Positions 1 through 64,000 of a DNA stretch of 64,000 nt are shown here, piece by piece. Origin of the DNA: Candidatus Doudnabacteria bacterium (lineage in GTDB: Bacteria > Patescibacteriota > Doudnabacteria > UBA920); the NCBI GenBank assembly GCA_963768175.1, contig CAVYGQ010000002.1, positions 80,284 through 144,283 on the forward strand. Direction: 5' to 3'. Both the position numbers and the translations under genes were made by a program. The stretch's first letter is position 1, and each line of letters opens with the position of its first letter. The notes beneath the pieces were generated by a model that had not been told where the DNA came from, did not search any database, and saw nothing but the letters and a program-made list of their open reading frames with translations.

Positions 1-56
1 AAAAAGCCGAAGCAGAAAAGTTTATTTTAATTAATGAAATTGTCGCAGTAACTTAG

Positions 57-698
57 ATGAATGCACAAAATAAATTAACAACTATCTATATTGTCCGGCA
101 TGGGGAAACACAGGCAAATTTTGATAAGGTAGTAGCCGGACATTTTGACAGCCCGCTCACGCCGGCGGGGGAAAAACAGGCCATGGAGCGCGCGGCAACC
201 CTAAAGCATATCCACTTTGACGCAATTTTTTCTTCCGATTTAATTAGGGCAAAAAGAACGGCTGAACTTATAGCCGCCGACAGAAAATTAGCCACAAATA
301 CTATAAGGCTGATTCGGGAAAGATTTTTTGGGCATTGGGAGGGCAAACCGGAAAAAATATTTCAGGAAGAAAATAAGGAACTGTTTGAACTTAAAAATAA
401 GCTTTTGGAAGAACAGAAAAGAAATTTTAAGTACAGTTATGAATACGAAAGTGACAATGACATTGCCGCGCGTATGTTTTTGTTTTTAAGGGAAATAGCT
501 GTGGTTTTTGCCGGGAAAACCGTATTGGTGGTGTCCCATGGCTCCATAATGCGAGGTATGCTAATGCATTTGGGGTATGCGACTACCGGAGAACTTCCCG
601 CAGGATCTATAGAAAATACAGGTTACGTAGTGTTGGAATCTGACGGGGTAGATTTTTTTATAAAAGAAACCAAGGGTGTAAACAAGCAAACTGCCTGA
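57..698 (+). CDS. histidine phosphatase family protein (phosphoglycerate mutase-like)
   Basis: N-terminal RHGETQAN catalytic motif and C-terminal SHG motif; 213 aa. Confidence 0.8.
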   Translation: MNAQNKLTTIYIVRHGETQANFDKVVAGHFDSPLTPAGEKQAMERAATLKHIHFDAIFSSDLIRAKRTAELIAADRKLATNTIRLIRERFFGHWEGKPEKIFQEENKELFELKNKLLEEQKRNFKYSYEYESDNDIAARMFLFLREIAVVFAGKTVLVVSHGSIMRGMLMHLGYATTGELPAGSIENTGYVVLESDGVDFFIKETKGVNKQTA

Positions 699-829
699 AT
701 TATAAAAAAGGCAATTTTTTATAATTGTAATGACAGTTTTAGAGAAAAAGGATATAATATAGTTAGCAAAATATCATATTTAGTATGATAATTTAGAAAT
801 AAAATTAATTCTTAATTAAAGGATTTTTT

Positions 830-3394
830 ATGGTTGGCAAAAGAGAAGACAAGTTCATTTTGTGGTTTAACGAGATAAGCAAGGCCGATGTCGGTTTAGT
901 AGGCGGTAAGAACGCCAATTTGGGGGAAATGTACCAAAATTTAACCCAGGCGGAAAGTAAAATTTTTCCGGGCGAAAAAATATCCGTGCCTTACGGTTTT
1001 TCCGTAACAGCTGCGGCCTATGCGCATTTTATTAAGGAAAATGTTTTAGACGCCAAAATTCGGCAAGCTCTAGCAGATTTGGACACGCATAATATCAAGC
1101 AGCTGGAAGAGAAGGGGCAAAAAGTCAGGCAATTAATTTTGGAAGCTTCTTTTCCCGCGGATTTGGAAAGCGAAATAAAAACCGCATTTGCGGAGTTGGG
1201 CAAAAAATTAAAATTGTCGGTCCAGGACTTGGACGTGGCGGTCCGTTCGTCCGCCACGGCCGAGGACTTGCCGGACGCCAGTTTTGCGGGCCAGCAGGAA
1301 AGCTACTTAAATATTCGGGGCGATGCGGCGTTACTCCAAGCCATCAAAGAAGCTTTCGCTTCGTTGTTTACCAACCGCGCTATTTCTTACCGCGTGGACC
1401 AGAAGTTTGACCACTTTGCCGTAAAGCTGTCCGTAGCCGTGCAAAAAATGGCCCGTAGTGACCGCGGCGCCAGCGGGGTGATGTTTACCTTAGACACCGA
1501 GAGCGGTTTTAAGGATTTAATATTAATTAACGCGTCCTGGGGGCTGGGGGAATTTGTGGTCAAGGGCGTGGTTACCCCGGACGAGTATAAAGTTTTTAAG
1601 CCCACGCTGAAAAAAGGCTTCAAATCCATTATCAGCAAGCGCTTAGGTAGCAAGGAAAAAAAGCTCATTTATGCCGGCGAGGGTACCAGTCCGACCAAAG
1701 AGGTTCCCGTAGCCAATGCCGACCGTCATAGCTTTACTTTAAATGATGAGCAGATTTTAAAATTAGCCAAATGGGGGGCGATTATTGAAGATCATTATCA
1801 GCGTCCCATGGATATTGAATGGGCTTTTGATGGTATCCAAAAAGAGCTGTTTATAGTGCAAGCCCGGCCGGAAACCGTACAGGCCAGAAAAGACGTAAAG
1901 GTTTTGGAAGAATTCGTCATGCAGGACAAGGAGGGGAAGGTAATTTGCCAGGGCGCGGCTGTGGGTGCGAAAATCGGTTATGGTAAAGCGCACTATATTA
2001 AAGACGCCACGCAGTTGAGCGAATTTAAAAAGGGTGAAATTTTGGTTACAGAAATTACCGATCCGGATCGGGAACCGATTATGAAAATTGCCAGCGCTAT
2101 TGTCACCAACAGCGGCGGCAGGACCAGCCATGCGGCCATTGTCAGTAGGGAACTTGGCATTCCGGCCATTGTCGGGACTGGTAATGCCACCGAAGTCCTA
2201 AAGACCGGCATGGATATTACCGTGTCCTGCGCCGAAGGCGAGCTGGGCAAGGTTTACGAAGGGCTTTTGAAGTTTGAGGTTATTAAAACCGACCTGACCA
2301 ATTTCAAGCCGCCGAAAACTGACATTAAAATGATAGCCGCCGATCCAGAACTGGCTTTTGGCTATTCGTTTTTGCCCCAGCGCGGCGTCGGGCTGGCGCG
2401 GGAAGAGTTTATTATTTCCAACTTTATAAAAATCCACCCCAACGCACTGATAGATTATGAAAAATTGACCGATGCCAAAGTTTCCGCCTCCGCTGCCGAC
2501 TTCGCCAAGGCTACGCCGGACAAGGAAGCCCTAGCGGATGGCCAGCTATTAAAATATAGGACGGAGGCCAAAAAGCAAATTGACGAGTTAACCACGGGAT
2601 ATTCGGACAAGACCGAATATTTTGTGGAAAAACTTTCTTACGGCATCGGCCAGCTGGCGGCGGCGTTTTATCCTTACGACGTTCTGTTGAGGTTTTCCGA
2701 TTTTAAGACCAATGAATACGCTAACCTTATTGGCGGGAAACTTTATGAGCCCCAAGAGGAAAATCCCATGATGGGTTGGCGTGGGGCGAGCCGTTATTAT
2801 GATCCGAAATTTGAAAAAGCTTTTTCTTTGGAAGTGGCCGCGGTAAAGCTGGTGCGCGAAAAAATGGGCCTGTGGAACTTGAGCGTAATGGTGCCGTTTT
2901 GCCGGACGCCGGAAGAAGGCAAAAAGGTAGTAGAGACAATGAAAAAATACGGGCTGACTAACCGCATAGAACCCGAAACCCGCAAGAAAAAGAAAAACGG
3001 CGACTTGGTGGAAGGCGTGGAAGTTTGGGTGATGGCGGAAATCCCTTCCAATATTCTACAGGTGGATGAATTTGCGGAAATTTTTGACGGTTTCTCCATC
3101 GGCTCAAACGACTTGACCCAGCTGACTTTGGGGCTGGACCGCGACAATAAAACTATTGCCCCAATCGGCAACGAAAGGAACAAATCGGTTCATAAACTTA
3201 TTAGCATCCTCATTCCCGAAGCCCACAAGCGCCATCTGAAAGTCGGTATTTGCGGCCAAGGCCCTTCTGACTTCCCGGATTTTGCCGAATTTTTAGTTGA
3301 CCTGGGTATAGATTCTATTTCGCTTAACCCCGACACGGTAATGAAAGCTACGGTGAAGATTAAGGAAGTTGAGGACAAAATAGGCAAGAAATAA
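830..3394 (+). CDS. ppsA: phosphoenolpyruvate synthase (pyruvate, water dikinase)
   Basis: 854 aa; central GGRTSHAAIVSRELGIPAIVG phospho-histidine mobile domain; PEP-utilising C-terminal domain (GICGQ). Confidence 0.9.
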   Translation: MVGKREDKFILWFNEISKADVGLVGGKNANLGEMYQNLTQAESKIFPGEKISVPYGFSVTAAAYAHFIKENVLDAKIRQALADLDTHNIKQLEEKGQKVRQLILEASFPADLESEIKTAFAELGKKLKLSVQDLDVAVRSSATAEDLPDASFAGQQESYLNIRGDAALLQAIKEAFASLFTNRAISYRVDQKFDHFAVKLSVAVQKMARSDRGASGVMFTLDTESGFKDLILINASWGLGEFVVKGVVTPDEYKVFKPTLKKGFKSIISKRLGSKEKKLIYAGEGTSPTKEVPVANADRHSFTLNDEQILKLAKWGAIIEDHYQRPMDIEWAFDGIQKELFIVQARPETVQARKDVKVLEEFVMQDKEGKVICQGAAVGAKIGYGKAHYIKDATQLSEFKKGEILVTEITDPDREPIMKIASAIVTNSGGRTSHAAIVSRELGIPAIVGTGNATEVLKTGMDITVSCAEGELGKVYEGLLKFEVIKTDLTNFKPPKTDIKMIAADPELAFGYSFLPQRGVGLAREEFIISNFIKIHPNALIDYEKLTDAKVSASAADFAKATPDKEALADGQLLKYRTEAKKQIDELTTGYSDKTEYFVEKLSYGIGQLAAAFYPYDVLLRFSDFKTNEYANLIGGKLYEPQEENPMMGWRGASRYYDPKFEKAFSLEVAAVKLVREKMGLWNLSVMVPFCRTPEEGKKVVETMKKYGLTNRIEPETRKKKKNGDLVEGVEVWVMAEIPSNILQVDEFAEIFDGFSIGSNDLTQLTLGLDRDNKTIAPIGNERNKSVHKLISILIPEAHKRHLKVGICGQGPSDFPDFAEFLVDLGIDSISLNPDTVMKATVKIKEVEDKIGKK

Positions 3395-3414
3395 AGAATA
3401 ATTTGAAAAAAATA

Positions 3415-3450
3415 CAAAGAGACTCTTTGCTTTTAGCAAAGAGTTTTTTT
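3415..3450 (+). terminator. rho-independent terminator-like hairpin after ppsA
   Basis: CTCTTTGC-TTTTA-GCAAAGAG stem-loop followed by a T7 run. Confidence 0.55.
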
Positions 3451-3512
3451 GTTGGCATTCGTGCTATAATTAAATCGAGATGTGATAATTTTATTGGAAA
3501 CCAAAAGTAAAC

Positions 3513-4541
3513 ATGTTTTATATAAATTCTTTTTTAGCTTTTGAAGTTTTTGGGTTTATTGCCTTTGCGGCAATTTTGGCCAGGGAAATTTACCAGCGCA
3601 ACAACCTTCGGGTTTTTGAAATAATCAGTTGCGCTGTTTTCGGCATAATTCTGGAAGTAGGTGATATCTATTTGAGCAAGGCATATTCCTATAATTCCGC
3701 GTTTTTGGTAAAAGTAGCCGGGGTGCCTTTGGTCATCGGTTTTGGTTGGGCCGTTATTGTTTATTGCGCTATGTTGCTTAGCGACCAGTATCATATACCG
3801 TGGACATTACGGCCGTTTATGGACGCGCTGACAGCCGTAATCTTGGATTTGGCTGTAGACACGGTTGCCATTAGGTTGGCTTATTGGAAATGGTCCATCC
3901 CCTTAGACCAGGAATTTTACGGAGTGCCCTTAGAAAATTTAATCGGTTGGGCGCTGGTAGTTTTGGCCTTTTCTTTTGTTATCAGGTTTATTAGGACTTT
4001 AAACGTAAAAAGGACTTTAACAAAAATCTTAATGATTTTAAGTCCGGCGATTGCCTATGTTTTGCTTATTATCGGATTGTTTATTTCCCATTTAGTTATT
4101 TTACTGCCGTACCAAATCAACCATTGGCCCGCTAAAATAATATTTAATTCCCATTTGGATTTGGCAGTCCTTTATAGCCCGCAAGTCCAGATTTGGAAAG
4201 CGGCGGTATTTGTTATTTTGCTGGTGGAGCTGGTAAATATTGTGGTTTGGGCTATAGTAAAAAACCGCCGTAAATATCTTTGGCGGTTTGACCTGTTGTC
4301 GTTTATTATTATGTCCAGTATGTACCTGTTCTTTTTTATCGCGACCTTTGCCGCGGGTATCGACCGTCAGGTACCAATTTTGGTGATTATTAGTTTAATC
4401 TCATTTTTCGCGTATTGCCTGCTGCACTTTTTGCCTTACCTTTTGCGTCCCGGTACGGTCTATTTTTTCAAAGACGTGGAGCAGGTTTTAAAGAAAGAGG
4501 AAAAAAAGGTGGAAAAAATTATCCAGGCGGAGTTTAAATAA
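3513..4541 (+). CDS. polytopic integral membrane protein, function unknown
   Basis: 342 aa, about 9 hydrophobic segments, lysine-rich C-terminal tail; no recognisable catalytic motif. Confidence 0.5.
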   Translation: MFYINSFLAFEVFGFIAFAAILAREIYQRNNLRVFEIISCAVFGIILEVGDIYLSKAYSYNSAFLVKVAGVPLVIGFGWAVIVYCAMLLSDQYHIPWTLRPFMDALTAVILDLAVDTVAIRLAYWKWSIPLDQEFYGVPLENLIGWALVVLAFSFVIRFIRTLNVKRTLTKILMILSPAIAYVLLIIGLFISHLVILLPYQINHWPAKIIFNSHLDLAVLYSPQVQIWKAAVFVILLVELVNIVVWAIVKNRRKYLWRFDLLSFIIMSSMYLFFFIATFAAGIDRQVPILVIISLISFFAYCLLHFLPYLLRPGTVYFFKDVEQVLKKEEKKVEKIIQAEFK

Positions 4542-4676
4542 AAGCGTTTTTATGGCGAAAACAGAATCCTCGGCCAAAAGCCGGGGAATTTTTAAAAAGA
4601 TATGAATTGTGGATAACCAATTAGACTTTCTATTTTCTTTCTATTATAATATTTAGGTATTAGGGCTTTCAAAAAT

Positions 4677-6239
4677 ATGCTAACAAAGAAACAAAAACAA
4701 GTCTTGGATTTTATTACGGAATACAGCAAAAAGCACGGTTATGCCCCTTCTTTGGAAGAGATCCAGAGGCATTTTAAACTTGCCTCGGTTTCCACGGCGC
4801 ATTTTCACGTTGCCAAACTTGGGAGCTTGGGTTATTTGCAGAGAGAGGAAGGTAAACCTAGGGCTATCGAATTATACGAATCTGGAAATATGGTTCAAAT
4901 ACCTTTGCTTGGCACAATTGCGGCGGGCGAACCGATAGAAGCTCTTGAGCAAAAAGAAACTATTGCTATTTCCAAAACCAATTTGCCTGGTAGCGGAGAT
5001 TTTTTTGCCTTACGCGTTAAAGGCAATAGCATGATAGATGAAAACATTAACGATGGCGATATGGTCTTAATAAAACATCAAGAGACGGCTAATAATGGTC
5101 AAAAAGTAGTAGCTTTAATAGATAATAATGAAGCGACCTTAAAAAAGTATTATAGAGAAAATGGACACATTAGGCTGCAACCAGCAAATAAATCGCTTTT
5201 TCCTATTATTATCAAAAGAGACAGGGATATAAAAATTCAGGGAGTAGTGTTAGATGTTATACGGGAAGAAAAGTTTATTACTATTCCGTTACTCGAAACT
5301 AAGTCGGAAACCCAAGAGTATAAAAAGTTACCCATAAACGAAATTTTATGCGGTGATTCAATAGAAGAAATGAAAAAAATTCCTGATAGCATAATTGATA
5401 TGACATTTGCTGACCCACCCTTTAATTTAAATAAAAAATACGGCAACTATAAAGACAAAAAAGACGCCGAAGATTATATAAAATGGTGTGAACTTTGGTT
5501 GACTGAAATGGTTAGAATCACAAAACCAACGGGTTCAATTTTGGTGCATAACATTCCAAAGTGGTTGATATATTATGCTAACCATCTCAATAAAATTGCT
5601 TTCTTTAAACACTGGATTGCCTGGGACTCAATGAGCATACCATTGGGGAAAACTTTATTACCTGCTCATTATGGCGTATTGTTTTATACGAAATCCCCCA
5701 AAGGGTTTAAATTTCATGACCTTAGATCACCCCATAAAAAATGTAGGAACTGCGGCAAGATGATCAAAGATTACGGAGGAAAAAAAGACCAGATTAATCC
5801 TTATGGAACTCTTTTAAGCGACGTTTGGACGGACATACACCGGATTAGACATAATACGCGTAGAGATGCCCATCCATGCCAGCTTCCCGAGCCTTTACTG
5901 GAACGTTTGATTTTGATGACAACAGACGAAGGTGACGTAGTCTTGGATCCATTTATTGGTGCCGGGACTACCGCTTTAGCCGCCAAAAGACTTGGACGTA
6001 ACTATATTGGTATTGATATAGACCCAAAATATAAAAAAATTGTCGCCGACAAGCTCAAAAAAGTAAATTATAGGTCAAGTAATGGTTATAAGTACAATGG
6101 AGATCCAATTGAAGTTGCGTCTAAATATTTAAGAAATTTGACAATATCAGAAGACGAAGGAGTACATCCTATAGACAGTCCACAATATTTTGGTAAAAAA
6201 AATCAGAATATTAAAGTTACTAGCGCTACACTTTTTTAA
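4677..6239 (+). CDS. LexA-like repressor (wHTH + S24 peptidase) fused to a beta-class N4/N6 DNA methyltransferase
   Basis: N-terminal LexA DNA-binding fold and linker IPLLGTIAAGEPIEA; peptidase motifs GNSM and KK; then GDSIEE..FADPPFNL (motif IV), zinc-finger insert CRNCG, and C-terminal VLDPFIGAGTTALAAKRLGRNYIGIDID (motif I). One uninterrupted 520-aa ORF. Confidence 0.8.
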   Translation: MLTKKQKQVLDFITEYSKKHGYAPSLEEIQRHFKLASVSTAHFHVAKLGSLGYLQREEGKPRAIELYESGNMVQIPLLGTIAAGEPIEALEQKETIAISKTNLPGSGDFFALRVKGNSMIDENINDGDMVLIKHQETANNGQKVVALIDNNEATLKKYYRENGHIRLQPANKSLFPIIIKRDRDIKIQGVVLDVIREEKFITIPLLETKSETQEYKKLPINEILCGDSIEEMKKIPDSIIDMTFADPPFNLNKKYGNYKDKKDAEDYIKWCELWLTEMVRITKPTGSILVHNIPKWLIYYANHLNKIAFFKHWIAWDSMSIPLGKTLLPAHYGVLFYTKSPKGFKFHDLRSPHKKCRNCGKMIKDYGGKKDQINPYGTLLSDVWTDIHRIRHNTRRDAHPCQLPEPLLERLILMTTDEGDVVLDPFIGAGTTALAAKRLGRNYIGIDIDPKYKKIVADKLKKVNYRSSNGYKYNGDPIEVASKYLRNLTISEDEGVHPIDSPQYFGKKNQNIKVTSATLF

Positions 6240-6906
6240 GATTTTTAGAGGCTTCTTTTATAATCAACTTGTGTTTTTTGATTATCCGTTTTGATCTATA
6301 AATAACAGTTTTATAGAACAACTGTTGGAATTGGTTTATACTATTGATTTGAGATTTTTCTTCAAAGTTTTTTGGCCGTAAATTACCATCTTTTTCTCTA
6401 TATTTTAGTACCCTTCCGCTGTTAAGACTTAGGAATTTATAGAAAGGTTTTATTTCAATATTTAAAACTTCTTTTATTTTATCGTTGAAGTTGTAGGTTA
6501 CAAAAATAAAATAAATATTTTCCCCTCCGAATTTTTTTATTTTCTGTTGCCATTCATTAAGCGTACCCAGGTCATTCTCGCTATTTTTTACCGTAACCCA
6601 TTTGCCCTTTCTGTATTGGCTTTTGTTTCCAGATTTGAATTCTAATGCAAGCGGGGGTTTGGTTTTTAATTCAAAATCAGGAAAATAATTTTTGCTTGGA
6701 GCAACTGCGTAATCTGCTTTACTTTTGATAAAACCCTTTTTTGTGAATATCTTAACTAGAATATCAGTAAGTGGCTCTTCAATGTCAGTGCCAAAAGTGC
6801 GATAGCCAAAAGTTTTAGCGACGATAACTCTTTTGAGATAATTTAATATTGCAGTTCTTGAAAGCAATAAAAGATTAAGCGTCTTTATAGATTTTTTGTT
6901 CGTCAT
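6226..6906 (-). CDS. putative type II restriction endonuclease (PD-(D/E)xK fold)
   Basis: 226 aa; FPDFELK ... ALEFK gives a PD...ExK arrangement; convergent with and overlapping the methyltransferase gene; directly downstream of the C-protein-like gene. Confidence 0.5.
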   Translation of the reverse strand: MTNKKSIKTLNLLLLSRTAILNYLKRVIVAKTFGYRTFGTDIEEPLTDILVKIFTKKGFIKSKADYAVAPSKNYFPDFELKTKPPLALEFKSGNKSQYRKGKWVTVKNSENDLGTLNEWQQKIKKFGGENIYFIFVTYNFNDKIKEVLNIEIKPFYKFLSLNSGRVLKYREKDGNLRPKNFEEKSQINSINQFQQLFYKTVIYRSKRIIKKHKLIIKEASKNLKKV

Positions 6907-6910
6907 ATTA

Positions 6911-7132
6911 TTATTTTAAAAAATACTCTATAGATTTTTTATAAAGTTTCGCGAATTCTTTAAGTTGAATGGCGTCTATTCTTAATTGGCCAGATTCAAC
7001 TTTCGAAATATAGGATTGATTTTTGCCAAGATTTTTAGCAACGCTTAATTGATTTAGCTTTGCTTTAAGCCTGGCTTTCTTAAGTCTTTTAGTAAGACGT
7101 TTATACTCCTCAGAATAAATTGCTTTAAACAT
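6911..7132 (-). CDS. XRE-family HTH protein, controller (C) protein-like
   Basis: 73 aa; QLSVAKNLGKNQSYISKVESG helix-turn-helix; 4-nt gap to the nuclease gene on the same strand. Confidence 0.7.
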   Translation of the reverse strand: MFKAIYSEEYKRLTKRLKKARLKAKLNQLSVAKNLGKNQSYISKVESGQLRIDAIQLKEFAKLYKKSIEYFLK

Positions 7133-7219
7133 ATATAGGTATATTATATTCCAAAATGTAATATTCCAATTTAGAATATTTGTTGAAAAATAAAAACCCC
7201 TTGAAGTAAGGGGATTTTA

Positions 7220-7309
7220 TGGCGGAAGCGGAGGGATTCGAACCCTCGAGCCCTTTGACAGGCTGCGCGCTTTCCAAGCGCGTGCACTAGACCACTATGC
7301 GACGCTTCC
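7220..7309 (-). tRNA. tRNA-Ser (anticodon GGA)
   Basis: Reverse complement folds as a cloverleaf: acceptor GGAAGCG/CGCTTCC, anticodon loop TTGGAAA, long variable arm, T-loop TTCGAAT, encoded CCA; 90 nt. Confidence 0.9.
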
Positions 7310-7468
7310 TTATGGTCAAAACTTTCATCATTTTAACATAAAACCTTAGGTTTTGTCGAGGTTGCGGATATAGTGGAAATCAGGGTAAAATGAAGTTGTG
7401 GAAGTGTAGCGCGCCGATTTATCGGCATCGTCAGATTGCCCATAAATGGGCACACTACAAACTAATTT

Positions 7469-9229
7469 ATGAACGATCCCACACTTCAGGAAATCAAGGA
7501 TCGGCTAAACATCGCCGATGTGATATCAGGCTATATTCCCATAAAAAAAGCGGGCACCAATTTTAAGGCGCTTTGCCCGTTTCACCACGAGAAAACGCCT
7601 TCTTTACAAATTTCTCCGCAAAAGCAGATTTGGCACTGCTTTGGTTGCGGCGAAGGCGGAGATGTTTTTGGTTTTGTCATGAAGTATGAAAATTTGGAGT
7701 TCCGCGAAGCTTTGAAAATTTTGGCGGATAAAGCCGGGGTAAAGTTGCCGACTTACCATCCCGAAAATAAACAGCGGCAGGATGAAAAAGAATTGTTGCT
7801 AAGGATTAATGATTTTGCCGCGCGTTACTATCACGAGTTGCTGGTCGCGGACTTACGCGGAAACCAGGCCTTGCGGTATTTGGAACAACGCGGACTCACG
7901 CGGAAAACAATCGATCAATGGCAGATTGGCTTTGCGCCGGACGACTTTCATGCCCTTGAGCGGGCGCTTATGGCAAAAAAAGTAAACCTTAATGATGCTA
8001 TTAAGGCTGGGGTTATCGCAAAAAATGATCGTGGCGAGATGTATGATCGGTTCCGAGGGAGAGTGACTTTCCCCATTTATAATTATTTCGGCGATACGGT
8101 CGGGTTTTCCGCTCGTATTTTGGCTGACGATGGAAAGTCCGCTAAGTATATTAATTCTCCCGAAACACCCGTTTACAATAAGAGCAGAACTTTATTTGGT
8201 TTGAATTTTGCCAAGGAAGCAATTCGTAAAAAAGATGAAATGGTAATTGTAGAAGGGCAAATGGATTGTATTAGTTTGCACCAGTCGGGTTTTAAAAATG
8301 TGATAGCATCGAGTGGTACGGCATACAACGAAGGCGCAGTTGATTTTACCTCAGCAAGACGTTTGAATAATAATGTCAAAATGTGTTTTGATTCGGATAT
8401 AGCGGGGCAAACGGCATTGAAAAAAACCGGCGAGATGCTTTTAAAACAGGGCTTTCGGGTAAAAGTGATTATACTTAACGGGGTTAAAGACCCGGACGAA
8501 CTTATTAAAAAAAGCCCCGGGCTTTGGGAAAAAGCCGTGTCAGAGGCGGTATGGTTTTTAGACTGGCAAATGGATTTTGCCCAAAAAAAATTCGCCCAAG
8601 ATCCGGTTGAGCAAAAACATTATTTGAGTGAGCAAGTGGTGCCTTTGCTCGGCGCCATAGCCGATCCCTTGGAGCAGGACCACTACGTCCATAAACTTTC
8701 CACTAGATTTTTAATTTCCGAAAAAACCATATTAGACCAGATTAAAAAACAGGCTTTGGGTAAGAAGCCCGAATTGGACAAAGCTGGCCCCAATATTATG
8801 AACGGGAGTTTACTCTTGGAAAAGGAAATTTTGGGAGGCTTAATAGTTTTTCCGGAATTTTTGTCGGATGTTAGGGGTGGATTATTGAAAGAAGAGTTTG
8901 AGAATCCGGAGATTAGGGAGCTCATAAGCATTATTCTGGCGGGTGATAGCAAGGCTGTGGAGTTTGGAAATTCCACATTAGCCAAAGAAGCCCAGTTTAT
9001 GGTAGAATCACAGTTAGATGACTTGGGTGGTAACAGGACGGCTTTAGCTAAGGACCTGCAAAAAGCCTTTGCGATGTTAAAAATCGGGTCAATAAAAAAA
9101 CGCCAACAACAGCTTCAAAATGAAATAAAAAACGCGGAAATAGGTAAAAATAAGGCTAAAATTGAAGAATTGAACAAAGAATTCGCGCAGATTTCTGCGG
9201 AAAGAATTAAGTTCGAAGTTTTATTGTAG
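7469..9229 (+). CDS. dnaG: DNA primase
   Basis: CHC2 zinc finger [30 protein letters not shown]; TOPRIM region EGQMDCISL; 586 aa. Confidence 0.9.
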
Positions 9230-9234
9230 AAATT

Positions 9235-10545
9235 ATGGCCAAGAAGAAGCAAAATAAAAAATTTAAGAAAAAAAACGGCAAGACTGCAAAGCGGGGCATC
9301 CAAAAAAAATTCGGGGAAAAATACGTAAAAGTTTCTGTTGCCAAGCAGAGGATCCAAAAATCGGTATCAAAACCAACGCAGCCCCGTCTTAACCTGGCGA
9401 GGCAGGCGGTTTTACCGTTGCCCGTGCCAGCTTTGGATACCGAAAAGCTTTTGAAAAAGTTGATGGAAAAAGCTGCCGAACGGGGCTTTGTTACCGAAGC
9501 GGAAATTTTGCACGCTCTGCCTTATTTTGAAGACGACATACCGGGCCTTGAAAAAGTTATGGATGCTTTGGAAAAGCGCGGTATAGAAATTGTGGAGCAG
9601 GAAGTGGCCAGCGTTTGGGAGCAGAACAAGGCGCCGGAGATTAAGGCGGACGAAAAGTTAAGCAAAGGAAAAAAGAGAAAACAGGATGACATGGTGGACG
9701 CGTTTGATTTGGGCGATATTTATGACGACTCCATCCAAATGTATTTGCGCGAAATCGGCAAGGTGTCTTTACTTAAAGGGGCCGAAGAAATTGAACTTGC
9801 CAAAAGAATCGGCAAAGGCGACGTGGCCGCGCGCAGGAAATTGACCGAAGCAAACCTTCGTTTGGTGGTTTCCATTGCCAAAAAATATATGGGCCGCAAT
9901 TTAGGGCTGCTTGATTTAATTCAGGAAGGGAATTTGGGCCTGTTCCGCGCCGTAGAAAAATTTGACTGGCGCAAAGGGTACAAATTTTCCACTTACGCCA
10001 CTTGGTGGATCCGCCAAGCCATTACCAGGGCTTTAGCCGACCAATCCCGCACCATCCGGATACCCGTTCATATGGTGGAAACCTTAAATAAATATGCGCA
10101 GGCCGAACGCTCTTTGGTGCAGGATTTGGGACGCGAGCCTTTGCCCGAAGAAATTGCCGCGGAAATGGGCATTGAGGTGGAAAAAGTTTATCATCTTAAA
10201 AAGATTTCCCAGGAAACGGTGTCTATAGATTCCCCGGTAGGGGAAGACGACGGTGAAGATTCGTCACTCGGGGATTTTATTGTGGATGAAGATACGACGA
10301 AGCCAAACGAAGTCGCTGGCAGGCAAATTTTAAAGGAATATGTTGGCAATATTTTGCAGGATTTAGATCCGCGCGAACAAAAAATTCTAAAAATGCGTTT
10401 TGGCTTGGAAGACGGCGTTACCCACACCTTGGAAGAAGTGGGGGAAGAGTTCGGCGTCACCCGCGAACGCATCAGGCAAATAGAAAGCAAAGCCTTGGAG
10501 CGCATCCGGGAACATATTGATATAGATAAGCTTAGAGATTATTAG
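9235..10545 (+). CDS. rpoD: RNA polymerase sigma-70 factor
   Basis: Regions 1.2-4 present (YLREIG, region 2 [10 protein letters not shown], region 4 [20 protein letters not shown]); immediately downstream of dnaG as in the conserved operon. Confidence 0.9.
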
Positions 10546-10568
10546 GAAGAGATATTAATTGTGCAATT

Positions 10569-10600
10569 AAATCCGCCGCTAAACAGGCGGATTTATTATT
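10569..10600 (+). terminator. terminator-like hairpin after rpoD
   Basis: AAATCCGCC-loop-GGCGGATTT followed by an AT-rich run. Confidence 0.5.
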
Positions 10601-11001
10601 GCTATTATTTAAGGATGACTCCCTTCCATGTCAAAATGGCACAAAATCTTTTTTTTGTTTTAATTTTGGAGATTTTGTCAGTTATCCACTTTCTATTCTT
10701 GCCAAATTTTTGGTATAGGGGTAAAATTAAGGCAGAAAGGAAAGTAATAGATGATTAACAGGTTCTGGTTTGCCAGCTAGCTTTTCCAAAGTCGCGAAAA
10801 GCCCTCAAGGCGGCTAAGCCTTAAGCATCTAGCATTAATCTAGAGAAAAAAGAAAATCGCATATGGGAAAAGCCAGTCTGAAATAATCCCCCTTACTCCA
10901 TTTTAGGATAAGGGGGATTATTGTTTGTGTCTTGAATTAATCTCCAAAACAGTCTAAAATAAAAGCAAAACTATTATATAATACATTTCATAATCCAATA
11001 T

Positions 11002-11178
11002 ATGCCAACTCAAACCTACAACAACCGCAATATCCGCAAACTAATGAAAATGGCCGGCAAAAGCCTGGTCGTCAGCTTGCCTATTGAGTTCGTCAAGGAG
11101 CTGAAATGGAAACCCAAGCAAAAGGTGGTTATTGCTAAAAAAGGAAGGCATTTGACTATTAAGGATTGGAAAAAATAA
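11002..11178 (+). CDS. AbrB/MazE (SpoVT-AbrB swapped-hairpin) family small DNA-binding protein
   Basis: 58-aa ORF found by manual reading (below the track threshold): MPTQTYNNRNIRKLMKMAGKSLVVSLPIEFVKELKWKPKQKVVIAKKGRHLTIKDWKK; its stop overlaps the ATG of the next gene (TAATG). Confidence 0.55.
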   Translation: MPTQTYNNRNIRKLMKMAGKSLVVSLPIEFVKELKWKPKQKVVIAKKGRHLTIKDWKK

Positions 11179-13892
11179 TGCCCCTGTCCTGGAACGAAAT
11201 CAAAACCCGCGCTGTTGAATTTTCCAAAGAATGGGAAAATGAGAAGAGCGAAGATGCCGAAGCAAAGTCGTTTTGGGACGGCTTTTTTAATGTATTTGGC
11301 ATGACCCGCAGGCGTTTGGCAAGTTTTGAAGTGCCGGTCGCATTGCGCGACAAAAAGTTCGGCTATATTGACTTGTTTTGGAAGGGTATGTTAATGGTGG
11401 AGCACAAGTCCAAAGGAAAAAATTTGGACAGCGCCCTTGCCCAGGCCAAAGGTTATTTTGAAGGTATTAAGGAAGAGGATTTGCCTCGGTATATTGTTGT
11501 TTCGGACTTTGAAAGAATTAGGTTTTACGATTTGGAAACAGGCAAACATACGGAATTTGAGCTAAAAGATTTGCAAAAACATGTACAGCTGTTCGGATTC
11601 ATCGCTGGCTACCAAAAGCAGGAAATCCGCGAGCAGGATCCGGCCAACATTAAAGCCGCGGAATTAATGGCTGAACTGCACGACAGCATTTCTGAAGTCG
11701 GATATTATGGCCACCAGTTGGAAGTCTTTTTAGTCCGCATCTTGTTTTGTTTGTTTGCCGACGATACGGGAATTTTTTCCATTAAGGAACAGTTTTGGAA
11801 TTACGTAGAATGGAAATCTAAAGAGGACGGCTCGGATATGGGTTCGCTTTTGTCTATGCTTTTTCAAGTCCTAAATACCCCAAACGAAAAAAGACAGAAA
11901 ACTTTGGACGAAGAATTAACAAAATTTCCTTATGTAAACGGCGGCCTGTTTGCCGAAACCTTGCCGGTAGTCTCGTTTAACGGCGCGATGCGTAAAGCTC
12001 TTTTGGAATGTTGTAAATTTGACTGGTCAAATATCAGCCCCGCCATATTCGGCTCTATGTTCCAAGGAGTTATGGACAAAAAAGAGCGCCGGGCTTTGGG
12101 CGCGCATTACACTTCCGAAACCAATATTTTAAAGCTTATTAAGCCTTTATTTTTGGATGGACTTTGGGAAGAGTTTGAAAGCGTCAAACATAATAATCAA
12201 AAATTGCAGATTTTCCAAAAGAAAATCGCCGGTTTAAAATTTTTAGACCCTGCCTGCGGATGCGGCAATTTTTTGGTTATCGCATACCGCGAGCTACGGC
12301 TATTGGAGCTGGAAATTTTGAAGTTGCTTTATGGGCCGGGGAAAACAATCATCAAATTTAATATTCAAACAATTACCCAAGTTAGCCCGGAGCAGTTTTA
12401 TGGCATAGAAATAGGGGAGTTTGCCGGGCGCATAGCCGAAACCGCGATGTGGCTGGTGGATCACCAAATGAATCAACTGGCCAGCCAAGCTTTAGGCCAA
12501 TACTTTGTCCGCTTGCCATTAGATAAAGCGGCCCACATAAAAATTGGCAATGCTCTAACAACGGACTGGAAAGAAATAATCCAGCCTGAGGACTTAAATT
12601 ACATTTTAGGAAATCCTCCATTTATCGGTAAAAAAGAACAAACCAAGGAACAAAAAGCTGAACTGGAACTTATTTTTTCAGATGTCGAAGGCAGCAATGT
12701 GCTTGATTATGTTACATGCTGGTATCACAAAGCAGTTGAGTATATGAAAAATAATACTTTGATTCGGACAGCCTTTGTTTCGACAAATTCAATTACGCAA
12801 GGGGAACAAGTAGGTGTTTTTTGGAACTATTTATTAAAAAATAGTGTTGTGGTTCATTTTGCCCATAGGACTTTTGCATGGGGAAATGAAGCTAGGGGTA
12901 AGGCCGGCGTACATTGCGTAATAATAGGTTTTGGACTATTTGATATTAAAGATAAAAGACTTTTTGAGTACGAAAATGTAAAATCAGAACCACATGCAAC
13001 AAAAGTTTCTAACATAAATCCATATTTAGTCCCAGCTGAAAATATTTTGCTAAATCGTAGAAGTAAGCCATTGTCCCCAAAAACCGCAGAAGTCTCTTAT
13101 GGGAGTATGCCCATAGATGAGGGGCGGCTTATTTTATCAGCCGAACAGAAAGAACATTTGGTAAAAGATGAGCCAAAAGTAAAAAACTTCATTCGTCAGT
13201 ATATGGGCGGGGATGAATTTTTAAACAACATAAATCGTTATTGTTTGTGGCTAGTCGACTGCCCCCCAGAAATTTTAAGGCAAATGCCAAAGGTATTAGA
13301 ACTTGTAGAATCAAATCGTAAATATAGGGAATCAAGCGGGCGAGAAGCAACACGTCGTTTGGCAAAAAAACCAGGACTATTTGGAGAAATAAGACAACCA
13401 GAAAGCAATTATTTGCTCATTCCAAAAGTATCGTCGGAAAACAGAAATTATGTTCCTATAGGCTTTTGCACCCCTGAGATTATTGCGAGCGGAACGGCTT
13501 TAATAGTTGCTTCTGCGGGATTGTATGAGTTTGGAATTTTACAATCCTTAATGCATTTTGCTTGGATGAGTGCTGTCTGCGGAAGACTTGAGAGCCGTTT
13601 TGTTTATTCCGCTGGAATTGTTTACAACAATTTTCCATGGCCGGAAAATCCATCAGCGGACAAAGTTAAAGCTATAGAACAAGCCGCACAAAATGTTTTG
13701 GATGTTAGGTTAAAATATCCAACCAGTTCGCTTGCCGACCTATACGACCCGCTTACAATGCCTGCAGACCTTGTAAAAGCCCATCAAGATTTAGATAAAG
13801 CCGTAGATTCCGCCTATACCCGCAAAACCTTCGCCACCGACGCCGAGCGGTTGGAATTTTTGTTTGAGCTATATAAAAAATATACAAAATAA
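11166..13892 (+). CDS. MmeI-like type IIL restriction-modification enzyme (N-terminal PD-ExK nuclease fused to a gamma-class N6-adenine methyltransferase)
   Basis: About 905 aa; N-terminal IDLFWKGMLMVEHK gives D...ExK as in MmeI; methyltransferase motif I LDPACGCGNFLV and motif IV GNPPFIG; length matches the MmeI family. The real start is probably the ATG at 11178. Confidence 0.75.
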   Translation: MEKIMPLSWNEIKTRAVEFSKEWENEKSEDAEAKSFWDGFFNVFGMTRRRLASFEVPVALRDKKFGYIDLFWKGMLMVEHKSKGKNLDSALAQAKGYFEGIKEEDLPRYIVVSDFERIRFYDLETGKHTEFELKDLQKHVQLFGFIAGYQKQEIREQDPANIKAAELMAELHDSISEVGYYGHQLEVFLVRILFCLFADDTGIFSIKEQFWNYVEWKSKEDGSDMGSLLSMLFQVLNTPNEKRQKTLDEELTKFPYVNGGLFAETLPVVSFNGAMRKALLECCKFDWSNISPAIFGSMFQGVMDKKERRALGAHYTSETNILKLIKPLFLDGLWEEFESVKHNNQKLQIFQKKIAGLKFLDPACGCGNFLVIAYRELRLLELEILKLLYGPGKTIIKFNIQTITQVSPEQFYGIEIGEFAGRIAETAMWLVDHQMNQLASQALGQYFVRLPLDKAAHIKIGNALTTDWKEIIQPEDLNYILGNPPFIGKKEQTKEQKAELELIFSDVEGSNVLDYVTCWYHKAVEYMKNNTLIRTAFVSTNSITQGEQVGVFWNYLLKNSVVVHFAHRTFAWGNEARGKAGVHCVIIGFGLFDIKDKRLFEYENVKSEPHATKVSNINPYLVPAENILLNRRSKPLSPKTAEVSYGSMPIDEGRLILSAEQKEHLVKDEPKVKNFIRQYMGGDEFLNNINRYCLWLVDCPPEILRQMPKVLELVESNRKYRESSGREATRRLAKKPGLFGEIRQPESNYLLIPKVSSENRNYVPIGFCTPEIIASGTALIVASAGLYEFGILQSLMHFAWMSAVCGRLESRFVYSAGIVYNNFPWPENPSADKVKAIEQAAQNVLDVRLKYPTSSLADLYDPLTMPADLVKAHQDLDKAVDSAYTRKTFATDAERLEFLFELYKKYTK

Positions 13893-14060
13893 AAGACCGC
13901 AGCTATTTTGGCCGCGGCCCTTTTAAAGTTTTGATTTCATTTTGGATTTTTAATCTTTTATTCTCTGGTTTTTGGAGAGATTTTGTAAGCGTAAATATAG
14001 CAAGTACTATCATCTCCGCCGCCAGAACCACCCTTTACGCCTTTGTTAAGAAAGTATATC

Positions 14061-14249
14061 TCAATTTGTCTTACTATATCGGTATGTAGGGGAGTGTTCC
14101 AGTATATATTTGGTATAGTTTGGTCGAACTCCATGGCCGTTAATTAGTCTATCGTTTGGGTCGGCTGCTATGCCAATATAGAACTCCGAGTAGTATTGGC
14201 CATTTTTACCCATAAAGCTTTCAAAAGCTTCAATTATTGCTTGGCTCAT
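14061..14249 (-). CDS. small ORF, possibly a frameshifted remnant with a GIY-YIG-like half motif
   Basis: FYIGIAADPNDRLINGH resembles the YIG..R..H half of the GIY-YIG motif. A second overlapping frame (14134..13958) continues, so a frameshift is possible. Confidence 0.25.
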   Translation of the reverse strand: MSQAIIEAFESFMGKNGQYYSEFYIGIAADPNDRLINGHGVRPNYTKYILEHSPTYRYSKTN

Positions 14250-14283
14250 ATTGTTAAAGAACTGTTAATTATTAAGATTTATT

Positions 14284-14439
14284 TTACTTGCCGCGAGCCA
14301 TGAAATCTACTTCAACTTCTTCTTTTATCTTTTTGTGGGCATCAAAGCTCACCGGCTCGCCGTCTTTGGTCCTGAAAGCGACAGTAACAGGTTCTTTAAC
14401 GGCCTTTTCAGCCATAAACTTCACATGATGTTTATGCAT
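14284..14439 (-). CDS. small hypothetical protein (51 aa)
   Basis: Manual ORF MHKHHVKFMAEKAVKEPVTVAFRTKDGEPVSFDAHKKIKEEVEVDFMARGK; no recognisable homology. Confidence 0.25.
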   Translation of the reverse strand: MHKHHVKFMAEKAVKEPVTVAFRTKDGEPVSFDAHKKIKEEVEVDFMARGK

Positions 14440-14593
14440 GGTTTTTTGCTCCTTTCTTAGCAATATTAATAATAAAATTTTGGTTTCGGTCTTTTACGGC
14501 CTCCGCCATATTTATAATTATAAGCGAAATTCTGAAATCCGTCAAGTATTAAGGAGTTATTGCATTTATAAATTAAATATGTTAGCATAAAGT

Positions 14594-15253
14594 ATGCACA
14601 AAATCCAAGAAAAGCTGCTTGAGCTGTCAAAAACTGAAAATTTGGCTAAATTAAGTCTTAGGGATATGGCAAAAGCCATCGGCATGCCTTTAGAATCGCC
14701 TCAAAAAATTAAGCACCATTTATTGCAATTGCAAAAAAAGGGCTTTTTATCTATTGATAGAGCCAAGGGTGTTATGGAAAAGGCGGCATCTACCCCTGGT
14801 TGGGCAAAGGGACTACTTGAAAAATCTGCCAAGCTTTTTTCCATTCCCATTATTGGGATGGCGAACTGCGGGCCGGCAGAAATTTTTGCGGAACAAAATT
14901 TTCAGGGATTTTTAAAAGTTTCCAGTAAATTAATTCACAAATCCAAGCCGGATGGTCTTTATGCAATAAAAACAGACGGCTCGTCTATGAATAGGGCGAT
15001 TATTGGCGACAAAAGTTTAGAGGATGGTGATTATGCCATTGTTGATAGTAAAGATAGAAGCGTCGAGACTAATGATGTCGTTTTGGCAATCATAGACAAC
15101 AAAGCCACGATTAAACGATTTATAGACGATAAGAAAAATGGACAAGTGGTTTTAAAGGCCGACTTTTCATTTGACTACGAGCCAATTTATTTGCACCCCG
15201 ATGACGAATTTTTTATTAATGGCAAAGTTGTTGGGGTAATTAAAAACGGCTAA
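14594..15253 (+). CDS. LexA-like repressor (wHTH + S24 peptidase)
   Basis: 219 aa; N-terminal winged-helix region, linker IPIIGMANCGPAEI, peptidase motifs GSSM and KRF. Confidence 0.8.
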   Translation: MHKIQEKLLELSKTENLAKLSLRDMAKAIGMPLESPQKIKHHLLQLQKKGFLSIDRAKGVMEKAASTPGWAKGLLEKSAKLFSIPIIGMANCGPAEIFAEQNFQGFLKVSSKLIHKSKPDGLYAIKTDGSSMNRAIIGDKSLEDGDYAIVDSKDRSVETNDVVLAIIDNKATIKRFIDDKKNGQVVLKADFSFDYEPIYLHPDDEFFINGKVVGVIKNG

Positions 15254-15261
15254 GAATATTT

Positions 15262-16104
15262 ATGGAAAACAAAATAAGCCAAAAATCTTTAGTATCGTTT
15301 ATTGACGCAAGCGGGACGTTGGGCCCGAATGACAGGTATTTTGGAGTTGGTATGCTTACTGTTGAGTTACCAGGGCCCCTTACTGACAAATTACATCCGG
15401 TTTTCCAAAGAGTTATGGCAATTTCTCAAGCAAACCGAAATCAAGCAATAGAGGCACTTATAAAGGCTGACAGAAAAGACGAAGTTATTACTATGCTCAA
15501 ACAAAGCAAGCGTTTTGAACTGAAATTTGACCGCGTTACCCCAGTAAAATTTGAGCAATACAAAGAAATGATCAGGATTTTTTTAAATTATCCGGGAAAT
15601 CGTTTTGTGACCATGGTTGTAGACCGGCAACATCCCAGTTACGACAAAAACCATTTTAGTTCCACTTGGGAAGCTTATACCAGTTATGTAGCAGTTTTAG
15701 TCGCAAACGAGTTATCCCATCTTCCGAACAAGGAGATGTTTGTGGTATTGGATGAGCTTCCTAAACCTAAAATTATCTTGCAAAGTTTAGAAGAAGTGAT
15801 AATGCAAAAAGTTGATAAGCGATGTGGGGAAAAATATCCCAATGTAAAAATTTGTGAGTTTAAAAATGCAATTAGAATTGAAAGCCATTCTAACTTGCTA
15901 ATGCAACTTTGCGATGTCCTTTTGGGAGCGGTAACGTTTGACTACAAGCAGTCTTCGGGGAAACTTTCTGACAAGCTGCAGAATAGGAAGGAAGAGGTTG
16001 TAAAAATTTTGAGGCAAGGTTTAGCCCAGCCTCGGCTTGATAAGCCATTTAAAGTAGAAACGCCTGTTTACTTTCAAATATGGCATCCGGCATGGCACAA
16101 ATAA
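15262..16104 (+). CDS. DUF3800-like protein
   Basis: 280 aa; N-terminal FIDASG (the DES-type motif of that family) and C-terminal QLCD (the QxxD motif), as I recall them for DUF3800; starts 9 nt after the LexA-like gene. Confidence 0.45.
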   Translation: MENKISQKSLVSFIDASGTLGPNDRYFGVGMLTVELPGPLTDKLHPVFQRVMAISQANRNQAIEALIKADRKDEVITMLKQSKRFELKFDRVTPVKFEQYKEMIRIFLNYPGNRFVTMVVDRQHPSYDKNHFSSTWEAYTSYVAVLVANELSHLPNKEMFVVLDELPKPKIILQSLEEVIMQKVDKRCGEKYPNVKICEFKNAIRIESHSNLLMQLCDVLLGAVTFDYKQSSGKLSDKLQNRKEEVVKILRQGLAQPRLDKPFKVETPVYFQIWHPAWHK

Positions 16105-16144
16105 AAAAAGGGGAGAGCGACAAGTAACCGCGTCCCCTTTACTT
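16105..16144 (+). terminator. terminator-like hairpin
   Basis: AAAGGGGAG ... TCCCCTTT stem with a following T run. Confidence 0.5.
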
Positions 16145-16173
16145 TAAATAAATTTTGAAATCCGGTAGGCCTA

Positions 16174-16845
16174 ATGCCTACATACATAGTGTATAATGTT
16201 CGTTCACCTTTGTCAAGCGCACTAAATTATAAATTGTCCACAAGGCTTAAAACCATGTCCGAAGAAGATAGCCAAAATTTATCCGCAGATATGCCAACTA
16301 ATCCGCTTTCGGAGCCGGTTGATTCAGCTTCTGCGGAAATTCCCGTTACATCTCCATCTGATGATAATGTAAAGCCGGCGGGCGATGCCGCTGATTTGCC
16401 AGCCGATGGCGCGCCTGTAACAATACCAACAAGCCAAGACGGCGCTGCGGTTGAGCCCGCGCCTTTGAATAATAATCAGCCTGATGCAGGCAGTGAGCCG
16501 GCAAGCCTTCCGACCCAGCCTTCAGTAGGGCAAACTTCCCAGCCTACAGCTCCTCAAACTTCACCGGCTTCTTTCGTCGCCTCGCGGTTTGCGGAAGGAA
16601 TGCACAACTGGAAACAGCATTTGCTGGAAGCGCTGGCAAAAAAACAGCAGCGCAAGCAGGAAGAGCAAATTCAGGTTTTGGCTTTGGCCGAAAAGCACAA
16701 CGGCAGCGTTACTAATAAACAAGTTCAAACAGCCTTGCGTTGCACCGAGCTTACCGCTTACAGGTATTTATCGTCTTTGGAAAAGCAAGGCAAGCTTAAA
16801 AGAGTTGGCGGACACAACACGCCGAAGTATGAATTGGTAAAGTAA
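16174..16845 (+). CDS. hypothetical protein with a Pro/Asp-rich N-terminal region and a C-terminal winged-helix DNA-binding domain
   Basis: C-terminal LALAEKHNGSVTNKQVQTALRCTELTAYRYLSSLEKQGKLKRV; the probable true start is the internal Met at about 16255. Confidence 0.45.
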   Translation: MPTYIVYNVRSPLSSALNYKLSTRLKTMSEEDSQNLSADMPTNPLSEPVDSASAEIPVTSPSDDNVKPAGDAADLPADGAPVTIPTSQDGAAVEPAPLNNNQPDAGSEPASLPTQPSVGQTSQPTAPQTSPASFVASRFAEGMHNWKQHLLEALAKKQQRKQEEQIQVLALAEKHNGSVTNKQVQTALRCTELTAYRYLSSLEKQGKLKRVGGHNTPKYELVK

Positions 16846-16867
16846 GGTTATATAATCTATTCTATAA

Positions 16868-16918
16868 TAAAACCGCCTCTTACCCGCTAGTTGGCGGATT
16901 ACTCGGGGGCGGTTTTAT
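16868..16918. terminator. bidirectional terminator-like hairpins between convergent genes
   Basis: AAAACCGCC ... GGCGGTTTT palindrome. Confidence 0.4.
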
Positions 16919-16936
16919 AAATATTGGGCTTGAGTT

Positions 16937-17878
16937 TTAAAAGAATTTGTAACCAATCATCTTATAAACCAGTTTGGCGGCCAGAAAATCAGGATGATGC
17001 AAATTTTTGACGGGAGCAAGCTCCACCACATCCGCGCCCAAGACAGTTTTGGATTTATAGACGGCTTTTAAGATTTCCAAGGTCGGCCACCACAGCAGGC
17101 CGCCGGGTTCGGGAGTGCCGGTGGACGGCATTATGGAAGGGTCAAACGCGTCCAGGTCAAAACTGATAAAAACATTGCGGGTAGGGATGGCGCGGACCAC
17201 GTCAACCGGAGAAAATTTGTCCCAAGCCCAAAAAGTTTTTATTTTGTCGCGATATTTTTTGCGGAAAGCCATTTCGCCGTTTTGGTCGCTGAGGCTGCGG
17301 ACGCCGACCTGTACCAATTTGGCAACGGGATACTTTGACAAGACCTGGCTCATTACCGCGCCGTGGCTGTAGGCCGAGCCGATGTAGTAATCAAGCCGCG
17401 TATCCGAATGTGCGTCAAAATGCAGGACCGTAAAGTTTTTGTATTTTCTGCATAGGCCTTTAACCGTGCCTTGGGTTAAGGAATGCTCCCCGCCCAAAAC
17501 CACCGGAAATTTTTTATCGGCAACAACCTTGCTAACATGCTTTGCCAAGAGTTCAATTGCGGGTTTTTGTTGTTTTGGGATCCTTGGCTCTTTAAGCGTG
17601 GCAATGCCGCAGCGGAAAAAAGGTTTTAATGCCCGCTCGTCCAAAATTTCCATATAGTGGCTGGCGTCAATAATTGCCTTGGGCCCGTTTTTTGTGCCAC
17701 GGCCGTAAGAAACCGTATTTTCCAGGCCAAAAGGAATAACCGCCGCCTTGGCTTTGCCGTAGGGGACTTGGAAACCTTTTCCCTGGTTTATTCCCAAAAA
17801 GCCATTTTTCATTGTTGAAAATTTCATAAATGGTTGTTGCTTATTGCATTGAAAATTTATCAAGGTTAATCTCGGCAT
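16937..17878 (-). CDS. arginase/agmatinase family ureohydrolase
   Basis: FDAHSDTR and [10 protein letters not shown] metal-binding motifs, GGEHS; the true start is probably the internal Met near 17827. Confidence 0.85.
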
Positions 17879-18518
17879 AACTTTTGGCTATCTGGTCCGC
17901 GTCCTTTAGCAATGCCGCGTCGTGAGTGGTGGTTAAGGCAATGCATTTCATGCCCGCATTTTTGGCAGCCATTACCCCGTTGACCGCGTCTTCTATTACC
18001 AAACAATTTTCCGGCGCCTCGCCTAGTTGCCGGGCGGCGTGCAAAAAAATATCTGGCGCGGGTTTGGAAACGTTGTTTACGTCTTTTAAGAAATACACGT
18101 GTCCGCCGAATAGGTCAGTTAAATGCAGCTGGCCGTCGGCAATCCGGAATAATTCCAAAACCGAAGAAGTGGCAATGGCCGTTTTATAGCGGTTCTTAAT
18201 GCCGGCAAAAAAATCCAAAAATCCCGGAACAAAAGCTACCTCGCGGTAATATTTTTTAATTACGGCTAGGCGCCCATCGGCCAGCTCCGCGGTTTTGCCG
18301 CCAAAGCCGTAAAGTTTCTGCATTACCTTAATGCCTTGGTCCAGCGGCTTGCCGGTAAGCAAATGGCGGTATTTTTCCGGCTCGTCCGTGACGCCGTGCT
18401 TGGAAAAAAATTCGCGGTCGCCCTGTTCGTAAAGCGGTTCGGTGTTTATAACTACGCCGTCGGCATCAAAAATAACGGCTTTAAATGGGCGATATTTATC
18501 GGTTATTTTATTAACCAT
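17841..18518 (-). CDS. HAD-IA family hydrolase (beta-phosphoglucomutase-like)
   Basis: [15 protein letters not shown] (DxDG motif I); 225 aa. Confidence 0.8.
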
Positions 18519-18592
18519 ACCTTATTTTAGCAGAAAGCTCGGATTTATGCTATAATTAAAATAGATAGATTTTTTCTTAAATTTTACATTGA

Positions 18593-19693
18593 ATGTTAGC
18601 AGAAATTAGAGACAGTATTATAGGCTGGCTTTATCGCAGTATTTTAAAGCCGGTTTTCTTTTTGTTTGACCCCGAAAGAATCCATGACCGGATGATTTTG
18701 ACGGGTAAAATTTTAGGCAGTAATCCCATAACCCGCGGGTTAACGGGCTTGATGTTTGGCTACCAAAATCCGATGCTGGAGCAGAATCTTGCGGGGATAA
18801 AGTTTAAAAATCCGGTCGGGCTGGCCGCGGGATTTGACAAGGAGGCGCATATAGGGGCAATTTTGCCCGGCGTGGGCTTTGGTTTTGAAGAAGCCGGCTC
18901 GATTACCGCCCTGCCGTTTGAAGGCAACCCGCGTCCGTGGATGTGGCGGCTGCCCGAATATAAGGCATTAAGGGTTAACTATGGCTTAAAGAGTTCCGGC
19001 GCGCCGAATGTCCATAAATTTCTTTTGGGGAAGAAGTTTGATTTTGCCTTGGGCCTCAGCCTGGCCAAAACCAACTCCAAGGCCACGTCCGAGGTGCCGG
19101 CGGGCATTGAGGACTATTTTATCAGCTATAAAATATTTCAGGACATTGGCGATTATTTTACCATTAACATCAGCTGTCCCAATACTTGCGAGGCCAGCCC
19201 GATTTTTGCCCAGCCCGAAAATTTTGATTTGCTTTTAGCCAAGCTTTTTTCCATTTCCAAAAGCAAGCCGGTGTTTGTGAAGCTGTCGCCCGATTTGGAG
19301 GAGGGCCAGCTAACGGGAATTTTGGAAATCGGGAATAAGTATCCGCTGGATGGTTTTATTTGCACCAATTTAACCAAGAATAACGTTTTTAACCATGAAG
19401 GCAATGGCGGGTTTTCCGGTAAGGCCGTGGAGGAGCTGTCCAATCAAATGTTATCAAAGGTTTACAGGTTTTACGGCGGCAAAAAAATTATTATCGGCTG
19501 CGGCGGAGTATTTTCCGCCGAGGATGCCTACAAAAAAATCAAGCTGGGAGCCTCCCTTATTCAATTAATTACCGGAATGATTTACGAGGGTCCGCAGTTA
19601 ATAGGCGAAATTAACAGGGGTTTAGTAAAACTTCTCAAAAAGGACGGTTATAAAAACATTTCCGAAGCGGTTGGTGTGGACATAAAGGCGTAG
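18593..19693 (+). CDS. pyrD: dihydroorotate dehydrogenase (quinone type, family 2)
   Basis: NPVGLAAGFDKEAH, NISCPNT and GCGGVFSAEDAYKKI motifs. Confidence 0.85.
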   Translation: MLAEIRDSIIGWLYRSILKPVFFLFDPERIHDRMILTGKILGSNPITRGLTGLMFGYQNPMLEQNLAGIKFKNPVGLAAGFDKEAHIGAILPGVGFGFEEAGSITALPFEGNPRPWMWRLPEYKALRVNYGLKSSGAPNVHKFLLGKKFDFALGLSLAKTNSKATSEVPAGIEDYFISYKIFQDIGDYFTINISCPNTCEASPIFAQPENFDLLLAKLFSISKSKPVFVKLSPDLEEGQLTGILEIGNKYPLDGFICTNLTKNNVFNHEGNGGFSGKAVEELSNQMLSKVYRFYGGKKIIIGCGGVFSAEDAYKKIKLGASLIQLITGMIYEGPQLIGEINRGLVKLLKKDGYKNISEAVGVDIKA

Positions 19694-19712
19694 TCGTGTT
19701 ATTATTGACAAC

Positions 19713-20516
19713 ATGGAAAATATTATTGAAGTAAAAAATTTGAGTAAGAAATTCGGTGACTTTGTTGCCGTAAATAATATTTCTTTTGAGGTTAAAAAAG
19801 GGGAAATTTTTGCTTTTTTAGGGCCAAACGGCGCGGGGAAGTCCACGACCATAAAAATGCTTACCACTTTGCTTAATCTCACTTCCGGCAGCATAGAGTT
19901 AAACGGTCATAACCCCGTAAAAAATTCCAATGCGGTGCGACATTCGTTTGGCATTGTTTTTCAGGACCCCAGCCTGGATGATGAATTAACGGCCTGGGAA
20001 AACATGGAATTTCACGGCGTGCTTTACGGCGTGGAGAAAAGCTTGCGCCGCAAGAGAATCCAGGAACTAATGAATTTTGTCGAACTTTGGGACAGAAAGG
20101 ACAGCTTGGTTAAAGAGTTTTCCGGCGGCATGAAGCGCCGTTTGGAAATCGCGCGCGGCCTTTTGCACCATCCTAAGGTTTTATTTTTGGATGAGCCGAC
20201 TTTGGGGTTGGATCCTCAAACCCGCAACCACATGTGGACGTATTTGCAGGAGCTGAACAAAAGCGAAGGCATTACCGTATTTTTTACCACGCATTATATG
20301 GAAGAGGCCAGCCGCATTGCCCAGCGCATTGCCATTATTGACCACGGGAAAATTATTGCTACCGGCTCTTCCGAGCAGCTGCAGCAGCAGACCCAGACCG
20401 ATTCTTTGGAAGACGCGTTTTTAAAGCTTACGGGCGACGTGATCCGCGACCAGGATGCCAGCGCCACCGACCGGCTGCGGACGCGCAGGCAGCAGCGGGG
20501 CGGAAATAGGAGATAA
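19713..20516 (+). CDS. ABC transporter ATP-binding protein
   Basis: Walker A GPNGAGKST, signature FSGGMKRRLEIA, Walker B LFLDEPTLGLDP. Confidence 0.9.
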   Translation: MENIIEVKNLSKKFGDFVAVNNISFEVKKGEIFAFLGPNGAGKSTTIKMLTTLLNLTSGSIELNGHNPVKNSNAVRHSFGIVFQDPSLDDELTAWENMEFHGVLYGVEKSLRRKRIQELMNFVELWDRKDSLVKEFSGGMKRRLEIARGLLHHPKVLFLDEPTLGLDPQTRNHMWTYLQELNKSEGITVFFTTHYMEEASRIAQRIAIIDHGKIIATGSSEQLQQQTQTDSLEDAFLKLTGDVIRDQDASATDRLRTRRQQRGGNRR

Positions 20517-20524
20517 AATTCGAA

Positions 20525-20665
20525 ATCCAAATATCGAAATTCGAAACAATATCTAAATTATAAATTAGAAATTCAAAATCTAGGGTTTAGAACATTTAAA
20601 TTTAGATATTGGAATTTGTTTCGTATTTAGTGCTTCGAATTTCGAATTTGATAATTATTTAGTTT
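20525..20665. repeat. AT-rich imperfect palindrome between the ABC ATPase and permease genes
   Basis: CGAAATTCGAAACAATATCTAAATT ... AAATTTAGATATTGGAATTTGTTTCG...TTCGAATTTCGAATTT; about 140 bp with symmetric arms. Confidence 0.4.
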
Positions 20666-20671
20666 TTACTT

Positions 20672-21418
20672 ATGAAGACTATATATATAATGTGGCTTAG
20701 GGAACTTAAGCGCTATTTGCGCTCCCGCTCCAGAATTATAGGCTCGTTGGGGCAGCCGCTGCTTTTTTTGCTGGCTTTGGGCTACGGCCTTGGCGCAACT
20801 TTCCAAAAAGCCGGGGAGGGCAACTATATTAATTTTTTGGCTCCCGGAATTATCGGCATGACCATTATTTTTACTTCCATTTTTTCCGGCATCCAGGTTA
20901 TTTGGGACCGCCAGTTCGGGTTTTTAAAGGAAACCATGGTCGCGCCGGTCTCGCGCTTTAATATTATGATAGGGCGGACTTTGGGCGGGGCAACCATAGC
21001 GACTATCCAGGGGGTCATAGTTTTTTGTCTGGCCTTAATTCCCGGCTTTCGCCCCTATAATTGGGCGCTGGTTTTTCCCGCTATTGTCGTAATGCTTTTG
21101 GTGGGAACCATGTTTACGGCTTTGGGCACGGCCATTGCTTCCCAGCTGGAAGACATGCAGGGTTTCCAGCTGATTATGAATTTTTTGGTCATGCCGCTGT
21201 TCTTTTTGTCCGGCGCGCTGTTTCCGCTTTCGGGCCTGCCGGCGGTTTTAATTGTGATTACCAAGTTTGACCCGCTGTCTTACGGCATAGACGCTTTTAG
21301 GGTGTTGCTTTCCAATTCCGGACATTTTAGTTTAGGCCTTGATATTTCCGTTTTGGCCGTGATTACTCTAATTTTCTTGTCCGTCGGAAGTTATTTGTTT
21401 TCCAAGATACAGATATAG
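20672..21418 (+). CDS. ABC-2 type transporter permease
   Basis: 248 aa; six hydrophobic segments; directly follows the ABC ATPase. Confidence 0.8.
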   Translation: MKTIYIMWLRELKRYLRSRSRIIGSLGQPLLFLLALGYGLGATFQKAGEGNYINFLAPGIIGMTIIFTSIFSGIQVIWDRQFGFLKETMVAPVSRFNIMIGRTLGGATIATIQGVIVFCLALIPGFRPYNWALVFPAIVVMLLVGTMFTALGTAIASQLEDMQGFQLIMNFLVMPLFFLSGALFPLSGLPAVLIVITKFDPLSYGIDAFRVLLSNSGHFSLGLDISVLAVITLIFLSVGSYLFSKIQI

Positions 21419-21506
21419 ATCACAGATACACAGATGAAAACTGATGGCACAGATATAAAACACAAAGCATTCCGAATTACACGGGATGCTTTTTTATTTC
21501 AGGTTT

Positions 21507-21640
21507 ATGTGGCGGTTGCTTGAGGACAGCCCTCTGGCATCAAAACTATGATGTTATAAAAACAATTAATGAATGCTGCGCGATCATCTTTTGAAAGCCG
21601 GATTTGGGCCAGAGGACTGTCCTCAAGCGCGTGACCTTAG
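21507..21640. repeat. long hairpin element with arms TTGAGGACAGCCCTCTGGC / GCCAGAGGACTGTCCTCAAGC
   Basis: About 20-bp inverted arms around a ~67-nt loop; the same arm sequence recurs at 29258-29330. Confidence 0.5.
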
Positions 21641-21689
21641 CCGTACTAAAAAGTTGGAAATTTATCGTTTAAATTGTTATGATTAATGT

Positions 21690-23039
21690 ATGGGAAAGGG
21701 AAAAAAGTTTTATGCGGTTTTAGTCATTGCCGCTTACTTAAGCGCGGGCTTTTATGCGGCGCCGATTTTCGCGCAGGTTTCCGGTAGTTCTTCGGACTCC
21801 GCGGCGGTACAGCAGCAGCTTCAGCAGCAGCTTCAGCAGATAGAAAATCAAATCCAGGGGCTGCAGCAGCAGTTGGCGCAGACGCAGGCGCAAAAAAACA
21901 CTTTGGCCAATAAAATTAAGCAGCTAAAAAAGCAGCAGGCGCTTTTGAATTTGCAGATTCAGGCCACAAACTTGCAGGTCAGCCAGCTGGGCGACCAAAT
22001 TACGGCCACCCAAAATTCCATAACGCAAAACAATGCCCAAGTCCAGAATCTGCAAAACCAGATTGCCGGCGTAATCCAGGCCATAAACCAAAATGACAAT
22101 TACCCGTTTATATATACCGCGCTTAGCCAGCAAAGACTTTCCGATGTTTTTACGGTTTACCAAGACTACGCTCAAGTTTCCCAAGGTTTGAGCTCGCTTA
22201 TAGACCAGCTCAATTCGGCCAATACCCAGCTTGCCCAGCAGCAGCAGGCTTTAGCCGACCAGCAGCAGGGGGCGCAAAATTTACTGTCTATAAAAATTTT
22301 GCAGCAAAATCAGCTGACGGGAAGCGTTAATGACCAAAACATTTTGCTTTCGCAGACCAAAGGCAGGGAGGCGGACTATCAGGCAACCCTTAGTGATACG
22401 CAGGCGCAGGCTGTTGCCATCCGCAGCCGTTTGTATCAGTTGCTCGGCGTATCAACCCAAATTACTTTTGGCCAGGCGGTGCAAATTGCCCAGTGGACAA
22501 AAGGCTCTACCGGTATTGACCCGGCTTTTTTGCTGGCGATTTTAACCCAGGAATCCAATCTTGGGCAGAATGTCGGTACTTGCAACCGGCCCGGGGATCC
22601 GCCAAGTAAAAGTTATAAAGTTGTGATGAATTCCACGCGGGACATTCCGCCGTTTTTGCAAATTACCCAAAGCCTTGGGATGGATCCGGATATTACTCCC
22701 GTGTCGTGCCCCATGAAAGATTCCAAAGGAAACCAAATCGGCTGGGGCGGGGCCATGGGACCGGCGCAGTTCATTCCTTCCACCTGGGTCGGCTATAAAG
22801 ACAAGGTTGCTCAGCTGACCGGCCACAGCCCTGCTAACCCGTGGGACATCCGCGACGCTTTCGCCGCCGCCGCCATAAAACTGACTTCCAATGGGGCCGA
22901 CGGGACTTATCAGGGGGAGTGGAACGCGGCCATGCGCTATTTTTCCGGTTCCACGAATTCCAAGTATAGCTTTTATGGAGACAGTGTTATGCAGACAACG
23001 GCCAAGTATCAGAGCGACATCAGCGCTTTATCCAAGTGA
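21690..23039 (+). CDS. secreted coiled-coil protein with a C-terminal lytic transglycosylase-like domain
   Basis: Signal/TM N-terminus, Gln-rich heptad region, C-terminal LTQESNLGQN ... AMGPAQFIPSTW. Confidence 0.65.
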   Translation: MGKGKKFYAVLVIAAYLSAGFYAAPIFAQVSGSSSDSAAVQQQLQQQLQQIENQIQGLQQQLAQTQAQKNTLANKIKQLKKQQALLNLQIQATNLQVSQLGDQITATQNSITQNNAQVQNLQNQIAGVIQAINQNDNYPFIYTALSQQRLSDVFTVYQDYAQVSQGLSSLIDQLNSANTQLAQQQQALADQQQGAQNLLSIKILQQNQLTGSVNDQNILLSQTKGREADYQATLSDTQAQAVAIRSRLYQLLGVSTQITFGQAVQIAQWTKGSTGIDPAFLLAILTQESNLGQNVGTCNRPGDPPSKSYKVVMNSTRDIPPFLQITQSLGMDPDITPVSCPMKDSKGNQIGWGGAMGPAQFIPSTWVGYKDKVAQLTGHSPANPWDIRDAFAAAAIKLTSNGADGTYQGEWNAAMRYFSGSTNSKYSFYGDSVMQTTAKYQSDISALSK

Positions 23040-23046
23040 GCATGGT

Positions 23047-23085
23047 AAAACAGGGGACACCTCTTCCAGAGGTGTCCCCTGTTTT
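23047..23085. terminator. bidirectional terminator (perfect 18-bp stem)
   Basis: AAAACAGGGGACACCTCT-TCC-AGAGGTGTCCCCTGTTTT between convergent genes. Confidence 0.65.
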
Positions 23086-23094
23086 GGTGATAAA

Positions 23095-24198
23095 TTAGCG
23101 TTGTTTTATGCGGACCCAAACATGCTGCCACCACAGTGAGGCGTGGTCAAAGTAAGGGTGCGAACTTGGCACGTATTGCCAAAGAGCCCAGGCCGCTATC
23201 GCAATAAAGGCCAGCCAGGTCAAAGATCCAAAAAATCCGTGGTGATGGCAGCAGGGCTTTTGGCCTTCTTGGTAAGCGTGCCACCTTGCGGCTTTAATCG
23301 GCCACAGCACAAAGCTTAAGATGCAAAACCAAGCCAGTATGGCAATCCAAAGCGGAATGGAAGCCGGCAGAAGTAACCCAAAAACCATGCCGTGTTTTAT
23401 TATACTAACCAGGCCAAAAAGCCAAATTATTGAAAGTATCGTAATCAGTAATCCCAAAAAAGGCGTGGGAAAGCGGTGATGGTTTTCGGCATAATATTGG
23501 GCTTTGGCCGCCCATTTTTCCTGCCTCATTCTTTCCCTGGTCTGATGGCGATTTTCCCTGGCTTCTTTTCGCCACTTCCTGAATTCACTTCTCCATTTAT
23601 TTCTTTCGTCTTTATCGGAAAATCTAGCATACTCTTCTTTGGCGCGGTTAACCAGATCCTGGGCGGTAAAGGGTTGGCCGAAAGCAGCGGCAAATTCCGC
23701 CGGATTTTTGGCTGACGGCAGGACTATTGCCATAATAATATAAACCACAATCCCGATGCCGTGTGTTATTAAAACCAACAAAACGAACGCGAGCCTGACC
23801 AACGTGACATCCATATTAAAGTAAGCGGCCAATCCCGTGCACACGCCGCTTATCATTGCGCCTTCGCGGATTTTATATAATTTTTTAACAGTCGAAGAGG
23901 TTTTTGGCGCTTCCTGGTTTTGACTACCGGCTGGTTCATCCGTGGTAGCCTGCACCGGACCCATTTCCTTTATAACTTCTTCAACTTCTTTTTCTACAAC
24001 CACTGTCTTACCCGAATTTAAAAACCTGCCGAACTTTTCGCCCAAAGACTGCTCCAAATCGGAAATTATTTCGGTCTTGTCGGGATCTTGGGCAAGTTTT
24101 GTTTCGGCTTCATCCAAATACGCGCGCAGTTTGTTGTAGCCCGGCTCTTCCAGCTGGAAGGCCCGCCCGTGCAAATGTATGGTAATTACTTTGTTCAT
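23095..24198 (-). CDS. PspC domain-containing membrane protein
   Basis: GAMISGVCTGLAAYFNMDVTLVRLAFVLLVL PspC motif; C-terminal membrane domain. Confidence 0.75.
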   Translation of the reverse strand: MNKVITIHLHGRAFQLEEPGYNKLRAYLDEAETKLAQDPDKTEIISDLEQSLGEKFGRFLNSGKTVVVEKEVEEVIKEMGPVQATTDEPAGSQNQEAPKTSSTVKKLYKIREGAMISGVCTGLAAYFNMDVTLVRLAFVLLVLITHGIGIVVYIIMAIVLPSAKNPAEFAAAFGQPFTAQDLVNRAKEEYARFSDKDERNKWRSEFRKWRKEARENRHQTRERMRQEKWAAKAQYYAENHHRFPTPFLGLLITILSIIWLFGLVSIIKHGMVFGLLLPASIPLWIAILAWFCILSFVLWPIKAARWHAYQEGQKPCCHHHGFFGSLTWLAFIAIAAWALWQYVPSSHPYFDHASLWWQHVWVRIKQR

Positions 24199-24551
24199 AG
24201 GGTTGGGTTTTTAATAGTTAAATCTAATCGGTTCCAATAATCAATTAAACTTTTCAACTGCTCCTGCCCTTTGGCCGTGAGACGGTAATATTTGCGCGGC
24301 GGCCCGGCCTCACTTTCCACCCACTCGTATTCTACCGCGCCTTCCCTGCGGAGCCGGCTGAGCAGGGGATACAAAGTTCCTTCCTGGGTGGCAAATTCGG
24401 TTTTACTAAGTTTCTGTAAAATATCCGCCGCGTAAACTTGGGCTTGGCTAATAATTTTTAAAACCACCAGTTCCAGCAGGCCTTTACGGATTGGTCCTAA
24501 TTTTTCTTGGATGTCCATACAATATGCTACCTTTCTATATAAAGGTAGCAT
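24195..24551 (-). CDS. PadR family transcriptional regulator
   Basis: LLELVVLKII ... GTLYPLLSRLRREGAVEYEW winged-helix PadR signature; overlaps the start of the PspC gene. Confidence 0.85.
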   Translation of the reverse strand: MLPLYRKVAYCMDIQEKLGPIRKGLLELVVLKIISQAQVYAADILQKLSKTEFATQEGTLYPLLSRLRREGAVEYEWVESEAGPPRKYYRLTAKGQEQLKSLIDYWNRLDLTIKNPTL

Positions 24552-24644
24552 ATCATAAAAATGTAGTCAAGTATTAATTCCGTTAGCTATGTGGATATTA
24601 AAAAACCTCTTATAAATATAAGAAATTTTTCTATCTAAACTGGC

Positions 24645-25886
24645 TTAAATTTGGTTTGGAATTTGGGATTTTTTATTTTTTATTATTTGCCATGCTCCAA
24701 TACCGGCCGCTATTAAAGCGGCAACCCCACCTACCACCAAGCCCCACCTGGGGCCTGCGTGCTCGCCGATAAAGCCGATAATCGGCCCGCCAATGGGGGT
24801 GGAGCCTAAAAACGCCATAGTCCATAAAGACATAACCCGGCCGCGCATGCTGGGCTCGCTTTCCAATTGCAGGGTTGTATTTCCGATTGACGTGAAGTTT
24901 ATGGAGAAAAATCCGACAAGCATCAGGGCCGCCAGGGCCAGGGTAAAGGAAGGCGCAATGGCGGCTAAAAGCATAGTAGCGCCAAACAGCCAAGCCGCGT
25001 TGACCAGCATACCGGGTTTGATTTTTTTCCGGCTGGCGGTATAAAGGCCGCCGGCTATGGAGCCAAGCCCCATGGCAACGGTCAAGGCGGCGTAAGTGCC
25101 CGCATTGCCGTGAAAGGTAAACTGGGCGACCAGCGGCAAAATTATGTTGAATTCATAAGTCAGGGTGCCGATTATGGCCATCATCAGCAAAGTTTCCCGT
25201 AAAATTTTATTGGATTTAATATAGCGGAAGCCTTCCGTAAGCTGGCCTTTTTTACGTTCGGCCATTGGAGCCGGGTTAAGTTGTTCGGCGGTCATCATAA
25301 ACAGGGCAAATAGCACGGCAATAAAAGACAGGGCATTGATAAAAAAACACGGCGCTAACCCCAAACCGGCAATAATTCCGCCGCCAATAGCCGGACCGAT
25401 GACACGGGCCAGATTTACCTGAGTGGAATTTAAGGAGATAGCGTTTTGCAGGCTGTCCTTGCCCACCATTTCAAAAATAAAAGTTTGGCGGGTGGGGTTG
25501 TCTATGGTATTAACAGAGCCGAGCAATACGGCCAAAACATAAACCATCCATAATTGGACGCTTGCCGTAGCTACCAAAATTCCCAAAATTAGTGCCAAAA
25601 TTGCCGAAGCGCTTTGGGTAAAGTATAAAAGTTTGCGTTTGTTAAATAAGTCGGCGACAATGCCGCCAAACGGGGCAAAAAATAGCATCGGCAAAAATTG
25701 CGCGGCGGTAATAAGCCCCAGCTGGGTGCCGGAATTGGTCATTTTTAAAACCAGCCAGGTTTGCCCAATGGTCTGCATCCAGGTGCCGCATAAAGAAACC
25801 GCTTGGCCAAAAAAATACAGGCGATAATTGCGGATTTTTAGGGAGGCAAAAGTTTGATGGCCGATTTTTTTTATTTTATGGTGCAT
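24645..25886 (-). CDS. MFS transporter
   Basis: 413 aa, 12 predicted TM segments, GxxxDxxxKRK-like loop motif. Confidence 0.8.
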   Translation of the reverse strand: MHHKIKKIGHQTFASLKIRNYRLYFFGQAVSLCGTWMQTIGQTWLVLKMTNSGTQLGLITAAQFLPMLFFAPFGGIVADLFNKRKLLYFTQSASAILALILGILVATASVQLWMVYVLAVLLGSVNTIDNPTRQTFIFEMVGKDSLQNAISLNSTQVNLARVIGPAIGGGIIAGLGLAPCFFINALSFIAVLFALFMMTAEQLNPAPMAERKKGQLTEGFRYIKSNKILRETLLMMAIIGTLTYEFNIILPLVAQFTFHGNAGTYAALTVAMGLGSIAGGLYTASRKKIKPGMLVNAAWLFGATMLLAAIAPSFTLALAALMLVGFFSINFTSIGNTTLQLESEPSMRGRVMSLWTMAFLGSTPIGGPIIGFIGEHAGPRWGLVVGGVAALIAAGIGAWQIIKNKKSQIPNQI

Positions 25887-26077
25887 GGTTTATTTTAAAA
25901 TATCCCAAAATTTATATTTTGGATATGTGCTCATTTTATTTTAACGCAAAAACTAAAAAACTTCAATAAGCACGGGGTTGATTTTTTGCAGATAAAAAGC
26001 TATAATTAAGGTAATTAAATTTTATTTAAAAGGTCTTAAGGCAACCTTTAAAATTAATTTTTTAGTTTGTCAATAAT

Positions 26078-26479
26078 ATGTTAAAAGGATTTAAGGATTT
26101 TATTTTGCGCGGCAACGTGGTGGATTTGGCCGTAGGCGTGGTTATGGGCGCGGCTTTCGGCACGGTAGTTGCCGCCATTGTCAAAGATCTGTTAACTCCG
26201 CTGGTCGGAGCCATAGCCAAGGTCCCGAATTTTTCCAATTTGGCGTTTACCATAAACGGCAGCAAGTTTATGTACGGCGATTTTGTTAACGCGCTAATCG
26301 CGTTTTTGCTGGTCGCGGTTTCGGTGTATTTTTTTGTGGTGCTGCCCGTTAACACTTTAATGGCCAAGGTCAAAAGAAATCCGCCGAGCGATCCGACCAC
26401 AAAAAAGTGCCCGCAGTGTCTAAGTGAAATCCCCATTGGCGCCAAGCGCTGCGCTTTTTGTTCCCAGCCGCTTATTTAA
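26078..26479 (+). CDS. mscL: large-conductance mechanosensitive channel with a C-terminal zinc-ribbon tail
   Basis: MLKGFKDFILRGNVVDLAVGVVMGAAFG MscL N-terminus; C-terminal KKCPQCLSEIPIGAKRCAFCSQ. Confidence 0.85.
   Translation: MLKGFKDFILRGNVVDLAVGVVMGAAFGTVVAAIVKDLLTPLVGAIAKVPNFSNLAFTINGSKFMYGDFVNALIAFLLVAVSVYFFVVLPVNTLMAKVKRNPPSDPTTKKCPQCLSEIPIGAKRCAFCSQPLI
26390..26463. repeat. 74-bp direct repeat copy 1 (inside the mscL 3' end)
   Basis: 73/74 identical to 29156-29229. Confidence 0.9.
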
Positions 26480-26541
26480 AAGAACTATAAAAAGCACCCC
26501 GGTAAATATAGAGGCGCTTTTTAAATGCTTAATGAGGTTTC

Positions 26542-27216
26542 CTACTCGTTTGAATAGACTGCAAAAGCTAAACTGGTCTCTGCCATATAGAAGTCGTTTG
26601 CGTATTTTTGGTAATCACTCGCTGCGCATTCCCCCTGCAAAATAACCAGCAAATTATTTTGCCCTTTATAGCCGTAATATCGGGAAATGTAATCCGCACC
26701 ATCATCGCCTTTGTATTGAATTATTGCGTCTAAAGCATTGACGTTTTGGGAAGATATAACCCGTTGGTTTAAAATTTTTAAACTTTTTGAATCATAGGTT
26801 TGATGGATTAAATTATCCATCATTTGAGCGGGGGTCTGGCCGTTATCCATCGGGGTTACGGCAATGTAAATGCGCGGTGCTGGCTCTTGCCCCGGGCCTT
26901 TAAAATATCCAATCTGTTCAACTTCTCCCGCTTTGGGCAAGTGGTCGCCCGTTTGGTTTACGGCGTGCCAGTCTTTATTGAGGAATATTGTAAAGTGGAA
27001 TTCTCTTAGGGGCGACAAATCATCGTTGTAACTTAGGTAATGCTGGGTTGCATAATCTTGCGGGATGTCTAATGTGAGAGGGTATTGTTCTTGGTTCATA
27101 TTTTGATTTTGGTTGTTTTGTGAAGGTTGTGATAGCGAAGATGTATTTGAGGCGGATTTATTACACCCCGCCCCCATAATAAAAATCAATGGAAGTGTTA
27201 AAAGTATTTTTTTCAT
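26542..27216 (-). CDS. lipoprotein, function unknown
   Basis: MKKILLTLPLIFIMGAGC lipobox; Gln/Asn-rich linker. Confidence 0.5.
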   Translation of the reverse strand: MKKILLTLPLIFIMGAGCNKSASNTSSLSQPSQNNQNQNMNQEQYPLTLDIPQDYATQHYLSYNDDLSPLREFHFTIFLNKDWHAVNQTGDHLPKAGEVEQIGYFKGPGQEPAPRIYIAVTPMDNGQTPAQMMDNLIHQTYDSKSLKILNQRVISSQNVNALDAIIQYKGDDGADYISRYYGYKGQNNLLVILQGECAASDYQKYANDFYMAETSLAFAVYSNE

Positions 27217-27374
27217 TTGGTTGTAATTTAACCACCTTGCTTATATTATATAATTTTCGTGATAAATATGCAAAATTATTTGGGGATAACATAAAATGAT
27301 TTTACGGGAAAAGGTGTTATAATAAGCTTAAATAAGATTATTTATAACAAGAAATAAATAATAATGGGAAAAAG

Positions 27375-27905
27375 ATGATCTCTTATTTCATCCCATTTTT
27401 AGCAGTTGTAGTCTTTATTTTGGTAATTTTCATTATAAGGCGCCATTACATTGCTAAAGCGGAAAGAATTAAGTCAGCCCCGTTTAATCTACCCGCAGTT
27501 ATTCCCGATGAAGGGGTAGAAGTTCCTATCTATGCAGCCGGTGGGACCTTAAAAAATACCGGACTTTTAGGGTATTCTTCAAATAATATTTCAGTCAAAT
27601 TAAAACTTTTCCCTGATTATATAAATTATAAAGTAACCACAACCAGCAAAAAAAATTATGGGAATATTGAACAAGTAAACGTCATTAAAATTGATGGGGC
27701 ATATAAAGGGCTTTCTTTTTTCCCTAGGTTATTGACCGGTATGCCTTATGATGAAGCCATATTACTGACATTTAATAATGATATTCGCGGGTTAAGCTTT
27801 TATCCATATTCGCAAGACATTACTATAAAGCTTCTGCAATTTTTTAGGCAAAAAGGCGTGCGCTTATCTGATGCGGCTAATAGCTTGGTTGAGAATGCCA
27901 AGTAG
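27375..27905 (+). CDS. hypothetical membrane-anchored protein
   Basis: 176 aa with one N-terminal TM segment. Confidence 0.4.
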   Translation: MISYFIPFLAVVVFILVIFIIRRHYIAKAERIKSAPFNLPAVIPDEGVEVPIYAAGGTLKNTGLLGYSSNNISVKLKLFPDYINYKVTTTSKKNYGNIEQVNVIKIDGAYKGLSFFPRLLTGMPYDEAILLTFNNDIRGLSFYPYSQDITIKLLQFFRQKGVRLSDAANSLVENAK

Positions 27906-27956
27906 GGGTATAATGAATTTGCAAGGTAGTAAAAAAACAATATAAAAAACTAAAAA

Positions 27957-28802
27957 TTGATTAATTTTATGCTAAAAAACATTTTTTATATTAGCCTTGC
28001 CATAGCTATTGCTGATATAATCGCATTCTTTTATTTTACTTCCCGGTCCTATCAGCTCAGTCACACACAATGGTTTGCGGGTTTTTCAGAGACCATTACT
28101 ACCTTGGGTATACTTGGCGTGTTGTTATTGTGGTGGATTGTTTATTTTATTTTAACCAAGGATTTTGCCGGCATCTGGGTATCGTTGATTTTGTTGTTGA
28201 TCGTAGGAGGCTACTTCGTTAACTATCAGTTACAGACCAGCGCACAAAAAAATCAGGAAAAAACCGACAAATTAGCCTGGTTGGCTAAAGCGGAAAATAA
28301 GGAATATGTTTCAGATAAACTTGGTATTTCTTTTAAGTATATTTCTGAAAGTGAGTTTGGTGGAAAGGTAAGCATTCGGGAAGATGGGGATGTTATTACG
28401 GTTACTTCAGAAAAAGGCCAATATGATGGCGGAGCCTTAAAAGTTTTTACCAAGGACGCCAAAACTAGCTTATTTGATTATTTGCAAATAAAATATGGCA
28501 AACTTTACCCAAATTGCCGTTTTAGCCAGTTTGTTACGGATAATTTGAATGGTTGGACACCACATTTCCCAGAGAATTATTCCATTGTGGTAATGTATAG
28601 AAAAATATCGGAAGATGATTGTCCTAAGATTGGCGTTGAAGTGGAACACCAAACAAGCATTCAAAATTATTTTATTTTGGACAACAATCACCCTGCCAAA
28701 TATATATTTCTGTCGCTGCCTGATTATCCAATAGAGGCCTATAAACCAAAAAGTGAACAGGATTTCCCGCCAAAATGGTTTGAGACTATTGTTTTTAAAT
28801 AA
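27957..28802 (+). CDS. hypothetical membrane protein
   Basis: 281 aa, three N-terminal TM segments plus a soluble domain. Confidence 0.4.
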   Translation: MINFMLKNIFYISLAIAIADIIAFFYFTSRSYQLSHTQWFAGFSETITTLGILGVLLLWWIVYFILTKDFAGIWVSLILLLIVGGYFVNYQLQTSAQKNQEKTDKLAWLAKAENKEYVSDKLGISFKYISESEFGGKVSIREDGDVITVTSEKGQYDGGALKVFTKDAKTSLFDYLQIKYGKLYPNCRFSQFVTDNLNGWTPHFPENYSIVVMYRKISEDDCPKIGVEVEHQTSIQNYFILDNNHPAKYIFLSLPDYPIEAYKPKSEQDFPPKWFETIVFK

Positions 28803-28816
28803 TTTTTAATAATCCA

Positions 28817-29041
28817 ATGAAAAAGATATTATTGTTTTCCAGCATTAGCGCGGTTGTGGTGTTTGCTGTCAGCTATGTTATTTTTTACCGTTCTTTGCTT
28901 TTACAGCAGCCTAAAAATGGCGTTTTTCCGGAAAATTTTACCTCTAATCCGCCGTCATCCGCTTGGCTTCCGGCGTTGCCGTATGCAATAGTTGTTTTTA
29001 TACTAGTTTTTTTGATTATGTGGTTGTTAAGCCGTAAATAA
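28817..29041 (+). CDS. small membrane protein
   Basis: 74 aa, two TM segments. Confidence 0.3.
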   Translation: MKKILLFSSISAVVVFAVSYVIFYRSLLLQQPKNGVFPENFTSNPPSSAWLPALPYAIVVFILVFLIMWLLSRK

Positions 29042-29149
29042 AATATATGGACAAAGCGGCTGATAGCAGTATTTGGAATGCGTTTGTCGCAAGCATAAAA
29101 ATAAAATAAAAGATGGCAGTAATTTTTATGGGATTTTAAAGAGTCAACT

Positions 29150-29248
29150 ATGGCTGATCCGGCCACAAAAAAGTGCCCGCAGTGTCTAAGTGAAATCCCC
29201 ATTGGCGCCAAGCGCTGCGCTTTTTGTTCGCAACAATTAACCGTATAA
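29150..29248 (+). CDS. orphan zinc-ribbon peptide (32 aa) duplicating the mscL tail
   Basis: MADPATKKCPQCLSEIPIGAKRCAFCSQQLTV; lies on the second copy of the 74-bp repeat. Confidence 0.35.
   Translation: MADPATKKCPQCLSEIPIGAKRCAFCSQQLTV
29156..29229. repeat. 74-bp direct repeat copy 2
   Basis: Near-identical to 26390-26463. Confidence 0.9.
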
Positions 29249-29257
29249 TGTATAATT

Positions 29258-29330
29258 AGAGCAGCGAGTTGAGGACAGTCCTCTGGTTTCAATAGCGCTT
29301 CGTATTAGAGGACTGCCCTCAACCATATTT
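29258..29330. repeat. hairpin element of the TTGAGGACAG family
   Basis: GTTGAGGACAGTCCTCTGG-loop-AGAGGACTGCCCTCAAC. Confidence 0.5.
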
Positions 29331-29410
29331 TATTTACCCCGTTAGAAGTTCAAACATTTAAATAAGAAGTTTCTAAAGAGGAAATAAAATTCTAAAATTA
29401 ATTTAAAAAT

Positions 29411-29656
29411 ATGAATACTTTCAACGGGGTGAGCAAACAAAAAAGCTTAGTCATTTTAGGAGCAGTTTTGGGTATTGTATTTTTTATCATCGGTTTTATT
29501 TACGCCACGCATCCGGCAGGCAGCTTGCCGACATTTTTTCCGGGCTATTCCATTGCGGCAACCGACATCCACACCAAACACAGCATCGCCGCCTTCATTG
29601 CCGGAGTCGCCTGTTTTATTTTTGCCTGGTTTAAAAGCGGCCCGAAGAAAAGTTAA
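29411..29656 (+). CDS. small membrane protein
   Basis: 81 aa, two TM segments. Confidence 0.4.
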   Translation: MNTFNGVSKQKSLVILGAVLGIVFFIIGFIYATHPAGSLPTFFPGYSIAATDIHTKHSIAAFIAGVACFIFAWFKSGPKKS

Positions 29657-29734
29657 ATATATAGAAAAATAACCCTGTTTCTGTTTCTTGCTAGAGGCGG
29701 GGTTATTTTTGGTGTATATATGGTCTTATTGAAA

Positions 29735-30376
29735 TTATACTCCCAGATCCCTTGTCCTGCTGGGGTGTTGCATCTTTCTTAATGCTTTAGCCTCAATCTG
29801 TCTTATTCTCTCTGTACTTACATCAAAATCTTCGGCAACCTCTTTTAAAGTGTGTTCCTTTTCATAGGGAGGCAAGCCATGACGCATTCTTAATATTTTT
29901 TCTTCACGCGGTTTTAGAGTTTTTAGTGCCCTATCAAGCTTTTGTGCTAACTCCTGTCTTTCCGCTAATAAGTGGGGGTTAGACGCGGGGGAGGGATCAA
30001 TAGTTTCGTCGGCTTCTTTGAGTGTTACATAATCTTTTTCAGGAATTTTGAAAGGATTTTTAGCTTTGCTTCTATAGTGCCTTGAAATCCAGTTTAACAC
30101 CTGCCCTTTTAGATATTCAGCAACATAACTTTCTATTTGATTGTCTGCCAGGCTAAAGTCAATATTTGGGTTTCTAAGTAAAGCCAAAAAGACGTTTTGA
30201 ACCAAATCTTCCGCGAGCTCCGGTCTGTCGGTTTCTATGGGAGGTACTTTTTTAAGCAATAATAAAGTAGTGGCAAACTTAATATATTGTGCTCGTTTTC
30301 TTTCAAACAAGGCTCCAAGTTGCCTTTCGTATTCATTATTAATTTTTTCTTGACCTCCCGATAGTATTTCGTCCAT
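29735..30376 (-). CDS. sigma-70 family RNA polymerase sigma factor (short alternative sigma)
   Basis: Region 4 [36 protein letters not shown] closely parallels rpoD region 4. Confidence 0.65.
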
Positions 30377-30397
30377 AAAGATAGATTTAAAATTAAA

Positions 30398-31258
30398 TTA
30401 TCTAAAATATAAAATAATTGAATAAACTACCCCCGCGGCCGCGCAATAAACGGCAAAGGGGGTTAGTTTGTTTGTGTGGAAAAATTTAACCAAAAATTTT
30501 ACCGAAAAATAAGCGGCTACGGCGGCGGCGACTGCGCCGGCCAGGGACGGGCCGATTAAATAATAATTTTGGGGCTTAAAAAAATCCGGCAGGCTTAGCG
30601 CCGCGGCCGCGCCGATAATCGGCGTGGCTAACAAGAAGCTGAACCTGGCGGCGTCTTCGTTGGACAGGCCGACTAACAGGGATCCGGCCATAGTGGAACC
30701 GGAGCGCGAGAGGCCGGGGATTAGCGCCAATATTTGGCTAAGGCCCACCTTTATGGCCTGCCACCAGGAAAGTTTGGCAATCTTGTTGTAAGACTGTTGG
30801 CCGTTGTTGTTTTCCGGCGCTTTTTTCCTTAAGATTTCCGCGCCGTAAAGTATGACGCCGTTGACTATCAAAAAAAGCGCCGCGATTTTAGGGGAAGCAA
30901 ATAGGTTTTGCAAACTTTCTTTAAAAAGTAAGCCCAAGATTCCGGCAGGGATTGTACCCACCACCAACAGCCAGCCGACTTTGGCCCAGGCATCATCATT
31001 TTTAATTTGCCTTTGCGCCAAGGAGCGTCCCAGACCTTTTATAATATTCATCCAATCCTTCCAAAAAAACACAAACAGCACCAACGCGGTGGCCAAATGC
31101 GTAGCTACTAAGAAGGTCAAAAAGAAGGGGTCGTTTTGGTTGATGTTCCAGCCAACCAATTTGGGAAGGATAACGCTGTGCCCAAGGCTGGAAATAGGGA
31201 ATAGTTCGGAAATGCCTTGTACAAGACCGATAATTATTGCCTGCAGGTAAGTAATCAT
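30398..31258 (-). CDS. uppP: undecaprenyl-diphosphate phosphatase
   Basis: MITYLQAIIIGLVQGISELFPISSLGHSVI and GLSRSGSTMAG BacA motifs. Confidence 0.9.
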   Translation of the reverse strand: MITYLQAIIIGLVQGISELFPISSLGHSVILPKLVGWNINQNDPFFLTFLVATHLATALVLFVFFWKDWMNIIKGLGRSLAQRQIKNDDAWAKVGWLLVVGTIPAGILGLLFKESLQNLFASPKIAALFLIVNGVILYGAEILRKKAPENNNGQQSYNKIAKLSWWQAIKVGLSQILALIPGLSRSGSTMAGSLLVGLSNEDAARFSFLLATPIIGAAAALSLPDFFKPQNYYLIGPSLAGAVAAAVAAYFSVKFLVKFFHTNKLTPFAVYCAAAGVVYSIILYFR

Positions 31259-31326
31259 ACAGATATAATAGCAAAAAGTTGTAATTAAGGCGATTTTTTA
31301 CATCAGGTCATATATTTATAGCTTTG

Positions 31327-31425
31327 TTATGCTGTCATTGCGAGCCCCGAGTGCAGCCGAGGGGCGTGGCAATCTATTTTCTGATTTGGTAAGATTGCTT
31401 CGTCGGATGCACTCCTCGCAATGAC
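31327..31425. repeat. palindromic element of the GTCATTGCGAG...GAGTGCA family
   Basis: TGTCATTGCGAGCCCCGAGTGCAGCCGAGG ... CGTCGGATGCACTCCTCGCAATGACA inverted arms. Confidence 0.5.
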
Positions 31426-31650
31426 ATATAATTAACAACCCATAGTTCTACCGTGAGGAGCTTGAATAAGGGCTTGAAATTGGTTCTGATTTTTCCTAAA
31501 ATAATATCAGGACTTCCGCACTTGAAGACTGTCTTCTGGAAAAGGAAGATTAATGCTTAATTGAATAAAACAACATCATAAGTAATGGAATAAAGATGCG
31601 CCTGCATCCCAGAAGGCAGTCTTCAAGGAAGAGGCGCGCACTAAACATAT

Positions 31651-32613
31651 ATGATAAAAAAAGCCGTGCCATTTTTAATAATAGTTTTGCTGGTGGCGGC
31701 CTCAGATGCCGGCACGATATTTTGGTACCAAAAACAAAGTTTAAAACAGCGGCAAACCGAAGCCGCCGAAGTAACCGCTTTGCAAAAACAGATTTCCGGA
31801 TTGCAGAATCAATTAACTACGCTGGATAAACAAAACGCCGCGGCCGCACTGTCAGCCCAGGAAGAGGCTAACCGTCAGGTTGTCCAGCAAAAATCCCAGC
31901 AGGATTTGGTTACCGCCGCCGTGGCCAAGGCCGCGCCGGCCGTGGTTTCCATAATTATTTCCAAAGATGTGCCCCAATACCAGGTAGTCTACCAAAACCC
32001 TTTTGGCGATGACCCGTTTTTCCAAAACTTTGGCATCCAAGTTCCTGAATACGTGCCCACCGGACAAACCCAGTCCCAGGAAGTGGGCGCCGGCAGCGGT
32101 TATCTTATTGCCTCCGACGGCTACATTATTACCAACAAGCACGTGGTGGCCGATACCTCGGCCAGCTATACGGTACTGCTGCAGAACGGCAAACAGCAGA
32201 CCGCGAAGGTTGTTTATAAAGACCCGAATAATGATTTGGCCATAATAAAAATCAGCGGCAGCAATTATTCCGTAATTAATTTTGACAACTCCAATAATTT
32301 ACAGCTCGGGGATACCGTAATTGCCATTGGCAACGCCCTGGGGCAATATAACAATTCCGTTTCTTTGGGGGTGATATCTGGCCTCAACCGGACTATTCAG
32401 GCAACAAGCGAAGACGGTAGCGCGGAAACCTTGACCGGCGTAATCCAGACCGACGCGGCCATTAATCCGGGCAACAGCGGCGGGCCGCTCTTGGACTTAA
32501 ACGGCAATGCCGTAGGCATTAACGTGGCCACGGTGCAGGGGTCAAACAATATCAGCTTTTCCATTCCTTCCAATATGGTGAAAAGCATTATTAAGAGCGC
32601 GATAAACAGATAA
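31651..32613 (+). CDS. trypsin-like serine protease (S1C/DegP-like, without PDZ domain)
   Basis: Catalytic-triad context TNKHVV, D, GNSGGPLLD; N-terminal TM segment plus coiled coil. Confidence 0.8.
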   Translation: MIKKAVPFLIIVLLVAASDAGTIFWYQKQSLKQRQTEAAEVTALQKQISGLQNQLTTLDKQNAAAALSAQEEANRQVVQQKSQQDLVTAAVAKAAPAVVSIIISKDVPQYQVVYQNPFGDDPFFQNFGIQVPEYVPTGQTQSQEVGAGSGYLIASDGYIITNKHVVADTSASYTVLLQNGKQQTAKVVYKDPNNDLAIIKISGSNYSVINFDNSNNLQLGDTVIAIGNALGQYNNSVSLGVISGLNRTIQATSEDGSAETLTGVIQTDAAINPGNSGGPLLDLNGNAVGINVATVQGSNNISFSIPSNMVKSIIKSAINR

Positions 32614-32770
32614 AATAGGATTGATAAAAAACTAAATAATCAGTTACTTGCCCTAAGATTCATAATCATTTTGGCCGGTTGACTGTCTTATTTAACAATT
32701 TTTGTCTTAAGGTGTAAAATAGAGGCAAGTAAAAAAGAGATAAAGGTCGAAATAAAAACCATCAAAATAT

Positions 32771-33151
32771 ATGAATTATTCATGGCAAAAGGGGCTGCTT
32801 TATGGCCTTGGCATCTGGGTGGTCATGTTCGTGATTGTCTCGATATTCGTGGGTTTTAAAGTTTACGACAACCAGGTTAGCAAAGTCATTATCATAATCC
32901 TCAGCGGCGTGGTAACATACTTTTTTGTGCGTTATGCCAAACCGAAAGATTTAACGGTTGGATTATGGTATGGTTTAAGTTGGGTTGTCGTCGGCATGGC
33001 GCTGGATTTTTTAGTGACCATCAGGTTCAGCCCGAACATCTTTAAAAGCAAAAGCCTATGGGCCGGCTACGTGGTAGTATTTTTGGTAGCTTGGTTTGGT
33101 CAAAAGTTGCTTAAGTCACAGACCCCAGCACCGCCCGCCCAAAATCTATAA
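32771..33151 (+). CDS. hypothetical membrane protein
   Basis: 126 aa, four TM segments. Confidence 0.4.
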   Translation: MNYSWQKGLLYGLGIWVVMFVIVSIFVGFKVYDNQVSKVIIIILSGVVTYFFVRYAKPKDLTVGLWYGLSWVVVGMALDFLVTIRFSPNIFKSKSLWAGYVVVFLVAWFGQKLLKSQTPAPPAQNL

Positions 33152-33274
33152 TGGAATAAATAAAATTGTCCTAGCTGGTTCTCATTTGGCTTGGTTAGTA
33201 TTTTTGTATTTTAAGAACCTGTCAGAGTCCAGACAGGTTCAAATGTTTTAGGCGAGCACAAAAAAATCGCCTCT

Positions 33275-33294
33275 AGCCGAGGGTTGATAAAAAT
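33275..33294. repeat. left copy of a perfect 20-bp inverted repeat flanking the tRNA-Asn locus
   Basis: AGCCGAGGGTTGATAAAAAT; its exact reverse complement lies at 33677-33696. Confidence 0.9.
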
Positions 33295-33310
33295 TAATTA
33301 TTTATCCACA

Positions 33311-33341
33311 AAAAAAGCGCACCAATTTGATGCGCTTTTTT
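33311..33341 (-). terminator. rho-independent terminator immediately 3' of the tRNA-Asn gene
   Basis: AAAAAAGCGCA-loop-TGCGCTTTTTTT abutting the encoded CCA. Confidence 0.7.
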
Positions 33342-33628
33342 TGGCTCGGGAGGTGGGATTCGAACCCACGACCCATCGGTTACACTTATCCCGATATTTC
33401 TATCAGGGGTGGACTATATCTTTACCTTAGCCACAAGAGTAGCTTTAGATACCCCGGTATCTAGTCTCTACGGCGCTCCTCCGCATTTGCAGAGGTTCCC
33501 ACGGTATTAGCGTATTAATCAAATGATTAAATTAGCCTTCACCGTTATCCCGGAGAGTTCATCCCAAAGTTTCCTTTGGGAGCTGCGTTATTCCACAGCC
33601 GATTGCTCTACCGCTGAGCTACTCCCGA
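33342..33628 (-). tRNA. tRNA-Asn (anticodon GUU) interrupted by a group I intron
   Basis: The exons (33595-33628 + 33595 5' exon to 33628; 3' exon 33342-33382) give a perfect 76-nt cloverleaf: acceptor TCGGGAG/CTCCCGA, D-arm with G18G19, anticodon stem ATCGG/CCGAT, loop CUGU|UAA, T-loop TTCGAAT, discriminator G, CCA. Confidence 0.75.
33383..33594 (-). ncRNA. group I self-splicing intron (212 nt) in the tRNA-Asn anticodon loop, between nt 35 and 36
   Basis: 5' exon ends in U and pairs as GCUGU with the intron guide GCAGC (U.G at the splice site); P7 strands AGAGACUAGA and AAGAUAUAGUCC; P9 hairpin CCCUGAUA-GAAA-UAUCGGG; terminal G before the 3' exon. Confidence 0.75.
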
Positions 33629-33676
33629 ACAAAAATAGATATTTAATTATCTTTTGATATTTTAGCAGTTAATCCT

Positions 33677-33696
33677 ATTTTTATCAACCCTCGGCT
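33677..33696. repeat. right copy of the 20-bp inverted repeat
   Basis: ATTTTTATCAACCCTCGGCT. Confidence 0.9.
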
Positions 33697-33975
33697 GGGT
33701 TAGCAACAAAGATGGTCATTGTGCTGCATAATATTTAAAGGCCATTTTTGTGAAGTGATTATTTCCGGGAAAAGTGCTAAAATTAAGACAGTTTTATCCT
33801 TTAAGAGTCCTATGACGATAACAGAATTAAAAACGAAGTGGCAAAAAGAAAAAGCCTCTTATACCAAACAAGAGGTTGGCTCTGGCGTTCAAAAATTTGT
33901 TAAGGATATGACAGGTACCCCAAATTCTAGACACTTAGTCTGAGGTATAATAAGGCTAGAAAGGAATCTAACTTT

Positions 33976-34242
33976 ATGCCCAAAGGCAAATACAAAGTCA
34001 GTCCGGAAGTTAAAACTCAAATTCTAAAACGAATTAAGGAAGAAGGTGTCAGCGTCACCCAGGCGGCCGAGGAGCACGGCCTGTCCACCCAAACCATTTA
34101 CGGCTGGATAGCCAAAGGGGTTACAGCTCCGCCGTCCGTGCTTGAACTCTCCCGCCTGAAGCGGGAAAATCAAACCCTCCACGAGATTATCGGCCGGCTG
34201 ACAGTCAAACTGTCATTGGCGGAAAAAAAGGACATTGGTTGA
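33976..34242 (+). CDS. IS3-family transposase OrfA (HTH)
   Basis: 88 aa; helix-turn-helix VSVTQAAEEHGLSTQTIYGW and a leucine-zipper-like C-terminus. Confidence 0.8.
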   Translation: MPKGKYKVSPEVKTQILKRIKEEGVSVTQAAEEHGLSTQTIYGWIAKGVTAPPSVLELSRLKRENQTLHEIIGRLTVKLSLAEKKDIG

Positions 34243-35074
34243 AGACCTGTCCGCCGCTATGCACCTTGAAAATCCGACTAAGACCGAGTTGGCCAGGAGC
34301 TTGGGAGTCAGCAGAGCCAGTCTGTATTACGAACCTACCCTGCCGCAAAAAGACTGGCTCCTTAAAATCCGCATTGAACAAACCCTGCATGACCACCCCA
34401 GCTACGGCCACAAACGGCTGGCTCCGGCGCTACATGTTAACAAGAAAAGAATCCGGCGCACCATGAGGCTGTTTGGTATTAAGCCTTACCGCAGGACAGG
34501 CAGAAAGCTAAGAAAAGCAAGGGATTTGGGACAAATTTCCGCTCCTTACCAAAACTGGCTGATGCTGATTCCGTTTCCAGAAGAGCCGGGAATTGTCTGG
34601 GTCAGTGACTTTACCTACATATCATTCCACGGCCGGTTTGTTTACCTGGCGACGATAATAGATTTATTCACCAGGGAGGTTGTCGGCTGGTCAGTCTGGA
34701 CCGCGCATAGCAGCCAGCTAGTTCTACTGGCTTTAATTGACGCACTGGAAAAACATCCGGCGGCCAAATATCTCCATTCCGACCAGGGGCAAGAATACAA
34801 ATCCCGAACCTACTGTAGGCTGGCCGAACAGGCCGGTATTACAATTTCCATGAGCCACAAATCATCACCGTGGGAGAACGGCTACCAAGAATCCTTTTAT
34901 GGCAAGCTCAAGACTGACTTAGGTGATCCGGGGAGGTTTAAGACCTTGGGAGAGCTAACGGCCGAAATTTACCTCCTCATCTACAGCTACAACCACGACA
35001 GAATCCATACATCATTAAAAATGCCGCCGTCAGCATTTGCCGACCGGCAGCGGAATCAAGTATCATTAACTTAA
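34235..35074 (+). CDS. IS3-family transposase OrfB (DDE integrase core)
   Basis: rve-type core HSDQGQEYKS ... SPWENGYQESFYGKLK; -1 frame relative to orfA. Confidence 0.8.
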   Translation: MVEDLSAAMHLENPTKTELARSLGVSRASLYYEPTLPQKDWLLKIRIEQTLHDHPSYGHKRLAPALHVNKKRIRRTMRLFGIKPYRRTGRKLRKARDLGQISAPYQNWLMLIPFPEEPGIVWVSDFTYISFHGRFVYLATIIDLFTREVVGWSVWTAHSSQLVLLALIDALEKHPAAKYLHSDQGQEYKSRTYCRLAEQAGITISMSHKSSPWENGYQESFYGKLKTDLGDPGRFKTLGELTAEIYLLIYSYNHDRIHTSLKMPPSAFADRQRNQVSLT

Positions 35075-35124
35075 CCTTAAAAAACCGCAGAGAAGGTGCC
35101 TAAAGAAATGGGTACCTTACAAAC

Positions 35125-35334
35125 TTGCATATTAAGGGTGCATCTGCCCAAAATGTGGACGAGGATTTTAATCAAGCCGCAAAATTTTTAATGATGGCTA
35201 TTGATATGTTCAGAAATGAAAAAAGTCACACCTCAGATGCTAAAATAGATGACCCTATTCGTGCTTATCAATATTTAACCATAAGCAGTCTTGCGCTTTC
35301 TTTACTTGAAAATTCAGAGATTAACTCTAAATAG
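35125..35334 (+). CDS. hypothetical protein
   Basis: 69-aa ORF between the IS3 element and the first array repeat. Confidence 0.3.
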   Translation: MHIKGASAQNVDEDFNQAAKFLMMAIDMFRNEKSHTSDAKIDDPIRAYQYLTISSLALSLLENSEINSK

Positions 35335-35354
35335 TAATTGTAAAAAATAAACAA

Positions 35355-35518
35355 ACTAAATCCGCCCCTGTGTAAGGTCAGGAATGTAAATATACCCTTT
35401 ATTTTCCATAATCCTGATTTTGACTTGATAAACTAGGGTGAGCCAACAAAAATCACTCTTAAGTAAGGGTGATTTTTTGTAGGGAGCGTGGACGGTTAGA
35501 ACTGAAATGGTGTATAAT
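35355..35518 (+). repeat. array repeat R1
   Basis: CTAAATCCGCCCCTGTGTAAGGTCAGGAAT ... GAGCCAACAAAA, hairpin ATCACTCTT/AAGGGTGAT with a T run, then GTAGGGAGCGTGGACGGTTAGAAC ... GGTGTATAAT. Confidence 0.85.
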
Positions 35519-35571
35519 GCATATATAATCCTTGAAAAGTCACTACACTTAGTCAACCCAATTATAAAAAT

Positions 35572-35727
35572 ATGGTAAAAGGAAATTTTATTGGTGCGGC
35601 GATTGTTGCAATAATCTACACGGTCTATATTGCATGGCATCCCCTTCCATCCCGCTTACAAACAGCTTTAGTATTAGTGGTTCTCAATGCGTTAACCATT
35701 GTGTTGTTGTCTTTCGCATTCAAATAG
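35572..35727 (+). CDS. small membrane protein (51 aa), copy 1
   Basis: MVKGNFIGAAIVAIIYTVYIAWHPLPSRLQTALVLVVLNALTIVLLSFAFK; about 94% nt identity to 41476-41634. Confidence 0.45.
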   Translation: MVKGNFIGAAIVAIIYTVYIAWHPLPSRLQTALVLVVLNALTIVLLSFAFK

Positions 35728-35730
35728 GAT

Positions 35731-36173
35731 ATGAAAAAAATTCATCTAAAAGCTACCTGGATTATCAAAGCCCCTCGTGAAAAAATTTTTAGGATAATGA
35801 GTGATTTTGAAAATTTTCCCAGTTATTTTCCTGCCGTGGCTCAATCATTGCGCGTTATCAAAAGAAACGGCAATAATCTTACAATAGAAGCTAAAGTAAA
35901 AACATTTGGCCGTACTTTTCCAGTAAATATGGAAACCCAACTTCGTCCGCCGTTTGGGTATGTTTCAAACAATATAAGCGGTATTGGCTCTCGGGCCACG
36001 AAGAATTTTTAATGGAAGAAGTTCCGGAAGGTACAAGAATTAACTATGTTTATGAGGTTGATTTTAAAAATCCATTCCTCCGCGTTTTTGGCAAAATTTT
36101 AATAGGCTGGTATGCGATGCGTTTTTGGGAACATGCAGTTATAGATAAACTGAAAGAAATGTTAGAAAAATAA
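35731..36173 (+). pseudogene. frameshifted SRPBCC (polyketide cyclase/START-like) protein
   Basis: The N-terminal 93 aa (KAPREKIFRIMSDFENFPSYFP) stop at 36012; the C-terminal part (HEEFLMEEVPEGTRINYVYEV...) continues in another frame; total span is not a multiple of 3. Confidence 0.5.
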
Positions 36174-36184
36174 ATCCGTTTTTG

Positions 36185-36316
36185 TGAGGTTGGGTATGTT
36201 GATGTAGCCAGTCTGAGCCATAATTACAGTTCTAACATTGTTCACAGTGCCGAGCCAACAAAAAAACATCAGTATTTACTGGTGTTTTTTGTTACAGGAA
36301 GTGGGACGGTCGAACC
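36185..36316 (+). repeat. array repeat R2
   Basis: GTTCTAACATTGTTCACAGTGCCGAGCCAACAAAA, hairpin, GTTACAGGAAGTGGGACGGTCGAACC (degenerate box). Confidence 0.8.
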
Positions 36317-36378
36317 TAAATATTGGAATTACAGACTTACTTTGACAACTACGTTCTTTTAAGATAATATATGAATAT

Positions 36379-36702
36379 ATGTTCATATATCAACGTTGTG
36401 ATTGCAAAGAATGCAAAATAACCAAAGATTTCCCTGACAGCCGAGTAGAACCGGTAGCGGGCTTATTAAAGTTGGTTTCTGTGCCATCCCGGCTTAATAT
36501 TTTGTTGCTTTTAAAACAGTCGCCCCATTGCGTCTGCGATATTATGACCCATACTAGATTGTCCCAGACGCTTATTTCCCATCATTTATCGGATCTTATG
36601 AAGGCTGGCCTGATAGACAGTAAAAAAGACGGTAAGTTCATTGAATATAACTTAACCGCAAAAGGCAGAAAGGTTGTTGCTAATTTAGTTAAACTATTTT
36701 AA
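36379..36702 (+). CDS. ArsR/SmtB family metalloregulator
   Basis: LNILLLLKQSPHCVCDIMTHTRLSQTLISHHLSDLMKAGLI HTH with a CVCD metal site; Cys-rich N-terminal extension. Confidence 0.8.
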   Translation: MFIYQRCDCKECKITKDFPDSRVEPVAGLLKLVSVPSRLNILLLLKQSPHCVCDIMTHTRLSQTLISHHLSDLMKAGLIDSKKDGKFIEYNLTAKGRKVVANLVKLF

Positions 36703-36725
36703 GCAATTAGTTTGTTTAAAAATAT

Positions 36726-36971
36726 ATGAAAATTCAAGTTTTGGGTTCGGGCTGCCCGACCTGCAAAAAACTTTTTGAAATAACCAAAACTGCCGTAAAA
36801 GACATAGGTATAACCGACGAGGTGGAATACGTTACCGATATACAACAGATTTTAAATATGGGGCTAATGTCCAGCCCAGTTTTGGCAATTAACGGCAAAC
36901 CAGCACTGGTCGGCTTTGTGCCTGACGTAGAAGAAATCAAAAAGGCCATCCTAAAGACGGCTTTAAAATAA
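36726..36971 (+). CDS. thioredoxin-fold protein with a CPTC redox motif
   Basis: 81 aa; MKIQVLGSGCPTCKKLFE. Confidence 0.7.
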   Translation: MKIQVLGSGCPTCKKLFEITKTAVKDIGITDEVEYVTDIQQILNMGLMSSPVLAINGKPALVGFVPDVEEIKKAILKTALK

Positions 36972-36975
36972 CAAT

Positions 36976-37944
36976 ATGAACATTTTTGCACCTGTCCAGT
37001 GGCTGGCTGATTGGCTGACCTATTCAATGTTTAAACTTTTGCCTGACAGTATGGCTGGCAAGGCGATAGATTTTTTTATTTTTGACACGGCCAAGATATT
37101 TATCCTGCTGGCCGTTATTGTATTTGCGGTATCGGTAATCCGATCTTTCCTGCCACCTGAAAAAATAAGAACGATTTTATCCCATAAAAATAAATACGCA
37201 GGAAATGTTATCGCTTCCGTGCTGGGCATTATTACGCCTTTTTGTTCCTGTTCAGCCATTCCTTTATTTTTGGGTTTTGTGCAGGCAGGCGTGCCGTTGG
37301 GGACGACTTTTTCGTTTTTGGTGGCTTCCCCGATGATAAATGAGGTGGCTTTGGTGTTGCTGTTCGGGTTGTTTGGCTGGAGAATTGCCTTGATTTACAT
37401 TTTTAGCGGCCTTGTTATTGCCATCCTTTCGGGTATTGTTATCGGTAGCTTAAAATCTGAAAGTTTAGTTGAACCGTTCGTATTCCAAAATGCCATAAAC
37501 TCTAATGTTGTCCTGCCTGAAATGTCTTGGCGACAGCGGGTGGCTTACGCCAAAGACTACACGCTGGATATTTTGAAAAGGGTTTGGCCTTACATTATTA
37601 TCGGCATTGGCGTTGGAGCTGCAATACACGGCTATGTTCCCACGGACTTTTTAGTAAAATACGCTGGCGGCAACAAATGGTATGGCGTGCCTTTAGCGGT
37701 TTTAATTGGCATACCCCTTTACTCTAATGCCGCAGGAATAATTCTGCTGGTTAGCGTTCTAACTGAAAAAGGCGTCAGTATGGGAACGACTCTGGCGTTT
37801 ATGATGTCTGTAACAGCCCTGTCTTTGCCGGAGTTTATGATTTTGAAAAAAGTAATGAAGTTAAGGCTGATACTAATTTTTGCTGGCGTTGTCGGTTTAG
37901 GGATTATAATTACAGGTTATTTATTCAATATTTTGTTATCTTAA
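36976..37944 (+). CDS. ArsP-like permease (COG0701 family)
   Basis: TPFCSCS motif characteristic of organoarsenical permeases; 8-10 TM segments; co-directional with the ArsR and CPTC-protein genes. Confidence 0.65.
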   Translation: MNIFAPVQWLADWLTYSMFKLLPDSMAGKAIDFFIFDTAKIFILLAVIVFAVSVIRSFLPPEKIRTILSHKNKYAGNVIASVLGIITPFCSCSAIPLFLGFVQAGVPLGTTFSFLVASPMINEVALVLLFGLFGWRIALIYIFSGLVIAILSGIVIGSLKSESLVEPFVFQNAINSNVVLPEMSWRQRVAYAKDYTLDILKRVWPYIIIGIGVGAAIHGYVPTDFLVKYAGGNKWYGVPLAVLIGIPLYSNAAGIILLVSVLTEKGVSMGTTLAFMMSVTALSLPEFMILKKVMKLRLILIFAGVVGLGIIITGYLFNILLS

Positions 37945-38124
37945 GCTGGCTTCGGATGCGCAATAAATATCCAGCCATTCTCAACAAACCACGTTCTAAC
38001 CTCGACGCACAGGTCGGGGCAGGCAGCACCGCGGTGTTGAGCTAACAAAAATTACCCTTATTTAAGGGTAATTTTTGTATACCTATTTTGAAGAATATTT
38101 CCAAAGTTTAAAAAGGTGTATAAT
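37945..38124 (+). repeat. array repeat R3
   Basis: TTATGCGCAATAAATATCCAGCC ... GTTCTAACC ... GAGCTAACAAAA, hairpin TTACCCTTA/TAAGGGTAA, ... GGTGTATAAT. Confidence 0.8.
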
Positions 38125-38171
38125 TAAGGCGAATAAAGTGGACGATCGGAAATAAACATAAAACTAAATAT

Positions 38172-39803
38172 ATGAAATGCGCAAAGTGTAACCGCAGGCT
38201 TGGTATAGGGGCTGAATTTTGCACCAACTGCGGCACGGCAGTCCCGCCGGCTCCCGCGGGGCAAAAGAAAAAAAGTTGGATTAATTTTTTTATTTGGCTG
38301 GGGATGATTGTTTTGCTGACGCCAACCTTATATTATTTCGCTACCCATGGCTCAAATGCGACACGCTACACCGCTCAAGAAAATTTATGGGGTTCGTTGG
38401 CAGTCGCCTTCCTTGCCGCCAGCTTACTTTATTTGATTTATCGCCTAATCTATCACCTGGTTAAATTCACCATCCGCCGGCCGGTGTGGGGCTCAATTCT
38501 TATTGTGATGTTTGTAGTGTGGCCGGCTGTGGGTGGTTTTTTCTATTTGCAAGGCGGTTATCTAAAAACTCAGTTTCAAACAGCGGTAGCCGGTATTCAG
38601 CAGCAATTAGACCAGACGGCAGATGCCAAACTGGCTGGGGATTTATTGGCGGCCAAAAAGCCGGTAGCAGGAATGACAATCGATAATGTTCAAAATCAGG
38701 CAGCACAAGCAGCCAAAAATCTGGCAGCGTTAAAAGTGCCGGATTCGCTGAAAAACTACCAGGCTGTGGCCATCATCTGGTCTTTGCAAGTTGCCAGTAC
38801 TCAGACTGCCGATTGGAAGGGTTTAACGAATCAACCTGCTGATTTTCCATTGGCACTAAACCAGGCCGATGCCAGCAGTACTTTTGCCGCCAGCTTGCAA
38901 ATTATTGATAATCTCAAAAAAGACGGGGCTGATGCCATTAGTAAAAAAGACCGTGTTGCCATGCGGACCGTGGCAGCCAAACTATTGATCCAAGAGCACT
39001 GGCTGAATGCTGTCCTGCATTCAAACACCAACAGCACCGCGCTTAACTTTGCCCTTCCGGCTTTTGCCGATACAGGCTTACAGCCGGTGCCGGACGTGAA
39101 AGGTGTAAATGTAACCTGCTCGGTCTGCGATTATCCGGATGCTTACAAAGTTCACTGGACGGATAGCTTAAGAAAGCTGTACGGCTGCGATACGGCGTGC
39201 CATCCTAAAATTAGAGTCTTACAGACAGGAGGAGGCGGGCAGCAGCAAGTGCAAACTCAGAATCAATCTCAAGCCAGCCAACCAACTGCAAACAATCCTG
39301 CTACTGACAATGAGCTACAATATGCGACTGCTTTAACATCGTATACCTACGCCAATGTGCCTACATATACGATATGCATGGGCTATAACGGCACCGCAAC
39401 CCGGACCAGCGGCACCAACGGCTACTGTTTGCAGGACGCTGTGCAATCCACCAATGAAATTGCCGCTTCGGCCATCGGCTTTTCGGAAAGCACGAAATCT
39501 TTGACAGTCAATCAATGGGATAACGAATATCAACAAATCGATTTAGCCCTGCAGCCGCCGGCCAACGAAACTGGCGCCGCGCCCAGCAAGCCCGCCATCA
39601 CGAACGGGCACACAGAAGGCGGCATGGGCACGGTTTCTAATGGATCCAAAGATAGACCGATACTAAATCCTAATTGCAATCCTTTTGAAGAAGATTGCGA
39701 TCCTTACAGTGCACCAATCAATAACACCCCTTCACCGGGTATAGATTGTGGCGATAACGCACCTCCCTCTGATATTCCTTGCAACCTTCGGCATCTTCCG
39801 TAG
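38172..39803 (+). CDS. membrane protein with an N-terminal zinc ribbon and a large extracytoplasmic domain
   Basis: CAKCNRRLGIGAEFCTNCG, then TM segments, then a roughly 400-aa Gln/Ala/Thr-rich domain. Confidence 0.4.
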   Translation: MKCAKCNRRLGIGAEFCTNCGTAVPPAPAGQKKKSWINFFIWLGMIVLLTPTLYYFATHGSNATRYTAQENLWGSLAVAFLAASLLYLIYRLIYHLVKFTIRRPVWGSILIVMFVVWPAVGGFFYLQGGYLKTQFQTAVAGIQQQLDQTADAKLAGDLLAAKKPVAGMTIDNVQNQAAQAAKNLAALKVPDSLKNYQAVAIIWSLQVASTQTADWKGLTNQPADFPLALNQADASSTFAASLQIIDNLKKDGADAISKKDRVAMRTVAAKLLIQEHWLNAVLHSNTNSTALNFALPAFADTGLQPVPDVKGVNVTCSVCDYPDAYKVHWTDSLRKLYGCDTACHPKIRVLQTGGGGQQQVQTQNQSQASQPTANNPATDNELQYATALTSYTYANVPTYTICMGYNGTATRTSGTNGYCLQDAVQSTNEIAASAIGFSESTKSLTVNQWDNEYQQIDLALQPPANETGAAPSKPAITNGHTEGGMGTVSNGSKDRPILNPNCNPFEEDCDPYSAPINNTPSPGIDCGDNAPPSDIPCNLRHLP

Positions 39804-39954
39804 AAAAATAGCCAAATAAATTTTCAAGATGTTTTTTAGCAATTGAAATCCGGAAAACCATCGGTTCCAGATTTTTGCTTACCCGCGTGGAATTTAAATC
39901 AAAATCAAATATAAAAATCGTCGGCGGCTGAGCAGTTCAGCCGCCGTCTGGGCA

Positions 39955-40290
39955 CTACGCATGGTTATTCCAGTCACTGGAGTCGTAACTTGGTGATCGC
40001 CCGCTTGAAGTACCTCCTATCGCCACGCCTTTGTGATATGTTGTCCCGCCTCCGCTGGAACCACCAGTACTCTTTTTGTCCTCTTTGCCACAAAAAGGCA
40101 GGAAAAGGAGTGCAAATGGCAGCGCGAGGATTCGGCTGACAAGCGGAGTGATGGCGAAAAGCCCGGCTATTACCAAGTACCCCAGGAAGGTGTACTTGCC
40201 AGTGATCGCCAGCACCAAAATGCTCAGTAGGTACAGCCAGTGCGAGAAACATTGGGCTTTCCGATAAACTTTGCGTAACCTTTGGTTCAT
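39955..40290 (-). CDS. hypothetical membrane protein (the only minus-strand gene in the array)
   Basis: 111 aa, two TM segments, Gly/Ser-rich tail. Confidence 0.4.
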   Translation of the reverse strand: MNQRLRKVYRKAQCFSHWLYLLSILVLAITGKYTFLGYLVIAGLFAITPLVSRILALPFALLFLPFCGKEDKKSTGGSSGGGTTYHKGVAIGGTSSGRSPSYDSSDWNNHA

Positions 40291-40469
40291 AAATCCCTCC
40301 TCTTTGGGATTGTAATATTATACTCCTTTGCTCTTACCTGTAAAGAAGGAAATATAAGCAAGCCCTTATTTATATGTTTAAAAAATCGTTCAAAATTCCC
40401 ATGACCCAAGTGTCTAGCGCAAGGCTCCAAAAAACCCCGGGGATTTGTCCAAAGGGGCGACCGCAATCC

Positions 40470-40592
40470 AGCCGCTGAGCCAACAAAAATCACTCTTGAG
40501 TAAGGGTGGTTTTTTGTAGGGAACGTAGATGGTTAGAACTTTAAAATATTGCCAGACACTTGACAGACATATCTTATATGATATACTATAAT
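40470..40592 (+). repeat. array repeat R4 carrying the toxin-gene promoter
   Basis: GAGCCAACAAAAATCACTCTTGAGTAAGGGTGGTTTTTTGTAGGGAACGTAGATGGTTAGAAC, then TTGACA-16-TATACT. Confidence 0.8.
40559..40592 (+). promoter_or_regulatory. sigma-70-like promoter for the toxin-antitoxin operon
   Basis: TTGACA (40559-40564), 16-nt spacer, TATACT/TATAAT. Confidence 0.5.
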
Positions 40593-40601
40593 AAAAGCCT
40601 T

Positions 40602-40967
40602 ATGGACGAGTATAAAGTTAAATTTTTTTCCGACCCTGTAACCGGCAAAATTCCCGTCCGTCAATATTTAGATAATCTATCGGACAAGGAACGGGCGAAG
40701 GTTTTAAAGTATATTGAATTTTTGAGGCAGTACAAAGGCGTGTTGGATGAGCCATATACCAAGCATATTCGCGACAAGATTAGGGAATTACGCATAGATT
40801 TCAGTACTAATAGGCACCGTATTTTCTTTTTTACTTTTGTCGGGAAAAACATTATCCTGCTTCATGCTTTTCTTAAGAAGACCTCTAAAACTCCAGGGTC
40901 AGAAATCAGCAAAGCCCTAAGCAATTATCATAAAGTTATCAATAACCCAAAAACCTATGAAAACTAG
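40602..40967 (+). CDS. RelE/ParE-superfamily toxin (HigB / phage Gp49-like)
   Basis: About 121 aa from the Met at 40602; RIFFFTFVGKNIILLHAFLKKTSKTP core; toxin upstream of an HTH antitoxin as in HigBA. Confidence 0.6.
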   Translation: MDEYKVKFFSDPVTGKIPVRQYLDNLSDKERAKVLKYIEFLRQYKGVLDEPYTKHIRDKIRELRIDFSTNRHRIFFFTFVGKNIILLHAFLKKTSKTPGSEISKALSNYHKVINNPKTYEN

Positions 40968-41256
40968 CAAAAACCTTAAAAACAATATTAGTTTCCAGTC
41001 TTACCTAAACAACCAGCTCAAAAATCCGCAGATAAAGAAACGTTATGACCAAGTTGGTAAGCAGCTAGAAGTGGCCTATCAAATTGTCCAATTGCGGAAG
41101 ATGCGCGGCATATCCCAATTGGAGCTGGCAAAAAGACTGGGTACAACTCAAAGCAACATTGCTCGGATTGAAGCCGGACAACAAAATTTTACCACTTTAA
41201 CCTTGCAAAAAATCGCAAAAATATTCAAGCGCGATTTGAACATTGAGTTTGTTTAG
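40957..41256 (+). CDS. XRE-family HTH antitoxin (HigA-like)
   Basis: LRKMRGISQLELAKRLGTTQSNIARIEAG; overlaps the toxin gene by 11 nt. Confidence 0.7.
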   Translation: MKTSKNLKNNISFQSYLNNQLKNPQIKKRYDQVGKQLEVAYQIVQLRKMRGISQLELAKRLGTTQSNIARIEAGQQNFTTLTLQKIAKIFKRDLNIEFV

Positions 41257-41261
41257 AAAAT

Positions 41262-41430
41262 AACCAACCTAAATCCGTCCCTGTGTGAGGTCAGGAATAT
41301 AGATATTCCCTTGAAATTCAACTATCTTGGTTCTAACGTTCTTCACAGTGCCGAGCCAACTAAAATCCCCCAAATCCTTGGGGGGTTTTAGTATACGAAC
41401 TAGACGCTCGGAACCGAAAGGGCGTATAAT
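41262..41430 (+). repeat. array repeat R5
   Basis: CTAAATCCGTCCCTGTGTGAGGTCAGGAAT ... GGTTCTAACGTTCTTCACAGTGCCGAGCCAAC, hairpin CCCCCAA/TTGGGGGG, ... GGCGTATAAT. Confidence 0.85.
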
Positions 41431-41475
41431 AAAAATACGCAAAGGTCGTTAACAAAAATCTAATTGAAATAAAAT

Positions 41476-41634
41476 ATGGTAAAAGGAAATTTTATTGGTG
41501 CGGCGATTGTCGCAATAATCTACACGGTCTATATTGCATGGAAGCCTCTTCCAACGCGCTTACAAACAGCTTTAGTATTAGTGGTTCTCAATGCGTTAAC
41601 CATTGTGTTGTTGTCTTTCGCATTCAAAAGATAA
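41476..41634 (+). CDS. small membrane protein (52 aa), copy 2
   Basis: MVKGNFIGAAIVAIIYTVYIAWKPLPTRLQTALVLVVLNALTIVLLSFAFKR. Confidence 0.45.
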   Translation: MVKGNFIGAAIVAIIYTVYIAWKPLPTRLQTALVLVVLNALTIVLLSFAFKR

Positions 41635-41647
41635 AAAAATCTTCAAT

Positions 41648-41944
41648 ATGTGGCAATTATATACATTTAGCTTTTTAGCAGGTCTGTTTGCGGCAAACGG
41701 AACCCCGCATTTTATTAAGGGTGTCATGGGACAAAAGCATCAAACCCCATTCGGCAAGCCTTCGTCGGCCGTAGTTAATGTCTGCTGGGGTTGGATTAAC
41801 TTTGTTGTAGCCGTTATTTTTTTTCACTTCGGCCATGTGCACACTCATGAGAATAGAGCATTTGCGATGTTGGCCGTAGGAGCACTACTGATGAGCTTGC
41901 TTTTGGCTACGGTCTGGTCAAAGCATCCAGAATATAATAAGTGA
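41648..41944 (+). CDS. hypothetical membrane protein
   Basis: 98 aa from the Met at 41648; three TM segments. Confidence 0.4.
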   Translation: MWQLYTFSFLAGLFAANGTPHFIKGVMGQKHQTPFGKPSSAVVNVCWGWINFVVAVIFFHFGHVHTHENRAFAMLAVGALLMSLLLATVWSKHPEYNK

Positions 41945-41969
41945 CTTTGTCTCTTAACCATAGACGGTT

Positions 41970-42548
41970 TTGTATAATGATCCCATGTACGACTACGGCT
42001 ATGTCATCATCGCAAGTTGGTTGGTCCTTATGGCGGTGTGGGTGCTAGGCGCCTTTACCGCCAAACGCGACGTTTCAAGCAGCAGAAGCTCTGTTCTTTG
42101 GCTCTGGCGGCTCCTTTTGTTGGGGCTCTTGATTTTTGCTCTGCGAAATCCGTATGACGATGCGTCCGTCCTAAAGCGAGCATTCTTTAATTTTGGCCCC
42201 GCACTCAACTGGGTTGGCGCATTTTTAACCGTTATCGGAATCACGTTTGCGATCTGGGCGCGGTACCGCTTGGGACGCAACTGGGGCTCACGTCAGAAAG
42301 AAGATCCCGTGTTGGTGACCAGCGGCCCCTACGCATATGTCCGCCATCCGATTTATACCGGCGCTACTTTCGCGCTTTTCGGCAGTGCATTGACCGGAAG
42401 CATTGTGGCCGTTGTGCTGTTTATTATAAGCATTATCTTTTGTCTGCGCCGCATCGACAAAGAAGAGCGCGTGATGCTCAGCCTTTTCCCCGGGCAATAT
42501 CCGGCCTATCAAGCGCGTACCAAGCGGCTCATACCGCTCGTGTGGTAA
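41970..42548 (+). CDS. isoprenylcysteine carboxyl methyltransferase (ICMT) family membrane methyltransferase
   Basis: YAYVRHPIYTGATFALFG (RHPxY..G) and C-terminal EERVMLSLFPGQYPAY motifs. Confidence 0.75.
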   Translation: MYNDPMYDYGYVIIASWLVLMAVWVLGAFTAKRDVSSSRSSVLWLWRLLLLGLLIFALRNPYDDASVLKRAFFNFGPALNWVGAFLTVIGITFAIWARYRLGRNWGSRQKEDPVLVTSGPYAYVRHPIYTGATFALFGSALTGSIVAVVLFIISIIFCLRRIDKEERVMLSLFPGQYPAYQARTKRLIPLVW

Positions 42549-42569
42549 TCATACCGGACGGAGCGCTTC

Positions 42570-42826
42570 TTCTTTATGCGCAATAAATATCCAGCCGTTC
42601 TCCACAAACCATGTTCTAACCCCGACGCAAGGTCGGGGCAAGCAGCGTCCGCAGCATTGAGCCATTCGACCCATTCGGCTTTCGCTCAGGGTCGCCCCGA
42701 GGGAACTCGAGGGGCGACAAGCTCATGGCCTGCGGCCAACAAAAGTCGCCCATATTTGTGGGCGATTTTTGTATAGGGAAGTGGGACGATTAGAACTGAA
42801 AAGGTATTTTTGAGTGTGATATAATT
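42570..42826 (+). repeat. array repeat R6 (extended)
   Basis: TTATGCGCAATAAATATCCAGCC ... GTTCTAACCCCGACG ... 59-bp block GAGCCATTCG...GAGGGGCGA ... GGCCAACAAAA, hairpin GTCGCCCA/TGGGCGAT, GTATAGGGAAGTGGGACGATTAGAAC ... TATAAT. Confidence 0.85.
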
Positions 42827-42836
42827 AAGTTACCTT

Positions 42837-43718
42837 ATGAAAATAAAAGGAATCGAAAAATTCAGAGAAAAAGTTCCAATGCTACGAGGCAAGAAGTTAT
42901 TTTTGTTGCCTTTGTACGCATTTTCTGTCTTGTCTCTTAGCCTTTTGGTGCTGATAGGATTTGATTCACTACCGGGTATGGCTAAGCTAAACGGCATCAA
43001 TTCTATTTTATTTTCCCTGTTTCCTCTCATTGGAGAAGTAATTATCTGTACTGTTGGACTCATTCTGGTTTACCAGATGTGGTTTCGGAAAAATCGGCTA
43101 AAAGCCAAATATGGTCCGCTCTCTTATCAACATATCTTCCTTGTGGGCTTTGCCGGTGTTTCTTGCTTGCTCTCTTTATCAATTAATCTGTTTGTTCATT
43201 ATTGGTCGTTCTCGTCATTATTTTGGATAAATTCACCGCTTAAATTTCTCACAATTCCGCTAGAAGAATATTTTTACACTTTAGGAGTAATGATATTTTG
43301 GGTAAAAATAGCTCTTTCAGTTTTTTTCTCGATTTTGGGGATTGCGATGATGCTTCGGGCTCTACAAACATTCGGATTTGATTATATGACAGTGCTTTAT
43401 CTTTATTTTCCCGAAGAAAGCAAAATACAGAATCACAAAATTTATTCTACTCTTAGGCACCCTACGTACGCAGGGGCTCTGCTAATAGGTTTAGGCGGGA
43501 TGTTCTCCACGCTTACCTTATATTCGGTCATCTTTTTTGTTGTTTACCTATTAGCTTTTTATATTCACATACATTTCGTAGAAGAGAAAGAACTTATTGT
43601 GCGGTTCGGGCCATCGTATCAAGAATACATGAATAAAGTACCAGCCTTTTTTGTCAATCTCAATAAACTGGGAGTTCTTTTGGGTTTCCTGCTAGGAAGG
43701 TCTGATAACAATTTTTAA
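42837..43718 (+). CDS. polytopic membrane protein with a C-terminal ICMT-like (RHPxY) domain
   Basis: YSTLRHPTYAGALLIGLGG and EEKELIVRFGPSYQEYMNKVPAF. Confidence 0.55.
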   Translation: MKIKGIEKFREKVPMLRGKKLFLLPLYAFSVLSLSLLVLIGFDSLPGMAKLNGINSILFSLFPLIGEVIICTVGLILVYQMWFRKNRLKAKYGPLSYQHIFLVGFAGVSCLLSLSINLFVHYWSFSSLFWINSPLKFLTIPLEEYFYTLGVMIFWVKIALSVFFSILGIAMMLRALQTFGFDYMTVLYLYFPEESKIQNHKIYSTLRHPTYAGALLIGLGGMFSTLTLYSVIFFVVYLLAFYIHIHFVEEKELIVRFGPSYQEYMNKVPAFFVNLNKLGVLLGFLLGRSDNNF

Positions 43719-43724
43719 CATCGT

Positions 43725-43905
43725 TCCGTAGGATTTATATCGGGGATATAAATCTCTCCGGTTTCCGTAATTTTGGTTCTAACGTTATCTACGATGCCGA
43801 GCCATTCGACCCATTCGGCTTTCGCTCAGGGTCGCCCCGAGGGAACTCGAGGGGCGATTTTTATATAGGGAGGTGTAAAGGTTAGAACTGAAAATGGTGT
43901 ATAAT
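43725..43905 (+). repeat. array repeat R7
   Basis: GGTTCTAACGTTATCTACGATGCCGAGCCATTCG ... identical 59-bp block ... ATATAGGGAGGTGTAAAGGTTAGAACTGAAAATGGTGTATAAT. Confidence 0.85.
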
Positions 43906-43949
43906 GATTAAAAGGTCGGCTTTGTTTAATTACTATTTAATATAAACAA

Positions 43950-44330
43950 ATGAACGCCTCAATTACTATTGTTCAGTTTTTAGGAATTCTTTTCGCCGGT
44001 ATAGGTATATCAGTTGTTATTGACAAAAAGAACATATCTGCCGCCATTAGAGAGATAACTAAAAATCAAGGTACGTTATGGATGTGGGGTTTTCTTACCT
44101 TAACCATTGGCGCTGTCTTTCTTGTGCTGAATCACACTTGGACACCCCGTTTACCATTAGTCGTGACCATCGTTGGCTGGCTAACTTTGATAAAGGGGCT
44201 TTATATTCTCATCTTCCCAAACTCCGCCGTTTCAATGTACGAAAAGTGCAATAAAGACAGCATATTTATTCCTTGCGGAATCATTGCTTTCATTTTAGGC
44301 TTAGTTTTGCTTTACCTGGGATTTATGTAA
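43950..44330 (+). CDS. membrane protein (126 aa), paralog A
   Basis: Four TM segments; same length and topology as 47661-48041. Confidence 0.45.
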   Translation: MNASITIVQFLGILFAGIGISVVIDKKNISAAIREITKNQGTLWMWGFLTLTIGAVFLVLNHTWTPRLPLVVTIVGWLTLIKGLYILIFPNSAVSMYEKCNKDSIFIPCGIIAFILGLVLLYLGFM

Positions 44331-44339
44331 TACTGCGCG

Positions 44340-44423
44340 GCGGTCGTTGTCAATGATGGTGAGCCAACAAAATCCTCAATGTTTATTGAGGATTTTTGTA
44401 TAGGGAGGTGGGATGGTAGAACC
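44340..44423 (+). repeat. array repeat R8
   Basis: GAGCCAACAAAATCCTCAATGTTTATTGAGGATTTTTGTATAGGGAGGTGGGATGGTAGAACC. Confidence 0.85.
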
Positions 44424-44538
44424 TAAAACGATGGCAAGTGGCGGGTTGGTATAAAAATTGCTATTATAGAAACGAGGGATTAATCAAAATAAACGCGCAA
44501 CTCTTAAAGGTACGAGGATGAACCACTAAAATTATATT

Positions 44539-44928
44539 ATGGCGTATCAGAATAAAAAAATCCTGGTGGTGGAAGACGATGATTTGCTCAGAAGAATCAT
44601 CACCAATCAGTTATCCGCAAACTATACAATTATATCCGCCGCTGATGGCGAGGAAGCCCTGCAACAGACAGAAAGCCAAAGGCCGGACATTATAGTCTTG
44701 GATTTGCTGTTGCCTAAGTTGGATGGCTTTGGTTTTTTGGAGAAATTGCGGAATTCTCCCGACCCAGTATTAGCAAAAACAGTGGTCTTGGTGGTCAGCA
44801 ATTTATCAGATCCCAAAAATATAGAGAGGGCAAGCCAATACAAGGTGTTAGAGTATTATATTAAATCAGATCTTCAACTTGGCATTTTACTAAATAGGGT
44901 TAACCGATATTTTGCCCAAGGCACATAA
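44539..44928 (+). CDS. stand-alone response-regulator receiver (CheY-like) domain protein
   Basis: KILVVEDDDLLRR ... DIIVLDLLLPKLDG ... VVLVVSNLSD. Confidence 0.85.
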   Translation: MAYQNKKILVVEDDDLLRRIITNQLSANYTIISAADGEEALQQTESQRPDIIVLDLLLPKLDGFGFLEKLRNSPDPVLAKTVVLVVSNLSDPKNIERASQYKVLEYYIKSDLQLGILLNRVNRYFAQGT

Positions 44929-45125
44929 ATAGCCAAAAGCGCTTCTTCTTTTTTATGCGCAATAAATATCCGGCCATTCTTCATAAGCTACATTTAAATA
45001 GCGTCCGCAGCGTTGAGCTAAAAACCCCATTGAAAGATAGTGTTTTTTGTTATCATATAAATAAAAAAATTTGATTGATTTTTTGACGCATTATTAAATA
45101 TGTATTAAAATTATATTGCAATAAT

Positions 45126-46091
45126 ATGTTGCGAGACCCGGTAAAAAAAGCCGGTTTTAGCTATCCACTGCCAGTCAGCGTCGGTTTAGCGCTGCTGTTT
45201 TTATTTGTAATCTTAATCCCCAAATCTTTTGCTGGCATTAGCGATTGCTCGGCCGGCTACGAATTCCAGCGGATGAGCGGGGTAGGTTGCGTACAAAAAA
45301 ATTGCGCTTTGGTTCCCAATGCCCATTATAGTTACGAAGGGTATTGCATTTGCGGCTCGGCAGGCAGTATTAATGAAAATCCAAACGACCCAAATAAAAG
45401 ATGCACCTTACCTCACGATAATGCGGCTTGTCCCGATTGCGTTTATGCTTGTGTCCACAATAATGAAGACTGCCCAAGCCAAAAGCCTGCCGGGCAACAG
45501 TCAACAACCCAACCGTCGGCTCAGGAACAGGAAAGGATAATAAACGCGCTTAGCCAGTCTCCGTTCGGCAGCCCGAATAAAACCAAAGTAGTGACAGCCG
45601 GCATCAGTTGGGAAGCAATAACAAGCATTGTTAAAAGGGGGTTTGGGGCAATTATGGCCGGAACGGGATGGGTGCTGGACAAAACTACCGGCTACCAAAT
45701 TATACAAGATAAGGGGAATACGGATTCCGGTTGGGCGGGAATGGTGGTTGCTCCCAATGGAGATTATGTGAATGTCAAGATATTTGAAGGCAGGCTGGAA
45801 TTAAGCTGGGAAAAAGGCGTAGCCGCCGAATTTAATCTTATTTCCGTAAAAGGCCGGCCAGGCAGCCATAGTTTTATTGACGGATTTTCCATCGGTATTG
45901 GGCCGGGGGCGGTGAATAAAGACGAAGGCGATCATGAAATTCCGGGCACTCCTATTTCGCCCAATATTAATTTTGGGAATATCAGAGATTATTTCGGTGA
46001 AAAATGGGACAGCGTAAAAAATTGGTGGCACGAAAATGCCCCCTGGCCTCTGGGCGGGGTTAATACACCTAACATTGGCGGTGGGCAATAA
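45126..46091 (+). CDS. secreted Cys-rich protein, function unknown
   Basis: N-terminal signal/TM segment; about 14 Cys within the first 110 residues. Confidence 0.4.
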   Translation: MLRDPVKKAGFSYPLPVSVGLALLFLFVILIPKSFAGISDCSAGYEFQRMSGVGCVQKNCALVPNAHYSYEGYCICGSAGSINENPNDPNKRCTLPHDNAACPDCVYACVHNNEDCPSQKPAGQQSTTQPSAQEQERIINALSQSPFGSPNKTKVVTAGISWEAITSIVKRGFGAIMAGTGWVLDKTTGYQIIQDKGNTDSGWAGMVVAPNGDYVNVKIFEGRLELSWEKGVAAEFNLISVKGRPGSHSFIDGFSIGIGPGAVNKDEGDHEIPGTPISPNINFGNIRDYFGEKWDSVKNWWHENAPWPLGGVNTPNIGGGQ

Positions 46092-46097
46092 AAAATT

Positions 46098-46517
46098 ATG
46101 CCTTATATTATTTTCTTGCTAATTTATTTACTGGCAGCCTATCTAGTTTTTCTTATTGCTAAAAAACTAAACGACAAATTAGCCGTCTTTGCCTGGTTCC
46201 CGTTTCTAAGCGACTACTTAATTACCCGTTTGGCGCGCAAACCAGCTTATTGGTGGATTTTAATGTACATCCCGATACTGAATATTTATTATGACTATGT
46301 TCTTTGGCGGGAAATTTTTAAAAGATTTAATCGTAATTCTTTATATGCGGTTTTAATGTTGATACCAGTAATTAATTGGGTAGGCTTATTGCTGCTTGCC
46401 TGTGTTTTTAAGAATACAGAAGTTAAGGCAGTACCAATAGAAGAAAAGAAAGGGGAAGAGAAAAAAGCAGAGGAAAAAAAAGATGAAAAAATGGAGATGC
46501 CAGAGGGAAAAAATTGA
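46098..46517 (+). CDS. membrane protein with a Lys/Glu-rich C-terminus
   Basis: 139 aa, three TM segments, EEKKGEEKKAEEKKDEK tail. Confidence 0.4.
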   Translation: MPYIIFLLIYLLAAYLVFLIAKKLNDKLAVFAWFPFLSDYLITRLARKPAYWWILMYIPILNIYYDYVLWREIFKRFNRNSLYAVLMLIPVINWVGLLLLACVFKNTEVKAVPIEEKKGEEKKAEEKKDEKMEMPEGKN

Positions 46518-46619
46518 AATGAAGCAGCAAATTTCCTAGAACTCTCGGTAAATAACCACAGATTTTTTTATCCATGTTAAAAAGGGGCAAGCGTCAACCT
46601 TGGCTTTGCCTTGGACAAA

Positions 46620-46714
46620 ACGGGTCGTTCAGCAGCCATAGCCAACAAAAGTCGCCCATATTTGTGGGCGATTTTTGTATCTTACTATGCGGTTTTGAGC
46701 TTGTTTGATATAAT
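46620..46714 (+). repeat. array repeat R9
   Basis: AGCCAACAAAAGTCGCCCATATTTGTGGGCGATTTTTGTAT (hairpin identical to R6) ... GATATAAT. Confidence 0.75.
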
Positions 46715-46755
46715 TATAGTGCTATAAAATAATAAGTTTTTAAGGAAACAAAAAT

Positions 46756-46971
46756 ATGAAATCGATAAAAGGATTGGAAAAGCATCGCTGGTTTATTTGG
46801 ACCATAGTTGGCATAATGGTAATTTTAGGCGGTTTAACCATTTATGTTTACTATGTCGTGCAAACGAATGACTGGGGGACTTCGGGAACTATGATCCGTC
46901 AAGGGCTGAAAACACAAAAACTTCAGCGCATGCTAAAAAATTCTCAAACTTCCCATTTGAAACAATACTGA
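46756..46971 (+). CDS. small membrane protein
   Basis: 71 aa, one TM segment. Confidence 0.3.
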   Translation: MKSIKGLEKHRWFIWTIVGIMVILGGLTIYVYYVVQTNDWGTSGTMIRQGLKTQKLQRMLKNSQTSHLKQY

Positions 46972-47111
46972 AGCCGGGGATCGAAGTTGATTTTAAGGTC
47001 AATGTGCGGGCGGGAATAAAAATTAAAACTATTTTATTTCATTTATTTGCAGTTCAATTACTTATAGTTTGCGGCTGAGTTTTTGTTTTAATTTAATTAT
47101 TTTTTAATGAA

Positions 47112-47615
47112 ATGAGGAAGCAAAACCACAAAGGTTTTACCTTAATTGAGTTGTTAGTAGTAATTGCCATTATCGGTCTTTTGGCGTCGGTAGTTCTGTT
47201 GGCGTTAAATGGCGCGCGGGCCAAAGCCAGGGACGCAAAAAGAGTCGCGGATATGAACCAGCTGCTTAAAGCTTTTGAATTATATTATAATGATTATAAC
47301 AGCTATCCCACCACCACACCATCGGGCAGTTTAAGCAGCAGCAGCATTCCTTCCTTAATGGTGCCAAATTATATGAGCACCATGCCCAAGACGGTAAACC
47401 CTGCCGACGGCAATTGTAGCAGTACGGCAAACGTTAACGGGTCCAACGATTATTATATGTACGCCAACAGCAATGGTACGGCACAGCAGGCCGTAACCAG
47501 CACCTACATAATAACTTTTTGTTTGGGCAGTCAGGTTGGAGCCTGGGGCCGGGTTCCCATACACTTACATCAGGCGGATTTCAGTAAATGGGCAATCGGA
47601 CCTGAAAGCGTATAA
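47112..47615 (+). CDS. type IV pilin / pseudopilin (prepilin-type N-terminal cleavage/methylation domain)
   Basis: KGFTLIELLVVIAIIGLLASVVL class III signal peptide. Confidence 0.8.
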   Translation: MRKQNHKGFTLIELLVVIAIIGLLASVVLLALNGARAKARDAKRVADMNQLLKAFELYYNDYNSYPTTTPSGSLSSSSIPSLMVPNYMSTMPKTVNPADGNCSSTANVNGSNDYYMYANSNGTAQQAVTSTYIITFCLGSQVGAWGRVPIHLHQADFSKWAIGPESV

Positions 47616-47660
47616 TTTTATTGATAAAAAAGGTCGAGGAAACAAAAGGACACAATTTTT

Positions 47661-48041
47661 ATGGACGCTTCAATTGTTTTGGCAAAAATTAGCGGCATAA
47701 TGTGCCTGCTAGTCGGCTTGACGGCGCTTAACAAAAAATACATCGCCGCGATAATCGATGAGCTGGAAAGCAGCAAGGCGCTATTTTGGTTTATCGGCTT
47801 TGTCGCGGCTTTAATCGGCGCCGTAATCCTGGCGCTTTACAGCGCATGGGGTTTTAACTGGCGGGTCTTGATAACTATCCTTGGATGGCTGTCTCTGCTC
47901 AAAGGGATAGCGATCACGCTTTTTCCGGATTCCCTGATGTCTTTTTATAAAAAGTTTAAAGCCAGCGGCATTATATTATTTAGCGGCGTTATTGCCATCA
48001 TCTTCGGCGTTATTTTGCTCTATAAGGCTTTTATTGCATAG
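47661..48041 (+). CDS. membrane protein (126 aa), paralog B
   Basis: Same architecture as 43950-44330 (LTLIKGLYILIFPNS vs LSLLKGIAITLFPDS). Confidence 0.45.
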   Translation: MDASIVLAKISGIMCLLVGLTALNKKYIAAIIDELESSKALFWFIGFVAALIGAVILALYSAWGFNWRVLITILGWLSLLKGIAITLFPDSLMSFYKKFKASGIILFSGVIAIIFGVILLYKAFIA

Positions 48042-48049
48042 CCACAGAG

Positions 48050-48159
48050 GCACGAACGTTGTTTAGTTGTTAAAAGCCCGAGCCTGCAAAATCCCCGATA
48101 GTTCGAGGGATTTTATTGTATAGAAACTTGATGACTTCGAAACTTGAAAGGTGTATAAT
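48050..48159 (+). repeat. array repeat R10 (last, degenerate)
   Basis: GAACGTTG ... GCCCGAGCCTGCAAAATCCCCGATAGTTCGAGGGATTTT ... GACTTCGAAACTTGAAAGGTGTATAAT. Confidence 0.7.
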
Positions 48160-48242
48160 AAATATACCTAAATAGGGCTTATATTAATAATGGTAAAAAT
48201 TTCAAGCTGACGGTTTTTAAGCCTTAAAAAAAGTTAACGCGT

Positions 48243-50114
48243 GTGGCTTTGGCTGCGCAAAAGAAAAAACAATACAAACAAAACATGTTTAAGGCAGTAG
48301 GAATAAGTCATAGTGGGCGAGGGATAGTTTTGTATTTTTCCGAACAGGGCTCCCAAAAAGGGCGGGCGTTTATAGCCGTAAGCAAAGACGGCAGGTCTTT
48401 TAGTTCGCCCCAGGCTTCCCTGACTGTTCGCCCGGCTGTCGGCCAAAAAATTACGGATGGCATTTATGATTCCGTCCGGGTAACTTCCTCAGGCAGCCAG
48501 CAAAATATTACTTTTCTCAAAACGAACCAAAAAGGCAGTTACCTGTACCAGGCCAACGCCAAAAAATTTGATTATTGGAGCAAGGCTAGGTCAATTAAAG
48601 GAATTTCAGAGCCTGCGGTTGTGGTGGCGCCGGCAACAAACCGGCAGACAATGTTTTTTGGCCGCCACAACATTTTTTTGGCTACGGCCGGCCCTCGCGG
48701 CGTCTGGAAAATCTCGCCAAAGCCGCTGCTAGAGCCGCGCCAGAATTATTTTGACAACAGCGCGTTAGCGGTCGGACAGGCCAGAACGGTAGAGCAAGGG
48801 ATGTTATTGACTTATTACGCGCGGTACAGCGACAGTAACCATAAAGGGTTAATTACCGTCGGCGCCGCGCTTTTTGACAAGCAAAGTCCGGAAAAACTTT
48901 TATGGCGCAGCGACTACCCGTTGTGGCAACAACCTAAGGGGTACAGGAGCCGGCATATGGAGCCAGTTGGAGAAATAGATGTTAACGGGCAGTCTTTGCT
49001 TTTTTGCCAAAGCGAAAATGGCGACATTTTTTCCGTCGTCCTTCCCCTGTGGAATTGTTTTGTCCGCGCGGCGCAGGCCAGAAAGCGCCTGCCACACCTG
49101 GAGCGGTCGCCCAAGAATCCCGTCTTGAGCCCCAAGCTGGAGCACGACTGGGAGTCCAAGGCTGCCTTTAACCCGGCCGCTTTTTACGCGCGCGGCCGCG
49201 TGCACTTAATTTACCGTGCTATTGGCGACCGGGATATTTCCACTTTTGGTTACGCTTCCAGCGCCGACGGCGTGCATTTTGACGAGCGGCTGGACTACCC
49301 TATTTACGGGCCGCGTAAACATTTTGAAGGGACCGGCTTAAAAAAACCCGAGCACCCCAGCCATTTTGCCTCCGGCGGCACCGGCATCGGCGGTTGCGAA
49401 GATCCGCGCATCTCCCTGATTGACAATGTTTTATACATGACCTATGTGGCCTTTGACGGCCAAAACCCGCCGCGCGTGGCTTTAACCACCATCTCTCTGG
49501 AAGATTTTTTGAGCCACCGCTGGAATTGGACCGAGCCGGTGCTTATTTCTCCGTATATTCCCGGGGAAGGCAACAAAAATTGCTGCATCCTGCCGGAAAA
49601 AATCAACGGCCAGTACGTTGTGTTCCACCGTATTTGGCCGGATATTTTAATTGATTACGTTGATGATTTAAACTTTGACGGAAAGAACAAATTTTTAAGC
49701 AGGTCGGGTCATGCCAAAATAAAACCGCGGAAGATGCATTGGGATTCGCGCAAAATCGGTGTCGGCGCCACGCCGGTTAGGACCGACGCCGGCTGGCTGC
49801 TGATTTATCAGGCGGTGGGCAACCAGGACAGCGCCAAATACAAAATTGGAGCTATGCTGCTGGATTTGCACGACCCGGCCAAGGTGGTGGCCAGAGCCCA
49901 TGTGCCGGTGCTGGAACCGGAAGCTTGGTACGAAAACGAAGGCTGGAAATACGGCGTAGTTTATCCGTGCGGGGCGGCAGTGGTGGGCGATGACCTGTTT
50001 GTCTATTATGGCGGGGCCGACATGTATAGCTGCGTGGCCAAAGCCAGCTTGCCCGACTTTTTAACCCATTTATTAACTCATCAGCCGGCCACCTTGGCGC
50101 AGGTGGCAATATAG
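48243..50114 (+). CDS. glycoside hydrolase family 130-like protein (partial domain plus one full domain)
   Basis: NPVLSPKLEHDWESKAAFNPAA..LIYRAIG..FGYASSADGVHF..GGCEDPRISLIDNVLYMTYVAFDG hallmarks; the N-terminal half resembles a GH130 C-terminal portion. Confidence 0.7.
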   Translation: MALAAQKKKQYKQNMFKAVGISHSGRGIVLYFSEQGSQKGRAFIAVSKDGRSFSSPQASLTVRPAVGQKITDGIYDSVRVTSSGSQQNITFLKTNQKGSYLYQANAKKFDYWSKARSIKGISEPAVVVAPATNRQTMFFGRHNIFLATAGPRGVWKISPKPLLEPRQNYFDNSALAVGQARTVEQGMLLTYYARYSDSNHKGLITVGAALFDKQSPEKLLWRSDYPLWQQPKGYRSRHMEPVGEIDVNGQSLLFCQSENGDIFSVVLPLWNCFVRAAQARKRLPHLERSPKNPVLSPKLEHDWESKAAFNPAAFYARGRVHLIYRAIGDRDISTFGYASSADGVHFDERLDYPIYGPRKHFEGTGLKKPEHPSHFASGGTGIGGCEDPRISLIDNVLYMTYVAFDGQNPPRVALTTISLEDFLSHRWNWTEPVLISPYIPGEGNKNCCILPEKINGQYVVFHRIWPDILIDYVDDLNFDGKNKFLSRSGHAKIKPRKMHWDSRKIGVGATPVRTDAGWLLIYQAVGNQDSAKYKIGAMLLDLHDPAKVVARAHVPVLEPEAWYENEGWKYGVVYPCGAAVVGDDLFVYYGGADMYSCVAKASLPDFLTHLLTHQPATLAQVAI

Positions 50115-50123
50115 ATTATAGCT

Positions 50124-52016
50124 ATGGATATTCAACGGGCAAAAGAGAACCCCATTTTAAAAGGCAGCCCTGAATATCCGTGGGAAGCGGCGGGCGCTTT
50201 TAACGGCTCGGTGGTTTTTGACGGTGCGAAGTACCATATGGTCTATCGCGCCTTATCTAACGAACAGGATTGCCACGGCGTGGATATACAGGTTTCGTCT
50301 ATCGGCTATGCCCAAAGCGTTGACGGCATAAATTTCACAAACCACCGGCAACTCATACAGCCATCCGAGGAATGGGAAAAGTACGGCTGCGAGGATCCGC
50401 GCATGACCAAAGTGGGTGATACTTTTTTTATTTTCTATACCGCCCTGTCTGAATACCCTTTTAACAAAAACGGCATAAAAGTCGCGGTAGCAACAACCAA
50501 AGATTTAAACAACATTACGGAAAAGCACCCGGTTACGCCGTTTAACGCCAAAGCCATGGCCTTGTTCCCGGAAAAAATCAATGGCCAGTACGCGGCGTTG
50601 CTGTCGGTTAATACCGATAATCCGCCGGCGCGGATTTGTCTGGCGCTGTTTAACGGGCAGGAAGACATCTGGTCCGCCCCTTTTTGGAGGCAATGGTACG
50701 ATGATTTGGAAGACCATGTGCTGTTCGTCCGCCGCAACGACCATGACCACGTGGAAGTCGGCGCGCCGCCGGTTAAAACCTCCGAAGGCTGGCTGGCCGT
50801 ATTTTCTTACATCAGAGATTATTTTACCCCGCCCGCAACTTTTGGCATTGAGGCGGTTTTGCTTAAAGCGGACAATCCGTTCCGGATAATCGGCAGGACG
50901 GTAGAGCCGATACTGCAGCCGGAAGCCGATTACGAGCGAAACGGCAATGTGGCCAATATCGTCTTTCCCACCGGCGCTGTTGTGGATAAAAATCAACTGG
51001 CTGTTTATTACGGGGCCGCCGACACCACGACCTGCTTAGCTAAACTGCCGCTTTATCCGCTTTTGGAAACTATGGTGAGCAACGGACCGCCCACTATCCG
51101 TCTGCGGCGGTCAAGCCATAACCCTATACTCTCGCCCATACAAAACCACAGTTGGGAGGCTAAAGCCGTTTTTAACCCGGCGGCCTGGTACGGCGGCAAA
51201 AAAGTGCATTTGCTTTATCGCGCCCAAGGCTGTAGCAATACTTCGGTTTTTGGTTACGCCGCCAGCTACGACGGTCTGTCGCTGTCGGAACGCCTGCCGG
51301 AGCCGGTTTATGTGCCACGGGAAGAGTTTGAACAAAAATTGGTACTAGGCGGTAATTCCGGCTGTGAAGATCCGCGCTTAACGCAAATCGGCGACACCCT
51401 GTATATGTGCTATACGGCTTATGACGGCAAAAATCCTCCACGCGTGGCCTTAGCTTCCATTTTAGTGGAAGATTTTTTGTCTAAACGGTGGAACTGGACA
51501 GCGGCAAAGCTGATTTCTCCTCCCGGCCAGGATGACAAAGATTCCGCGCTCTTCCCCAAAAAAATCAAGAACCAATACGCGATTTTGCACCGTTTGGGGC
51601 AGGGCATTTGCCTGGACTTTTGCAATAATTTGGATTTTGGCGAAAGCCATTGGCTTGGAGGCAAACATTTGATGAATCCGCGGGACGAAAGCTGGGACAG
51701 CGTGCGCATTGGCATCGCCGCTCCGCCGATAGAAACCAAGTCCGGCTGGCTGTTGTTGTATCACGGCATTTCTCATCATGTCAAATATCGTTTGGGCGCG
51801 GCTTTGTTGGATTTAAAAGACCCGACCCGTGTGCTGGCCCGAACCGATGAGCCGATTTTGGAGCCGGAACTGCCTTATGAAAAATTCGGCGAGGTGCCGC
51901 AAGTCGTGTTCCCCTGCGGCGCCGTAGTGGTTGATGACACCTTATTTGTTTATTACGGCGCCGCCGATACAGTTGTCGGCGCCGCCCATATTAAACTTAA
52001 GGAGATATTGGGATAA
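50124..52016 (+). CDS. tandem double GH130-like domain protein
   Basis: Two repeats of the NP(I/V)L..P..WE..AAFN..YR..G...GYA.S.DG...GCEDPR...Y..YTA.DG pattern; 630 aa. Confidence 0.75.
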   Translation: MDIQRAKENPILKGSPEYPWEAAGAFNGSVVFDGAKYHMVYRALSNEQDCHGVDIQVSSIGYAQSVDGINFTNHRQLIQPSEEWEKYGCEDPRMTKVGDTFFIFYTALSEYPFNKNGIKVAVATTKDLNNITEKHPVTPFNAKAMALFPEKINGQYAALLSVNTDNPPARICLALFNGQEDIWSAPFWRQWYDDLEDHVLFVRRNDHDHVEVGAPPVKTSEGWLAVFSYIRDYFTPPATFGIEAVLLKADNPFRIIGRTVEPILQPEADYERNGNVANIVFPTGAVVDKNQLAVYYGAADTTTCLAKLPLYPLLETMVSNGPPTIRLRRSSHNPILSPIQNHSWEAKAVFNPAAWYGGKKVHLLYRAQGCSNTSVFGYAASYDGLSLSERLPEPVYVPREEFEQKLVLGGNSGCEDPRLTQIGDTLYMCYTAYDGKNPPRVALASILVEDFLSKRWNWTAAKLISPPGQDDKDSALFPKKIKNQYAILHRLGQGICLDFCNNLDFGESHWLGGKHLMNPRDESWDSVRIGIAAPPIETKSGWLLLYHGISHHVKYRLGAALLDLKDPTRVLARTDEPILEPELPYEKFGEVPQVVFPCGAVVVDDTLFVYYGAADTVVGAAHIKLKEILG

Positions 52017-52132
52017 TTTAGTGAATATAATTTTTTTAACCGGGGCAAAAACCGACTTTTTTCTGGGGCTGGTTTAAAATCCGCGGCGTGATATAATTTA
52101 ATAAGGGGCTTTGATAATTAAAATACAATTTT

Positions 52133-52531
52133 ATGAGGGGATTTAGCGCGAATATTGAAAAAGACACTTTGGAAAACAGCAATTTCCGCAAGGTGCTTTA
52201 TACCGCAAAACACAGCCAACTGGTGCTGATGTGTTTAAAACCGAAAGAAGAAATCGGTATGGAAGTCCATAAAGATAATGACCAATTTTTTCGGTTTGAA
52301 CAGGGGCAGGGGAAATGCATTATTGACGGCAATGAATACCCGGTTGTCGACGGCTCGGCTATTATAGTCCCGGCCGGAGCGCAGCATAATGTGGTTAATA
52401 CTTCCAAAACGCAGGAGCTGAAGCTATATACTATTTATGCCCCGGCGCACCATAAAGATAAAATAGTGCGGACGACCAAGGAGCAAGCCGAAGCAAACGA
52501 AGAAGAGTTTGACGGTGTTACAACGGAATAA
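52133..52531 (+). CDS. cupin domain protein
   Basis: GMEVHKDNDQFFRFEQG ... VPAGAQHNVVN conserved cupin motifs. Confidence 0.7.
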   Translation: MRGFSANIEKDTLENSNFRKVLYTAKHSQLVLMCLKPKEEIGMEVHKDNDQFFRFEQGQGKCIIDGNEYPVVDGSAIIVPAGAQHNVVNTSKTQELKLYTIYAPAHHKDKIVRTTKEQAEANEEEFDGVTTE

Positions 52532-52684
52532 ATTATTTAAGACTTGACTTTCTGGTTTAGCCTTTTGTATAATGTGCGTACCCCCGGCGTTTTAGACGTG
52601 GGGCCGGCAAAGATAAAGGGAAGTTTTTAAATTTGCTGTTTTTATAGCACATTTTGTTTTACGTACAAGATTAACATAACAAAT

Positions 52685-53188
52685 ATGCTGCCAGCCCCTA
52701 TTCCCCCCAACGAAAAAGAGCGGTTAGCCGCCGTTTTGGAGTTGAAAATTTTAAATACCAAGCGCGAAGAACGATTTGACCGCATTACTAAAATGGTTTT
52801 AGAGCGGTTTAATGTCCCCATTTCCACCATATCCATATTGGATGCCGACCGCGAATGGTATAAATCTTGCCAGGGCCTTGATGCCAAAGAAGGGCCGCGG
52901 TCAACATCTTTTTGCGGGCATATCATTTCACAAAATTATATTTTTGTGATAGAAGATACCCTGCTTGACCCGCGCTTTGCCGACAACCCACAAGTTACCG
53001 GCAAGCCATATGTGCGTTTTTATGCGGGCATGGCGTTGCGCAACAAAAAAAACGATCTGACAGTCGGAGTGCTTTGTTTAAAAGATACCAAGCCCCGAAA
53101 GTTTAGCAAACAGGATATACTGGATTTAAAAAAATTAGCCGAACTCGCGGAAGAGGAATTAAATAAGCCGCAGGCATCTAAGTCTTAG
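52685..53188 (+). CDS. GAF domain protein
   Basis: 167 aa; SFCGHIISQNYIFVIEDTLLDPRFADNPQVTG ... RFYAGMAL. Confidence 0.7.
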   Translation: MLPAPIPPNEKERLAAVLELKILNTKREERFDRITKMVLERFNVPISTISILDADREWYKSCQGLDAKEGPRSTSFCGHIISQNYIFVIEDTLLDPRFADNPQVTGKPYVRFYAGMALRNKKNDLTVGVLCLKDTKPRKFSKQDILDLKKLAELAEEELNKPQASKS

Positions 53189-53215
53189 TCTTAAACAAAA
53201 AAAGGACTTACGACT

Positions 53216-53322
53216 TTACTATTTTGATTCCATTCCGAGGAGTGCATCCGACGAGAAATCTGTTAGAATAAGTTGCGTTGTTTATAGATTTCTCCTCCTC
53301 GGCTGCACTCGTCGTCGAAATG
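53216..53322. repeat. palindromic element of the GAGTGCA family
   Basis: GATTCCATTCCGAGGAGTGCATCCGACGAGAAATC ... GATTTCTCCTCCTCGGCTGCACTCGTCGTCGAAATGGAATC. Confidence 0.55.
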
Positions 53323-53363
53323 GAATCAAGCGCCCAAGTTTTAAAAAATTAATACTTAAATTT

Positions 53364-53942
53364 ATGGAAACCATAATCGACAAAACCAAAACCGCTTTGG
53401 TGGTAATTGACTTGCAAAAAGGCATCGCCTCCATGCCCACTCAGCCGCATGAAGCCAAAACCGTTATTGCCAATGCCGCCAAACTGGCGCAGGCTTTTAG
53501 GAAAAACCAAATGCCGGTATTTTTGGTTAGGGTTTCAACATCAGTGGACGGCAAAGACCGTTTGGCGCCGATTGTTGACGGCGAAAACGCGTGGGGCAAC
53601 CGCCAGATGCCGGCTGATTGGAGTGAAATAGTTCTCGAGCTGGGGCTGGAAGCAACCGACTTCATCGTCACCAAAAAACAGTGGGGAGCTTTTTACGGCA
53701 CGGAACTGGATTTGCAGCTGCGCCGCAGGAAAATAGATACCATCGTTTTATGCGGCATTGCCACCAACATTGGGGTGGAGAGTACCGCGCGTTTTGCCTT
53801 TGAATATGGCTATCAGCAGATTTTTGTGGAAGACGCCATGTCCAGCCGCAGCGCGGAAGAACACAATTTTACCGTAAAAAACACCTTTTCCCGAATGGGG
53901 CGGGTACGTAAGACGGAAGATGTTTTGGCAAGTCTAAAGTAA
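53364..53942 (+). CDS. isochorismatase-family cysteine hydrolase
   Basis: TALVVIDLQKG, VFLVRV, IVLCGIATNIGVEST (catalytic Cys context). Confidence 0.75.
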   Translation: METIIDKTKTALVVIDLQKGIASMPTQPHEAKTVIANAAKLAQAFRKNQMPVFLVRVSTSVDGKDRLAPIVDGENAWGNRQMPADWSEIVLELGLEATDFIVTKKQWGAFYGTELDLQLRRRKIDTIVLCGIATNIGVESTARFAFEYGYQQIFVEDAMSSRSAEEHNFTVKNTFSRMGRVRKTEDVLASLK

Positions 53943-53984
53943 AATTTTAAGCTTTAACAAAAATCCATCTTAAAGATGTGGTTT

Positions 53985-54779
53985 TTATTTCCCCAAAACA
54001 GTTTGTTCGGCGATTTGGCGGAGGATTTTGGCGGTAGGAGGATCGAGAGTTAGGGGAGAGGCATTGGCGACTGATTTATTAAACAGGGTAACGTAAAACA
54101 CGCAAGCGGCTAAGTAGGTGCCTGCGGTTGAAGGATGCCTATCGTCTTGGTAAAGCTGAATTTCGGGATGGGTTTGTCTTACTACTTGCCAGGCTTCGCC
54201 AACCGGCGCCAACAGAGCGCCGGTTTTTTGTACCATTTCGTAGTAAGATTTAGACAGCTGGTTTTGCATCGCCGTGTAATTGCACAAGGTCGGGGAGTAA
54301 GTGCAATACTGCGGGTCGCCGTCTTTGTATCCCCAGGTTTCAAAGAACACGGTCTTGGTGGTGGAGCCCAGGGGATGAACTAGGCTGTCCAATTGCAGCG
54401 CATAGGGTATTACTTCATTATTGACGCGGGAATCCTGGAGCGCGGGCATTTCGCTTTGCTCTTGCAAGACCACAAAATTCCAAGGTTGGGATTTTATTTT
54501 ACTCAAAGCTGTTTGGTCGGTAGTGTCCTGTTTTAGCGTGTAACTGCCCGGGTCGTAGGCGTCGTATTTAACACTATCGTCCAGCGATTGGGCAATATCG
54601 GCAATTGTTTTAGGCAAATCGTTGACAGACGTTAAACTGTTGCCAAGAAATAGGACGCTAATGGTTGAGCCTTTTGATTTGGGCACGCCATATTTCGCGT
54701 AAACTAAAATCCCGCCGATCAATATTATCAGCACGGCGATAAAAACAGTATGTCGTGTGGGTTTGCTTTTGATTTCCAT
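53985..54779 (-). CDS. hypothetical secreted/membrane-anchored protein, SGNH-hydrolase-like
   Basis: N-terminal TM segment; VLFLGNSLT near the N-terminus. Confidence 0.35.
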   Translation of the reverse strand: MEIKSKPTRHTVFIAVLIILIGGILVYAKYGVPKSKGSTISVLFLGNSLTSVNDLPKTIADIAQSLDDSVKYDAYDPGSYTLKQDTTDQTALSKIKSQPWNFVVLQEQSEMPALQDSRVNNEVIPYALQLDSLVHPLGSTTKTVFFETWGYKDGDPQYCTYSPTLCNYTAMQNQLSKSYYEMVQKTGALLAPVGEAWQVVRQTHPEIQLYQDDRHPSTAGTYLAACVFYVTLFNKSVANASPLTLDPPTAKILRQIAEQTVLGK

Positions 54780-56179
54780 TATAAGCTAGCCAATTTGGCA
54801 GCCAAGCCGATATAATTTTCCGGCGTAAATTTTTTCAATTCTTTTTTGACTTTTGCCGAGACATCAAGTCCGTCAATAAATTTGTGGATATCGGCTAAAG
54901 TAACCTGTTTGCCGCGGGTGAGTTCTTTTAATTGCTCGTAGGGTATTGCTACGCCCTCGCGCCGCAGGACGGTTTGAATGGCTTCGGCAACCACTTCGGG
55001 ATGACTTTGTAAATCGGCGATAATTTTAATTTTATTTATTGAAATTTTAGAGAGGCCTTTGAGCAAATATTCGTAGGCAATCAGGCAGTGGCCAAGCGCT
55101 GTGCCGAAATTCCGTTCTACCGTGGAGTCGGATAAATCTCTTTGCAGGCGGGAAATGGGAAGTTTGCGGGAAAAGAATTCAAACAGCGCGTTGGCGAGTC
55201 CTAAGTTGCCTTCGCTGTTTTCAAATTTAATCGGGTTAATCTTGTGCGGCATGGTACTGCTGCCAACCGTACCTCCTGGGGATTTTTGTGCAACCCATTC
55301 ATCGCTAATGTACCGCCACATATCCTGATTAAAGCCGATTAAAATAGTGTTGATGTGGCGCAGGCAGTCAAAAATTTGGACTTCATTGTCATGGGGATCA
55401 ATTTGGGTTGTAAATAAATTAGGTTCTAGGTTTAAGGTTCTAGGTTTTAGGCTAGAGTGGTTATTAAGGCTGCCGACGAAATTTTTGCTGAATTTTACCC
55501 AATCTACTTTGGGATAAGCGGCAATATGTGCGTTATAATTGCCGCTGGCTCCGTTGAGTTTAACGGATATTTTAATGTTTTTGAGAATACTCGTCTGTTT
55601 GCTTAAGCGTACGGCAAAAATTTTAAACTCCTTGCCAAAGGTGGTCGGGGAAGCAGGTTGGCCATGGGTGCGCGCCAACATTGGAAGGTTTTTGTATTTT
55701 TTAGCCAAGCTTTCCAAAGCCTTGCGCACTTTGTTAAGCTCGGGAAGAATAATTTGTCCTAAGGCGTCGCTGAGCATCATTCCGCGGGCTAAGGTATTGG
55801 TGTCGTAGGAAGTCAGGGCAAAATGGATATATTCCAAAATATCTTTAAGTGAAGTGCCGCCCAATTTGTCTTTCATAAAATATTCCACGGCTTTGACGTC
55901 ATGGTCGGTAGCCTTGATGTTTTTGTAACCTTTGGTTTCAATATCGGAAATAATTTGCGCGTCCTTTTGAAAAAGTTTATAAAGATTTCGAATTTTGACG
56001 ATTTCGGCGTTTTTGAGTTTTCGCAGTTTCAAACCCTTGGTTTGTGAAAGCGCGATTAAATATTCGCCTTCCACAATTAAACGGTAGCGCATAAGGGCTT
56101 GTTCGCTGAAGTATTTAGCCAGGGGTTCCGCGGTTTTGCGGTAGCGGCCGTCAATGGGGGAAATGGAATTTAAAGGCAT
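54779..56179 (-). CDS. purB: adenylosuccinate lyase
   Basis: 466 aa; fumarate-lyase family signature region (GSSTMPHKINP). Confidence 0.9.
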   Translation of the reverse strand: MPLNSISPIDGRYRKTAEPLAKYFSEQALMRYRLIVEGEYLIALSQTKGLKLRKLKNAEIVKIRNLYKLFQKDAQIISDIETKGYKNIKATDHDVKAVEYFMKDKLGGTSLKDILEYIHFALTSYDTNTLARGMMLSDALGQIILPELNKVRKALESLAKKYKNLPMLARTHGQPASPTTFGKEFKIFAVRLSKQTSILKNIKISVKLNGASGNYNAHIAAYPKVDWVKFSKNFVGSLNNHSSLKPRTLNLEPNLFTTQIDPHDNEVQIFDCLRHINTILIGFNQDMWRYISDEWVAQKSPGGTVGSSTMPHKINPIKFENSEGNLGLANALFEFFSRKLPISRLQRDLSDSTVERNFGTALGHCLIAYEYLLKGLSKISINKIKIIADLQSHPEVVAEAIQTVLRREGVAIPYEQLKELTRGKQVTLADIHKFIDGLDVSAKVKKELKKFTPENYIGLAAKLASL

Positions 56180-56184
56180 AGGTT

Positions 56185-57198
56185 TTAGGTCTTAGGTTTT
56201 AGTAAATAAGCTGATAAATTTTTTTCAATCCTCTCCGCGATCGGTGTTTGTAAGTCTGTTTCAAACTTCTGGCCGGTGATTTGTTCAAATATCTGGATGT
56301 ATCTGCTTGATAATTCCGCGACCATATCTGCCGGAGCAGGGGGCAAGACTTTATCTTCGTAGGGATTACTGTGTTCTTTAAACCACAATCTTAAAAATTC
56401 TTTGTCAAAGTTTTGGGGCTCCAACCCGGCGTCTATTCTGGCTTGATAACTGTCCGCTTGCCAATATCTGGAGGAGTCCGGTGTGTGGACTTCGTCGATC
56501 AGCATTAATTTACCGTTATTATCAAGCCCGAATTCGTATTTAGTGTCTACCAAAATCAGCCCGCGGCTTAAAGCAATCTTTTGGCCGCGCTTAAATAATT
56601 TAATGGCGGTATCGGCAAGTTGTTTCCACAACTCTTTCGGCAGGATTTTTTCTTCAATAATCTGTTTGGAGTTAAGCGGCCTGTCGTGTTCATCCGATTT
56701 GGTAGTAGGGGTTAGCACCGGTTTTTTCAGCTTTTGGTTTTTTTTCATGCCGTCGGGCAGGGTAAAATCCCCAAAATCCCTTTGGCCTTTTTGGTAAAGC
56801 GTCCAAAGGCTGGTGCCGGTCACGCCGGTAATATAGCCTCTTACTACCATTTCTATGGGTATTACCGAGCATTTTTTTACCACCACCACGTTGGGGTCGG
56901 GCGAGCCGATAATATGGTTTTGGATAATGTTTTTGGTTTGACCAAACCAAAATTTGCTGGTCTGGGTTAATACTTGGCCTTTAAAGGGGATAAGCGCCAA
57001 GTTGCGGTCAAACGCTGAATACCTGTCCGTCGACACCAAAATAATTTTGTCCGGCTGGGTATAAATATCCCGCACTTTTCCCTGGCGCCTTAGGCCTAAG
57101 TTGATGTTTTTTCCGCCGGAGGCGGATCCGCCTTTGGCGGAAAAATCGGTCTTTTCCAAAACACGGGTTAAGTTTTGCTGGATTGTTTGTTTGTCCAT
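56185..57198 (-). CDS. purC: phosphoribosylaminoimidazole-succinocarboxamide synthase (SAICAR synthetase)
   Basis: 337 aa long-form PurC; GKVRDIY and LILVDTKYEFG motifs. Confidence 0.85.
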   Translation of the reverse strand: MDKQTIQQNLTRVLEKTDFSAKGGSASGGKNINLGLRRQGKVRDIYTQPDKIILVSTDRYSAFDRNLALIPFKGQVLTQTSKFWFGQTKNIIQNHIIGSPDPNVVVVKKCSVIPIEMVVRGYITGVTGTSLWTLYQKGQRDFGDFTLPDGMKKNQKLKKPVLTPTTKSDEHDRPLNSKQIIEEKILPKELWKQLADTAIKLFKRGQKIALSRGLILVDTKYEFGLDNNGKLMLIDEVHTPDSSRYWQADSYQARIDAGLEPQNFDKEFLRLWFKEHSNPYEDKVLPPAPADMVAELSSRYIQIFEQITGQKFETDLQTPIAERIEKNLSAYLLKPKT

Positions 57199-57211
57199 AA
57201 ATAATTAATAA

Positions 57212-58249
57212 TTATTCCCAAGCTAATTTATTTTTAAATTCAACCAGCTTATTACCAGCTTTTATTGTGCCAACGGGGTAAGCCTTTACGCCGGATTTTT
57301 GCAAATGGTTAATTACGGATTGGACAAAATCTTTTTTTACGACAGCGGTTATGCCAACTCCCATATTAAAAGTTTTTAGCATATCGACATCTTCAAGTCG
57401 GCCGAATTTTTTTAAAATTTTAAAAATAGGCAAGATTATAATTTTACTAAGATCTATTTGGGCGTTTAGTTTTTGAGGTAAAATCCTGTCCAAATTTTCC
57501 TTAATGCCCCCTCCGGTAATATGTGCCAAGCCGGTTAGTCCAGGTTTGCCAAAAAGTCCTTTAAGACTATTGTAGTAACAGCGATGAGGAGTAAGGATGG
57601 TTTTTAGAAAGCTTTGTCCATTTATTTTTGAGTTTAAAATTTTAGGCCGCTCCTTCATAATTTTTCTCACCAACGAGTAGCCGTTGGTGTGAAGACCACT
57701 GGAAGCCAAGGCCAAGACGATATCGCCGGATTTGATTCTGGAACCGTCAATAATGTCCCCTTTTTCCACTACCCCGATTATACTGGCACTCAAAATGTAA
57801 GTTCCGGCTTCCACCACTCCGGGCTGTTCCGAGGTTTCGCCGCCGGTTAAGACGCATCCGTTTTGTTTGCAGGCTTGGGCTAATGAAGAAACGATTTTCA
57901 CCACAATTTTCTTTTCCATTTTCCCGCAAACAATGCAATCCTGTACGGACAGCGGTGTGGCACCCATAACAATAGCATCGTTAATCAGATGTCCTATAAG
58001 GTCATAGCAGATGGTTTGAACGCTGTTATTCTGTAAAGCCAATTTTTGTTTTGTTCCCGGCTCCTCGGTTTTAAATACTAAGACCGGATGTCTATATCCG
58101 GGAAAACGGCCGTCAAACAGCGTGGCAAACGCGCCTACCTTATTTAGTACCTTGGAATTGTTAGTTTTTAGCGCTTTTGCCATTTGGCGTTTGCTATCGT
58201 TGGCAACGTCAATGTTTACCCCAGATGTTTTGTAAGATAACTTTACCAT
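57212..58249 (-). CDS. purM: phosphoribosylformylglycinamidine cyclo-ligase (AIR synthase)
   Basis: GLAHITGGG and PurM N/C-terminal domains. Confidence 0.9.
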   Translation of the reverse strand: MVKLSYKTSGVNIDVANDSKRQMAKALKTNNSKVLNKVGAFATLFDGRFPGYRHPVLVFKTEEPGTKQKLALQNNSVQTICYDLIGHLINDAIVMGATPLSVQDCIVCGKMEKKIVVKIVSSLAQACKQNGCVLTGGETSEQPGVVEAGTYILSASIIGVVEKGDIIDGSRIKSGDIVLALASSGLHTNGYSLVRKIMKERPKILNSKINGQSFLKTILTPHRCYYNSLKGLFGKPGLTGLAHITGGGIKENLDRILPQKLNAQIDLSKIIILPIFKILKKFGRLEDVDMLKTFNMGVGITAVVKKDFVQSVINHLQKSGVKAYPVGTIKAGNKLVEFKNKLAWE

Positions 58250-58762
58250 CTATTTGCTCTTTAAATATTTTTTATACCCTTGCTTTTTTAACTTTTTGGC
58301 CTTGGTATTTATGGAACTTGCTAAGGCTCTTTTGTAGTTAGATAATTTTTTAGCCAAGCTTCCATCAGTCGTCGCTAAAATTTGTACTGCTAAAAGCCCC
58401 GCGTTTTTCGCGCCGTCAATTGCCATGGTGGCTACTGGAACGCCGGGAGGCATTTGGAGCGTGGATAAAAATGCGTCTAAGCCGTTAAGTTTCCAGTTTA
58501 TCGGTACGCCAATAATGGGTAAAGTAGTATTTGCTGCCATCGCGCCTGCCAAATGCGCGGCGCCGCCGGCGCTGGCGATTATTACTTTTAGCCCGCGGCC
58601 AATAGCTGTTGTAGCGTATTCGTGTGCTTGCTTTGGCGTGCGGTGGGCAGAGCAAACGGTTATTTCAAAAGGCACGCCGAATTTTTCCAAAACCTTGGCC
58701 GCTTCCTGCATTACCGGAAGGTCGCTGTCGCTGCCCATTATAATTCCGACTTTTGGGTTCAT
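58250..58762 (-). CDS. purE: 5-(carboxyamino)imidazole ribonucleotide mutase
   Basis: VGIIMGSDSDLPVM and IIASAGGAAHL motifs. Confidence 0.9.
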   Translation of the reverse strand: MNPKVGIIMGSDSDLPVMQEAAKVLEKFGVPFEITVCSAHRTPKQAHEYATTAIGRGLKVIIASAGGAAHLAGAMAANTTLPIIGVPINWKLNGLDAFLSTLQMPPGVPVATMAIDGAKNAGLLAVQILATTDGSLAKKLSNYKRALASSINTKAKKLKKQGYKKYLKSK

Positions 58763-58783
58763 AAATATAATCTTAATTAATTT

Positions 58784-58993
58784 TTAAATTGGATCATCCA
58801 TATAATCTTGCGTATCTTCTTCCTCACCTTTTCCTATACCGGTAATAGGTTCATGTGGAGGTGGAAATTTAGGGAGTTCTCCATGAGGTTTTTTTGGCGG
58901 AAGAGGCCTGAATTGAGGTTCTCCCCTAAGGTTTTGTTGTATTGTTTCTTTCATAATTTTAAGGTTAGTTATTTCTAATCTTAATTTTAGCAT
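58784..58993 (-). CDS. small hypothetical Pro-rich protein
   Basis: 69-aa ORF between purE and the HAD gene; no recognisable motif. Confidence 0.25.
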   Translation of the reverse strand: MLKLRLEITNLKIMKETIQQNLRGEPQFRPLPPKKPHGELPKFPPPHEPITGIGKGEEEDTQDYMDDPI

Positions 58994-59006
58994 AAACCCA
59001 TATAAG

Positions 59007-59705
59007 TTAGGAATTGAGTTTTTTAATAATCCTAATCAAATCTTTTATATTATTGATTAAAAAGTCAGAATGGTGTTTTTTGAGGCGGGCGATGCTGTTC
59101 CAGCCGCCAGCCAGAGCAACGGTATGGTAACCAAATTGTTTGCCTATTTCGATTTCTTCTTCCGTATCACCCACAGAAATTATCTCAGATGGTTTTAATT
59201 TATTTTTTTTGGCGTAATTTTTGAGCTTGTCGGCCTTACTTCTGTTATGTAGGTGCGATCGGTCGCCCTCCATTCTGGCTAAGGTTGTCGCAAAATACTT
59301 TTTTATTTTAAGTCTTATGAGATGCTTGTTTATGTCAAAAATAGTGTGATTACTATATATAATACTTACAATAGATTGCCCCTCTAGCCATTCCAAAGTT
59401 GTTTTTACTCCGCCACGGGTACGACAGTGTTTGGCTTGTATTTCGTAGTTTGAATGAAAGATCCGATTAATTTTAGTAAAATTTTTATTAAAAAATTTAA
59501 TATCAAATCCAGCCTTAAGCCAATAATTTTTTACAGGGATTTCAAAAGTTTTTTGAAAATGTGCTAAGCTTATAGGTCTTAGTTTGAACTTAACCAACGT
59601 TAAGCTATTGGCTCTGATATTGGCATTAGTATCAGCGAGGATTGTTCCGTTCCAGTCAAAGGCGATTAATTTTATTGCCATAAAATTTTCTTTTTCCGGC
59701 GTCAT
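59007..59705 (-). CDS. HAD-family hydrolase
   Basis: IAFDWNGTIL motif I and GDTEEEIEIG motif IV region. Confidence 0.7.
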   Translation of the reverse strand: MTPEKENFMAIKLIAFDWNGTILADTNANIRANSLTLVKFKLRPISLAHFQKTFEIPVKNYWLKAGFDIKFFNKNFTKINRIFHSNYEIQAKHCRTRGGVKTTLEWLEGQSIVSIIYSNHTIFDINKHLIRLKIKKYFATTLARMEGDRSHLHNRSKADKLKNYAKKNKLKPSEIISVGDTEEEIEIGKQFGYHTVALAGGWNSIARLKKHHSDFLINNIKDLIRIIKKLNS

Positions 59706-59795
59706 TCTGAGCCCGAATGCATCTGAGGGCGAAGAATCTTTTCAACTTTGATGGGATCCTTCGCTCGATGAACTCGCTCAGGATGACGCCACAGT
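59690..59795. repeat. palindromic element GTCATTCTGAGC...GCTCAGGATGAC
   Basis: Inverted arms around GATCCTTCGCTCGA; related to the 31327 and 53216 elements. Confidence 0.5.
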
Positions 59796-61193
59796 GGTAA
59801 GTGATTGCTGCCCGATGTCGGTGCGGTAGTGTAAGCCGTCAAAATTTATCAGTTTTATCGCGGCGTAGGCTTTGTTTAAGGCGGATTGCAAATCATCGGC
59901 AACTGCCGTAACTCCCAGGACGCGGCCGCCGTTGGTGATAACCCCTCCTCGCCCCCCCTCTGCAAGGGGGGGAACGGAAGGAGAAAAGGCTGTACCAGCG
60001 TGGAAAATTATTATGTCATCCAGCTTTTCCGCTTCCTCTATCCCTGTGATAATTTTGCCTTTTTCGTATTTGCCGGGATAGCCGCCGCTTGATAAAACAA
60101 TGCAGCAGGCGTACTGTTTGGACCATTCAATTTTAACATCTGCTAATTTACCGCCTATACAAGCTTCCAAAATATCCAGCAAATCGGTCTTTAAAAGGCG
60201 CATATAGCTTTGCGTTTCCGGGTCGCCAAAGCGGGAGTTGAATTCTATAACCTTAGGGCCGTCTTTGGTCATCATCAGCCCCGGATAAAGTAAGCCCACA
60301 AACGGCAAACCCAGGTTTTTTAATCTTTCCAGCGCCGGTTTTACAATTTTTGACGAGACCTCGTCCATTATTGCTTCGCTAACCCACGGCACCGGGGCAA
60401 TGGTGCCCATACCACCCGTGTTTGGGCCTAAGCCTCCATCGAAAATCGGTTTATGGTCTTGGGACGAGGGCAGTAATTGGAAATCATTCCCGTCGGAAAA
60501 AGCGTGGATGGAAAATTCTTGTCCTTGCAAAAACTCTTCTACAACAACTTCGTTTCCGGCATCGCCAAAAATTTTATTAACCATCACGTCCTGCAAGAAT
60601 TTTTTAGCTTCATCCAAAGTTTTACAAACGCTCACGCCCTTGCCTAAAGCCAGACCGGAGGCTTTGATGACGATTTTTCTTTCTTTTCCTCCCCCTTCAG
60701 GGGGGAGGCTAGGTGGGGGTGAAGCAGGACTTGTCGTGTTCCACCCTCCCCCAGCCCCTCCCGTCAAGGGAGGGGAAAGATAATAGGATTCTATATATTG
60801 CAAAGCCTTTTCATAGTCCGCAAACGTCTTGAATTCTGCAGTTGGGATGTTATTTTTTTGCATTAGCTCTTTGGCAAAAGCCTTGCTGGCTTCTATTTGC
60901 GCGGCCTGCTTGTTCGGGCCCCAAATTTTAAGCCCGCGTTTTTGAAATTCATCCACAGCCCCCAAAGCCAAAGCATCATCCGGGCCGACAACGGTTAAAT
61001 CTATCTGATTTTTTTCAGCCCAATCGGCCAAAGCTAAAACATCGTTTGCGCCAATCGCAACATTTTCCCCAAGCTGTGCGGTGCCCGCATTGCCCGGCGC
61101 GGTATAAATTTTGCCCACGCGAGGAGACTGTTTAAGCTTCCATGCCAAAGCGTGTTCGCGCCCGCCACTGCCGATTATAAGTAAATTGACCAT
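59778..61193 (-). CDS. purD: phosphoribosylamine-glycine ligase carrying in-frame low-complexity insertions
   Basis: MVNLLIIGSGGREHALAWK N-terminus, ATP-grasp core; extra segments SPPLTGGAGGGWNTTSPASPPPSLPPEGGGK and SVPPLAEGGRGG are not in canonical PurD. Confidence 0.9.
   Translation of the reverse strand: MVNLLIIGSGGREHALAWKLKQSPRVGKIYTAPGNAGTAQLGENVAIGANDVLALADWAEKNQIDLTVVGPDDALALGAVDEFQKRGLKIWGPNKQAAQIEASKAFAKELMQKNNIPTAEFKTFADYEKALQYIESYYLSPPLTGGAGGGWNTTSPASPPPSLPPEGGGKERKIVIKASGLALGKGVSVCKTLDEAKKFLQDVMVNKIFGDAGNEVVVEEFLQGQEFSIHAFSDGNDFQLLPSSQDHKPIFDGGLGPNTGGMGTIAPVPWVSEAIMDEVSSKIVKPALERLKNLGLPFVGLLYPGLMMTKDGPKVIEFNSRFGDPETQSYMRLLKTDLLDILEACIGGKLADVKIEWSKQYACCIVLSSGGYPGKYEKGKIITGIEEAEKLDDIIIFHAGTAFSPSVPPLAEGGRGGVITNGGRVLGVTAVADDLQSALNKAYAAIKLINFDGLHYRTDIGQQSLTTVASS
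59944..59980. repeat. GC-rich palindrome inside purD (encodes PPLAEGG on the minus strand)
   Basis: CCCCCCC-TCTGCAA-GGGGGGG. Confidence 0.8.
60688..60775. repeat. cluster of GC-rich palindromes inside purD
   Basis: CCTCCCCC-TTCA-GGGGGGAGG and CCCCTCCC-GTCAA-GGGAGGGG, in frame. Confidence 0.8.
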
Positions 61194-61256
61194 AAAGTTT
61201 AGTTAAATTTCCGCCAGAGGCGGATCCGCCTACGGCGGAAAATAAAATTGACAAAA

Positions 61257-61604
61257 TTATAGAAACAACGCGGCGACAAAACCTAAAATGCCAAAAATCA
61301 AGCCAATAAAAGCTCCCTTAGTCGGCGTTTGGCCGCCGACGAAATAAGCCATAAACGGTTCTATAATCAAAATGGAAGTAATGGATATTACGCTGACTAT
61401 CCAAATATTTTTAAAGTTTTTTAGGCCAAGCATGTAACCGGCGAGCAGGAAGATGCCGGAAATTAAGATCATCGGCCAGATCCTAAAAAAGACCCTGGCA
61501 AAAGATTCGGCATGTGTATGGTAATATCGGGCGCCAAAAATTTCGGCGTAAATGCCGGCGAGCTCACCGATAATTATGATTGTCGCGGCTAAAAATTTGT
61601 TCAT
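61257..61604 (-). CDS. hypothetical membrane protein
   Basis: 115 aa, four TM segments; inside the pur operon. Confidence 0.4.
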   Translation of the reverse strand: MNKFLAATIIIIGELAGIYAEIFGARYYHTHAESFARVFFRIWPMILISGIFLLAGYMLGLKNFKNIWIVSVISITSILIIEPFMAYFVGGQTPTKGAFIGLIFGILGFVAALFL

Positions 61605-61644
61605 ATTTTAAGTCACATTATTTAACGACCGTTAAATAATGTGA

Positions 61645-62244
61645 TTATGTTGTTGTCAATTTTTGGAGTACTTCCACATAAAGCTGATTTTCTTTGGCTT
61701 TGAGCCTGGCATACAGAGAATCAACGTTATCGCTTGCCTGGATTTTTTCAAACACCCGTCCCAGCACCGGGCCAAAGTCAAAGTTTAGAGTTAAAAAGTG
61801 GATGGAGGAGCCGGCATATGCGGCTTTTTGGTTTAAAAAATTTGCTATTGCTTTTTCGGTCAGCATCCCTTTGTTCCACAAACCATCGGTGTTGTCAGGA
61901 TTTTTTACAATGCCATCAACCGTATTCGGAATAAGGCCTGGGTGTAGGTTTAAAATTTTATTGGGGAAAGCCAAAATAACCTCGTCTAAAATGATTTGTT
62001 TCCAGCCGGCCAGGCAAATGTAATCGGGCTGTAATTTTTTAAGTAACGGCAACAATTCTTCCTTGCGCGGGCAGATTTGAATCGGTAAATTATGTTTTTT
62101 GGCGCGCTCCAAACCTAAGGCGTCGGCTTTGTCGGAAATTACGGCCGCGATTTTGGCTTTAATTTTACTTTGGGCAATTCCATCAATAATTGCCTGCAGG
62201 TTGGTGCCGGTGCCGGCGTTGGAAATAAGGACGACGAGGTTCAT
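61645..62244 (-). CDS. purN: phosphoribosylglycinamide formyltransferase
   Basis: MNLVVLISNAGTGTNLQAIID ... NLHPGLIP formyltransferase motifs. Confidence 0.85.
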   Translation of the reverse strand: MNLVVLISNAGTGTNLQAIIDGIAQSKIKAKIAAVISDKADALGLERAKKHNLPIQICPRKEELLPLLKKLQPDYICLAGWKQIILDEVILAFPNKILNLHPGLIPNTVDGIVKNPDNTDGLWNKGMLTEKAIANFLNQKAAYAGSSIHFLTLNFDFGPVLGRVFEKIQASDNVDSLYARLKAKENQLYVEVLQKLTTT

Positions 62245-62355
62245 AAAGTTAATGACAAAAATTAAATAAATGACAAAATTGACAAAAATGAATGCAGTTA
62301 TTTTTGTTCATTTCCGTCCGCCTCGGCTCGCGCCGGGCGAGACGGGTCGTTTTTT

Positions 62356-63840
62356 TCATCCTTGTTCACTTTTCTGGTATACCGGCTCTTTAACATCCGC
62401 TTGTTTTTCTTTTAAGTCTATCGGGTAATGTCCGGTAAAGCAGGAAGTGCAGAAAAGTTCTTCCGAGAGTCCGGTAGATTTTATTAAACCTTTGAGCGAT
62501 AAAAAGCAGAGTGAGGTGGCACCTAAAAACTGCCGAATTTCTTCCACGGTTTTATGCGAAGCAATCAGCTTTTCCTGTTTAGGTGTGTCTATGCCGTAAA
62601 AGTCGGGAAACTTTACCGGCGGTGAGCTGATAAGCATGTGAACTTCTGTGCAGCCGGCCTCAAACAACATTTTTACCAATTGGCGGGAAGTGGTGCCGCG
62701 GACAATGGAGTCGTCCATGACAATAACTTTTTTGCCCTTTAAAACTTCGGTCAAGGGAGTAAGTTTTAATTTTACCCCCAGGTCGCGGCTGTGCTGTTCG
62801 GGCTGGATGAATGTCCTATGGATGTAACGGTTTTTTACCAAGGCCATTTCCATTGGGATAGCGGAAACGCTGCTGTAACCGCTGGCCACCGGGTAGGCGG
62901 TTTCCGGGACCGGAACCACAATATCGGCATTTTTAGGGTATTCTTTAAACAGCTGGATGCCAAAGTTTTTGCGGACTTCGTAAATTGACTTGCCTAAAAT
63001 GTTGCTGTCGGGGCGAGCAAAGTAAACAAATTCAAAAATATCCACTTTAGTTTTGCTCGGCTCAATTTGTACGGACTCAACGCCGTTTTTGGTAACAATT
63101 ACCATTTCACCGGGATTGACTTCGCGCACAAAGTCCGCGCCGACGGTATGGAAGGCGCAGGATTCGGAGGCAAAAACTATGGCGTCGCCGTTAACCCCGT
63201 TAGAAGTCTGATGCGCTTGCGCATCAGCAGTCCCGACTTCTGGTCGGGACTGACTTCTAATGGGGTAAATCTTCCCCATACACAGGGGCCTGATGCCAAA
63301 AGTGTCGCGCACCGCCACCAAGGTATCTTTGGTTAAAATTGTCAGACAAAAAGCGCCAGTAAACAGCGGATAGCTTTTTACTACGGCGTCTTTAATTGAC
63401 AGTCCGTGTTCCAGATAGTAGCCTAAGGTTTTGGCCATAAGCTCGGAGTCCGAGCAGTCGTTGGTGGGAATGTCTTTTGCTTCCAAGAATTCTTTAAGCA
63501 GCCTTACCGAGGGCAGGTTGCCGTTGTGGGCCAAAGCCAACTGGTTGTCAATTACTACGGGTTGGGCGTGTTTAATGTTTGAACCTTCGGAGGTGGAATA
63601 ACGGTTATGACCAATGGCTATATGGCCTTTTAAATTTTGGATGGTTTCTTCATTATAGACATGGGTAACCAAACCCATATTTTTATAGCAATCTATGTGG
63701 TTGCCGTCGGCCGTGGCAATGCCGCTGCTTTCTTGGCCGCGGTGCTGGAGCGCGAACAAACCGTAAAACGTCAGGCGGCTGACGTCCAAATTTTTGCCGT
63801 AGATGCCGAAGACGCCGCATTTTTCTCCGAGATTTTCCAT
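62356..63840 (-). CDS. purF: amidophosphoribosyltransferase carrying an in-frame insertion
   Basis: MCGVFGIYG N-terminal nucleophile, PRTase domain; about 20 extra residues (SQSRPEVGTADAQAHQTSNGVNG) relative to canonical PurF. Confidence 0.9.
   Translation of the reverse strand: MENLGEKCGVFGIYGKNLDVSRLTFYGLFALQHRGQESSGIATADGNHIDCYKNMGLVTHVYNEETIQNLKGHIAIGHNRYSTSEGSNIKHAQPVVIDNQLALAHNGNLPSVRLLKEFLEAKDIPTNDCSDSELMAKTLGYYLEHGLSIKDAVVKSYPLFTGAFCLTILTKDTLVAVRDTFGIRPLCMGKIYPIRSQSRPEVGTADAQAHQTSNGVNGDAIVFASESCAFHTVGADFVREVNPGEMVIVTKNGVESVQIEPSKTKVDIFEFVYFARPDSNILGKSIYEVRKNFGIQLFKEYPKNADIVVPVPETAYPVASGYSSVSAIPMEMALVKNRYIHRTFIQPEQHSRDLGVKLKLTPLTEVLKGKKVIVMDDSIVRGTTSRQLVKMLFEAGCTEVHMLISSPPVKFPDFYGIDTPKQEKLIASHKTVEEIRQFLGATSLCFLSLKGLIKSTGLSEELFCTSCFTGHYPIDLKEKQADVKEPVYQKSEQG
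63201..63259. repeat. nested palindrome (cloverleaf-like) inside purF
   Basis: TAGAAGTC[CTGATGCGC-TTG-GCGCATCAG][CAGTCCCGAC-TTCTG-GTCGGGACTG]GACTTCTA. Confidence 0.8.
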
Positions 63841-64000
63841 AAATTCTTTTTACGAGGTACGAAACTAAAATTTATATATGATTTAAGTCCGGGTCGCCTT
63901 GTTCAGCGGCTTCATTCCACCCCTTTTCCCACTTAGTGATCTGTTCTGGGGCTAGTCCCGGAGGTTTTTCTGAAAACTCAACACCTCTTTTGAAAGCATC

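Follow-up and report, generated by a model that had tools for sequence, protein, structure and literature searches.

The locus examined here lies within a window of 64,000 nucleotides (the whole stretch of DNA analysed) from a Candidatus Doudnabacteria bacterium, and it raises the question of why a DNA methyltransferase should be joined to a full LexA repressor, and whether such a joint would make a restriction–modification system respond to DNA damage, as a reading made from the sequence alone had proposed. The best explanation of the whole, which we hold with somewhat more confidence than doubt, is that positions 4600–7215 form a self-contained, horizontally mobile Type II restriction–modification module governed by two independent control circuits. 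The gene at its centre and the elements assigned within it are listed below by window coordinates.

4677–6239, plus strand: LexA–methyltransferase fusion gene, 520 aa, an uninterrupted open reading frame with profile and PDB matches
4680–4865, plus strand: LexA winged-helix DNA-binding domain (residues 2–63; PF01726)
Within the winged-helix domain, plus strand: LexA recognition helix S37-V-S-T-A-H-F-H44, nearly invariant among 77 fusions
4902–5249, plus strand: Peptidase S24 catalytic and dimerisation domain (residues 76–191; PF00717)
4923–4928, plus strand: Ala83-Gly84 codons, the predicted LexA self-cleavage bond, aligned with E. coli A84-G85
5028–5030, plus strand: Ser118 codon in the S24 domain, aligned with E. 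coli S119
5142–5144, plus strand: Lys156 codon in the S24 domain, aligned with E. coli K156
5394–6044, plus strand: beta-class N6/N4 DNA methyltransferase domain (residues 240–456; PF01555, PADLOC and PDB)
5412–5423, plus strand: motif IV DPPF of the methyltransferase domain (residues 246–249)
Residues 356–359, plus strand: CxxC element of the methyltransferase domain
5952–5972, plus strand: motif I FIGAGTT of the methyltransferase domain (residues 426–432)

The sequence-only reading had described a single 520-aa frame combining a LexA-like unit with a beta-class methyltransferase, and the profile searches that it called for bore this out. Pfam matched LexA_DNA_bind (PF01726, residues 2–63, 58.9 bits), Peptidase_S24 (PF00717, residues 76–191, 103.4 bits) and N6_N4_Mtase (PF01555, residues 240–456, 177.7 bits), all far above the curated cut-offs, and the NCBIfam lexA equivalog TIGR00498 was matched over its full length by residues 2–197 with 186.7 bits, against a trusted cut-off of 110.95 bits. 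A search of the PDB aligned residues 2–196 over their full length with Thermotoga LexA (3k2z; E 3.8e-39) and residues 219–462 with the beta-class methyltransferases MboIIA, CcrM and RsrI, while PADLOC MTase_II scored 239 bits. Motifs were also read by eye, which gave IPLLGTIAA83/G84EP (the slash marking the predicted cut), G-N-S118-M and T-L-K156-K in the LexA part, and D246-PPF, C356-x-x-C359 and F426-IGAGTT in the methyltransferase part. The winged helix, cleavage linker and GNSM/KK dyad motifs of the earlier description were thus found at the coordinates listed, as was its succession of DPPF, a zinc finger (the CxxC element) and FIGAGTT.

Residues A83-G84, S118 and K156 were unchanged in 77 of 77 fusions, in an alignment in which 26 of 197 columns (13%) are invariant overall, and the C-terminus left by cleavage would read I-A-A in 68 of the 77. 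On every sequence-level criterion for a cleavable LexA, the LexA part is apparently cleavable. The AlphaFold model of the full-length fusion (pLDDT ~80–88 in the LexA half and 30–45 in the methyltransferase half; pTM 0.31) was of too low a quality for conclusions on how the domains pack or on the shape of the cleavage loop.

A mis-join of two genes, which would have undone this description, was ruled out by comparison. The same three-domain architecture occurs in more than 100 protein clusters with 65–79% identity, on independent contigs, the longest of which, Ga0265297_10000012, measures 804 kb, and is carried by 226 species genomes; the window's own protein was found in two independent assemblies. 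The fusion is therefore confirmed as a genuine single gene. An assembly or annotation artefact, in which adjacent lexA and methylase genes were falsely joined, could draw on one relative, L090, whose two halves are called as separate genes. However, the split in L090 is an in-frame stop within the S24 domain, so it represents a disrupted fusion and not a natural two-gene (Rosetta-stone) version, and one continuous frame across the independent clusters and genomes, together with the two assemblies, has already refuted the artefact, whose probability we consider negligible. The fusion had also been called unusual, which holds relative to characterised systems but not within Patescibacteria, where it is common: the module design recurs in hundreds of them, with homologues annotated by NCBI as ‘transcriptional repressor LexA’. 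No published description of a LexA–methylase restriction–modification design was found in the literature. A mainly phage-borne module was ruled out, since a close relative was present on only one IMG/VR contig.

The remaining genes of the module and its edges were assigned as follows.

6226–6906, minus strand: predicted restriction endonuclease, 226 aa, with an EcoRV/SwaI-like PD-(D/E)xK fold
6676–6678, 6640–6642 and 6634–6636, minus strand: candidate catalytic residues D77, E89 and K91, respectively, of the nuclease
6911–7132, minus strand: controller (C) protein, a 73-aa XRE-family HTH (Pfam HTH_3, 42.5 bits)
7146–7180, minus strand: C-box, consisting of the inverted arm AATATTC (7180–7174) and two TTGGAATAT boxes (7169–7161 and 7154–7146)
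4567–4587, plus strand: left boundary of the module, marked by the intrinsic terminator of the membrane-protein gene upstream
7197–7213, unstranded: right boundary of the module, marked by a bidirectional terminator hairpin in the interval from tRNA-Ser to the C-box

The 226-aa frame converges on the fusion gene and overlaps it by 14 bp. Its product was recognised by no sequence-profile library, and its identity to the blunt-cutting EcoRV/SwaI/NlaIV/HincII family is only 13–17%; the structural model was confident and showed the EcoRV/SwaI restriction-enzyme fold, with D77, E89 and K91 conserved, which upholds the earlier proposal of a PD-ExK nuclease convergent to the fusion. The family comprises 247 members, all annotated as ‘hypothetical’, a label that can now give way to EcoRV-like restriction enzyme. 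The fusion and this nuclease occur together in 14 loci with unrelated flanks, and a convergent gene abuts the fusion in 71 of 78 loci. The assignment of fusion, nuclease and C genes to a Type II restriction–modification module is supported by this co-inheritance in unrelated contexts, by the fold and conserved residues of the partner, and by the pairing of the same LexA–methylase design with recognised TaqI, MamI, BglII and HNH enzymes elsewhere.

The 73-aa gene lies 4 nt upstream of the nuclease gene in the same orientation, and homologues with 45–62% identity are placed likewise in 31 loci, beside unrelated nucleases. PADLOC Control_protein matched it weakly (18.3 bits, E 4.8e-4), with generic XRE matches scoring higher. 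The TTGGAATAT boxes have a 15-bp period and the C start codon follows 13 nt downstream; alignment of ~30 loci gave the consensus TATCCCATTTTGGGAT...AATAGGATATA, a two-site element upstream of C genes. The HTH_3 match and the conserved C-box agree with the earlier suggestion of a C-protein-like gene, and comparison across loci supports a controller-protein role for the 73-aa gene.

The region upstream of the fusion contains three elements.

4622–4650, plus strand: fusion promoter, with −35 TAGACT (4622–4627), a 17-nt spacer and −10 TATAAT (4645–4650)
4627–4633 and 4638–4644, plus strand: TTTCTAT direct repeats with an 11-bp period, putative operator of the LexA domain
4608–4616, minus strand: DnaA-box 9-mer TTATCCACA, with the −35 hexamer of the fusion promoter following after ~5 nt

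The promoter scan matched 10 of 12 positions, and the TTTCTAT-N4-TTTCTAT repeats fill the spacer between the −35 and −10 hexamers. This promoter/operator cassette is kept in 64 of 73 loci, and for many loci a leaderless transcript is predicted. A position weight matrix of the operator scored 39.4 bits at the fusion promoter, the sole match of at least 10 bits in the window, and in 662 kb of related loci the only other match was the promoter of a second fusion. Across loci, the two repeats change together and co-vary with residues 41 and 43 of the recognition helix, with at least one exception, L008, which has a TTTTGC-type repeat yet the same helix as L056; since helix and repeats are inherited together within cassette lineages, their co-variation does not amount to phylogenetically independent events. 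These conserved repeats are putatively the private operator of the fused LexA domain, placed within the promoter of the methylase. Palindromic LexA boxes include the Gram-positive type GAAC-N4-GTTC and the E. coli type CTGT-N8-ACAG. The sequence-only reading had suggested a search for an operator palindrome, among other places upstream of the fusion; the conserved element there proved to be a direct repeat instead, and a dyad enrichment scan for palindromic LexA boxes in this region gave AT-rich noise only. Recognition of direct repeats by LexA has precedents in several phyla according to PMC7739468, which also cites 2017 work by Sanchez-Osuna et al. for a direct-repeat LexA motif in Patescibacteria.

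The third element, the 9-mer, was found without mismatch in 52 of 73 fusion upstream regions and in 6 of 4,616 background windows of 130 nt; allowing at most one mismatch, the counts were 68 of 73 and 144 of 4,616. We take TTATCCACA to be the consensus DnaA box of E. coli and B. subtilis, and DnaA would be expected to bind it at 4608–4616. It occurs in either orientation and is constant across operator variants. That the 9-mer is the recognition site of the methylase itself was ruled out, since it is unchanged between loci that differ in the specificity family of their nuclease.

Comparison between loci indicates that the LexA module is a portable cassette. It is 57–70% identical across loci and occurs in fusion with methyltransferases of at least three unrelated classes (beta, gamma and C5), so the selected link is that of LexA with a ‘modification methylase’ in general; the design is paired with at least 10 nuclease families, including TaqI, MamI, BglII and HNH types. 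Clusters of the methyltransferase halves at 50% local identity were over-merged and were left out of the results. The nearest relatives of the fusion's LexA (53–67% identity) are almost all fusions themselves; the closest stand-alone LexA seen is ~58% identical, and most stand-alone LexAs are at most 52% identical. MAGs carry two or more copies of the module with different methyltransferases, and the G+C content of the module is low relative to its flanks. Three close relatives, P0111, P0115 and P0116, have only the winged helix, without the S24 domain, on the same methyltransferase and beside the same nuclease, so the cleavable part is dispensable for a working module.

For the function of this arrangement, we lean slightly towards a mechanism of autorepression: the fusion would hold down its own promoter until self-cleavage, stimulated by RecA, relieved the repression of the methylase, with damage-induced restriction alleviation as the result. 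In the first circuit, the LexA winged helices of a fusion dimer would bind the tandem repeats in the promoter spacer, and the methylase would therefore limit its own production to a low level sufficient for maintenance; a naive cell, in which the promoter is unrepressed, would make the methylase first. RecA filaments on single-stranded DNA arising from damage, stalled forks, recombination or incoming DNA would then induce the S24 domain to cut Ala83-Gly84, freeing a DNA-binding domain that would end in a ClpX-like I-A-A tail. The S24–methyltransferase part would stay intact, the promoter would be derepressed and methylase output would rise. Stronger transcription of the methylase gene (M) may also interfere with that of the C gene and the nuclease gene (R), since M and R converge and overlap with no terminator predicted between them. 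The DnaA-box 9-mer would probably add an input of replication status. In the second circuit, the C protein would bind the C-box and control the C–R operon, delaying and limiting the nuclease as in classical C systems.

Of the two outcomes named in the sequence-only reading, ‘regulation’ is favoured over ‘release of the catalytic domain’, because cleavage at Ala83-Gly84 would detach the DNA-binding domain only and leave the methyltransferase on the S24 dimerisation domain. Dimerisation of LexA, or the access of RecA to it, could be altered by the bulk of the methyltransferase at the C-terminus. Searches with tblastn, using E. coli probes, gave no recA, dnaA or second lexA in the window or the related loci; RecA has been reported in almost all CPR genomes. 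Taken as a whole, the comparative evidence strengthens the suggested link between DNA damage and restriction–modification, and the LexA–methylase design probably lets the cell raise its self-protection upon DNA damage. A broader reading, to which we give slightly less than even credence, is that a portable LexA and private-promoter cassette would couple self-protection by any methylase class to the RecA damage signal and, through the DnaA box, to replication status, and that Patescibacteria would hold a large undescribed class of such Type II systems.

Other readings of the same module were weighed against damage-induced derepression. LexA might serve solely for autoregulation, as a ready-made dimeric DNA-binding module comparable to the HTH of M.SsoII and unresponsive to damage in vivo. 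The S24-less winged-helix variants, on the same methyltransferase and beside the same nuclease, speak for this, as do the restriction of the operator to fusion promoters and the fact that autorepression by HTH-fused methylases is an established control mode (PMC12707154). Against it, dimerisation alone needs neither the Ala-Gly bond nor the Ser and Lys residues, all of which are invariant in the 77 fusions while 87% of positions vary, and the lexA equivalog model was passed well above its cut-off; we consider pure autoregulation unlikely. Were the fusion instead the global SOS repressor of the host, it would also control repair genes elsewhere in the genome, which would suit the equivalog match, the NCBI label of its homologues and the absence of a stand-alone lexA from the window. 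Yet its operator was found only at fusion promoters, in the window, which covers roughly one third of the 192.7-kb contig, and in the 662 kb of related loci, and the unrelated genomic contexts, the low G+C relative to flanks and the multiple copies per MAG with different methyltransferases likewise argue against a host regulator, leaving this explanation highly improbable.

A further possibility is damage-triggered self-destruction, in which cleavage destabilises or inactivates the methylase, for instance through degrons that it exposes, and the nuclease then kills the cell in a form of abortive infection or addiction, with phage infection as an example of the SOS trigger. In E. coli, the fragments of LexA turn into protease substrates after cleavage, and the new I-A-A terminus of the fusions is conserved; in addition, restriction–modification modules are known to kill when methylation falls (PMC2993543). 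However, the degron-like end would be on the small DNA-binding fragment and not on that bearing the methyltransferase, the position of the operator predicts more methylase after cleavage, and lethality of ordinary DNA damage would be a heavy cost for a module present in hundreds of lineages. Self-destruction therefore appears quite unlikely, and damage-induced derepression of the methylase is the reading carried forward below.

Type II enzymes are a danger to their host each time that sites stay unmethylated after repair, recombination or replication restart, and how Type II systems cope with DNA damage is largely unexplained; a LexA-wired methylase would give a direct and testable answer. If this is correct, Type II systems would gain their first mechanism of damage-induced restriction alleviation, and a mobile defence module would for the first time be seen to exploit the self-cleavage of LexA, which phages and host SOS regulons otherwise use. 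The four textbook modes of control are promoter methylation, HTH fusion, antisense RNA and the C protein, beside which LexA wiring would stand as a fifth; LexA would then appear as a regulatory building block that moves between systems, recombining with at least three methyltransferase folds and at least 10 nuclease families. Patescibacteria mostly lack CRISPR and depend on restriction–modification, so the regulation of such systems matters for their biology. Moreover, hundreds of database entries for ‘transcriptional repressor LexA’ in Patescibacteria are methylase fusions, which could mislead reconstructions of SOS regulons.

Among known systems, methylases of the M.SsoII, M.Ecl18kI, M.EcoRII and M.MspI type likewise carry a sequence-specific DNA-binding domain at the N-terminus. 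In these methylases, too, the operator lies in the methylase's own promoter, with autorepression established there (PMC12707154) and suggested here by comparison of loci. The domain of that type is a simple HTH of ~70 aa, whereas the fusion has a complete LexA with winged helix, cleavable linker and S24 autopeptidase, its putative operator is a tandem direct repeat, and the cassette occurs with methyltransferases of the beta, gamma and C5 classes alike. The gene arrangement also differs: in the SsoII/Ecl18kI type, M and R diverge and share a regulatory region in which binding of the methylase switches on the nuclease promoter, whereas here they converge with overlapping 3' ends and the nuclease gene follows a C gene and C-box of its own.

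With the LexA SOS repressor itself (TIGR00498; 1jhh from E. coli and 3k2z from Thermotoga), the N-terminal part is colinear over its full length and shares the Ala-Gly site and the Ser/Lys dyad, and direct-repeat operators have the precedents noted above (PMC7739468). It differs in its 320-aa C-terminal methyltransferase, in belonging to a mobile module and in an operator found at fusion promoters and not at repair genes in the 64 kb and 662 kb searched. C-controlled Type II systems with a convergent methylase (Esp1396I-like; compare the PvuII and BamHI C proteins) share the small HTH gene directly before the nuclease gene and co-transcribed with it, the two-site C-box preceding the C gene and the methylase on the opposite strand; here, in contrast, the methylase has a LexA-based circuit of its own, no C-box was seen at its promoter, and the similarity to the PADLOC control protein is weak.

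Finally, the predicted outcome, a tempering of self-restriction when damage or repair creates unmodified sites, is the same as in the restriction alleviation of Type I systems, in which EcoKI HsdR is degraded by ClpXP (PMC12707154; PMC4231737). Damage-induced alleviation is documented for Type I systems only, and the 2025 review contains no description of a Type II equivalent (PMC12707154). The route proposed here differs from that of Type I in that alleviation would be achieved not by proteolysis of the nuclease but by transcriptional derepression of the methylase through self-cleavage of its repressor.

The 520-aa protein belongs to a compact module flanked by housekeeping genes (upstream, those for a PEP-utilising enzyme and a membrane protein; downstream, dnaG and rpoD), with the following features:

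4534–4565 and 7201–7232: imperfect 32-nt direct repeat (72% identity, core TTTTATGGCG) flanking the module
4567–4587 and 7197–7213: predicted terminators
4608–4616: perfect copy of the 9-mer TGTGGATAA, adjoining the methylase promoter
4622–4627: −35 hexamer TAGACT of the fusion promoter
4627–4633 and 4638–4644: operator repeats of the fusion promoter
4645–4650: −10 hexamer TATAAT of the fusion promoter
4677–6239, plus strand: LexA–methyltransferase fusion, one uninterrupted 520-aa ORF
6226–6906, minus strand: nuclease ORF of 226 aa, converging on the fusion and sharing its last 14 bp
6911–7132, minus strand: C ORF of 73 aa (XRE-family helix-turn-helix, HTH), ending 4 nt from the start of the 226-aa ORF
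7146–7180: C-box, made up of the inverted arm AATATTC plus two boxes TTGGAATAT at 15-bp spacing, followed after 13 nt by the start codon
7220–7309, minus strand: tRNA-Ser(GGA), just past the C ORF

Profile searches of the fusion recovered LexA_DNA_bind (residues 2–63, 58.9 bits), Peptidase_S24 (residues 76–191, 103.4 bits) and N6_N4_Mtase (residues 240–456, 177.7 bits), with Pfam scores far exceeding the thresholds. The NCBIfam lexA equivalog matched residues 2–197 with 186.7 bits (cut-off 110.95). Among solved structures, Thermotoga LexA (3k2z, E 3.8e-39) was colinear with residues 2–196, as were E. coli LexA entries, and the beta-class methyltransferases MboIIA, CcrM and RsrI aligned with residues 219–462. 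PADLOC classified the C-terminal half as a Type II methyltransferase (239 bits). The sequence-only reading, which had placed a LexA-type repressor and a beta-class methyltransferase in this single ORF, was thus borne out, including every motif it had named (IAA83|G84EP, GNS118M, TLK156K, D246PPF, C356xxC359 and F426IGAGTT), and its interpretation is supported and considerably extended here.

Among 5.8 billion proteins searched, over 100 clusters (65–79% identity) shared the three-domain architecture; their contigs reach 804 kb and, wherever named, come from Patescibacteria. The cluster of the window's own protein is represented both on the 192.7-kb NCBI/ENA contig and in an independent read assembly. 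Scanning one genome per GTDB species identified relatives in 226 genomes, covering Parcubacteria lineages, Levy-, Roizman-, Dojka-, Uhr-, Falkow- and Moranbacteria and other candidate phyla, with two copies in some MAGs; the fusion is not rare. Several contigs carrying the cassette (L019, L020, L026, L035, L045, L072 and L080, among the compared loci of other genomes) lie in MAGs titled Gammaproteobacteria, Ignavibacteria, Melioribacter, Sphingobacteriaceae or Hyphomicrobiales, labels that may reflect mis-binning or mislabelling, or real transfer outside Patescibacteria.

For the LexA module, 77 fusions were aligned, with the E. coli LexA sequence as positional ruler, whose landmarks (A84, G85, S119 and K156) checked out. 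The scissile Ala–Gly, the Ser nucleophile and the Lys base were invariant in all 77, in a module with 26 invariant columns out of 197 and pairwise identities as low as 47%. Judged from these residues, the module looks cleavage-competent. The predicted DNA-binding fragment ends in I-A-A in 68 of the 77, resembling cleaved E. coli LexA, which ends in V-A-A and is recognised by ClpXP. After cleavage, the methyltransferase would stay joined to the S24 dimerisation domain, so that DNA binding would be lost and the enzyme kept.

The upstream regions of 73 fusion genes shared a common layout, comprising TGTGGATAA, a gap of 1 or 10–15 nt, a hexamer resembling a −35, then TTTC(T/G)AT-N4-TTTCTAT (a direct repeat of 11-bp period), and a −10 TATAAT directly after the second repeat. 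In many loci (L019, L033, L038–L043, L046–L048, L057–L066 and others), the start codon follows about 7–8 nt past the −10 (TATAAT, then ATCAG/C-T-ATG), and because only about 7 nt separate the two, these mRNAs are probably leaderless; other loci, the window included, have a 20–45-nt leader. A repeat-derived weight matrix scored 39.4 bits at the window operator and found no other site of at least 10 bits in the 64-kb window. The sole other strong site in 662 kb of related loci precedes the second fusion of L076. Within the DNA available, the element therefore appears to be an autoregulatory operator rather than an SOS box common to repair genes, both searches having found fusion promoters only.

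In variant lineages, both repeat copies change together, tracking recognition-helix residues 41 and 43, as follows:

TTTCTAT repeats: helix S-T-A-H-F-H
TTTCGG or GTTCGG repeats: helix S-T-(I/V)-H-(E/Q)-H
TTTCGA repeats: helix S-T-(A/I)-H-H-H

This pairing favours the LexA domain as the probable reader of the repeats, although its classes lack phylogenetic independence and L008 is an exception. Direct-repeat recognition by LexA proteins has precedents, for which PMC7739468 cites the Patescibacteria study.

The perfect 9-mer, found upstream of fusion genes in loci L003–L086, was present in 52 of the 73 upstream regions (about 70%) versus 6 of 4,616 background windows, and with one mismatch allowed in 68 (93%) versus 144; the most frequent variants were TTATCCCCA, TTTTCCACA and TTATTCACA. 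TGTGGATAA is the reverse complement of TTATCCACA, the consensus DnaA box. It was constant over the operator classes, with inverted orientation in L001 and L015; this fits an invariant host factor as its reader better than the LexA domain, which co-evolves. The putative ligand is DnaA, and should it bind, expression of the methylase would respond to replication status as well; the conserved 9-mer suggests such an input to the restriction–modification system.

The query was split into parts, each searched against 86 loci. The LexA part kept 57–70% identity where the methyltransferase part fell to 26–33%. In 71 of 78 loci, the fusion stop codon was abutted or overlapped by a convergent gene, and these genes comprised at least ten unrelated families, four of which are recognised restriction enzymes (RE_TaqI, 110.8 bits; RE_MamI, 129.6; Endonuc-BglII, 72.7; Endonuclease VII/HNH type, 57.7). 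The 226-aa partner in the window is a restriction enzyme. In three loci that otherwise differ in all their genes, the fusion is followed by the same gene of about 225 aa, convergent with it, overlapping it and 57–67% identical; the family of this gene has 247 members, all annotated as hypothetical and none matched by Pfam, NCBIfam or PADLOC. Searching 1.84 billion cluster representatives with the LexA part alone yielded nearest relatives (53–67% identity) of nearly always 430–890 aa; stand-alone LexAs of about 200 aa first appeared at about 58% (one 213-aa protein) and were common only at 52% or below. By Pfam, the longer relatives joined LexA-S24 to gamma-class N6_Mtase/Eco57I/TaqI_C, C5 cytosine or permuted N6_N4 enzymes. 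The recurring partnership is therefore between the LexA module and a restriction–modification methylase, whatever its fold.

Individual loci deserve mention. A 1,129-aa protein (L029:4001–7390) carries LexA-S24, a beta-class N6_N4 domain and a gamma-class TaqI-like domain with TaqI_C. L076 encodes two different fusions 2.3 kb apart (1763–3418 and 5751 onwards), each with its own 9-mer/direct-repeat cassette; where recognition helices are similar, co-resident cassettes may show cross-talk. In L090 (1843–3492), a copy of the same module, the fusion is called as two genes, one LexA-like and one methylase, owing to an in-frame stop within the last S24 strands; this copy is either decaying or carries a sequencing error, and 0.6 kb past its C gene there is a large serine recombinase. 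The proteins P0111, P0115 and P0116 (L091:2185–3363 and L092) have only a short LexA-type winged helix without S24, with the same methyltransferase (more than 80% identical) and the same nuclease, and constitute a natural "non-cleavable" comparator.

The window's C-box and C gene have the classical controller-protein layout of C-protein systems (PMC12707154), and the C protein showed weak similarity to a known C-protein model in PADLOC. A two-site element, consensus TATCCCATTTTGGGAT(T)ATACCACAATAGGATATA, is kept upstream of about 30 C genes; neither the LexA operator nor the 9-mer occurs in the C promoter. Homologues of the 73-aa protein (45–62% identical) were found in 31 loci, on the opposite strand 0.5–1.3 kb downstream, and the intervening gene there was unrelated to the window's nuclease. 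Because only about 40% of loci have a C gene, C is accessory to the LexA–methylase/nuclease core. A GC-rich inverted repeat (e.g. TTGCCCTTGACCCACCCAACCCATTCGCGGGCAA) just outside the C-box, 60–110 nt upstream of the C start, is conserved in L022–L026, L036, L048, L062, L072 and L075 with differing neighbours, and could be a terminator or a cassette boundary.

Unrelated contexts in other genomes, partly low G+C, the L090 recombinase and several copies per MAG indicate that the module is horizontally mobile. The stretch 6001–7000, with the nuclease and C genes, has a G+C of 0.28–0.32 versus 0.38–0.47 in the housekeeping flanks, consistent with a foreign origin of at least this half. The right copy of the 32-nt repeat extends into the 3' end of tRNA-Ser(GGA); the repeat could be the att-like scar of an insertion, or due to chance. 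No integrase lies within the module, and a close relative was found on one viral contig only.

We regard the structural and comparative findings as close to certain. As to mechanism, the fusion would repress its own promoter via the tandem repeats, where bound repressor would occlude RNA polymerase. In a naive cell, the open promoter would yield methylase first, with the nuclease delayed by the C circuit. DnaA might act on the methylase promoter as well. RecA is reported in almost all CPR genomes (bioRxiv 10.1101/2024.06.21.600076), and its filaments would trigger S24 self-cleavage, stripping the DNA-binding domain and derepressing the methylase. No terminator was predicted between the convergent genes, and read-through into the overlapping C–nuclease unit could also lower expression of the nuclease. 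As a presumed outcome, restriction would be alleviated while DNA is being damaged and repaired. The predicted SOS coupling of the methylase is plausible, and on balance we lean towards the mechanism in full.

Autoregulation only would account for the operator found at fusion promoters and would leave the invariant cleavage residues outside the explanation; we regard it as unlikely. Damage-triggered suicide shares the predicted self-cleavage and would reverse its outcome, with an enzyme kept and a nuclease dampened on our reading, and is quite improbable. That the fusion is a global SOS repressor would suit its homologues' frequent NCBI annotation as "transcriptional repressor LexA"; with the operator confined to fusion promoters in the 64-kb window and 662 kb of related loci, it is more doubtful still. 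An assembly or annotation artefact is practically negligible, the fusion not being mis-joined, with the same architecture in the >100 clusters and the protein in two independent assemblies.

We class the module as a Type II system whose methylase is regulatory. No account of LexA/S24–methyltransferase fusions was found in the full texts searched, among which most subscription journals are not represented. A 2025 restriction–modification review lists the HTH-fused regulatory methyltransferase as one of four Type II control modes, describes damage-induced restriction alleviation for Type I only and never mentions LexA (PMC12707154). The nearest established category is this HTH-fused type (SsoII/Ecl18kI). 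The methylase is regulatory in both, but here the regulatory part is a full, predicted cleavable LexA that brings its own portable promoter cassette.

Follow-up and report, generated by a model that had tools for sequence, protein, structure and literature searches.

A predicted operon of a LexA-like repressor and a DUF3800 protein in a Candidatus Doudnabacteria contig: possibly an exchangeable cargo gene under damage-responsive control

In a contig of Candidatus Doudnabacteria, a gene for a LexA-type protein is followed almost without a gap by a gene for a DUF3800 protein. The initial annotation of the 64,000-nucleotide stretch analyzed here (the window) had proposed that the two form a damage- or phage-inducible module or, alternatively, that the host lexA simply lies beside an unrelated gene. 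The locus raises the question whether a self-cleaving repressor and an effector have been brought under common control. The reading we favor, tentatively and at a little less than even confidence, is a bicistronic operon in which a LexA-like repressor of the CPR (Patescibacteria) carries a DUF3800 nuclease as exchangeable cargo that would be derepressed upon damage.

[quoted passage not shown] The Pfam match to Peptidase_S24 (PF00717, E = 3.1e-18) and the alignment of the protein to E. coli LexA structures bore out this domain assignment, which had been made from the sequence alone. For LexA_DNA_bind (PF01726) the score of 23.5 bits was marginally below the gathering score of 23.7, and a precomputed PF01726 call was present on several orthologs. 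Cys92-Gly93 aligns with the VAAG of E. coli LexA and is the predicted cleavage site, a Cys-Gly scissile bond of the UmuD type. The predicted catalytic dyad consists of Ser131 and Lys174, which align with Ser119 and Lys156 of E. coli LexA. Among 26 family members G93, S131 and K174 were invariant, as were Q37, K40, H41, H42, Q45 and L46 of the recognition helix, and C92 was present in at least 90%. All this is consistent with a competent, predicted self-cleaving repressor. The score against TIGR00498, 83.9 bits, did not reach the curated NCBIfam equivalog cutoff of 110.95. More than 1500 homologs were found, with more than 120 clusters at 73% identity or above; few clusters bear an organism name, all of these belong to CPR lineages, and the gene is single-copy per contig. 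By its sequence, the protein is a member of a separate, strongly conserved CPR family of LexA-like proteins and not a canonical LexA. A prophage CI-type repressor was also considered and ruled out, as IMG/VR viral contigs held no relative and no phage structural or integrase genes were present among the neighbors in the window and the related loci examined.

A search for another lexA, as the initial annotation had advised, located one within the same 64-kb window, 10 kb upstream of the LexA-like gene. At 4677..6239 (plus strand), a canonical LexA (residues 1 to about 200) forms an in-frame fusion with an N6/N4 DNA methyltransferase. It reached 190 bits against TIGR00498 (cutoff 110.95) and matched Pfam LexA_DNA_bind (4e-16), S24 (8e-30) and N6_N4_Mtase (4e-52), and it shares about 28 to 33% identity with the LexA-like family. 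The same fusion occurred in 18 of the best 120 LexA matches, the named ones being CPR. The alternative of a plain host lexA with an unrelated neighbor is weakened by this second gene, and also by the repeatedly defense-type genes found in the downstream slot (see below). No recA or uvr genes were found in the 64-kb window for comparison of operators. The SOS network of the Patescibacteria is reportedly the subject of work by Sanchez-Osuna et al. in 2017.

The LexA-like and DUF3800 genes (the latter at 15262..16104, plus strand) are separated by 8 nt (15254-15261) and not by 9 as first noted; the tight coupling itself stands. No terminator was found between them and no Shine-Dalgarno sequence ahead of the DUF3800 start codon. 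At 16107..16140 (plus strand), 3 nt past the DUF3800 stop codon, follows a terminator-like hairpin with a U-rich stretch (folding energy −16.7 kcal/mol; z = −2.85 relative to shuffled sequences), which a consensus terminator scan missed because its loop exceeds 8 nt and which is likely the end of a two-gene transcript. Based on the short spacer, the lack of an intervening terminator and the position of the hairpin, we infer a bicistronic operon, an anatomy in keeping with the earlier picture of an effector-like gene placed behind that of a LexA-type repressor. The next gene (16174..16845, plus strand), which encodes 223 residues with a low-complexity N-terminus, is not part of this unit, since it is absent from the contig of a close relative (P0001), gave no tblastn match in any of the fetched loci and is separated from the DUF3800 gene by the hairpin. 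The C-terminal winged helix that had been noted in its product remains tentative, with weak matches (HTH_69, E = 0.0025; the C-terminus of PADLOC SoFic, 7.9e-5).

The predicted operon promoter (14560..14588, plus strand) has a −35 hexamer TTGCAT (14560-14565), a 17-nt spacer and a TG-extended −10 hexamer TAGCAT (14583-14588). The ATG of the LexA-like gene lies 5 nt past the −10 hexamer and a Shine-Dalgarno sequence is absent, so that the mRNA is probably leaderless. In a promoter alignment made by eye, the orthologous loci kept TTGC(A/T)TTT...TG(T/C)TA(G)(C/G)AT, followed after about 5-9 nt by ATG. A divergent, sigma-70-like promoter (14517..14545, minus strand; TTGACG, 17 nt, TATAAT; 11 of 12 matches) faces the small minus-strand ORF(s), and its TTGACA-type hexamer is also kept in orthologous loci. 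Between the two divergent −35 hexamers lies a conserved, non-palindromic element, GTCAAGTATTAAGGA (14541..14555, plus strand), the core 13-mer of which, TCAAGTWTTAAGG, occurred exactly once per locus in 14 loci, each time some 40-65 nt ahead of the start codon of the LexA-like gene. We take GTCAAGTATTAAGGA as the leading operator candidate for the LexA-like protein. Because the element is asymmetric and overlaps the promoter hexamers, it could also be mere promoter sequence. The window contained no second close copy of the 15-mer; the nearest sequences had 3 mismatches, which is chance level, and the 70 matches in IMG/VR were judged near chance for the size of that database. The best two of the 3-mismatch matches resemble ordinary −35/UP sequence. 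The initial annotation had pointed to the upstream region as a place for a LexA-box-like palindrome, and none was found there: occurrences of the Gram-positive type box GAAC-N4-GTTC across the window did not exceed chance and none fell in the promoter, and CTGT-N8-ACAG was not seen in the promoter sequence by eye. An AT-only palindrome, ATTTATAAAT, lies at 14564-14573 inside the promoter spacer. In the conserved block, an apparent AAGT-N7-ACTT palindrome was discarded because orthologs do not keep its right arm.

Whether the two genes belong together was addressed by comparison with related loci. The LexA-like and DUF3800 genes were found together in 2 of 11 DUF3800 contexts and 2 of 26 LexA-like contexts, namely in the window and in the P0001 contig (a relative at 91% identity, with the genes 2 nt apart); the pair was absent from the 9 other DUF3800 contexts and the 24 other LexA-like contexts. 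The gene pair is thus not conserved across genomes, which speaks in part against the inducible module as first proposed, yet the idea survives in a modified form, with a conserved repressor and an exchangeable effector. In 10 to 11 of 15 distinct LexA-like contexts (at least 67% identity; a small, metagenomic sample biased to close relatives, with ORFs called by a simple script), a co-directional ORF began −4 to +14 nt from the LexA-like stop codon. Besides DUF3800, which was seen twice, the genes in this slot encode a 159-aa protein without assignment, a metallo-beta-lactamase (MBL) fold, a trypsin-like protease, RmuC (directly behind the LexA-like gene in locus L020), a Zn-ribbon protein, HNH, RelA_SpoT, DNA methyltransferases and others. 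PADLOC, whose PDC models represent candidate systems only, matched the MBL cargo to PDC-M48B (4e-81) and LmuA (4e-31), the protease to retron RT-Protease_XI (3.7e-10) and the RelA_SpoT cargo to PDC-S33 (2.6e-19), and type II methyltransferases were likewise among the cargo. Since defense-type genes of such variety occupy one position, the slot behind the LexA-like gene may be a damage-inducible cargo position. The pairing of this repressor with DUF3800 then appears recent and opportunistic, the recurrent feature being a conserved repressor with a variable effector in an island rich in restriction-modification (RM) genes.

The lack of conservation of the pair also suits the strongest competing explanation, which we regard as unlikely but serious: that the adjacency is fortuitous, the LexA-like protein being an ordinary stress regulator with its own regulon and DUF3800 a mobile gene in an integration hotspot or defense island, in which case, possible read-through aside, no regulatory tie between the two would be under selection. 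The family is highly conserved (about 75% identity across more than 120 clusters) and single-copy per contig, as a core gene would be, and the GC content of the island is slightly lower than that of its flanks (0.38 versus 0.43-0.48). In some orthologs the LexA-like gene is monocistronic and lies beside housekeeping genes: among distant orthologs it is followed by a terminator and then mscL in L037-39 and neighbored by a DEAD-box helicase in L049/50, and in L025 recA occupies the divergent position facing it, all of which fits a general chromosomal regulator. The divergent slot is variable altogether. In the window it holds a 59-aa ORF with no family match (14284..14463, minus strand), and in orthologous loci DUF2188, DUF1508, GIY-YIG-like, Vsr, HNH or recA. 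However, co-directional junctions as tight as those described, without a terminator and in most of the contexts surveyed, would not be expected from random insertion. The junctions between the LexA-like stop and the cargo start shared no sequence; no single insertion site explains them, and nothing points to site-specific exchange of cassettes. A canonical LexA is, moreover, already present in the same window. Extended chromosomal synteny through an ABC transporter beside the cargo of L017 was examined and rejected, that protein having only 30% identity to the one in the window and not being orthologous.

The description of the neighborhood as rich in defense genes, with an MmeI-like enzyme and a second RM system (4677-6906), was confirmed. 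The upstream neighbor (11166..13892, plus strand) is an MmeI-family type IIG restriction-modification enzyme with all five MmeI Pfam domains (MmeI_N, hel, Mtase, TRD, C) and a PADLOC REase_MTase_IIG score of 1199 bits. The order MmeI, small gene, LexA-like gene is kept in three contigs (the window, the P0001 contig and L023). What had been called a possible nuclease remnant (13960..14249, minus strand) is indeed a remnant: three-frame translation revealed a frameshifted protein of about 95 residues (YIGI..D...RL..H ... GGxGGGD...YAYK), the intact counterpart of which was identified in L027 (2773-3060, minus strand). Of about 20 distinct loci, some 12 had an RM gene no more than one or two genes away from the LexA-like gene; those recorded were MmeI (three contigs), further type IIG enzymes, Vsr, and methyltransferases of the C5 and N6 types. 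This proximity, together with the fusions of LexA to N6_N4 methyltransferases in the window and elsewhere and a DUF3800 relative inside a type I RM operon, would suit a LexA-like protein that acts chiefly as an RM controller, analogous to a C protein, and ties restriction and methylation to DNA damage, with DUF3800 as an accessory of the RM island. We find this improbable, because the co-directional MmeI gene ends at a strong bidirectional terminator (13891-13923), which precludes co-transcription with the LexA-like gene, the conserved promoter element has no copy near the MmeI start, and several LexA-like loci lack an RM gene nearby.

DUF3800 is, to our knowledge, a widespread RNase H-like family without known function. 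The protein in the window is a stand-alone member of 280 residues with an RNase H-like fold and a helical insertion of about 75 residues. Its assignment was upheld by a PF12686 match above the gathering cutoff (25.1 bits versus 21; E = 3.3e-5; HMM positions 3-147 of 149), and of the 24 homologs closest to it (P0001-P0024), 11 carry the same call as a precomputed annotation. Both motifs singled out earlier are present, FIDASG at residues 13-18 and QLCD at 215-218. Q215 and D218 of this QxxD motif were invariant in the 24 homologs, and the conserved acidic and histidine residues are D15, E86, D164, E207, H209 and D218. The first motif is DES-like only in part: it reads D15-A16-S17, or D-S-S in remoter members, and in the sequence alignment the Glu of the Pfam "DES" motif was missing throughout the subfamily. 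Elsewhere, the N-terminal motif of DUF3800 is given as "DE" (PMC7736814). The search of defense-system models that had been proposed alongside Pfam also returned a match, to PADLOC PDC-M04A (1.5e-13). A profile search of 1.84 billion representatives retrieved 527 clusters (50% identity), and in viral contigs the subfamily had one distant match, at 28% identity. Relatives of the protein were located in defense islands: one is embedded in a type I RM operon, where hsdS and hsdR flank it, and others adjoin a TIR protein or an Nhi/AbiO-like protein or follow a reverse transcriptase. From its fold and the gene company of its relatives, we predict an effector role for the protein. That it is instead a repair enzyme of a damage regulon, of RNase H type and clearing R-loops or ribonucleotides, would agree with its nearest structural matches (RNase HII, H2 and HIII), with the operon shared with a LexA-type repressor and with recombination-associated RmuC in the same slot of L020, but is quite improbable given the sporadic occurrence of the family (41 close homologs versus more than 1500 for the repressor), its RM, TIR and reverse-transcriptase contexts, the protease, alarmone-synthetase and HNH types among the other cargo, and the separate housekeeping RNase HII found in at least one genome with a DUF3800 relative (L006).

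Under the reading of a repressor with exchangeable cargo, a dimer of the LexA-like protein would bind its own promoter, at the conserved block 14541-14560 or at the AT-only palindrome of the spacer, and would hold down transcription both of the operon and in the divergent direction. Upon DNA damage or phage replication, RecA-ssDNA filaments would form and stimulate self-cleavage at Cys92-Gly93 by Ser131/Lys174. The resulting derepression would raise the level of the putatively co-transcribed DUF3800 nuclease, which may cut RNA/DNA hybrids or other nucleic acid of invader or host as an effector of defense or abortive-infection type.

Co-transcription of lexA with a downstream gene is found in E. 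coli lexA-dinF and in lexA2-imuA-imuB-dnaE2 cassettes. Like these canonical SOS operons, the present one is headed by an HTH and S24 repressor with a Ser/Lys dyad, and autoregulation would make the downstream gene damage-inducible. Unlike canonical LexA, the LexA-like protein stays below the equivalog cutoff (83.9 versus 110.95), shares about 30% identity with the canonical LexA of the window, has a Cys-Gly site and was not accompanied by a palindromic box, and its downstream gene varies by genome and is defense-like instead of serving repair or translesion synthesis. HdiR, UmuDAb and the "non-canonical LexA" of Bacteroidetes are S24 repressors over small sets of damage-responsive genes, and paralogy with divergence of binding motifs is a known theme among S24 SOS regulators (PMC8565304). 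As a rule, such a regulator stands in for an absent LexA and governs translesion polymerases or recA, whereas the LexA-like gene of the window occurs alongside a canonical LexA, and the genes adjoining members of its family encode nucleases, proteases and methyltransferases. Conserved regulators beside many defense systems, presumed to derepress these upon damage or infection, are also represented by the BrxR/CapW WYL-domain repressors and by CapH-CapP of CBASS. The likeness lies in a conserved regulator gene adjoining many different defense genes; the present regulator differs in its LexA-type wHTH and S24 domains, in its place as first gene of the same predicted operon and in its occurrence, so far, in CPR only.

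DUF3800 effectors have been described in retron type VII and as TPR-DUF3800 proteins beside Cas12a2/Cas12a3 (PMC7736814, PMC10910872, PMC13594972). The protein in the window shares with them the Pfam family, an RNase H2-like fold, a rearranged catalytic site and a setting of defense and mobile elements. It differs in that no TPR domain, CRISPR array, reverse transcriptase or msr/msd is nearby (no reverse-transcriptase ORF in 9000-27000; no msr/msd match in Rfam in 9000-20000), and in that it keeps the QxxD motif, which the retron-type proteins lack, has D-A-S in place of DE or DES and carries the helical insertion. Eleven unrelated structured RNA motifs, DUF3800-I to -XI, accompany DUF3800 genes in many genomes (PMC5737381). 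With Rfam models, a cmscan over 9000-20000 (E ≤ 1) returned no match to any family, and hence no DUF3800 RNA motif; the conserved partner here is a protein-coding repressor gene. With the PADLOC candidate PDC-M04, a predicted multi-gene system, the locus has in common the match to the subunit A model, and the PADLOC scan of the neighbors yielded no PDC-M04 model for the LexA-like, wHTH or MmeI proteins. The name PDC-M04 was not mentioned in the literature searched. Finally, nuclease toxins under LexA control are found in colicin operons and in Caulobacter BapE. There, too, a nuclease is gated by an SOS-type repressor, but regulation occurs in trans by canonical LexA via a defined SOS box, whereas in the window the predicted nuclease lies in the operon of the paralog repressor itself.

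A broader version, that a LexA paralog beside canonical LexA serves across CPR as a RecA* or damage sensor gating a swappable one-gene effector slot in RM-rich islands, is more doubtful; if true, this arrangement would be previously undescribed and would represent a new class of SOS-gated cassettes for defense or abortive infection. It would also provide the first defined trigger for DUF3800, the operon of a self-cleaving repressor making DNA damage or RecA* a concrete candidate trigger for one member of the family. The cargo behind the LexA paralog and the LexA-methyltransferase fusions suggest that CPR, tiny-genome and largely uncultured bacteria, wire immunity and RM to a sensor of SOS type. 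Confirmation of this would extend the catalogue of defense systems by a regulatory logic, and the LexA-like gene could serve as bait for new effectors in CPR metagenomes.

The three open reading frames that the initial annotation had placed here, encoding a LexA-like protein (219 aa, 14594-15253, + strand), a DUF3800 protein (280 aa, 15262-16104, +) and a third protein (223 aa, 16174-16845, +), are all present at those coordinates. The LexA-like protein contains a Peptidase_S24 domain (Pfam, E=3.1e-18), and its LexA-type DNA-binding domain scored 23.5 bits, slightly below the Pfam cutoff of 23.7. With 83.9 bits against the NCBIfam LexA equivalog it stays below the curated 110.95, so that canonical LexA membership was rejected; the protein is a member of a separate family of its own. 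Alignment to E. coli LexA structures located the catalytic residues Ser131 and Lys174 and placed the scissile bond at Cys92-Gly93, not Ala-Gly. Among 26 aligned family members Gly93, Ser131 and Lys174 were invariant and Cys92 nearly so, and the predicted recognition helix SPQKIKHHLxQL is likewise invariant in the family. The cleavage site of UmuD is Cys-Gly. Because the catalytic residues are kept and the bond corresponds to the UmuD site, the LexA-like protein looks, judging from its sequence, competent for self-cleavage. The family counts more than 1500 homologs, and more than 120 clusters at at least 73% identity, in which the few organism names are those of Patescibacteria (CPR). The window itself appears to be of CPR origin. 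The closest relatives of both the LexA-like and the DUF3800 protein come from metagenome-assembled genomes, the named ones being labelled Saccharibacteria, Levybacteria, Paceibacterota, Liptonbacteria, Nomurabacteria and similar.

The promoter regions of orthologous LexA-like genes are conserved at the nucleotide level and follow the pattern TGTCAAGTATTAAGGA(G/C)TTATTGC(A/T)TTT, about 12 nt, TG(T/C)TA(G)(C/G)AT, about 5-9 nt, ATG. In nearly all orthologs the distance from the end of the TG-extended -10 element to the ATG is 5-9 nt, and in the window it is 5 nt (ATG at 14594). This short distance, together with the absence of a Shine-Dalgarno sequence, makes the LexA-like mRNA appear leaderless. 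The DUF3800 and the third gene likewise have no recognisable Shine-Dalgarno sequence. A divergent promoter (TTGACG, 17 nt, TATAAT) lies in the same region (14517-14588), and between its -35 and that of the LexA-like promoter we found a conserved core, TCAAGTWTTAAGG, of which each of 14 loci has exactly one copy, in every case ahead of the LexA-like gene. This element is the best operator candidate, and it could also be mere promoter sequence. It is not palindromic. Distant LexA-like orthologs (45-51% identity) share a DnaA-box-like TGTGGA(A/T)AA in their promoters instead.

On the far side of this region, a strong bidirectional terminator at 13891-13923 marks the end of the MmeI gene, followed by the frameshifted remnant of a gene for about 95 aa (13960-14249, - strand) and a 59-aa open reading frame (14284-14463, -). 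An intact version of the ~95-aa protein is encoded in L027, one of the metagenomic loci of relatives, ahead of the LexA-like gene, and the divergent position is also held by small GIY-YIG-like genes (L020, L054, L058). Downstream of the divergent promoter, at about 14420-14495 (-), a conserved stretch ATGGCGGAGG(C/A)...AAAC precedes a variable small minus-strand gene, likewise in L017, L018 and L023; it might be a small RNA or else code for a short leader peptide (MAEAVKDRNQ... / MAEEKRQKQK..., about 22-25 aa).

The DUF3800 gene begins 8 nt after the LexA-like stop codon, and not after the 9 nt first counted. Its family assignment was confirmed by HMM search, with 25.1 bits across the whole domain against a Pfam threshold of 21. 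The protein also matched the PADLOC candidate model PDC-M04A (1.5e-13) and phrog_3732 (3e-10), a phage family of unknown function. An AlphaFold2 model computed with 24 homologs as input was confident (pLDDT 91, pTM 0.89), and we accept the RNase H-like fold as given by this model; it agrees with the RNase H2-like fold with rearranged active site described for DUF3800 (PMC7736814, PMC10910872). As to the two motifs initially reported, QxxD stands, with Q215 and D218 invariant, and the 'DES' motif does not: the N-terminal motif is D-A-S, so that the Glu is missing in the whole subfamily. E86, D164, E207 and H209 are further acidic or His residues whose conservation is complete or almost complete. 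Three nucleotides past the DUF3800 stop codon, a hairpin with a U-rich stretch (16107-16140, -16.7 kcal/mol, z -2.85) separates the gene from the third one, for whose proposed winged helix there were only weak matches. In the 13-16 kb region the GC content of 0.38-0.39 is slightly lower than in the flanks.

The DUF3800 subfamily is small (41 proteins in a search of 5.8 billion sequences), and a profile search of 1.84 billion representatives gave 527 clusters at 50% identity with E<=1e-3. In 11 distinct DUF3800 contexts, the LexA-like gene was found upstream only in the window and in the contigs of homolog P0001, which is 91% identical, follows with a 2-nt spacer and has pilus genes at the place of the third gene. 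No tblastn match to the LexA-like protein was obtained in the remaining DUF3800 loci, and neither a DUF3800 relative nor a third-gene relative was present in 39 further LexA-like loci. The pair thus occurs together in 2 of 11 DUF3800 contexts and in 0 of 39 further LexA-like loci. Lack of joint conservation, which the initial annotation had named as refuting its idea, therefore applies to this specific pair, and the pair fails as a conserved two-gene system. Other relatives are preceded by an unknown 118-aa gene (P0002), lie between hsdS and hsdR of a type I restriction-modification (RM) operon on three contigs (P0019), or stand alone with housekeeping genes beside them (P0022, L010, L011), and some adjoin a TIR protein (L009), an Nhi/AbiO-like protein (L012) or an XRE-type HTH gene (L013). 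The relative in these type I RM operons (53% identity; L003 6001-6879, L004 and L005, three independent contigs) has a 4-nt overlap with the stop codon of hsdS. L014 (4931-6288) carries a gene for a 350-aa reverse transcriptase (PADLOC RT, 2e-49) and behind it, overlapping by 4 nt, a degraded and internally deleted 102-aa fragment of the same subfamily; together they may represent a decayed, retron type VII-like RT-DUF3800 unit in a CPR genome. For the unit in the window retron type VII was ruled out, there being no reverse transcriptase, and the DUF3800 RNA motifs of Rfam gave no match at it.

The gene directly downstream of the LexA-like gene (the +1 slot) was compared in 15 distinct contexts, defined by LexA-like orthologs at at least 67% identity; these, like the other loci of relatives, are metagenomic fragments fetched by peptide patterns from close relatives, with duplicates collapsed by eye and open reading frames called by a simple longest-ORF script. 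A co-directional reading frame starts -4 to +14 nt from the LexA-like stop codon in 10-11 of them. Besides DUF3800 (window, P0001), the slot holds a 159-aa unknown protein (L017), a metallo-beta-lactamase (MBL) fold protein (L018), a trypsin-like protease (L019/51), RmuC (L020), a 373-aa Zn-ribbon protein (L024/32), a small reading frame (L025), HNH (L027), an overlapping reading frame (L030) and RelA_SpoT (L058). Distant orthologs are followed by a type IIG-like methyltransferase (3 nt), a membrane protein (-4 nt) or type II methyltransferases 19-30 nt away. The sequences at the junctions are unrelated to one another. The majority of these cargo genes matched PADLOC models, of which the 'PDC' ones are predictions: the MBL protein PDC-M48B (4e-81), LmuA (4e-31) and RTasMBL, the protease the retron RT-Protease_XI (3.7e-10), RelA_SpoT PDC-S33 (2.6e-19), and there were matches for type II methyltransferases and for DUF4238, the second gene in L056. 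The +1 slot is therefore tightly attached to the LexA-like gene yet variable, and has a defence flavour. About 12 of the about 20 distinct loci also have RM genes no more than one or two genes away from the LexA-like gene, and the order MmeI (type IIG RM enzyme, 11166-13892, +), small gene, LexA-like gene is kept in three contigs. In L058 (4679-6218) the RelA/SpoT-domain protein, with a 3-nt spacer, is accompanied by a 236-aa partner, and in L056 (4693-7582) a trio of 121-aa, DUF4238 and 492-aa proteins follows the LexA-like ortholog; both sets share the promoter architecture and count as candidates for toxSAS-like and DUF4238-type defence genes.

In the reading that we prefer, the LexA-like protein would repress its own gene at the conserved promoter and RecA* would stimulate cleavage at Cys92-Gly93; the DUF3800 nuclease, presumably co-transcribed with its repressor, would then be expressed upon damage or phage infection and may act in defence or abortive infection. 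Such a damage- or phage-inducible operon with a defence-type nuclease is put forward tentatively, at slightly less than an even chance. The main rival takes the LexA-like gene for an ordinary chromosomal regulator in an integration hotspot, with adjacency lacking a selected function. It is favoured by monocistronic orthologs that do not fit the pattern, with either mscL behind a terminator or a DEAD-box helicase gene as the downstream neighbour, and by L025, where the divergent neighbour is recA. We regard this rival as rather unlikely. That the repressor serves as an RM controller is improbable, and a repair role of the RNase H-like DUF3800 enzyme is just as improbable. The proposed LexA-like/DUF3800 unit would be closest in working to a LexA-headed SOS operon. 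Modular regulators such as BrxR/CapW and CapH-CapP flank many defence systems, and the logic of the unit resembles theirs. We found no description of a CPR LexA paralog with an exchangeable effector slot in a literature survey that covered the SOS network of Patescibacteria incompletely; the protein family itself may have been described before.

The 219-aa protein had alternatively been considered simply the host lexA. It is not the canonical LexA, which is present within the window, 10 kb upstream, as the search for another lexA revealed: an in-frame fusion of 520 aa (4677-6239, +) joins it to an N6/N4 DNA methyltransferase. The LexA part scored 190 bits with TIGR00498 (LexA_DNA_bind 4e-16, S24 8e-30) and the methyltransferase part matched PF01555 (4e-52), and the 219-aa protein is only about 28-33% identical to this LexA. 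A perfect DnaA-box-like 9-mer, TGTGGATAA, lies at 4608-4616, about 60 nt upstream of the fusion gene; the window contains 3 copies against 0.4 expected (the others at 33302-33310 (-) and 50981-50989), and a similar motif precedes the LexA-like gene in L030, L035, L036, L038, L040, L041, L046, L048 and L052-L054. The element may serve as a DnaA box, or as operator for one of the LexA types. Convergent to the fusion, a 226-aa reading frame with no family match (6226-6906, -) presumably encodes the restriction enzyme. The nearest relatives of this LexA are likewise canonical, about 210 aa long and from CPR lineages. Since PF01555 is also carried by 18 of the best 120 LexA matches, the named ones being CPR, the fusion recurs, and a self-cleaving repressor covalently joined to a methylase is an unusual mode of RM regulation.

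Follow-up and report, generated by a model that had tools for sequence, protein, structure and literature searches.

In the 64-kb stretch of a Candidatus Doudnabacteria genome analyzed here (the window), the tRNA-Asn gene is bracketed by a perfect 20-bp inverted repeat. Since related genomes hold the gene in both orientations, the repeat most likely marks the scar of an old flip of the tRNA unit and not a proven switch. Both arms represent the region around the −35 box of the tRNA-Asn promoter, and it is proposed, at about an even chance, that the unit was flipped in an ancestor with the −35 boxes as end points. With a −35 box available in each arm and the −10 box carried along by the segment, the promoter would be complete either way round, and for this reason a flip would be harmless and able to persist. 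The completeness of the promoter thereby probably explains why the inversion of an essential gene was tolerated.

The inverted repeat is real and non-random. Its arms are complementary at all 20 positions and are 382 nt apart, and the identity breaks off sharply on either side of both arms. With up to three mismatches allowed, AGCCGAGGGTTGATAAAAAT occurs twice in the window, namely as the two arms, whereas zero copies were expected from 100 shuffles. It is also the longest perfect inverted repeat of the window among those with arms 30 to 1000 nt apart, followed by one of 13 nt, and in 200 Markov-1 simulations the longest perfect inverted repeat reached at most 17 nt compared with the 20 nt of the real one. 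The perfect repeat reported in the first-pass annotation, which was made from the letters alone, could thus be confirmed. Membership in an unrelated dispersed family, which that annotation had named as a finding that would speak against its reading, was rejected because exact 20-mer scans of two public collections, one of genome contigs and one of metagenome contigs, gave no match, and the window holds no further copy. Three other matches between 32617-32693 and 33678-33792 (I5, I10, I11) do not line up into one collinear inverted repeat, and only I5, which involves the site A described below, is meaningful.

Table 1. Features of the tRNA-Asn locus and its surroundings, with positions and strand in the window.
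Feature	Position	Strand	Remarks
Trypsin-like protease gene	31651-32613		neighbouring gene
Site A, −35 region relic	32617-32638	+	AGGATTGATAAAAAACTAAATA, directly after protease stop codon
645-bp insertion relative to L038	32639-33283	+	holds the o126 ORF, its promoter and its terminator
Orphan 126-aa membrane-protein ORF (o126)	32771-33151	+	within the 645-bp insertion
o126 terminator	33215-33240		within the 645-bp insertion
Left arm (B)	33275-33294	+	AGCCGAGGGTTGATAAAAAT; inverted copy of the −35 region, predicted to be non-functional as a −10 box is lacking 16-18 nt downstream
tRNA terminator (A-tract, hairpin, T-tract)	33309-33343	-	I3: 17-nt arms, 94% complementary
tRNA-Asn exon 2, encoded CCA included	33382-33342	-	identical in seven related loci
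Group I intron, 212 nt	33594-33383	-	anticodon-loop position 35/36; RF00028 and exon comparison
tRNA-Asn exon 1	33628-33595	-	in-silico splicing
tRNA-Asn promoter	33659-33687	-	TTGATA 33687-33682, 17-nt spacer, TG-preceded TAAAAT 33664-33659
Right arm (C)	33677-33696	-	predicted working −35 hexamer, 5 nt of spacer and 9 nt upstream
GGGTTAGCAAC	33697-33707	+	abuts right arm; resembles array motif GGTTAGAAC; kept as GGGGTTGCAGC in L009
IS3-family insertion sequence (orfA, orfB)	33909-35121	+	context, outside the repeat
Array element E2	36229-36335	+	degenerate tRNA-Asn 3′ part (GTTCTAAC...GCCGAGCCAAC), terminator, following sequence

Between the arms, a single minus-strand transcription unit is located, which consists of the promoter spacer with the −10 box, the tRNA-Asn(GUU) gene with its intron, and a terminator (Table 1). 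The minus-strand placement of the tRNA in the first-pass annotation holds for both exons. Its description of the segment as containing only the tRNA-Asn gene and its terminator has to be widened, as both are present and the −10 box and spacer of the promoter lie inside as well. In-silico splicing of the exons results in a 75-nt tRNA-Asn(GTT) identical to the intron-less tRNA-Asn of the related locus L037, and this match of the joined exons fixes the limits of the intron. The terminator is symmetric on both strands owing to its A-tract, hairpin and T-tract; it is kept in L038 and persists in L009 as a displaced copy.

The tRNA-Asn gene was missed both by ARAGORN and by Rfam at the gathering threshold. 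A permissive Rfam search of the minus strand revealed a group I intron (RF00028, 45 bits, E 3.5e-10; gathering score 50). The remaining Rfam matches (IS128, STnc40, Thr leader and others) are far under their gathering scores and driven by the terminator, and were discarded as noise. Group I introns at position 35/36 of tRNA-Asn genes in Patescibacteria have already been published, as has the failure of annotation tools on such intron-bearing tRNA genes (Nakagawa et al., 2026, PMC13011429), and judged by its position and its RF00028 match the predicted intron would belong to this group. The published work deals with the same phylum, tRNA, insertion site and tRNA-finder failure; it concerns the cargo and not the repeat, and flanking repeats or an inversion are not mentioned in it.

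The promoter of the tRNA-Asn gene is near-consensus, with 10 of 12 matches and a TG present. While its −10 box and spacer are inside the bracketed segment, its −35 box is within the right arm; from the position of the TTGATA hexamer, the right arm can be dissected: 9 nt of upstream sequence precede the −35 hexamer, which is followed by 5 nt of spacer. The promoter is found as TTGATAAAA(A/G/C)...TGCTA(A/G)AAT upstream of tRNA-Asn in L009, L005, L035, L037, L038 and L040, and in all six the conservation stops at the −35 box. In L009, the right arm is kept over its inner 12 nt and differs in its outer 8 nt. The sequence that abuts the right arm on the outside (GGGTTAGCAAC, Table 1) probably represents the boundary of the neighbouring cassette array. 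At the other end, the left arm sits 14 bp past the tRNA terminator, and positional homology connects its inner 11 nt with the relic TTCATAAAAAC of L038.

Relatives were located via the neighbouring trypsin-like protease gene in MAGs of Candidatus Doudnabacteria and other Patescibacteria. The comparison with related genomes, which had been suggested in the first-pass annotation as a check, revealed the tRNA unit both ways round, in plus orientation relative to the protease gene in L037 and L035 and in minus orientation in L038 and L009. In L037 (protease 88% at the amino acid level), the protease stop codon is followed by GGGGTTGATAAAAAC...TAGAAT, the intron-less tRNA-Asn gene (+) and a convergent gene for a large serine recombinase. 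In L038 (87%), the stop codon is followed by CAGATTCATAAAAAC, 16 nt, a terminator of the window type, the tRNA-Asn gene (-) with a 207-nt intron, its promoter and an E1-like array element. L035 and L036 (89%) contain an ArsR-DinB cluster, the promoter and the tRNA-Asn gene (+) with a 552-nt intron. L009, L034 and L039 (81%) share the L035-type ArsR flank, and their tRNA-Asn gene (-) has its promoter abutting the array start. Thus, the unit adjacent to the protease gene is in plus orientation in L037 and in minus orientation in L038 and the window, and the unit adjacent to ArsR-DinB is in plus orientation in L035 and in minus orientation in L009, the ArsR-side flank being common to both. L038 and L009 have the minus orientation and the promoter-to-array junction in common with the window, and L009 has this junction and no left arm.

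Among these relatives, none was found that carries these 20-bp arms around a tRNA gene in the opposite orientation; in L037, an integrated serine-recombinase element masks the expected site of the second repeat copy. Such elements are located at the CCA end of tRNA-Asn in L037, L009 and L005, and in L009 the element parts the gene from a displaced 3′ remnant with the terminator (L009 14030-14095). L041, L002, L003 and L004 contain no tRNA-Asn gene near the protease gene, and a scan of metagenomes for the exon-intron junction returned solely a second copy of the L009 strain. In a neighbour-joining tree of the protease gene, which has short branches, the window (-) pairs with L035 (+) and L038 (-) with L037 (+). 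If that tree is right, more than one flip would have taken place.

The traces on the protease side of the unit would mark the former position of the promoter. Site A, the −35 region relic behind the protease stop codon, aligns with the working promoter of L037 (L037 2162-2226 versus window 32581-32646) and matches the core of the arms at 13 of 14 positions (D5, I5). It is the left copy of an 18-bp direct duplication that bounds the insertion with the o126 ORF, for which no homologues were found. The final 9 nt of this insertion (AGCCGAGGG) are the outer part of the left arm. Positions 1631-1648 of L038 align both with window 32621-32638 (site A) and with window 33284-33300, which covers the inner portion of the left arm together with the adjoining sequence. 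From these alignments and that of site A with L037, it follows that the −35 copy beside the protease gene predates the split between the window and L038, and that the relic in the window was split by the 645-bp insertion. Site A and the left arm, which originated as a duplication, already differ at about 4 of 22 positions, compared with 20 of 20 identical positions between left and right arm.

Inverted matches around the tRNA gene were also searched for in the relatives. L038 has a weak one of 10/11 positions, or 14/18 when extended inward (p ~0.07). In L040, a genome with the plus orientation, the −35 region and spacer match the sequence just past the terminator in inverted form at 16 of 20 positions (p ~0.004). 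Taken singly, both relics are weak. An inverted −35 copy was not detectable in L035 (+) or L009. Concerted evolution of promoter and downstream copy was assessed with a score matrix, in which the downstream sequences were compared with the promoter of their own and of other genomes, and no lineage-specific signal was obtained.

The simplest history that accounts for the −35 relic remaining beside the protease gene in genomes with the minus orientation is an inversion with the repeats as end points. The ancestor would have carried the protease gene, the promoter, the tRNA gene in plus orientation, the terminator and an inverted −35-like sequence ahead of the array, so that before the flip the tRNA would have faced the cassette array. 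Recombination between both −35 copies, the proposed cause of the flip, would then have turned round the spacer, the −10 box, the tRNA gene with its intron and the terminator. The outcome would be the arrangement common to L038, L009 and the window, with a relic −35 box beside the protease gene and the working promoter beside the array. In line with this, the left arm stands where L037 has its working promoter, with the tRNA in opposite orientation, and where L038 has a decayed −35 relic, with the tRNA the same way round. Both marks of an inversion scar were found: orthologous loci are oppositely oriented, and a copy of the repeat is located at each break point, as site A, left arm or L038 relic on the one side and as the working −35 box on the other. 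According to the GC skew, the plus strand is the leading strand; the tRNA gene would therefore now be oriented head-on to replication, which would fit a derived state.

The first-pass annotation had proposed that recombination between the repeats inverted the segment. As an evolutionary history, this is supported by the two orientations among relatives and by the relic; as a recent or private event of this genome it is not, since L038 and L009 share the arrangement, the latter without a left arm. Judged from these loci, the inversion would be neither private nor recent. The 20/20 identity of the arms probably arose later and in the window lineage, because it takes in AGCCGAGGG, the terminal 9 nt of the insertion, which are not part of the old relic. 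Possible routes to it would be gene conversion, template switching between the arms, or arrival together with the 645-bp insertion with the promoter region as template. For the outward extension of the identity by 9 nt, the mechanism is only proposed. It also speaks against the proposed flip that a repeat of 10-14 bp is short for recombination that depends on RecA. The orientation differences could also stem from other rearrangements in this very plastic locus.

On the right-hand side of the unit, the array between 35.4 and 46.7 kb contains intergenic elements that combine a terminator hairpin with a degenerate 3′ part of the tRNA (GTTCTAAC...GCCGAGCCAAC) and an extended −10 promoter (GTGGACGGTTAGAACTGAAA-GGTGTATAAT). 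The sequence directly 3′ of the tRNA-Asn gene (+) in L035 aligns with element E2 (window 36250-36335), which supports a derivation of the array repeats from the tRNA-Asn 3′ end and its terminator as displaced copies. The canonical arrangement would accordingly be a tRNA pointing into the array. Both the tRNA-derived nature of the array repeats and a tRNA formerly facing the array had been suggested in the first-pass annotation, and the alignment of the L035 3′ flank with E2 bears this out. The motif GTTCTAACC occurs six times on the plus strand of the window, always within the array. Integron attC sites were considered for the array elements and rejected: only one of five elements pairs the GTTCTAAC and GTTAGAAC ends, the z-scores are mostly weak and no integrase was found in the window. 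Direct repeats of the att type, as left by a tRNA-integrated element, were likewise rejected for the studied repeat, which is inverted and promoter-derived; direct 3′-end remnants are located in the array and not here. Beyond the right arm, the IS3 element splits a Ymh-like gene (33812-33908 and 35122-35334), and copies of it with 99.9-100% identity are present in L031-L033.

If the segment were an active inverton, a recombinase encoded elsewhere would reversibly flip the 422-bp segment, and repeated exchange would keep the arms identical. Inverted repeats do flank a short segment here, and perfect 20-bp arms around about 400 bp are sizes typical of invertible promoters. Both orientations are present among close relatives, where the protease tree would need at least two flips, and the perfect identity of left and right arm stands beside the divergence of site A and left arm. 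Global invertases acting at a distance are known. Against this, the Pfam scan, which covered the plausible ORFs of at least 120 aa in the window and left out overlapping antisense ORFs and three others, detected no tyrosine or serine recombinase or invertase in the 64 kb, and only the IS3 element contributes a DDE transposase. The sole independent assembly of the strain, Logan contig L001 (run ERR10755942), is identical to window 32454-33381 and passes the left arm unbroken in the reference orientation. Contigs with the ORFs right of the tRNA gene (the 43-aa and 74-aa split versions of the Ymh-like gene, 51 aa and 93 aa) were sought and none was found; L001 covers the left junction only. A flipped state would be recognized by left arm B joined to AGGATTAACTGC and by TAATTATTTATC(rc) joined to right arm C. 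The independent assemblies of relatives also have a single orientation each (L009, L034 and L039; L035 and L036), and the score matrix gave no lineage-specific signal of the concerted evolution that repeated exchange would leave.

Furthermore, a flip would keep the tRNA promoter complete and a two-way terminator at either end, so that no gene would be switched. Neither the tRNA nor its neighbours would probably change in expression, and for this reason no switch logic is evident. Twenty bp is below the length required for efficient RecA-dependent recombination. Because of the missing recombinase in the window, the single orientations, the short arms and the unchanged expression, an active inverton is regarded as unlikely.

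About as unlikely is an origin of the left arm as a small templated duplication without any inversion, in which 20 bp from the promoter were copied in inverted form through template switching or repair in the 3′ flank of the tRNA gene, which is prone to rearrangement. Mutation by template switching that corrects quasi-palindromes is well established. The arm has sharp ends and no target-site duplication, it is private to this genome, and it is flanked by a 13/14 direct repeat CACAAAAAAA(T/G)CGC (33257-33270 and 33307-33320; D6). Such a duplication is difficult to reconcile with the positional homology to L038 that the left arm has in its inner 11 nt and that continues behind it; a −35-like relic was accordingly present before the lineages split. 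It would also leave site A and the opposite orientation of L037 at the same place unexplained.

Still less is to be expected of a combined model, in which the tRNA-Asn unit is a promoter-preserving flip-flop cassette and a distant recombinase with GGTT-type sites, including the −35 region, both builds the array and flips the unit; it is considered improbable. If it were true, the promoter and the tRNA 3′ attachment end would face either the array or the opposite flank, which is the side of serine-recombinase integration in relatives, and a new kind of recombination system in CPR bacteria would be at hand.

The arms could further be junctions left by the recombination system that built the array, the tRNA unit being a cassette that can be placed either way round. 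In each arm, a cassette end AGCCGAG (compare the GCCGAG/CCAAC ends of the array) would then be joined to a GGTTGATAA target that resembles GGTTAGAAC. The AGCCGAG at the end of the o126 insertion and beside the right arm does match the conserved 3′ motif of the cassettes, the right arm and its flank form a dyad of TTATCAACCC, TCGGCT and GGGTTAGCAA, and this core recurs in the 18-bp direct duplication on both sides of o126, in the manner of an att site. The motifs of the array are confined to it. However, the similarity between arms and array motifs is low (about 5/9 positions), the array elements lack attC-like folding as in integrons, no integrase was found in the window, and past the 9 nt the two supposed cassette ends have nothing in common. 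This reading is therefore given little credence.

Terminal inverted repeats of a MITE-like non-autonomous element carrying the tRNA gene would look like perfect 20-bp arms around a 422-bp unit, but this very improbable reading is effectively refuted by the lack of a target-site duplication by eye (the flanks are CTCT and GGGT), by the lack of any further copy in the window or in the two public collections, by the inner 12 nt of the right arm being a promoter conserved in relatives without a left arm, and by IS3 ends that are unrelated to the arms. A processing stem formed by the arms in a precursor RNA, as in rRNA operons, can practically be dismissed: despite 20 nt of perfect complementarity on both sides of a structured RNA gene, the right arm holds the −35 box and hence precedes the transcription start, the left arm is situated past the terminator, and the pairing is absent in relatives.

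The promoter-preserving inversion can be compared with several known systems, and the feature is most likely a variant of the known inversion between short repeats, one that preserves the promoter. Evolutionary inversions between short repeats, as described for organelle tRNA genes and for chromosomes with inverted repeated genes, are alike in the difference in orientation and in a repeat at both break points. They differ from the present case in that the scale here is about 400 bp, the repeat is the −35 box of the gene itself, and one lineage has perfect arms despite the greater age of the inversion. Invertons such as fimS of E. coli, the invertible promoters of Bacteroides and the loci of PhaseFinder and DeepInverton likewise have short inverted repeats around a promoter-bearing segment of a few hundred bp. 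In contrast to them, the promoter is here divided, its −35 box belonging to the repeat and its −10 box to the segment, which makes it complete whichever way the segment lies. The tRNA gene that forms the cargo brings its own terminator, so that no downstream gene would be switched, and no invertase was found nearby within the 64-kb window.

The integration of mobile elements at tRNA 3′ ends, with attL/attR direct repeats and tandem accretion, resembles the locus in that the tRNA-Asn 3′ end is a hot spot in the clade and that displaced 3′ remnants with terminators are found in the array and in L009. The studied repeat, however, is inverted and not direct, and is derived from the promoter and not from the tRNA 3′ end. 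Quasi-palindrome correction would lengthen an imperfect inverted repeat by copying the flank of an arm, which fits the 9-nt outward extension, but the arms are usually a few to tens of bases apart, compared with 382 nt here.

As it stands, the finding mainly aids the annotation of the locus and the reconstruction of the origin of the neighbouring array. It would be a small-scale example of an essential and probably single-copy tRNA gene that was inverted without losing its expression. If the flip were active, the element would be the first of inverton type to be described for a tRNA gene and for CPR bacteria. Within the otherwise very small genomes of Doudnabacteria, the tRNA-Asn locus is a hot spot of recombination: it varies in intron content and orientation, takes up serine-recombinase elements at the 3′ end of the tRNA gene and anchors an array of single-gene cassettes.

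The intron content and the intron length of tRNA-Asn differ between close relatives. A short form of the group I intron (207-214 nt) is present in the window and in the related contigs L038 and L009, and a long form (551-616 nt) in L035, L005 and L040, of which the intron of L040 contains an HNH-like ORF. The tRNA-Asn gene of L037 (2262-2336) is without group I intron. Position 35/36 as the intron insertion site in tRNA-Asn has been published previously (PMC13011429).

L001, a contig of the Logan run ERR10755942 that was assembled independently from the same strain, ends at the boundary of exon 2 and the intron, equivalent to window position 33381. This end point would fit co-occurring strains that have the 41-nt exon in common and differ in their intron content.

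In three relatives (L037, L009 and L005), a large serine recombinase element is located immediately 3′ of the CCA end of tRNA-Asn, and its recombinase gene points convergently at the tRNA. L009 has retained the displaced tRNA-Asn 3′ remnant and the terminator, 4.6 kb from the tRNA. The window lacks an element of this kind.

Coordinates of features in the window and in related contigs
Feature	Sequence	Position	Remark
Methyltransferase fusion ORF and MmeI-type enzyme	window	4677-6239 and 11166-13892	
645-bp insertion	window	32639-33283	relative to L038
tRNA-Asn group I intron	window	33383-33594	
tRNA-Asn group I intron	L035	6924-7475	
tRNA-Asn group I intron	L040	12808-13424	
IS3-family element	window	33909-35121	orfA and orfB in overlapping frames
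Cassette array	window	35335-46760	cassettes co-oriented, 1 or 2 genes each
Serine recombinase element	L037	2337-3864	
Serine recombinase element	L009	14030-18699	
Serine recombinase element	L005	502-2085	

The cassettes of the array in the window are separated by spacer elements, which consist of a tRNA-Asn 3′-end remnant, a terminator and a promoter, and GTTCTAACC and GGTTAGAAC are motifs specific to the array. The cargo comprises ArsR, a thioredoxin-like protein, an ArsP permease, a HigB/XRE pair, ICMT-like methyltransferases, a response regulator and small membrane proteins. One cassette start is duplicated within the array (35335-35730 and 41250-41630); it reads AAACTAAATCCGCCCCTGTGT(A/G)AGGTCAGGAAT..., followed by a membrane ORF of 51-52 aa, and the two copies are 96% identical across 158 nt. 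L009 likewise carries the first of them at its array start. AttC-like folding was not seen in the array elements, and no integrase was found in the 64-kb window.

The -35 relic, a decayed copy of the -35 box of the tRNA-Asn promoter adjoining the protease gene, is present as an 18-bp direct duplication that flanks the 645-bp insertion. The insertion contains an orphan ORF for a membrane protein of 126 aa, for which no homologue was found among 5.8 billion proteins.

Elsewhere in the window, a direct repeat of 77 nt (26390-26466 and 29156-29232, 97% identity) consists of the mscL 3′ end. The approximately 2.8 kb between the two copies are missing in L035, where the flanking sequences adjoin, and this segment looks like a further insertion with a long flanking direct repeat. 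Furthermore, a complete MmeI-type restriction-modification enzyme is encoded, as well as a fusion of a LexA DNA-binding domain, an S24 peptidase domain and an N6/N4 DNA methyltransferase domain in a single ORF.

The IS3-family element splits a Ymh-like (PF09509) gene. Since copies with 99.9-100% identity are present on other contigs of the ENA assembly ERZ25039512 and in one Logan run, this element was recently active.

Follow-up and report, generated by a model that had tools for sequence, protein, structure and literature searches.

A compact group I intron between anticodon positions 35 and 36 of a tRNA-Asn(GUU) gene from a Doudnabacteria-like genome

The split tRNA-Asn gene and its flanking signals

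The minus strand of the 64-kb window (the whole stretch of DNA that was analyzed) carries, at 33628-33342, a tRNA-Asn(GUU) gene that, as read from the sequence, is split between anticodon positions 35 and 36 into two exons separated by a 212-nt group I intron (Table 1). Exon 1 ends in ...GGCUGU, and exon 2 (UAACCGAU...GCCA) also includes the 3' strand of the anticodon stem, the variable loop, the T arm, and the 3' strand of the acceptor stem. When the exons are joined in silico, ARAGORN recognizes a 75-nt tRNA-Asn(GUU) with a 7-bp acceptor stem, a GG pair of residues in the D-loop, the T-loop sequence TTCGAAT, a discriminator G, an encoded CCA, and a 7-nt anticodon loop, CUGU|UAA, that has GUU at positions 34 to 36. 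A preliminary description of this locus had listed the same acceptor stem, GG, T-loop, G, and CCA, all of which are found in the ARAGORN model, along with a mature length of 76 nt, which is one nucleotide too long. It left unmentioned both the strand and the second possible choice of junction, the one that would produce tRNA-Thr(UGU) (see below). The sole tRNA that standard tools find in the window is tRNA-Ser(GGA).

The sigma-70-type promoter-like site upstream of the gene shows 10 matches to the 12 consensus positions plus an extended -10 TG and ends approximately 30 nt before tRNA position 1; judging from this consensus match, it would be expected to drive the tRNA gene. On the opposite side, the terminator that had been predicted after the CCA is indeed present: its hairpin (GCGCAUCA/UGGUGCGC), followed by the U7 run, begins 7 nt past the CCA, has a folding energy of -22.5 kcal/mol (z = -5.6), and was also found as an inverted repeat. 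An A7 run precedes the hairpin (on the 33341-33335 side), so that the terminator could act in both directions. The hairpin downstream of the CCA, which direct folding shows, is missing from the output of a consensus terminator scan of the window; one guess is that the scanner absorbed the A and U runs into the stem. A similarity search of the locus against phage sequences returned no match.

Table 1. Coordinates of the tRNA-Asn(GUU) gene, its intron helices and flanking signals, and other features of the window
Feature	Position	Strand	Description
Sigma-70-type promoter-like site	33659..33687	-	TTGATA, 17-nt spacer, TG-TAAAAT
tRNA-Asn exon 1, 34 nt	33595..33628	-	Acceptor 5' strand, D arm, anticodon-stem 5' strand, loop C32 U33 G34 U35
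Group I intron, 212 nt	33383..33594	-	RF00028 match, hand-made helix map, covariation, MFE fold
P1	Exon side 33600-33594 / internal guide 33587-33581	-	
P2	33580-33563	-	GAAA loop
P3	33555-33550 with 33457-33452	-	CUCCGG/CCGGGG
P4	33545-33540 with 33506-33501	-	ACGGUG/UACCGU
P5/P5a	33536-33510	-	Distal hairpin in P5
P6/P6a	33500-33472	-	
P7	33466-33462 with 33416-33412	-	GACUA/UAGUC; forms pseudoknot with P3
P8	33451-33423	-	Directly after P3'
P9	33407-33390	-	GAAA loop, then AUAAGU and terminal G
Omega-G	33383	-	Last intron base
tRNA-Asn exon 2, 41 nt	33342..33382	-	U36 A37 A38 to G73, plus encoded CCA
Intrinsic terminator	33310..33335	-	8-bp GC-rich hairpin (33335-33317), then U7 (33316-33310)
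20-bp inverted repeat, first arm	33275-33294	+	AGCCGAGGGTTGATAAAAAT
20-bp inverted repeat, second arm	33677-33696	-	AGCCGAGGGTTGATAAAAAT
IS3-family transposase	33976-35074	+	orfA (HTH_Tnp_1) and orfB (rve)
GGNTTGATAAAAA sites	25333, 32618, 33281, 33678, 35166, 56219, 56516		At most 1 mismatch
tRNA-Ser(GGA)	7220-7309	-	
purB, purD, purF and PEP synthase genes	54779-63840	-	
	830-3394	+	
Two adjacent paralogous genes	48243-52016	+	623 and 630 aa

Intron anatomy and covariation among its relatives

The intron (GGAAUAAC...AUAAGUG) contains no open reading frame, and its P1-P9 helix map was drawn by hand on the window sequence. In P1, the exon end G29-U34 and the first intron base pair with C42-G43-C44-A45-G46-C47-U48, so that GGCUGU is paired with GCAGCU and the U34.G43 wobble forms the last exon pair, located at the cleavage site (U34 is the last nucleotide of the 34-nt exon 1). 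The sequences GAGACUAGA and AAGAUAUAGUCC are both present, and P3' begins 4 nt after P7, with no insertion between the two. Folded alone, with no homology input, the intron reaches -71.7 kcal/mol (z = -4.6), and the MFE structure recovers P2, P4-P5, P6a, P8a (the distal part of P8), and P9. A P10 pairing was looked for by eye, and none was convincing.

The Rfam model RF00028 (Intron_gpI) matches positions 33630-33390 over model positions 1-253 with 45.0 bits, which is below its gathering score of 50 bits, and this is why a default Rfam scan is silent at the locus; the E-value is 4e-10 in a search of 801 nt and 3.2e-8 in a search of the whole window. The covariance-model check that had been suggested for this locus thus gives the expected family at a low E-value and, at the same time, a score that stays under the gathering score. 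The latter is an operational threshold and not a structural feature, and the match easily passes the cutoffs of 18 to 20 bits or E < 1e-4 that are used in the papers on tRNA-borne introns (bioRxiv 10.1101/2020.01.27.920355; PMC13011429). The RF00028 match, the splice model, and the covariation (see below) all agree with the earlier proposal that tRNA-Asn(GUU) carries a group I intron of 212 nt at its 35/36 site, and the individual hallmarks proposed with it, namely, a 5' exon ending in U, a guide pairing that produces a U.G splice-site pair, the two P7 strands, a P9 hairpin with a GAAA loop, and a terminal G, were each located in the sequence.

Relatives of this intron were sought by scanning species-level genomes (one per species) with the pattern AGACUAGA...AGAUAUAGUCC...GGUUCRANUCC, which revealed at least 119 related loci, nearly all of them in Patescibacteria MAGs; since the pattern was derived from the window's own core, this set is biased towards the subtype of the window intron. 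When a locus had to have U at position -1, a terminal intron G, an unbroken anticodon stem, and a 35/36 junction, 103 introns remained among the matches listed (loci L051-L169), in the genes for tRNA-Asp(GUC) (50), tRNA-Asn(GUU) (29, with the window counted), and tRNA-Tyr(GUA) (24); in all of them, exon 1 ends in CUGU and the guide is GCAG. These hosts are three of the four tRNAs with GUN anticodons; no tRNA-His gene with a compact intron was seen among the matches listed. The nearest relative of an intron resides in the same host tRNA in 87 cases of the 103 listed and in a different tRNA species in the other 16.

The 29 Asn pre-tRNAs, including the one from the window, were aligned with MAFFT (402 columns), and the hand-drawn P1-P9 structure and the cloverleaf were counted on this alignment. 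In the hand-drawn structure, 92.6% of the cells are paired, compared to 36 to 45% when the partners are slid by 1 to 3 columns and to 74% in the shuffled control, in which none of the 500 shuffles attained the observed value; 55 of the 85 pairs have changed on both sides. Pairing reaches 100% in the acceptor, D, and T stems and 95% in the anticodon stem, and all four show covariation across these homologs. Within the intron, P3 and P4 are both 100% paired, the former with 4 covarying pairs and the latter with a fully compensated A-U/U-A swap; in P2, all 7 pairs covary, and covariation is also seen in P5, P6a, P8, and P9. The pair 35:42, which extends P1 and is formed by the first intron base and the base preceding GCAG, is intact in all 29 sequences (GC in 14, AU in 7, CG in 5, UG in 2, and GU in 1), and the splice-site pair U34.G43 is U.G in every one of them. 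Alignment columns U245 G246 | U247 A248 A249 are invariant in the 29 sequences. So is P7, which shows no covariation, partly because the search pattern fixed it, and is therefore neither supported nor contradicted by this type of evidence. MAFFT aligned the distal portions of P5, P6, and P8 less well (73 to 84% paired, with lower values at the extreme tips). For the tetraloops, invariant G.AA alignment columns were the sole evidence taken into account, as regular-expression counts of tetraloops and receptors proved too noisy. With a fold at z = -4.6 and covariation across 29 homologs, the intron is not a chance feature.

Six of the related loci with the same 35/36 intron type (L054, L074, L095, L100, L111, and L113) come from MAGs labeled as "uncultured Gammaproteobacteria" or "Bdellovibrionales"; either this intron type is not confined to Patescibacteria or the bins or their labels are wrong. 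In a seventh such MAG (L056), the core lies inside an ARAGORN call of tRNA-Met(CAU) that is split at a different site. The P7...J8/7 core GTAGAGACTAGA...AAGATATAGTCC was also detected in at least 50 IMG/VR viral contigs (L001-L050). In 31 of the 50 contigs listed, there is no split tRNA around the core; the remaining ones listed are called as Leu(UAA), SeC(UCA), Cys(GCA), etc., and a single one has the CUGU...GCAG signature, so that most of the 50 cores lie outside tRNAs with GUN anticodons. These viral cores probably belong to other group I introns, e.g., those in phage genes.

Alternative readings of the locus

Taken as a whole, the sequence features described above make it very probable that the locus is a functional tRNA-Asn(GUU) gene in which a compact group I intron of 212 nt, devoid of a homing-endonuclease gene, separates U35 from U36. 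Three other readings were weighed against it.

One of these is that the gene is a decaying relic whose intron can no longer splice, with the cell relying on an intron-less tRNA-Asn gene located elsewhere in the genome. Such a reading could draw on the presence of an IS3-family transposase gene approximately 350 nt away, on the P5 receptor motif GCUAAU...UACGC, which is a variant of the common GCUAAG...UAUGC, and on the tRNA content of the visible 64 kb, where ARAGORN finds one other tRNA, Ser-GGA. However, all helices of the family consensus are intact in the window copy, the cloverleaf is perfect, and both the promoter-like site and the strong terminator have been kept; the window copy also has every column that is invariant among the 29 aligned sequences, which is true by construction. 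Furthermore, an intron-containing and an intron-less gene for the same anticodon are rarely found in one genome (Nakagawa et al., PMC13011429). On balance, a relic appears improbable.

The second reading retains the intron and shifts its 212 nt by 2 nt upstream, so that the exons are joined as CU|UGUAA and the product is a tRNA-Thr(UGU) with an intron between positions 33 and 34; the intron would then run GUGGAAU...GAUAAG (CU|GU...AAG|UGUAA). [quoted passage not shown] Nevertheless, it is U34 that makes the U.G wobble in all 29 homologs; the U at the alternative site is paired with A in every one of them, and the covarying pair 35:42 continues the P1 helix past U34. The base that would be the last in the shifted intron is an A in 4 of the 29 homologs, which leaves 35/36 as the only site that works for the whole family. 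The acceptor ends point in the same direction: the Asn family has U1-A72 and G73 in 29 of 29 sequences, in contrast to G1-C72 and U73 in 62 of the 63 intron-less tRNA-Thr genes from the same loci. In bacteria (E. coli), G73 is an identity element of tRNA-Asn, and G1-C72 is an identity element of tRNA-Thr. The mature sequence is 83 to 84% identical to the published intron-split tRNA-Asn of Patescibacteria and, on average, 66% identical to the local tRNA-Thr(UGU). Finally, the same miscall is on record: both ARAGORN and tFind misassign 35/36 introns of tRNA-Asn to Thr(UGU), and the 2-nt shift has been disproved by sequencing of the spliced product (Nakagawa et al., PMC13011429). Standard tRNA finders fail on those introns and on the present locus alike. 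With the U.G wobble, the U1-A72/G73 pattern, the A in 4 of 29 sequences, and the sequence identity all favoring Asn, the tRNA-Thr(UGU) identity was rejected as very improbable.

A third reading, in which the 212 nt represent some other structured RNA, such as the tmRNA that had been named as a potentially better fold, or a chance resemblance between two unrelated tRNA-like fragments, is prompted by the silence of the default Rfam scan at gathering thresholds and has next to no likelihood: tmRNA is matched only by a 16-bit fragment in the T arm, the group I model is matched over its full length (E = 3e-8), the flanks form a complete and covarying cloverleaf, the same exon-intron-exon arrangement recurs at 102 other loci or more, and, at a permissive E-value, the other Rfam families produced only weak terminator-like or fragment matches, none of them near 45.0 bits (IS128 scored 32 bits, with a gathering score of 80).

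Known introns, proposed splicing pathway, and genomic neighborhood

[quoted passage not shown] An intron-mapping tool revealed 17 new intron settings, which brought the total, with the four classical ones, to 21 classes (Williams 2020, bioRxiv 10.1101/2020.01.27.920355); the tRNA-Asn class with the 35/36 site bears in that work the name "Asn.4Ug," as quoted in PMC13011429. Nakagawa et al. 2026 (mSystems, PMC13011429) reported 35/36 introns in 15 tRNA-Asn, 3 tRNA-Asp, and 1 tRNA-Tyr genes in 95 complete genomes of Patescibacteria, and their Table S5 also places such introns in tRNA-Asn(GUU) genes of Cyanobacteriota, Nitrospirota, and Bipolaricaulota. For one Asn and one Asp intron of this type from Patescibacteria, precise self-splicing was demonstrated in vitro, and a change of the terminal G to C abolished it (PMC13011429). 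The window sequence is absent from Table S3 of that paper, and the intron comes from a Doudnabacteria-like genome; it has in common with the published 35/36 introns the host tRNA, the insertion site, the U at position -1, the terminal G, the phylum, and the lack of a homing-endonuclease gene. The compact subtype seen in the window is represented in Table S3 by introns in the tRNA-Asn of GCA_030583765.1, the tRNA-Asp of GCA_023898525.1, and the tRNA-Tyr of GCA_016699995.1, the first of which is 67% identical to the window intron. The tRNA-Asn intron that was spliced in vitro (from GCA_016700035.1) differs by an additional hairpin located between P7 and P3' and shares only 56% identity with the window intron. 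Given this difference, it is by analogy that the compact subtype in tRNA-Asn, including the window copy, would be expected to be active and to undergo guanosine-dependent self-splicing.

The classical bacterial tRNA introns belong to subgroup IC3 and are found in cyanobacterial and plastid tRNA-Leu(UAA) at 34/35, in tRNA-Ile(CAU) of Azoarcus at 36/37, in tRNA-Arg(CCU) of Agrobacterium at 36/37, and in cyanobacterial tRNA-fMet at 33/34. They share with the window intron the core GUAGAGACUAGA...AGAUAUAGUC and differ from it in the host tRNA and the insertion position; the intron in the tRNA-Leu gene of Nostoc shows 55% identity to the window intron, which is the background level. The small size, GNAA loops on P2 and P9, receptor-like loops in P8 and P5, and lack of an insertion between P7 and P3' add up to an architecture that is presumably Azoarcus-like. 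Subgroup IC3 was considered for the window intron on account of its compact core and pair of GNAA loops, but the intron was not placed there because the tRNA introns of Patescibacteria belong nearly all to subgroup IA and none to IC (PMC13011429). The IA1 and IA2 introns listed for tRNA-Asn of Cyanobacteriota, Nitrospirota, and Bipolaricaulota have the same host tRNA, site, and CUGU|...GCAG type of P1; as listed in Table S5 of that paper, they are longer (258 to 283 nt) and contain extra sequence between P7 and P3' that the window intron lacks. An intron in tRNA-Phe of Elusimicrobiota that is labeled IA3 in the same table also looks compact, which makes IA3 a plausible assignment, by architecture, for the window intron.

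The following pathway is consistent with the general chemistry of group I introns and the in vitro splicing of the homologous 35/36 introns. The pre-tRNA would be transcribed from its own sigma-70-type promoter up to the hairpin-U7 terminator, and the intron folds into the P1-P9 core, as the covariation shows. The nucleotides C31-U34 and the first intron base pair with the guide xGCAG, so that the U.G wobble at U34 marks the 5' splice site. As in the Azoarcus intron, the P2 and P9 loops of the GNAA type probably dock into internal loops of P8 and P5 that resemble receptors. [quoted passage not shown] RNase P and 3' trimming would complete the 75-nt tRNA with its encoded CCA. In evolutionary terms, the intron very probably belongs to a single lineage, found across Patescibacteria at CUGU|N, a site that tRNA-Asp, tRNA-Asn, and tRNA-Tyr have in common.

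A more far-reaching and rather doubtful proposal is that the compact introns constitute a single mobile lineage that recognizes only C32-U33-G34-U35 through the invariant GCAG and, owing to the recognition of just four exon nucleotides, has moved repeatedly among the tRNAs with GUN anticodons. In other bacteria, these tRNAs (Asp, Asn, Tyr, and His) carry queuosine at position 34. In a stronger version of this proposal, an intron at G34-U35 may couple tRNA maturation to anticodon modification or to the GTP level. The published papers on 35/36 introns contain no discussion of a link to queuosine.

Since introns of this kind were catalogued in 2020 and their self-splicing was shown in 2026, what is new here is one further example; the locus adds a case to the published pattern and by itself opens no new question. 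Its main value is as a warning for annotation. The gene is missed both by ARAGORN without the intron mode and by Rfam at gathering thresholds, and the intron mode of ARAGORN turns it into tRNA-Thr(UGU), so that the genome would seem to lack tRNA-Asn. For reduced genomes, an apparent absence of this kind skews both the estimates of completeness and what is inferred about decoding. The detection of the compact subtype in tRNA-Asp, tRNA-Asn, and tRNA-Tyr genes from more than 100 species-level genomes suggests that it is far more widespread than could be seen in the 95 complete genomes.

The window encodes DnaG, RpoD, UppP, enzymes of purine synthesis, and the IS3-family transposase. Its RpoD is 85 to 91% identical to proteins that are labeled at NCBI as Candidatus Doudnabacteria or Patescibacteria group, and the host was assigned to Patescibacteria on the basis of these RpoD relatives and the taxonomy of the related loci. 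The transposase genes, orfA and orfB, lie approximately 350 nt upstream of the promoter-like site of the tRNA gene. The whole tRNA unit, from the promoter to the terminator, is bracketed by a perfect 20-bp inverted repeat with 382 nt between its arms, for which the chance expectation is zero matches; the arm upstream of the tRNA includes the -35 box. At none of the other loci in the set of 107 intron-split tRNA genes examined do the flanks contain an inverted repeat of more than 11 nt. This repeat could be a duplicated promoter element or, as it encloses the tRNA unit, could represent the ends of an invertible or mobile cassette. With at most one mismatch allowed, the motif GGNTTGATAAAAA occurs at 7 sites, compared to 1.6 expected (none of the 100 shuffles reached 7), and resembles an extended -35 promoter element peculiar to this genome.

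De novo synthesis of nucleotides is absent from many Patescibacteria. The presence in the window of purB, purD, and purF, along with a gene for PEP synthase, makes the purine-synthesis gene content of this genome worth a look. The window also contains two adjacent paralogous genes whose C-terminal halves match the models of beta-1,2-mannobiose phosphorylase, the second of them above the curated cutoff (474.6 versus 450 bits).
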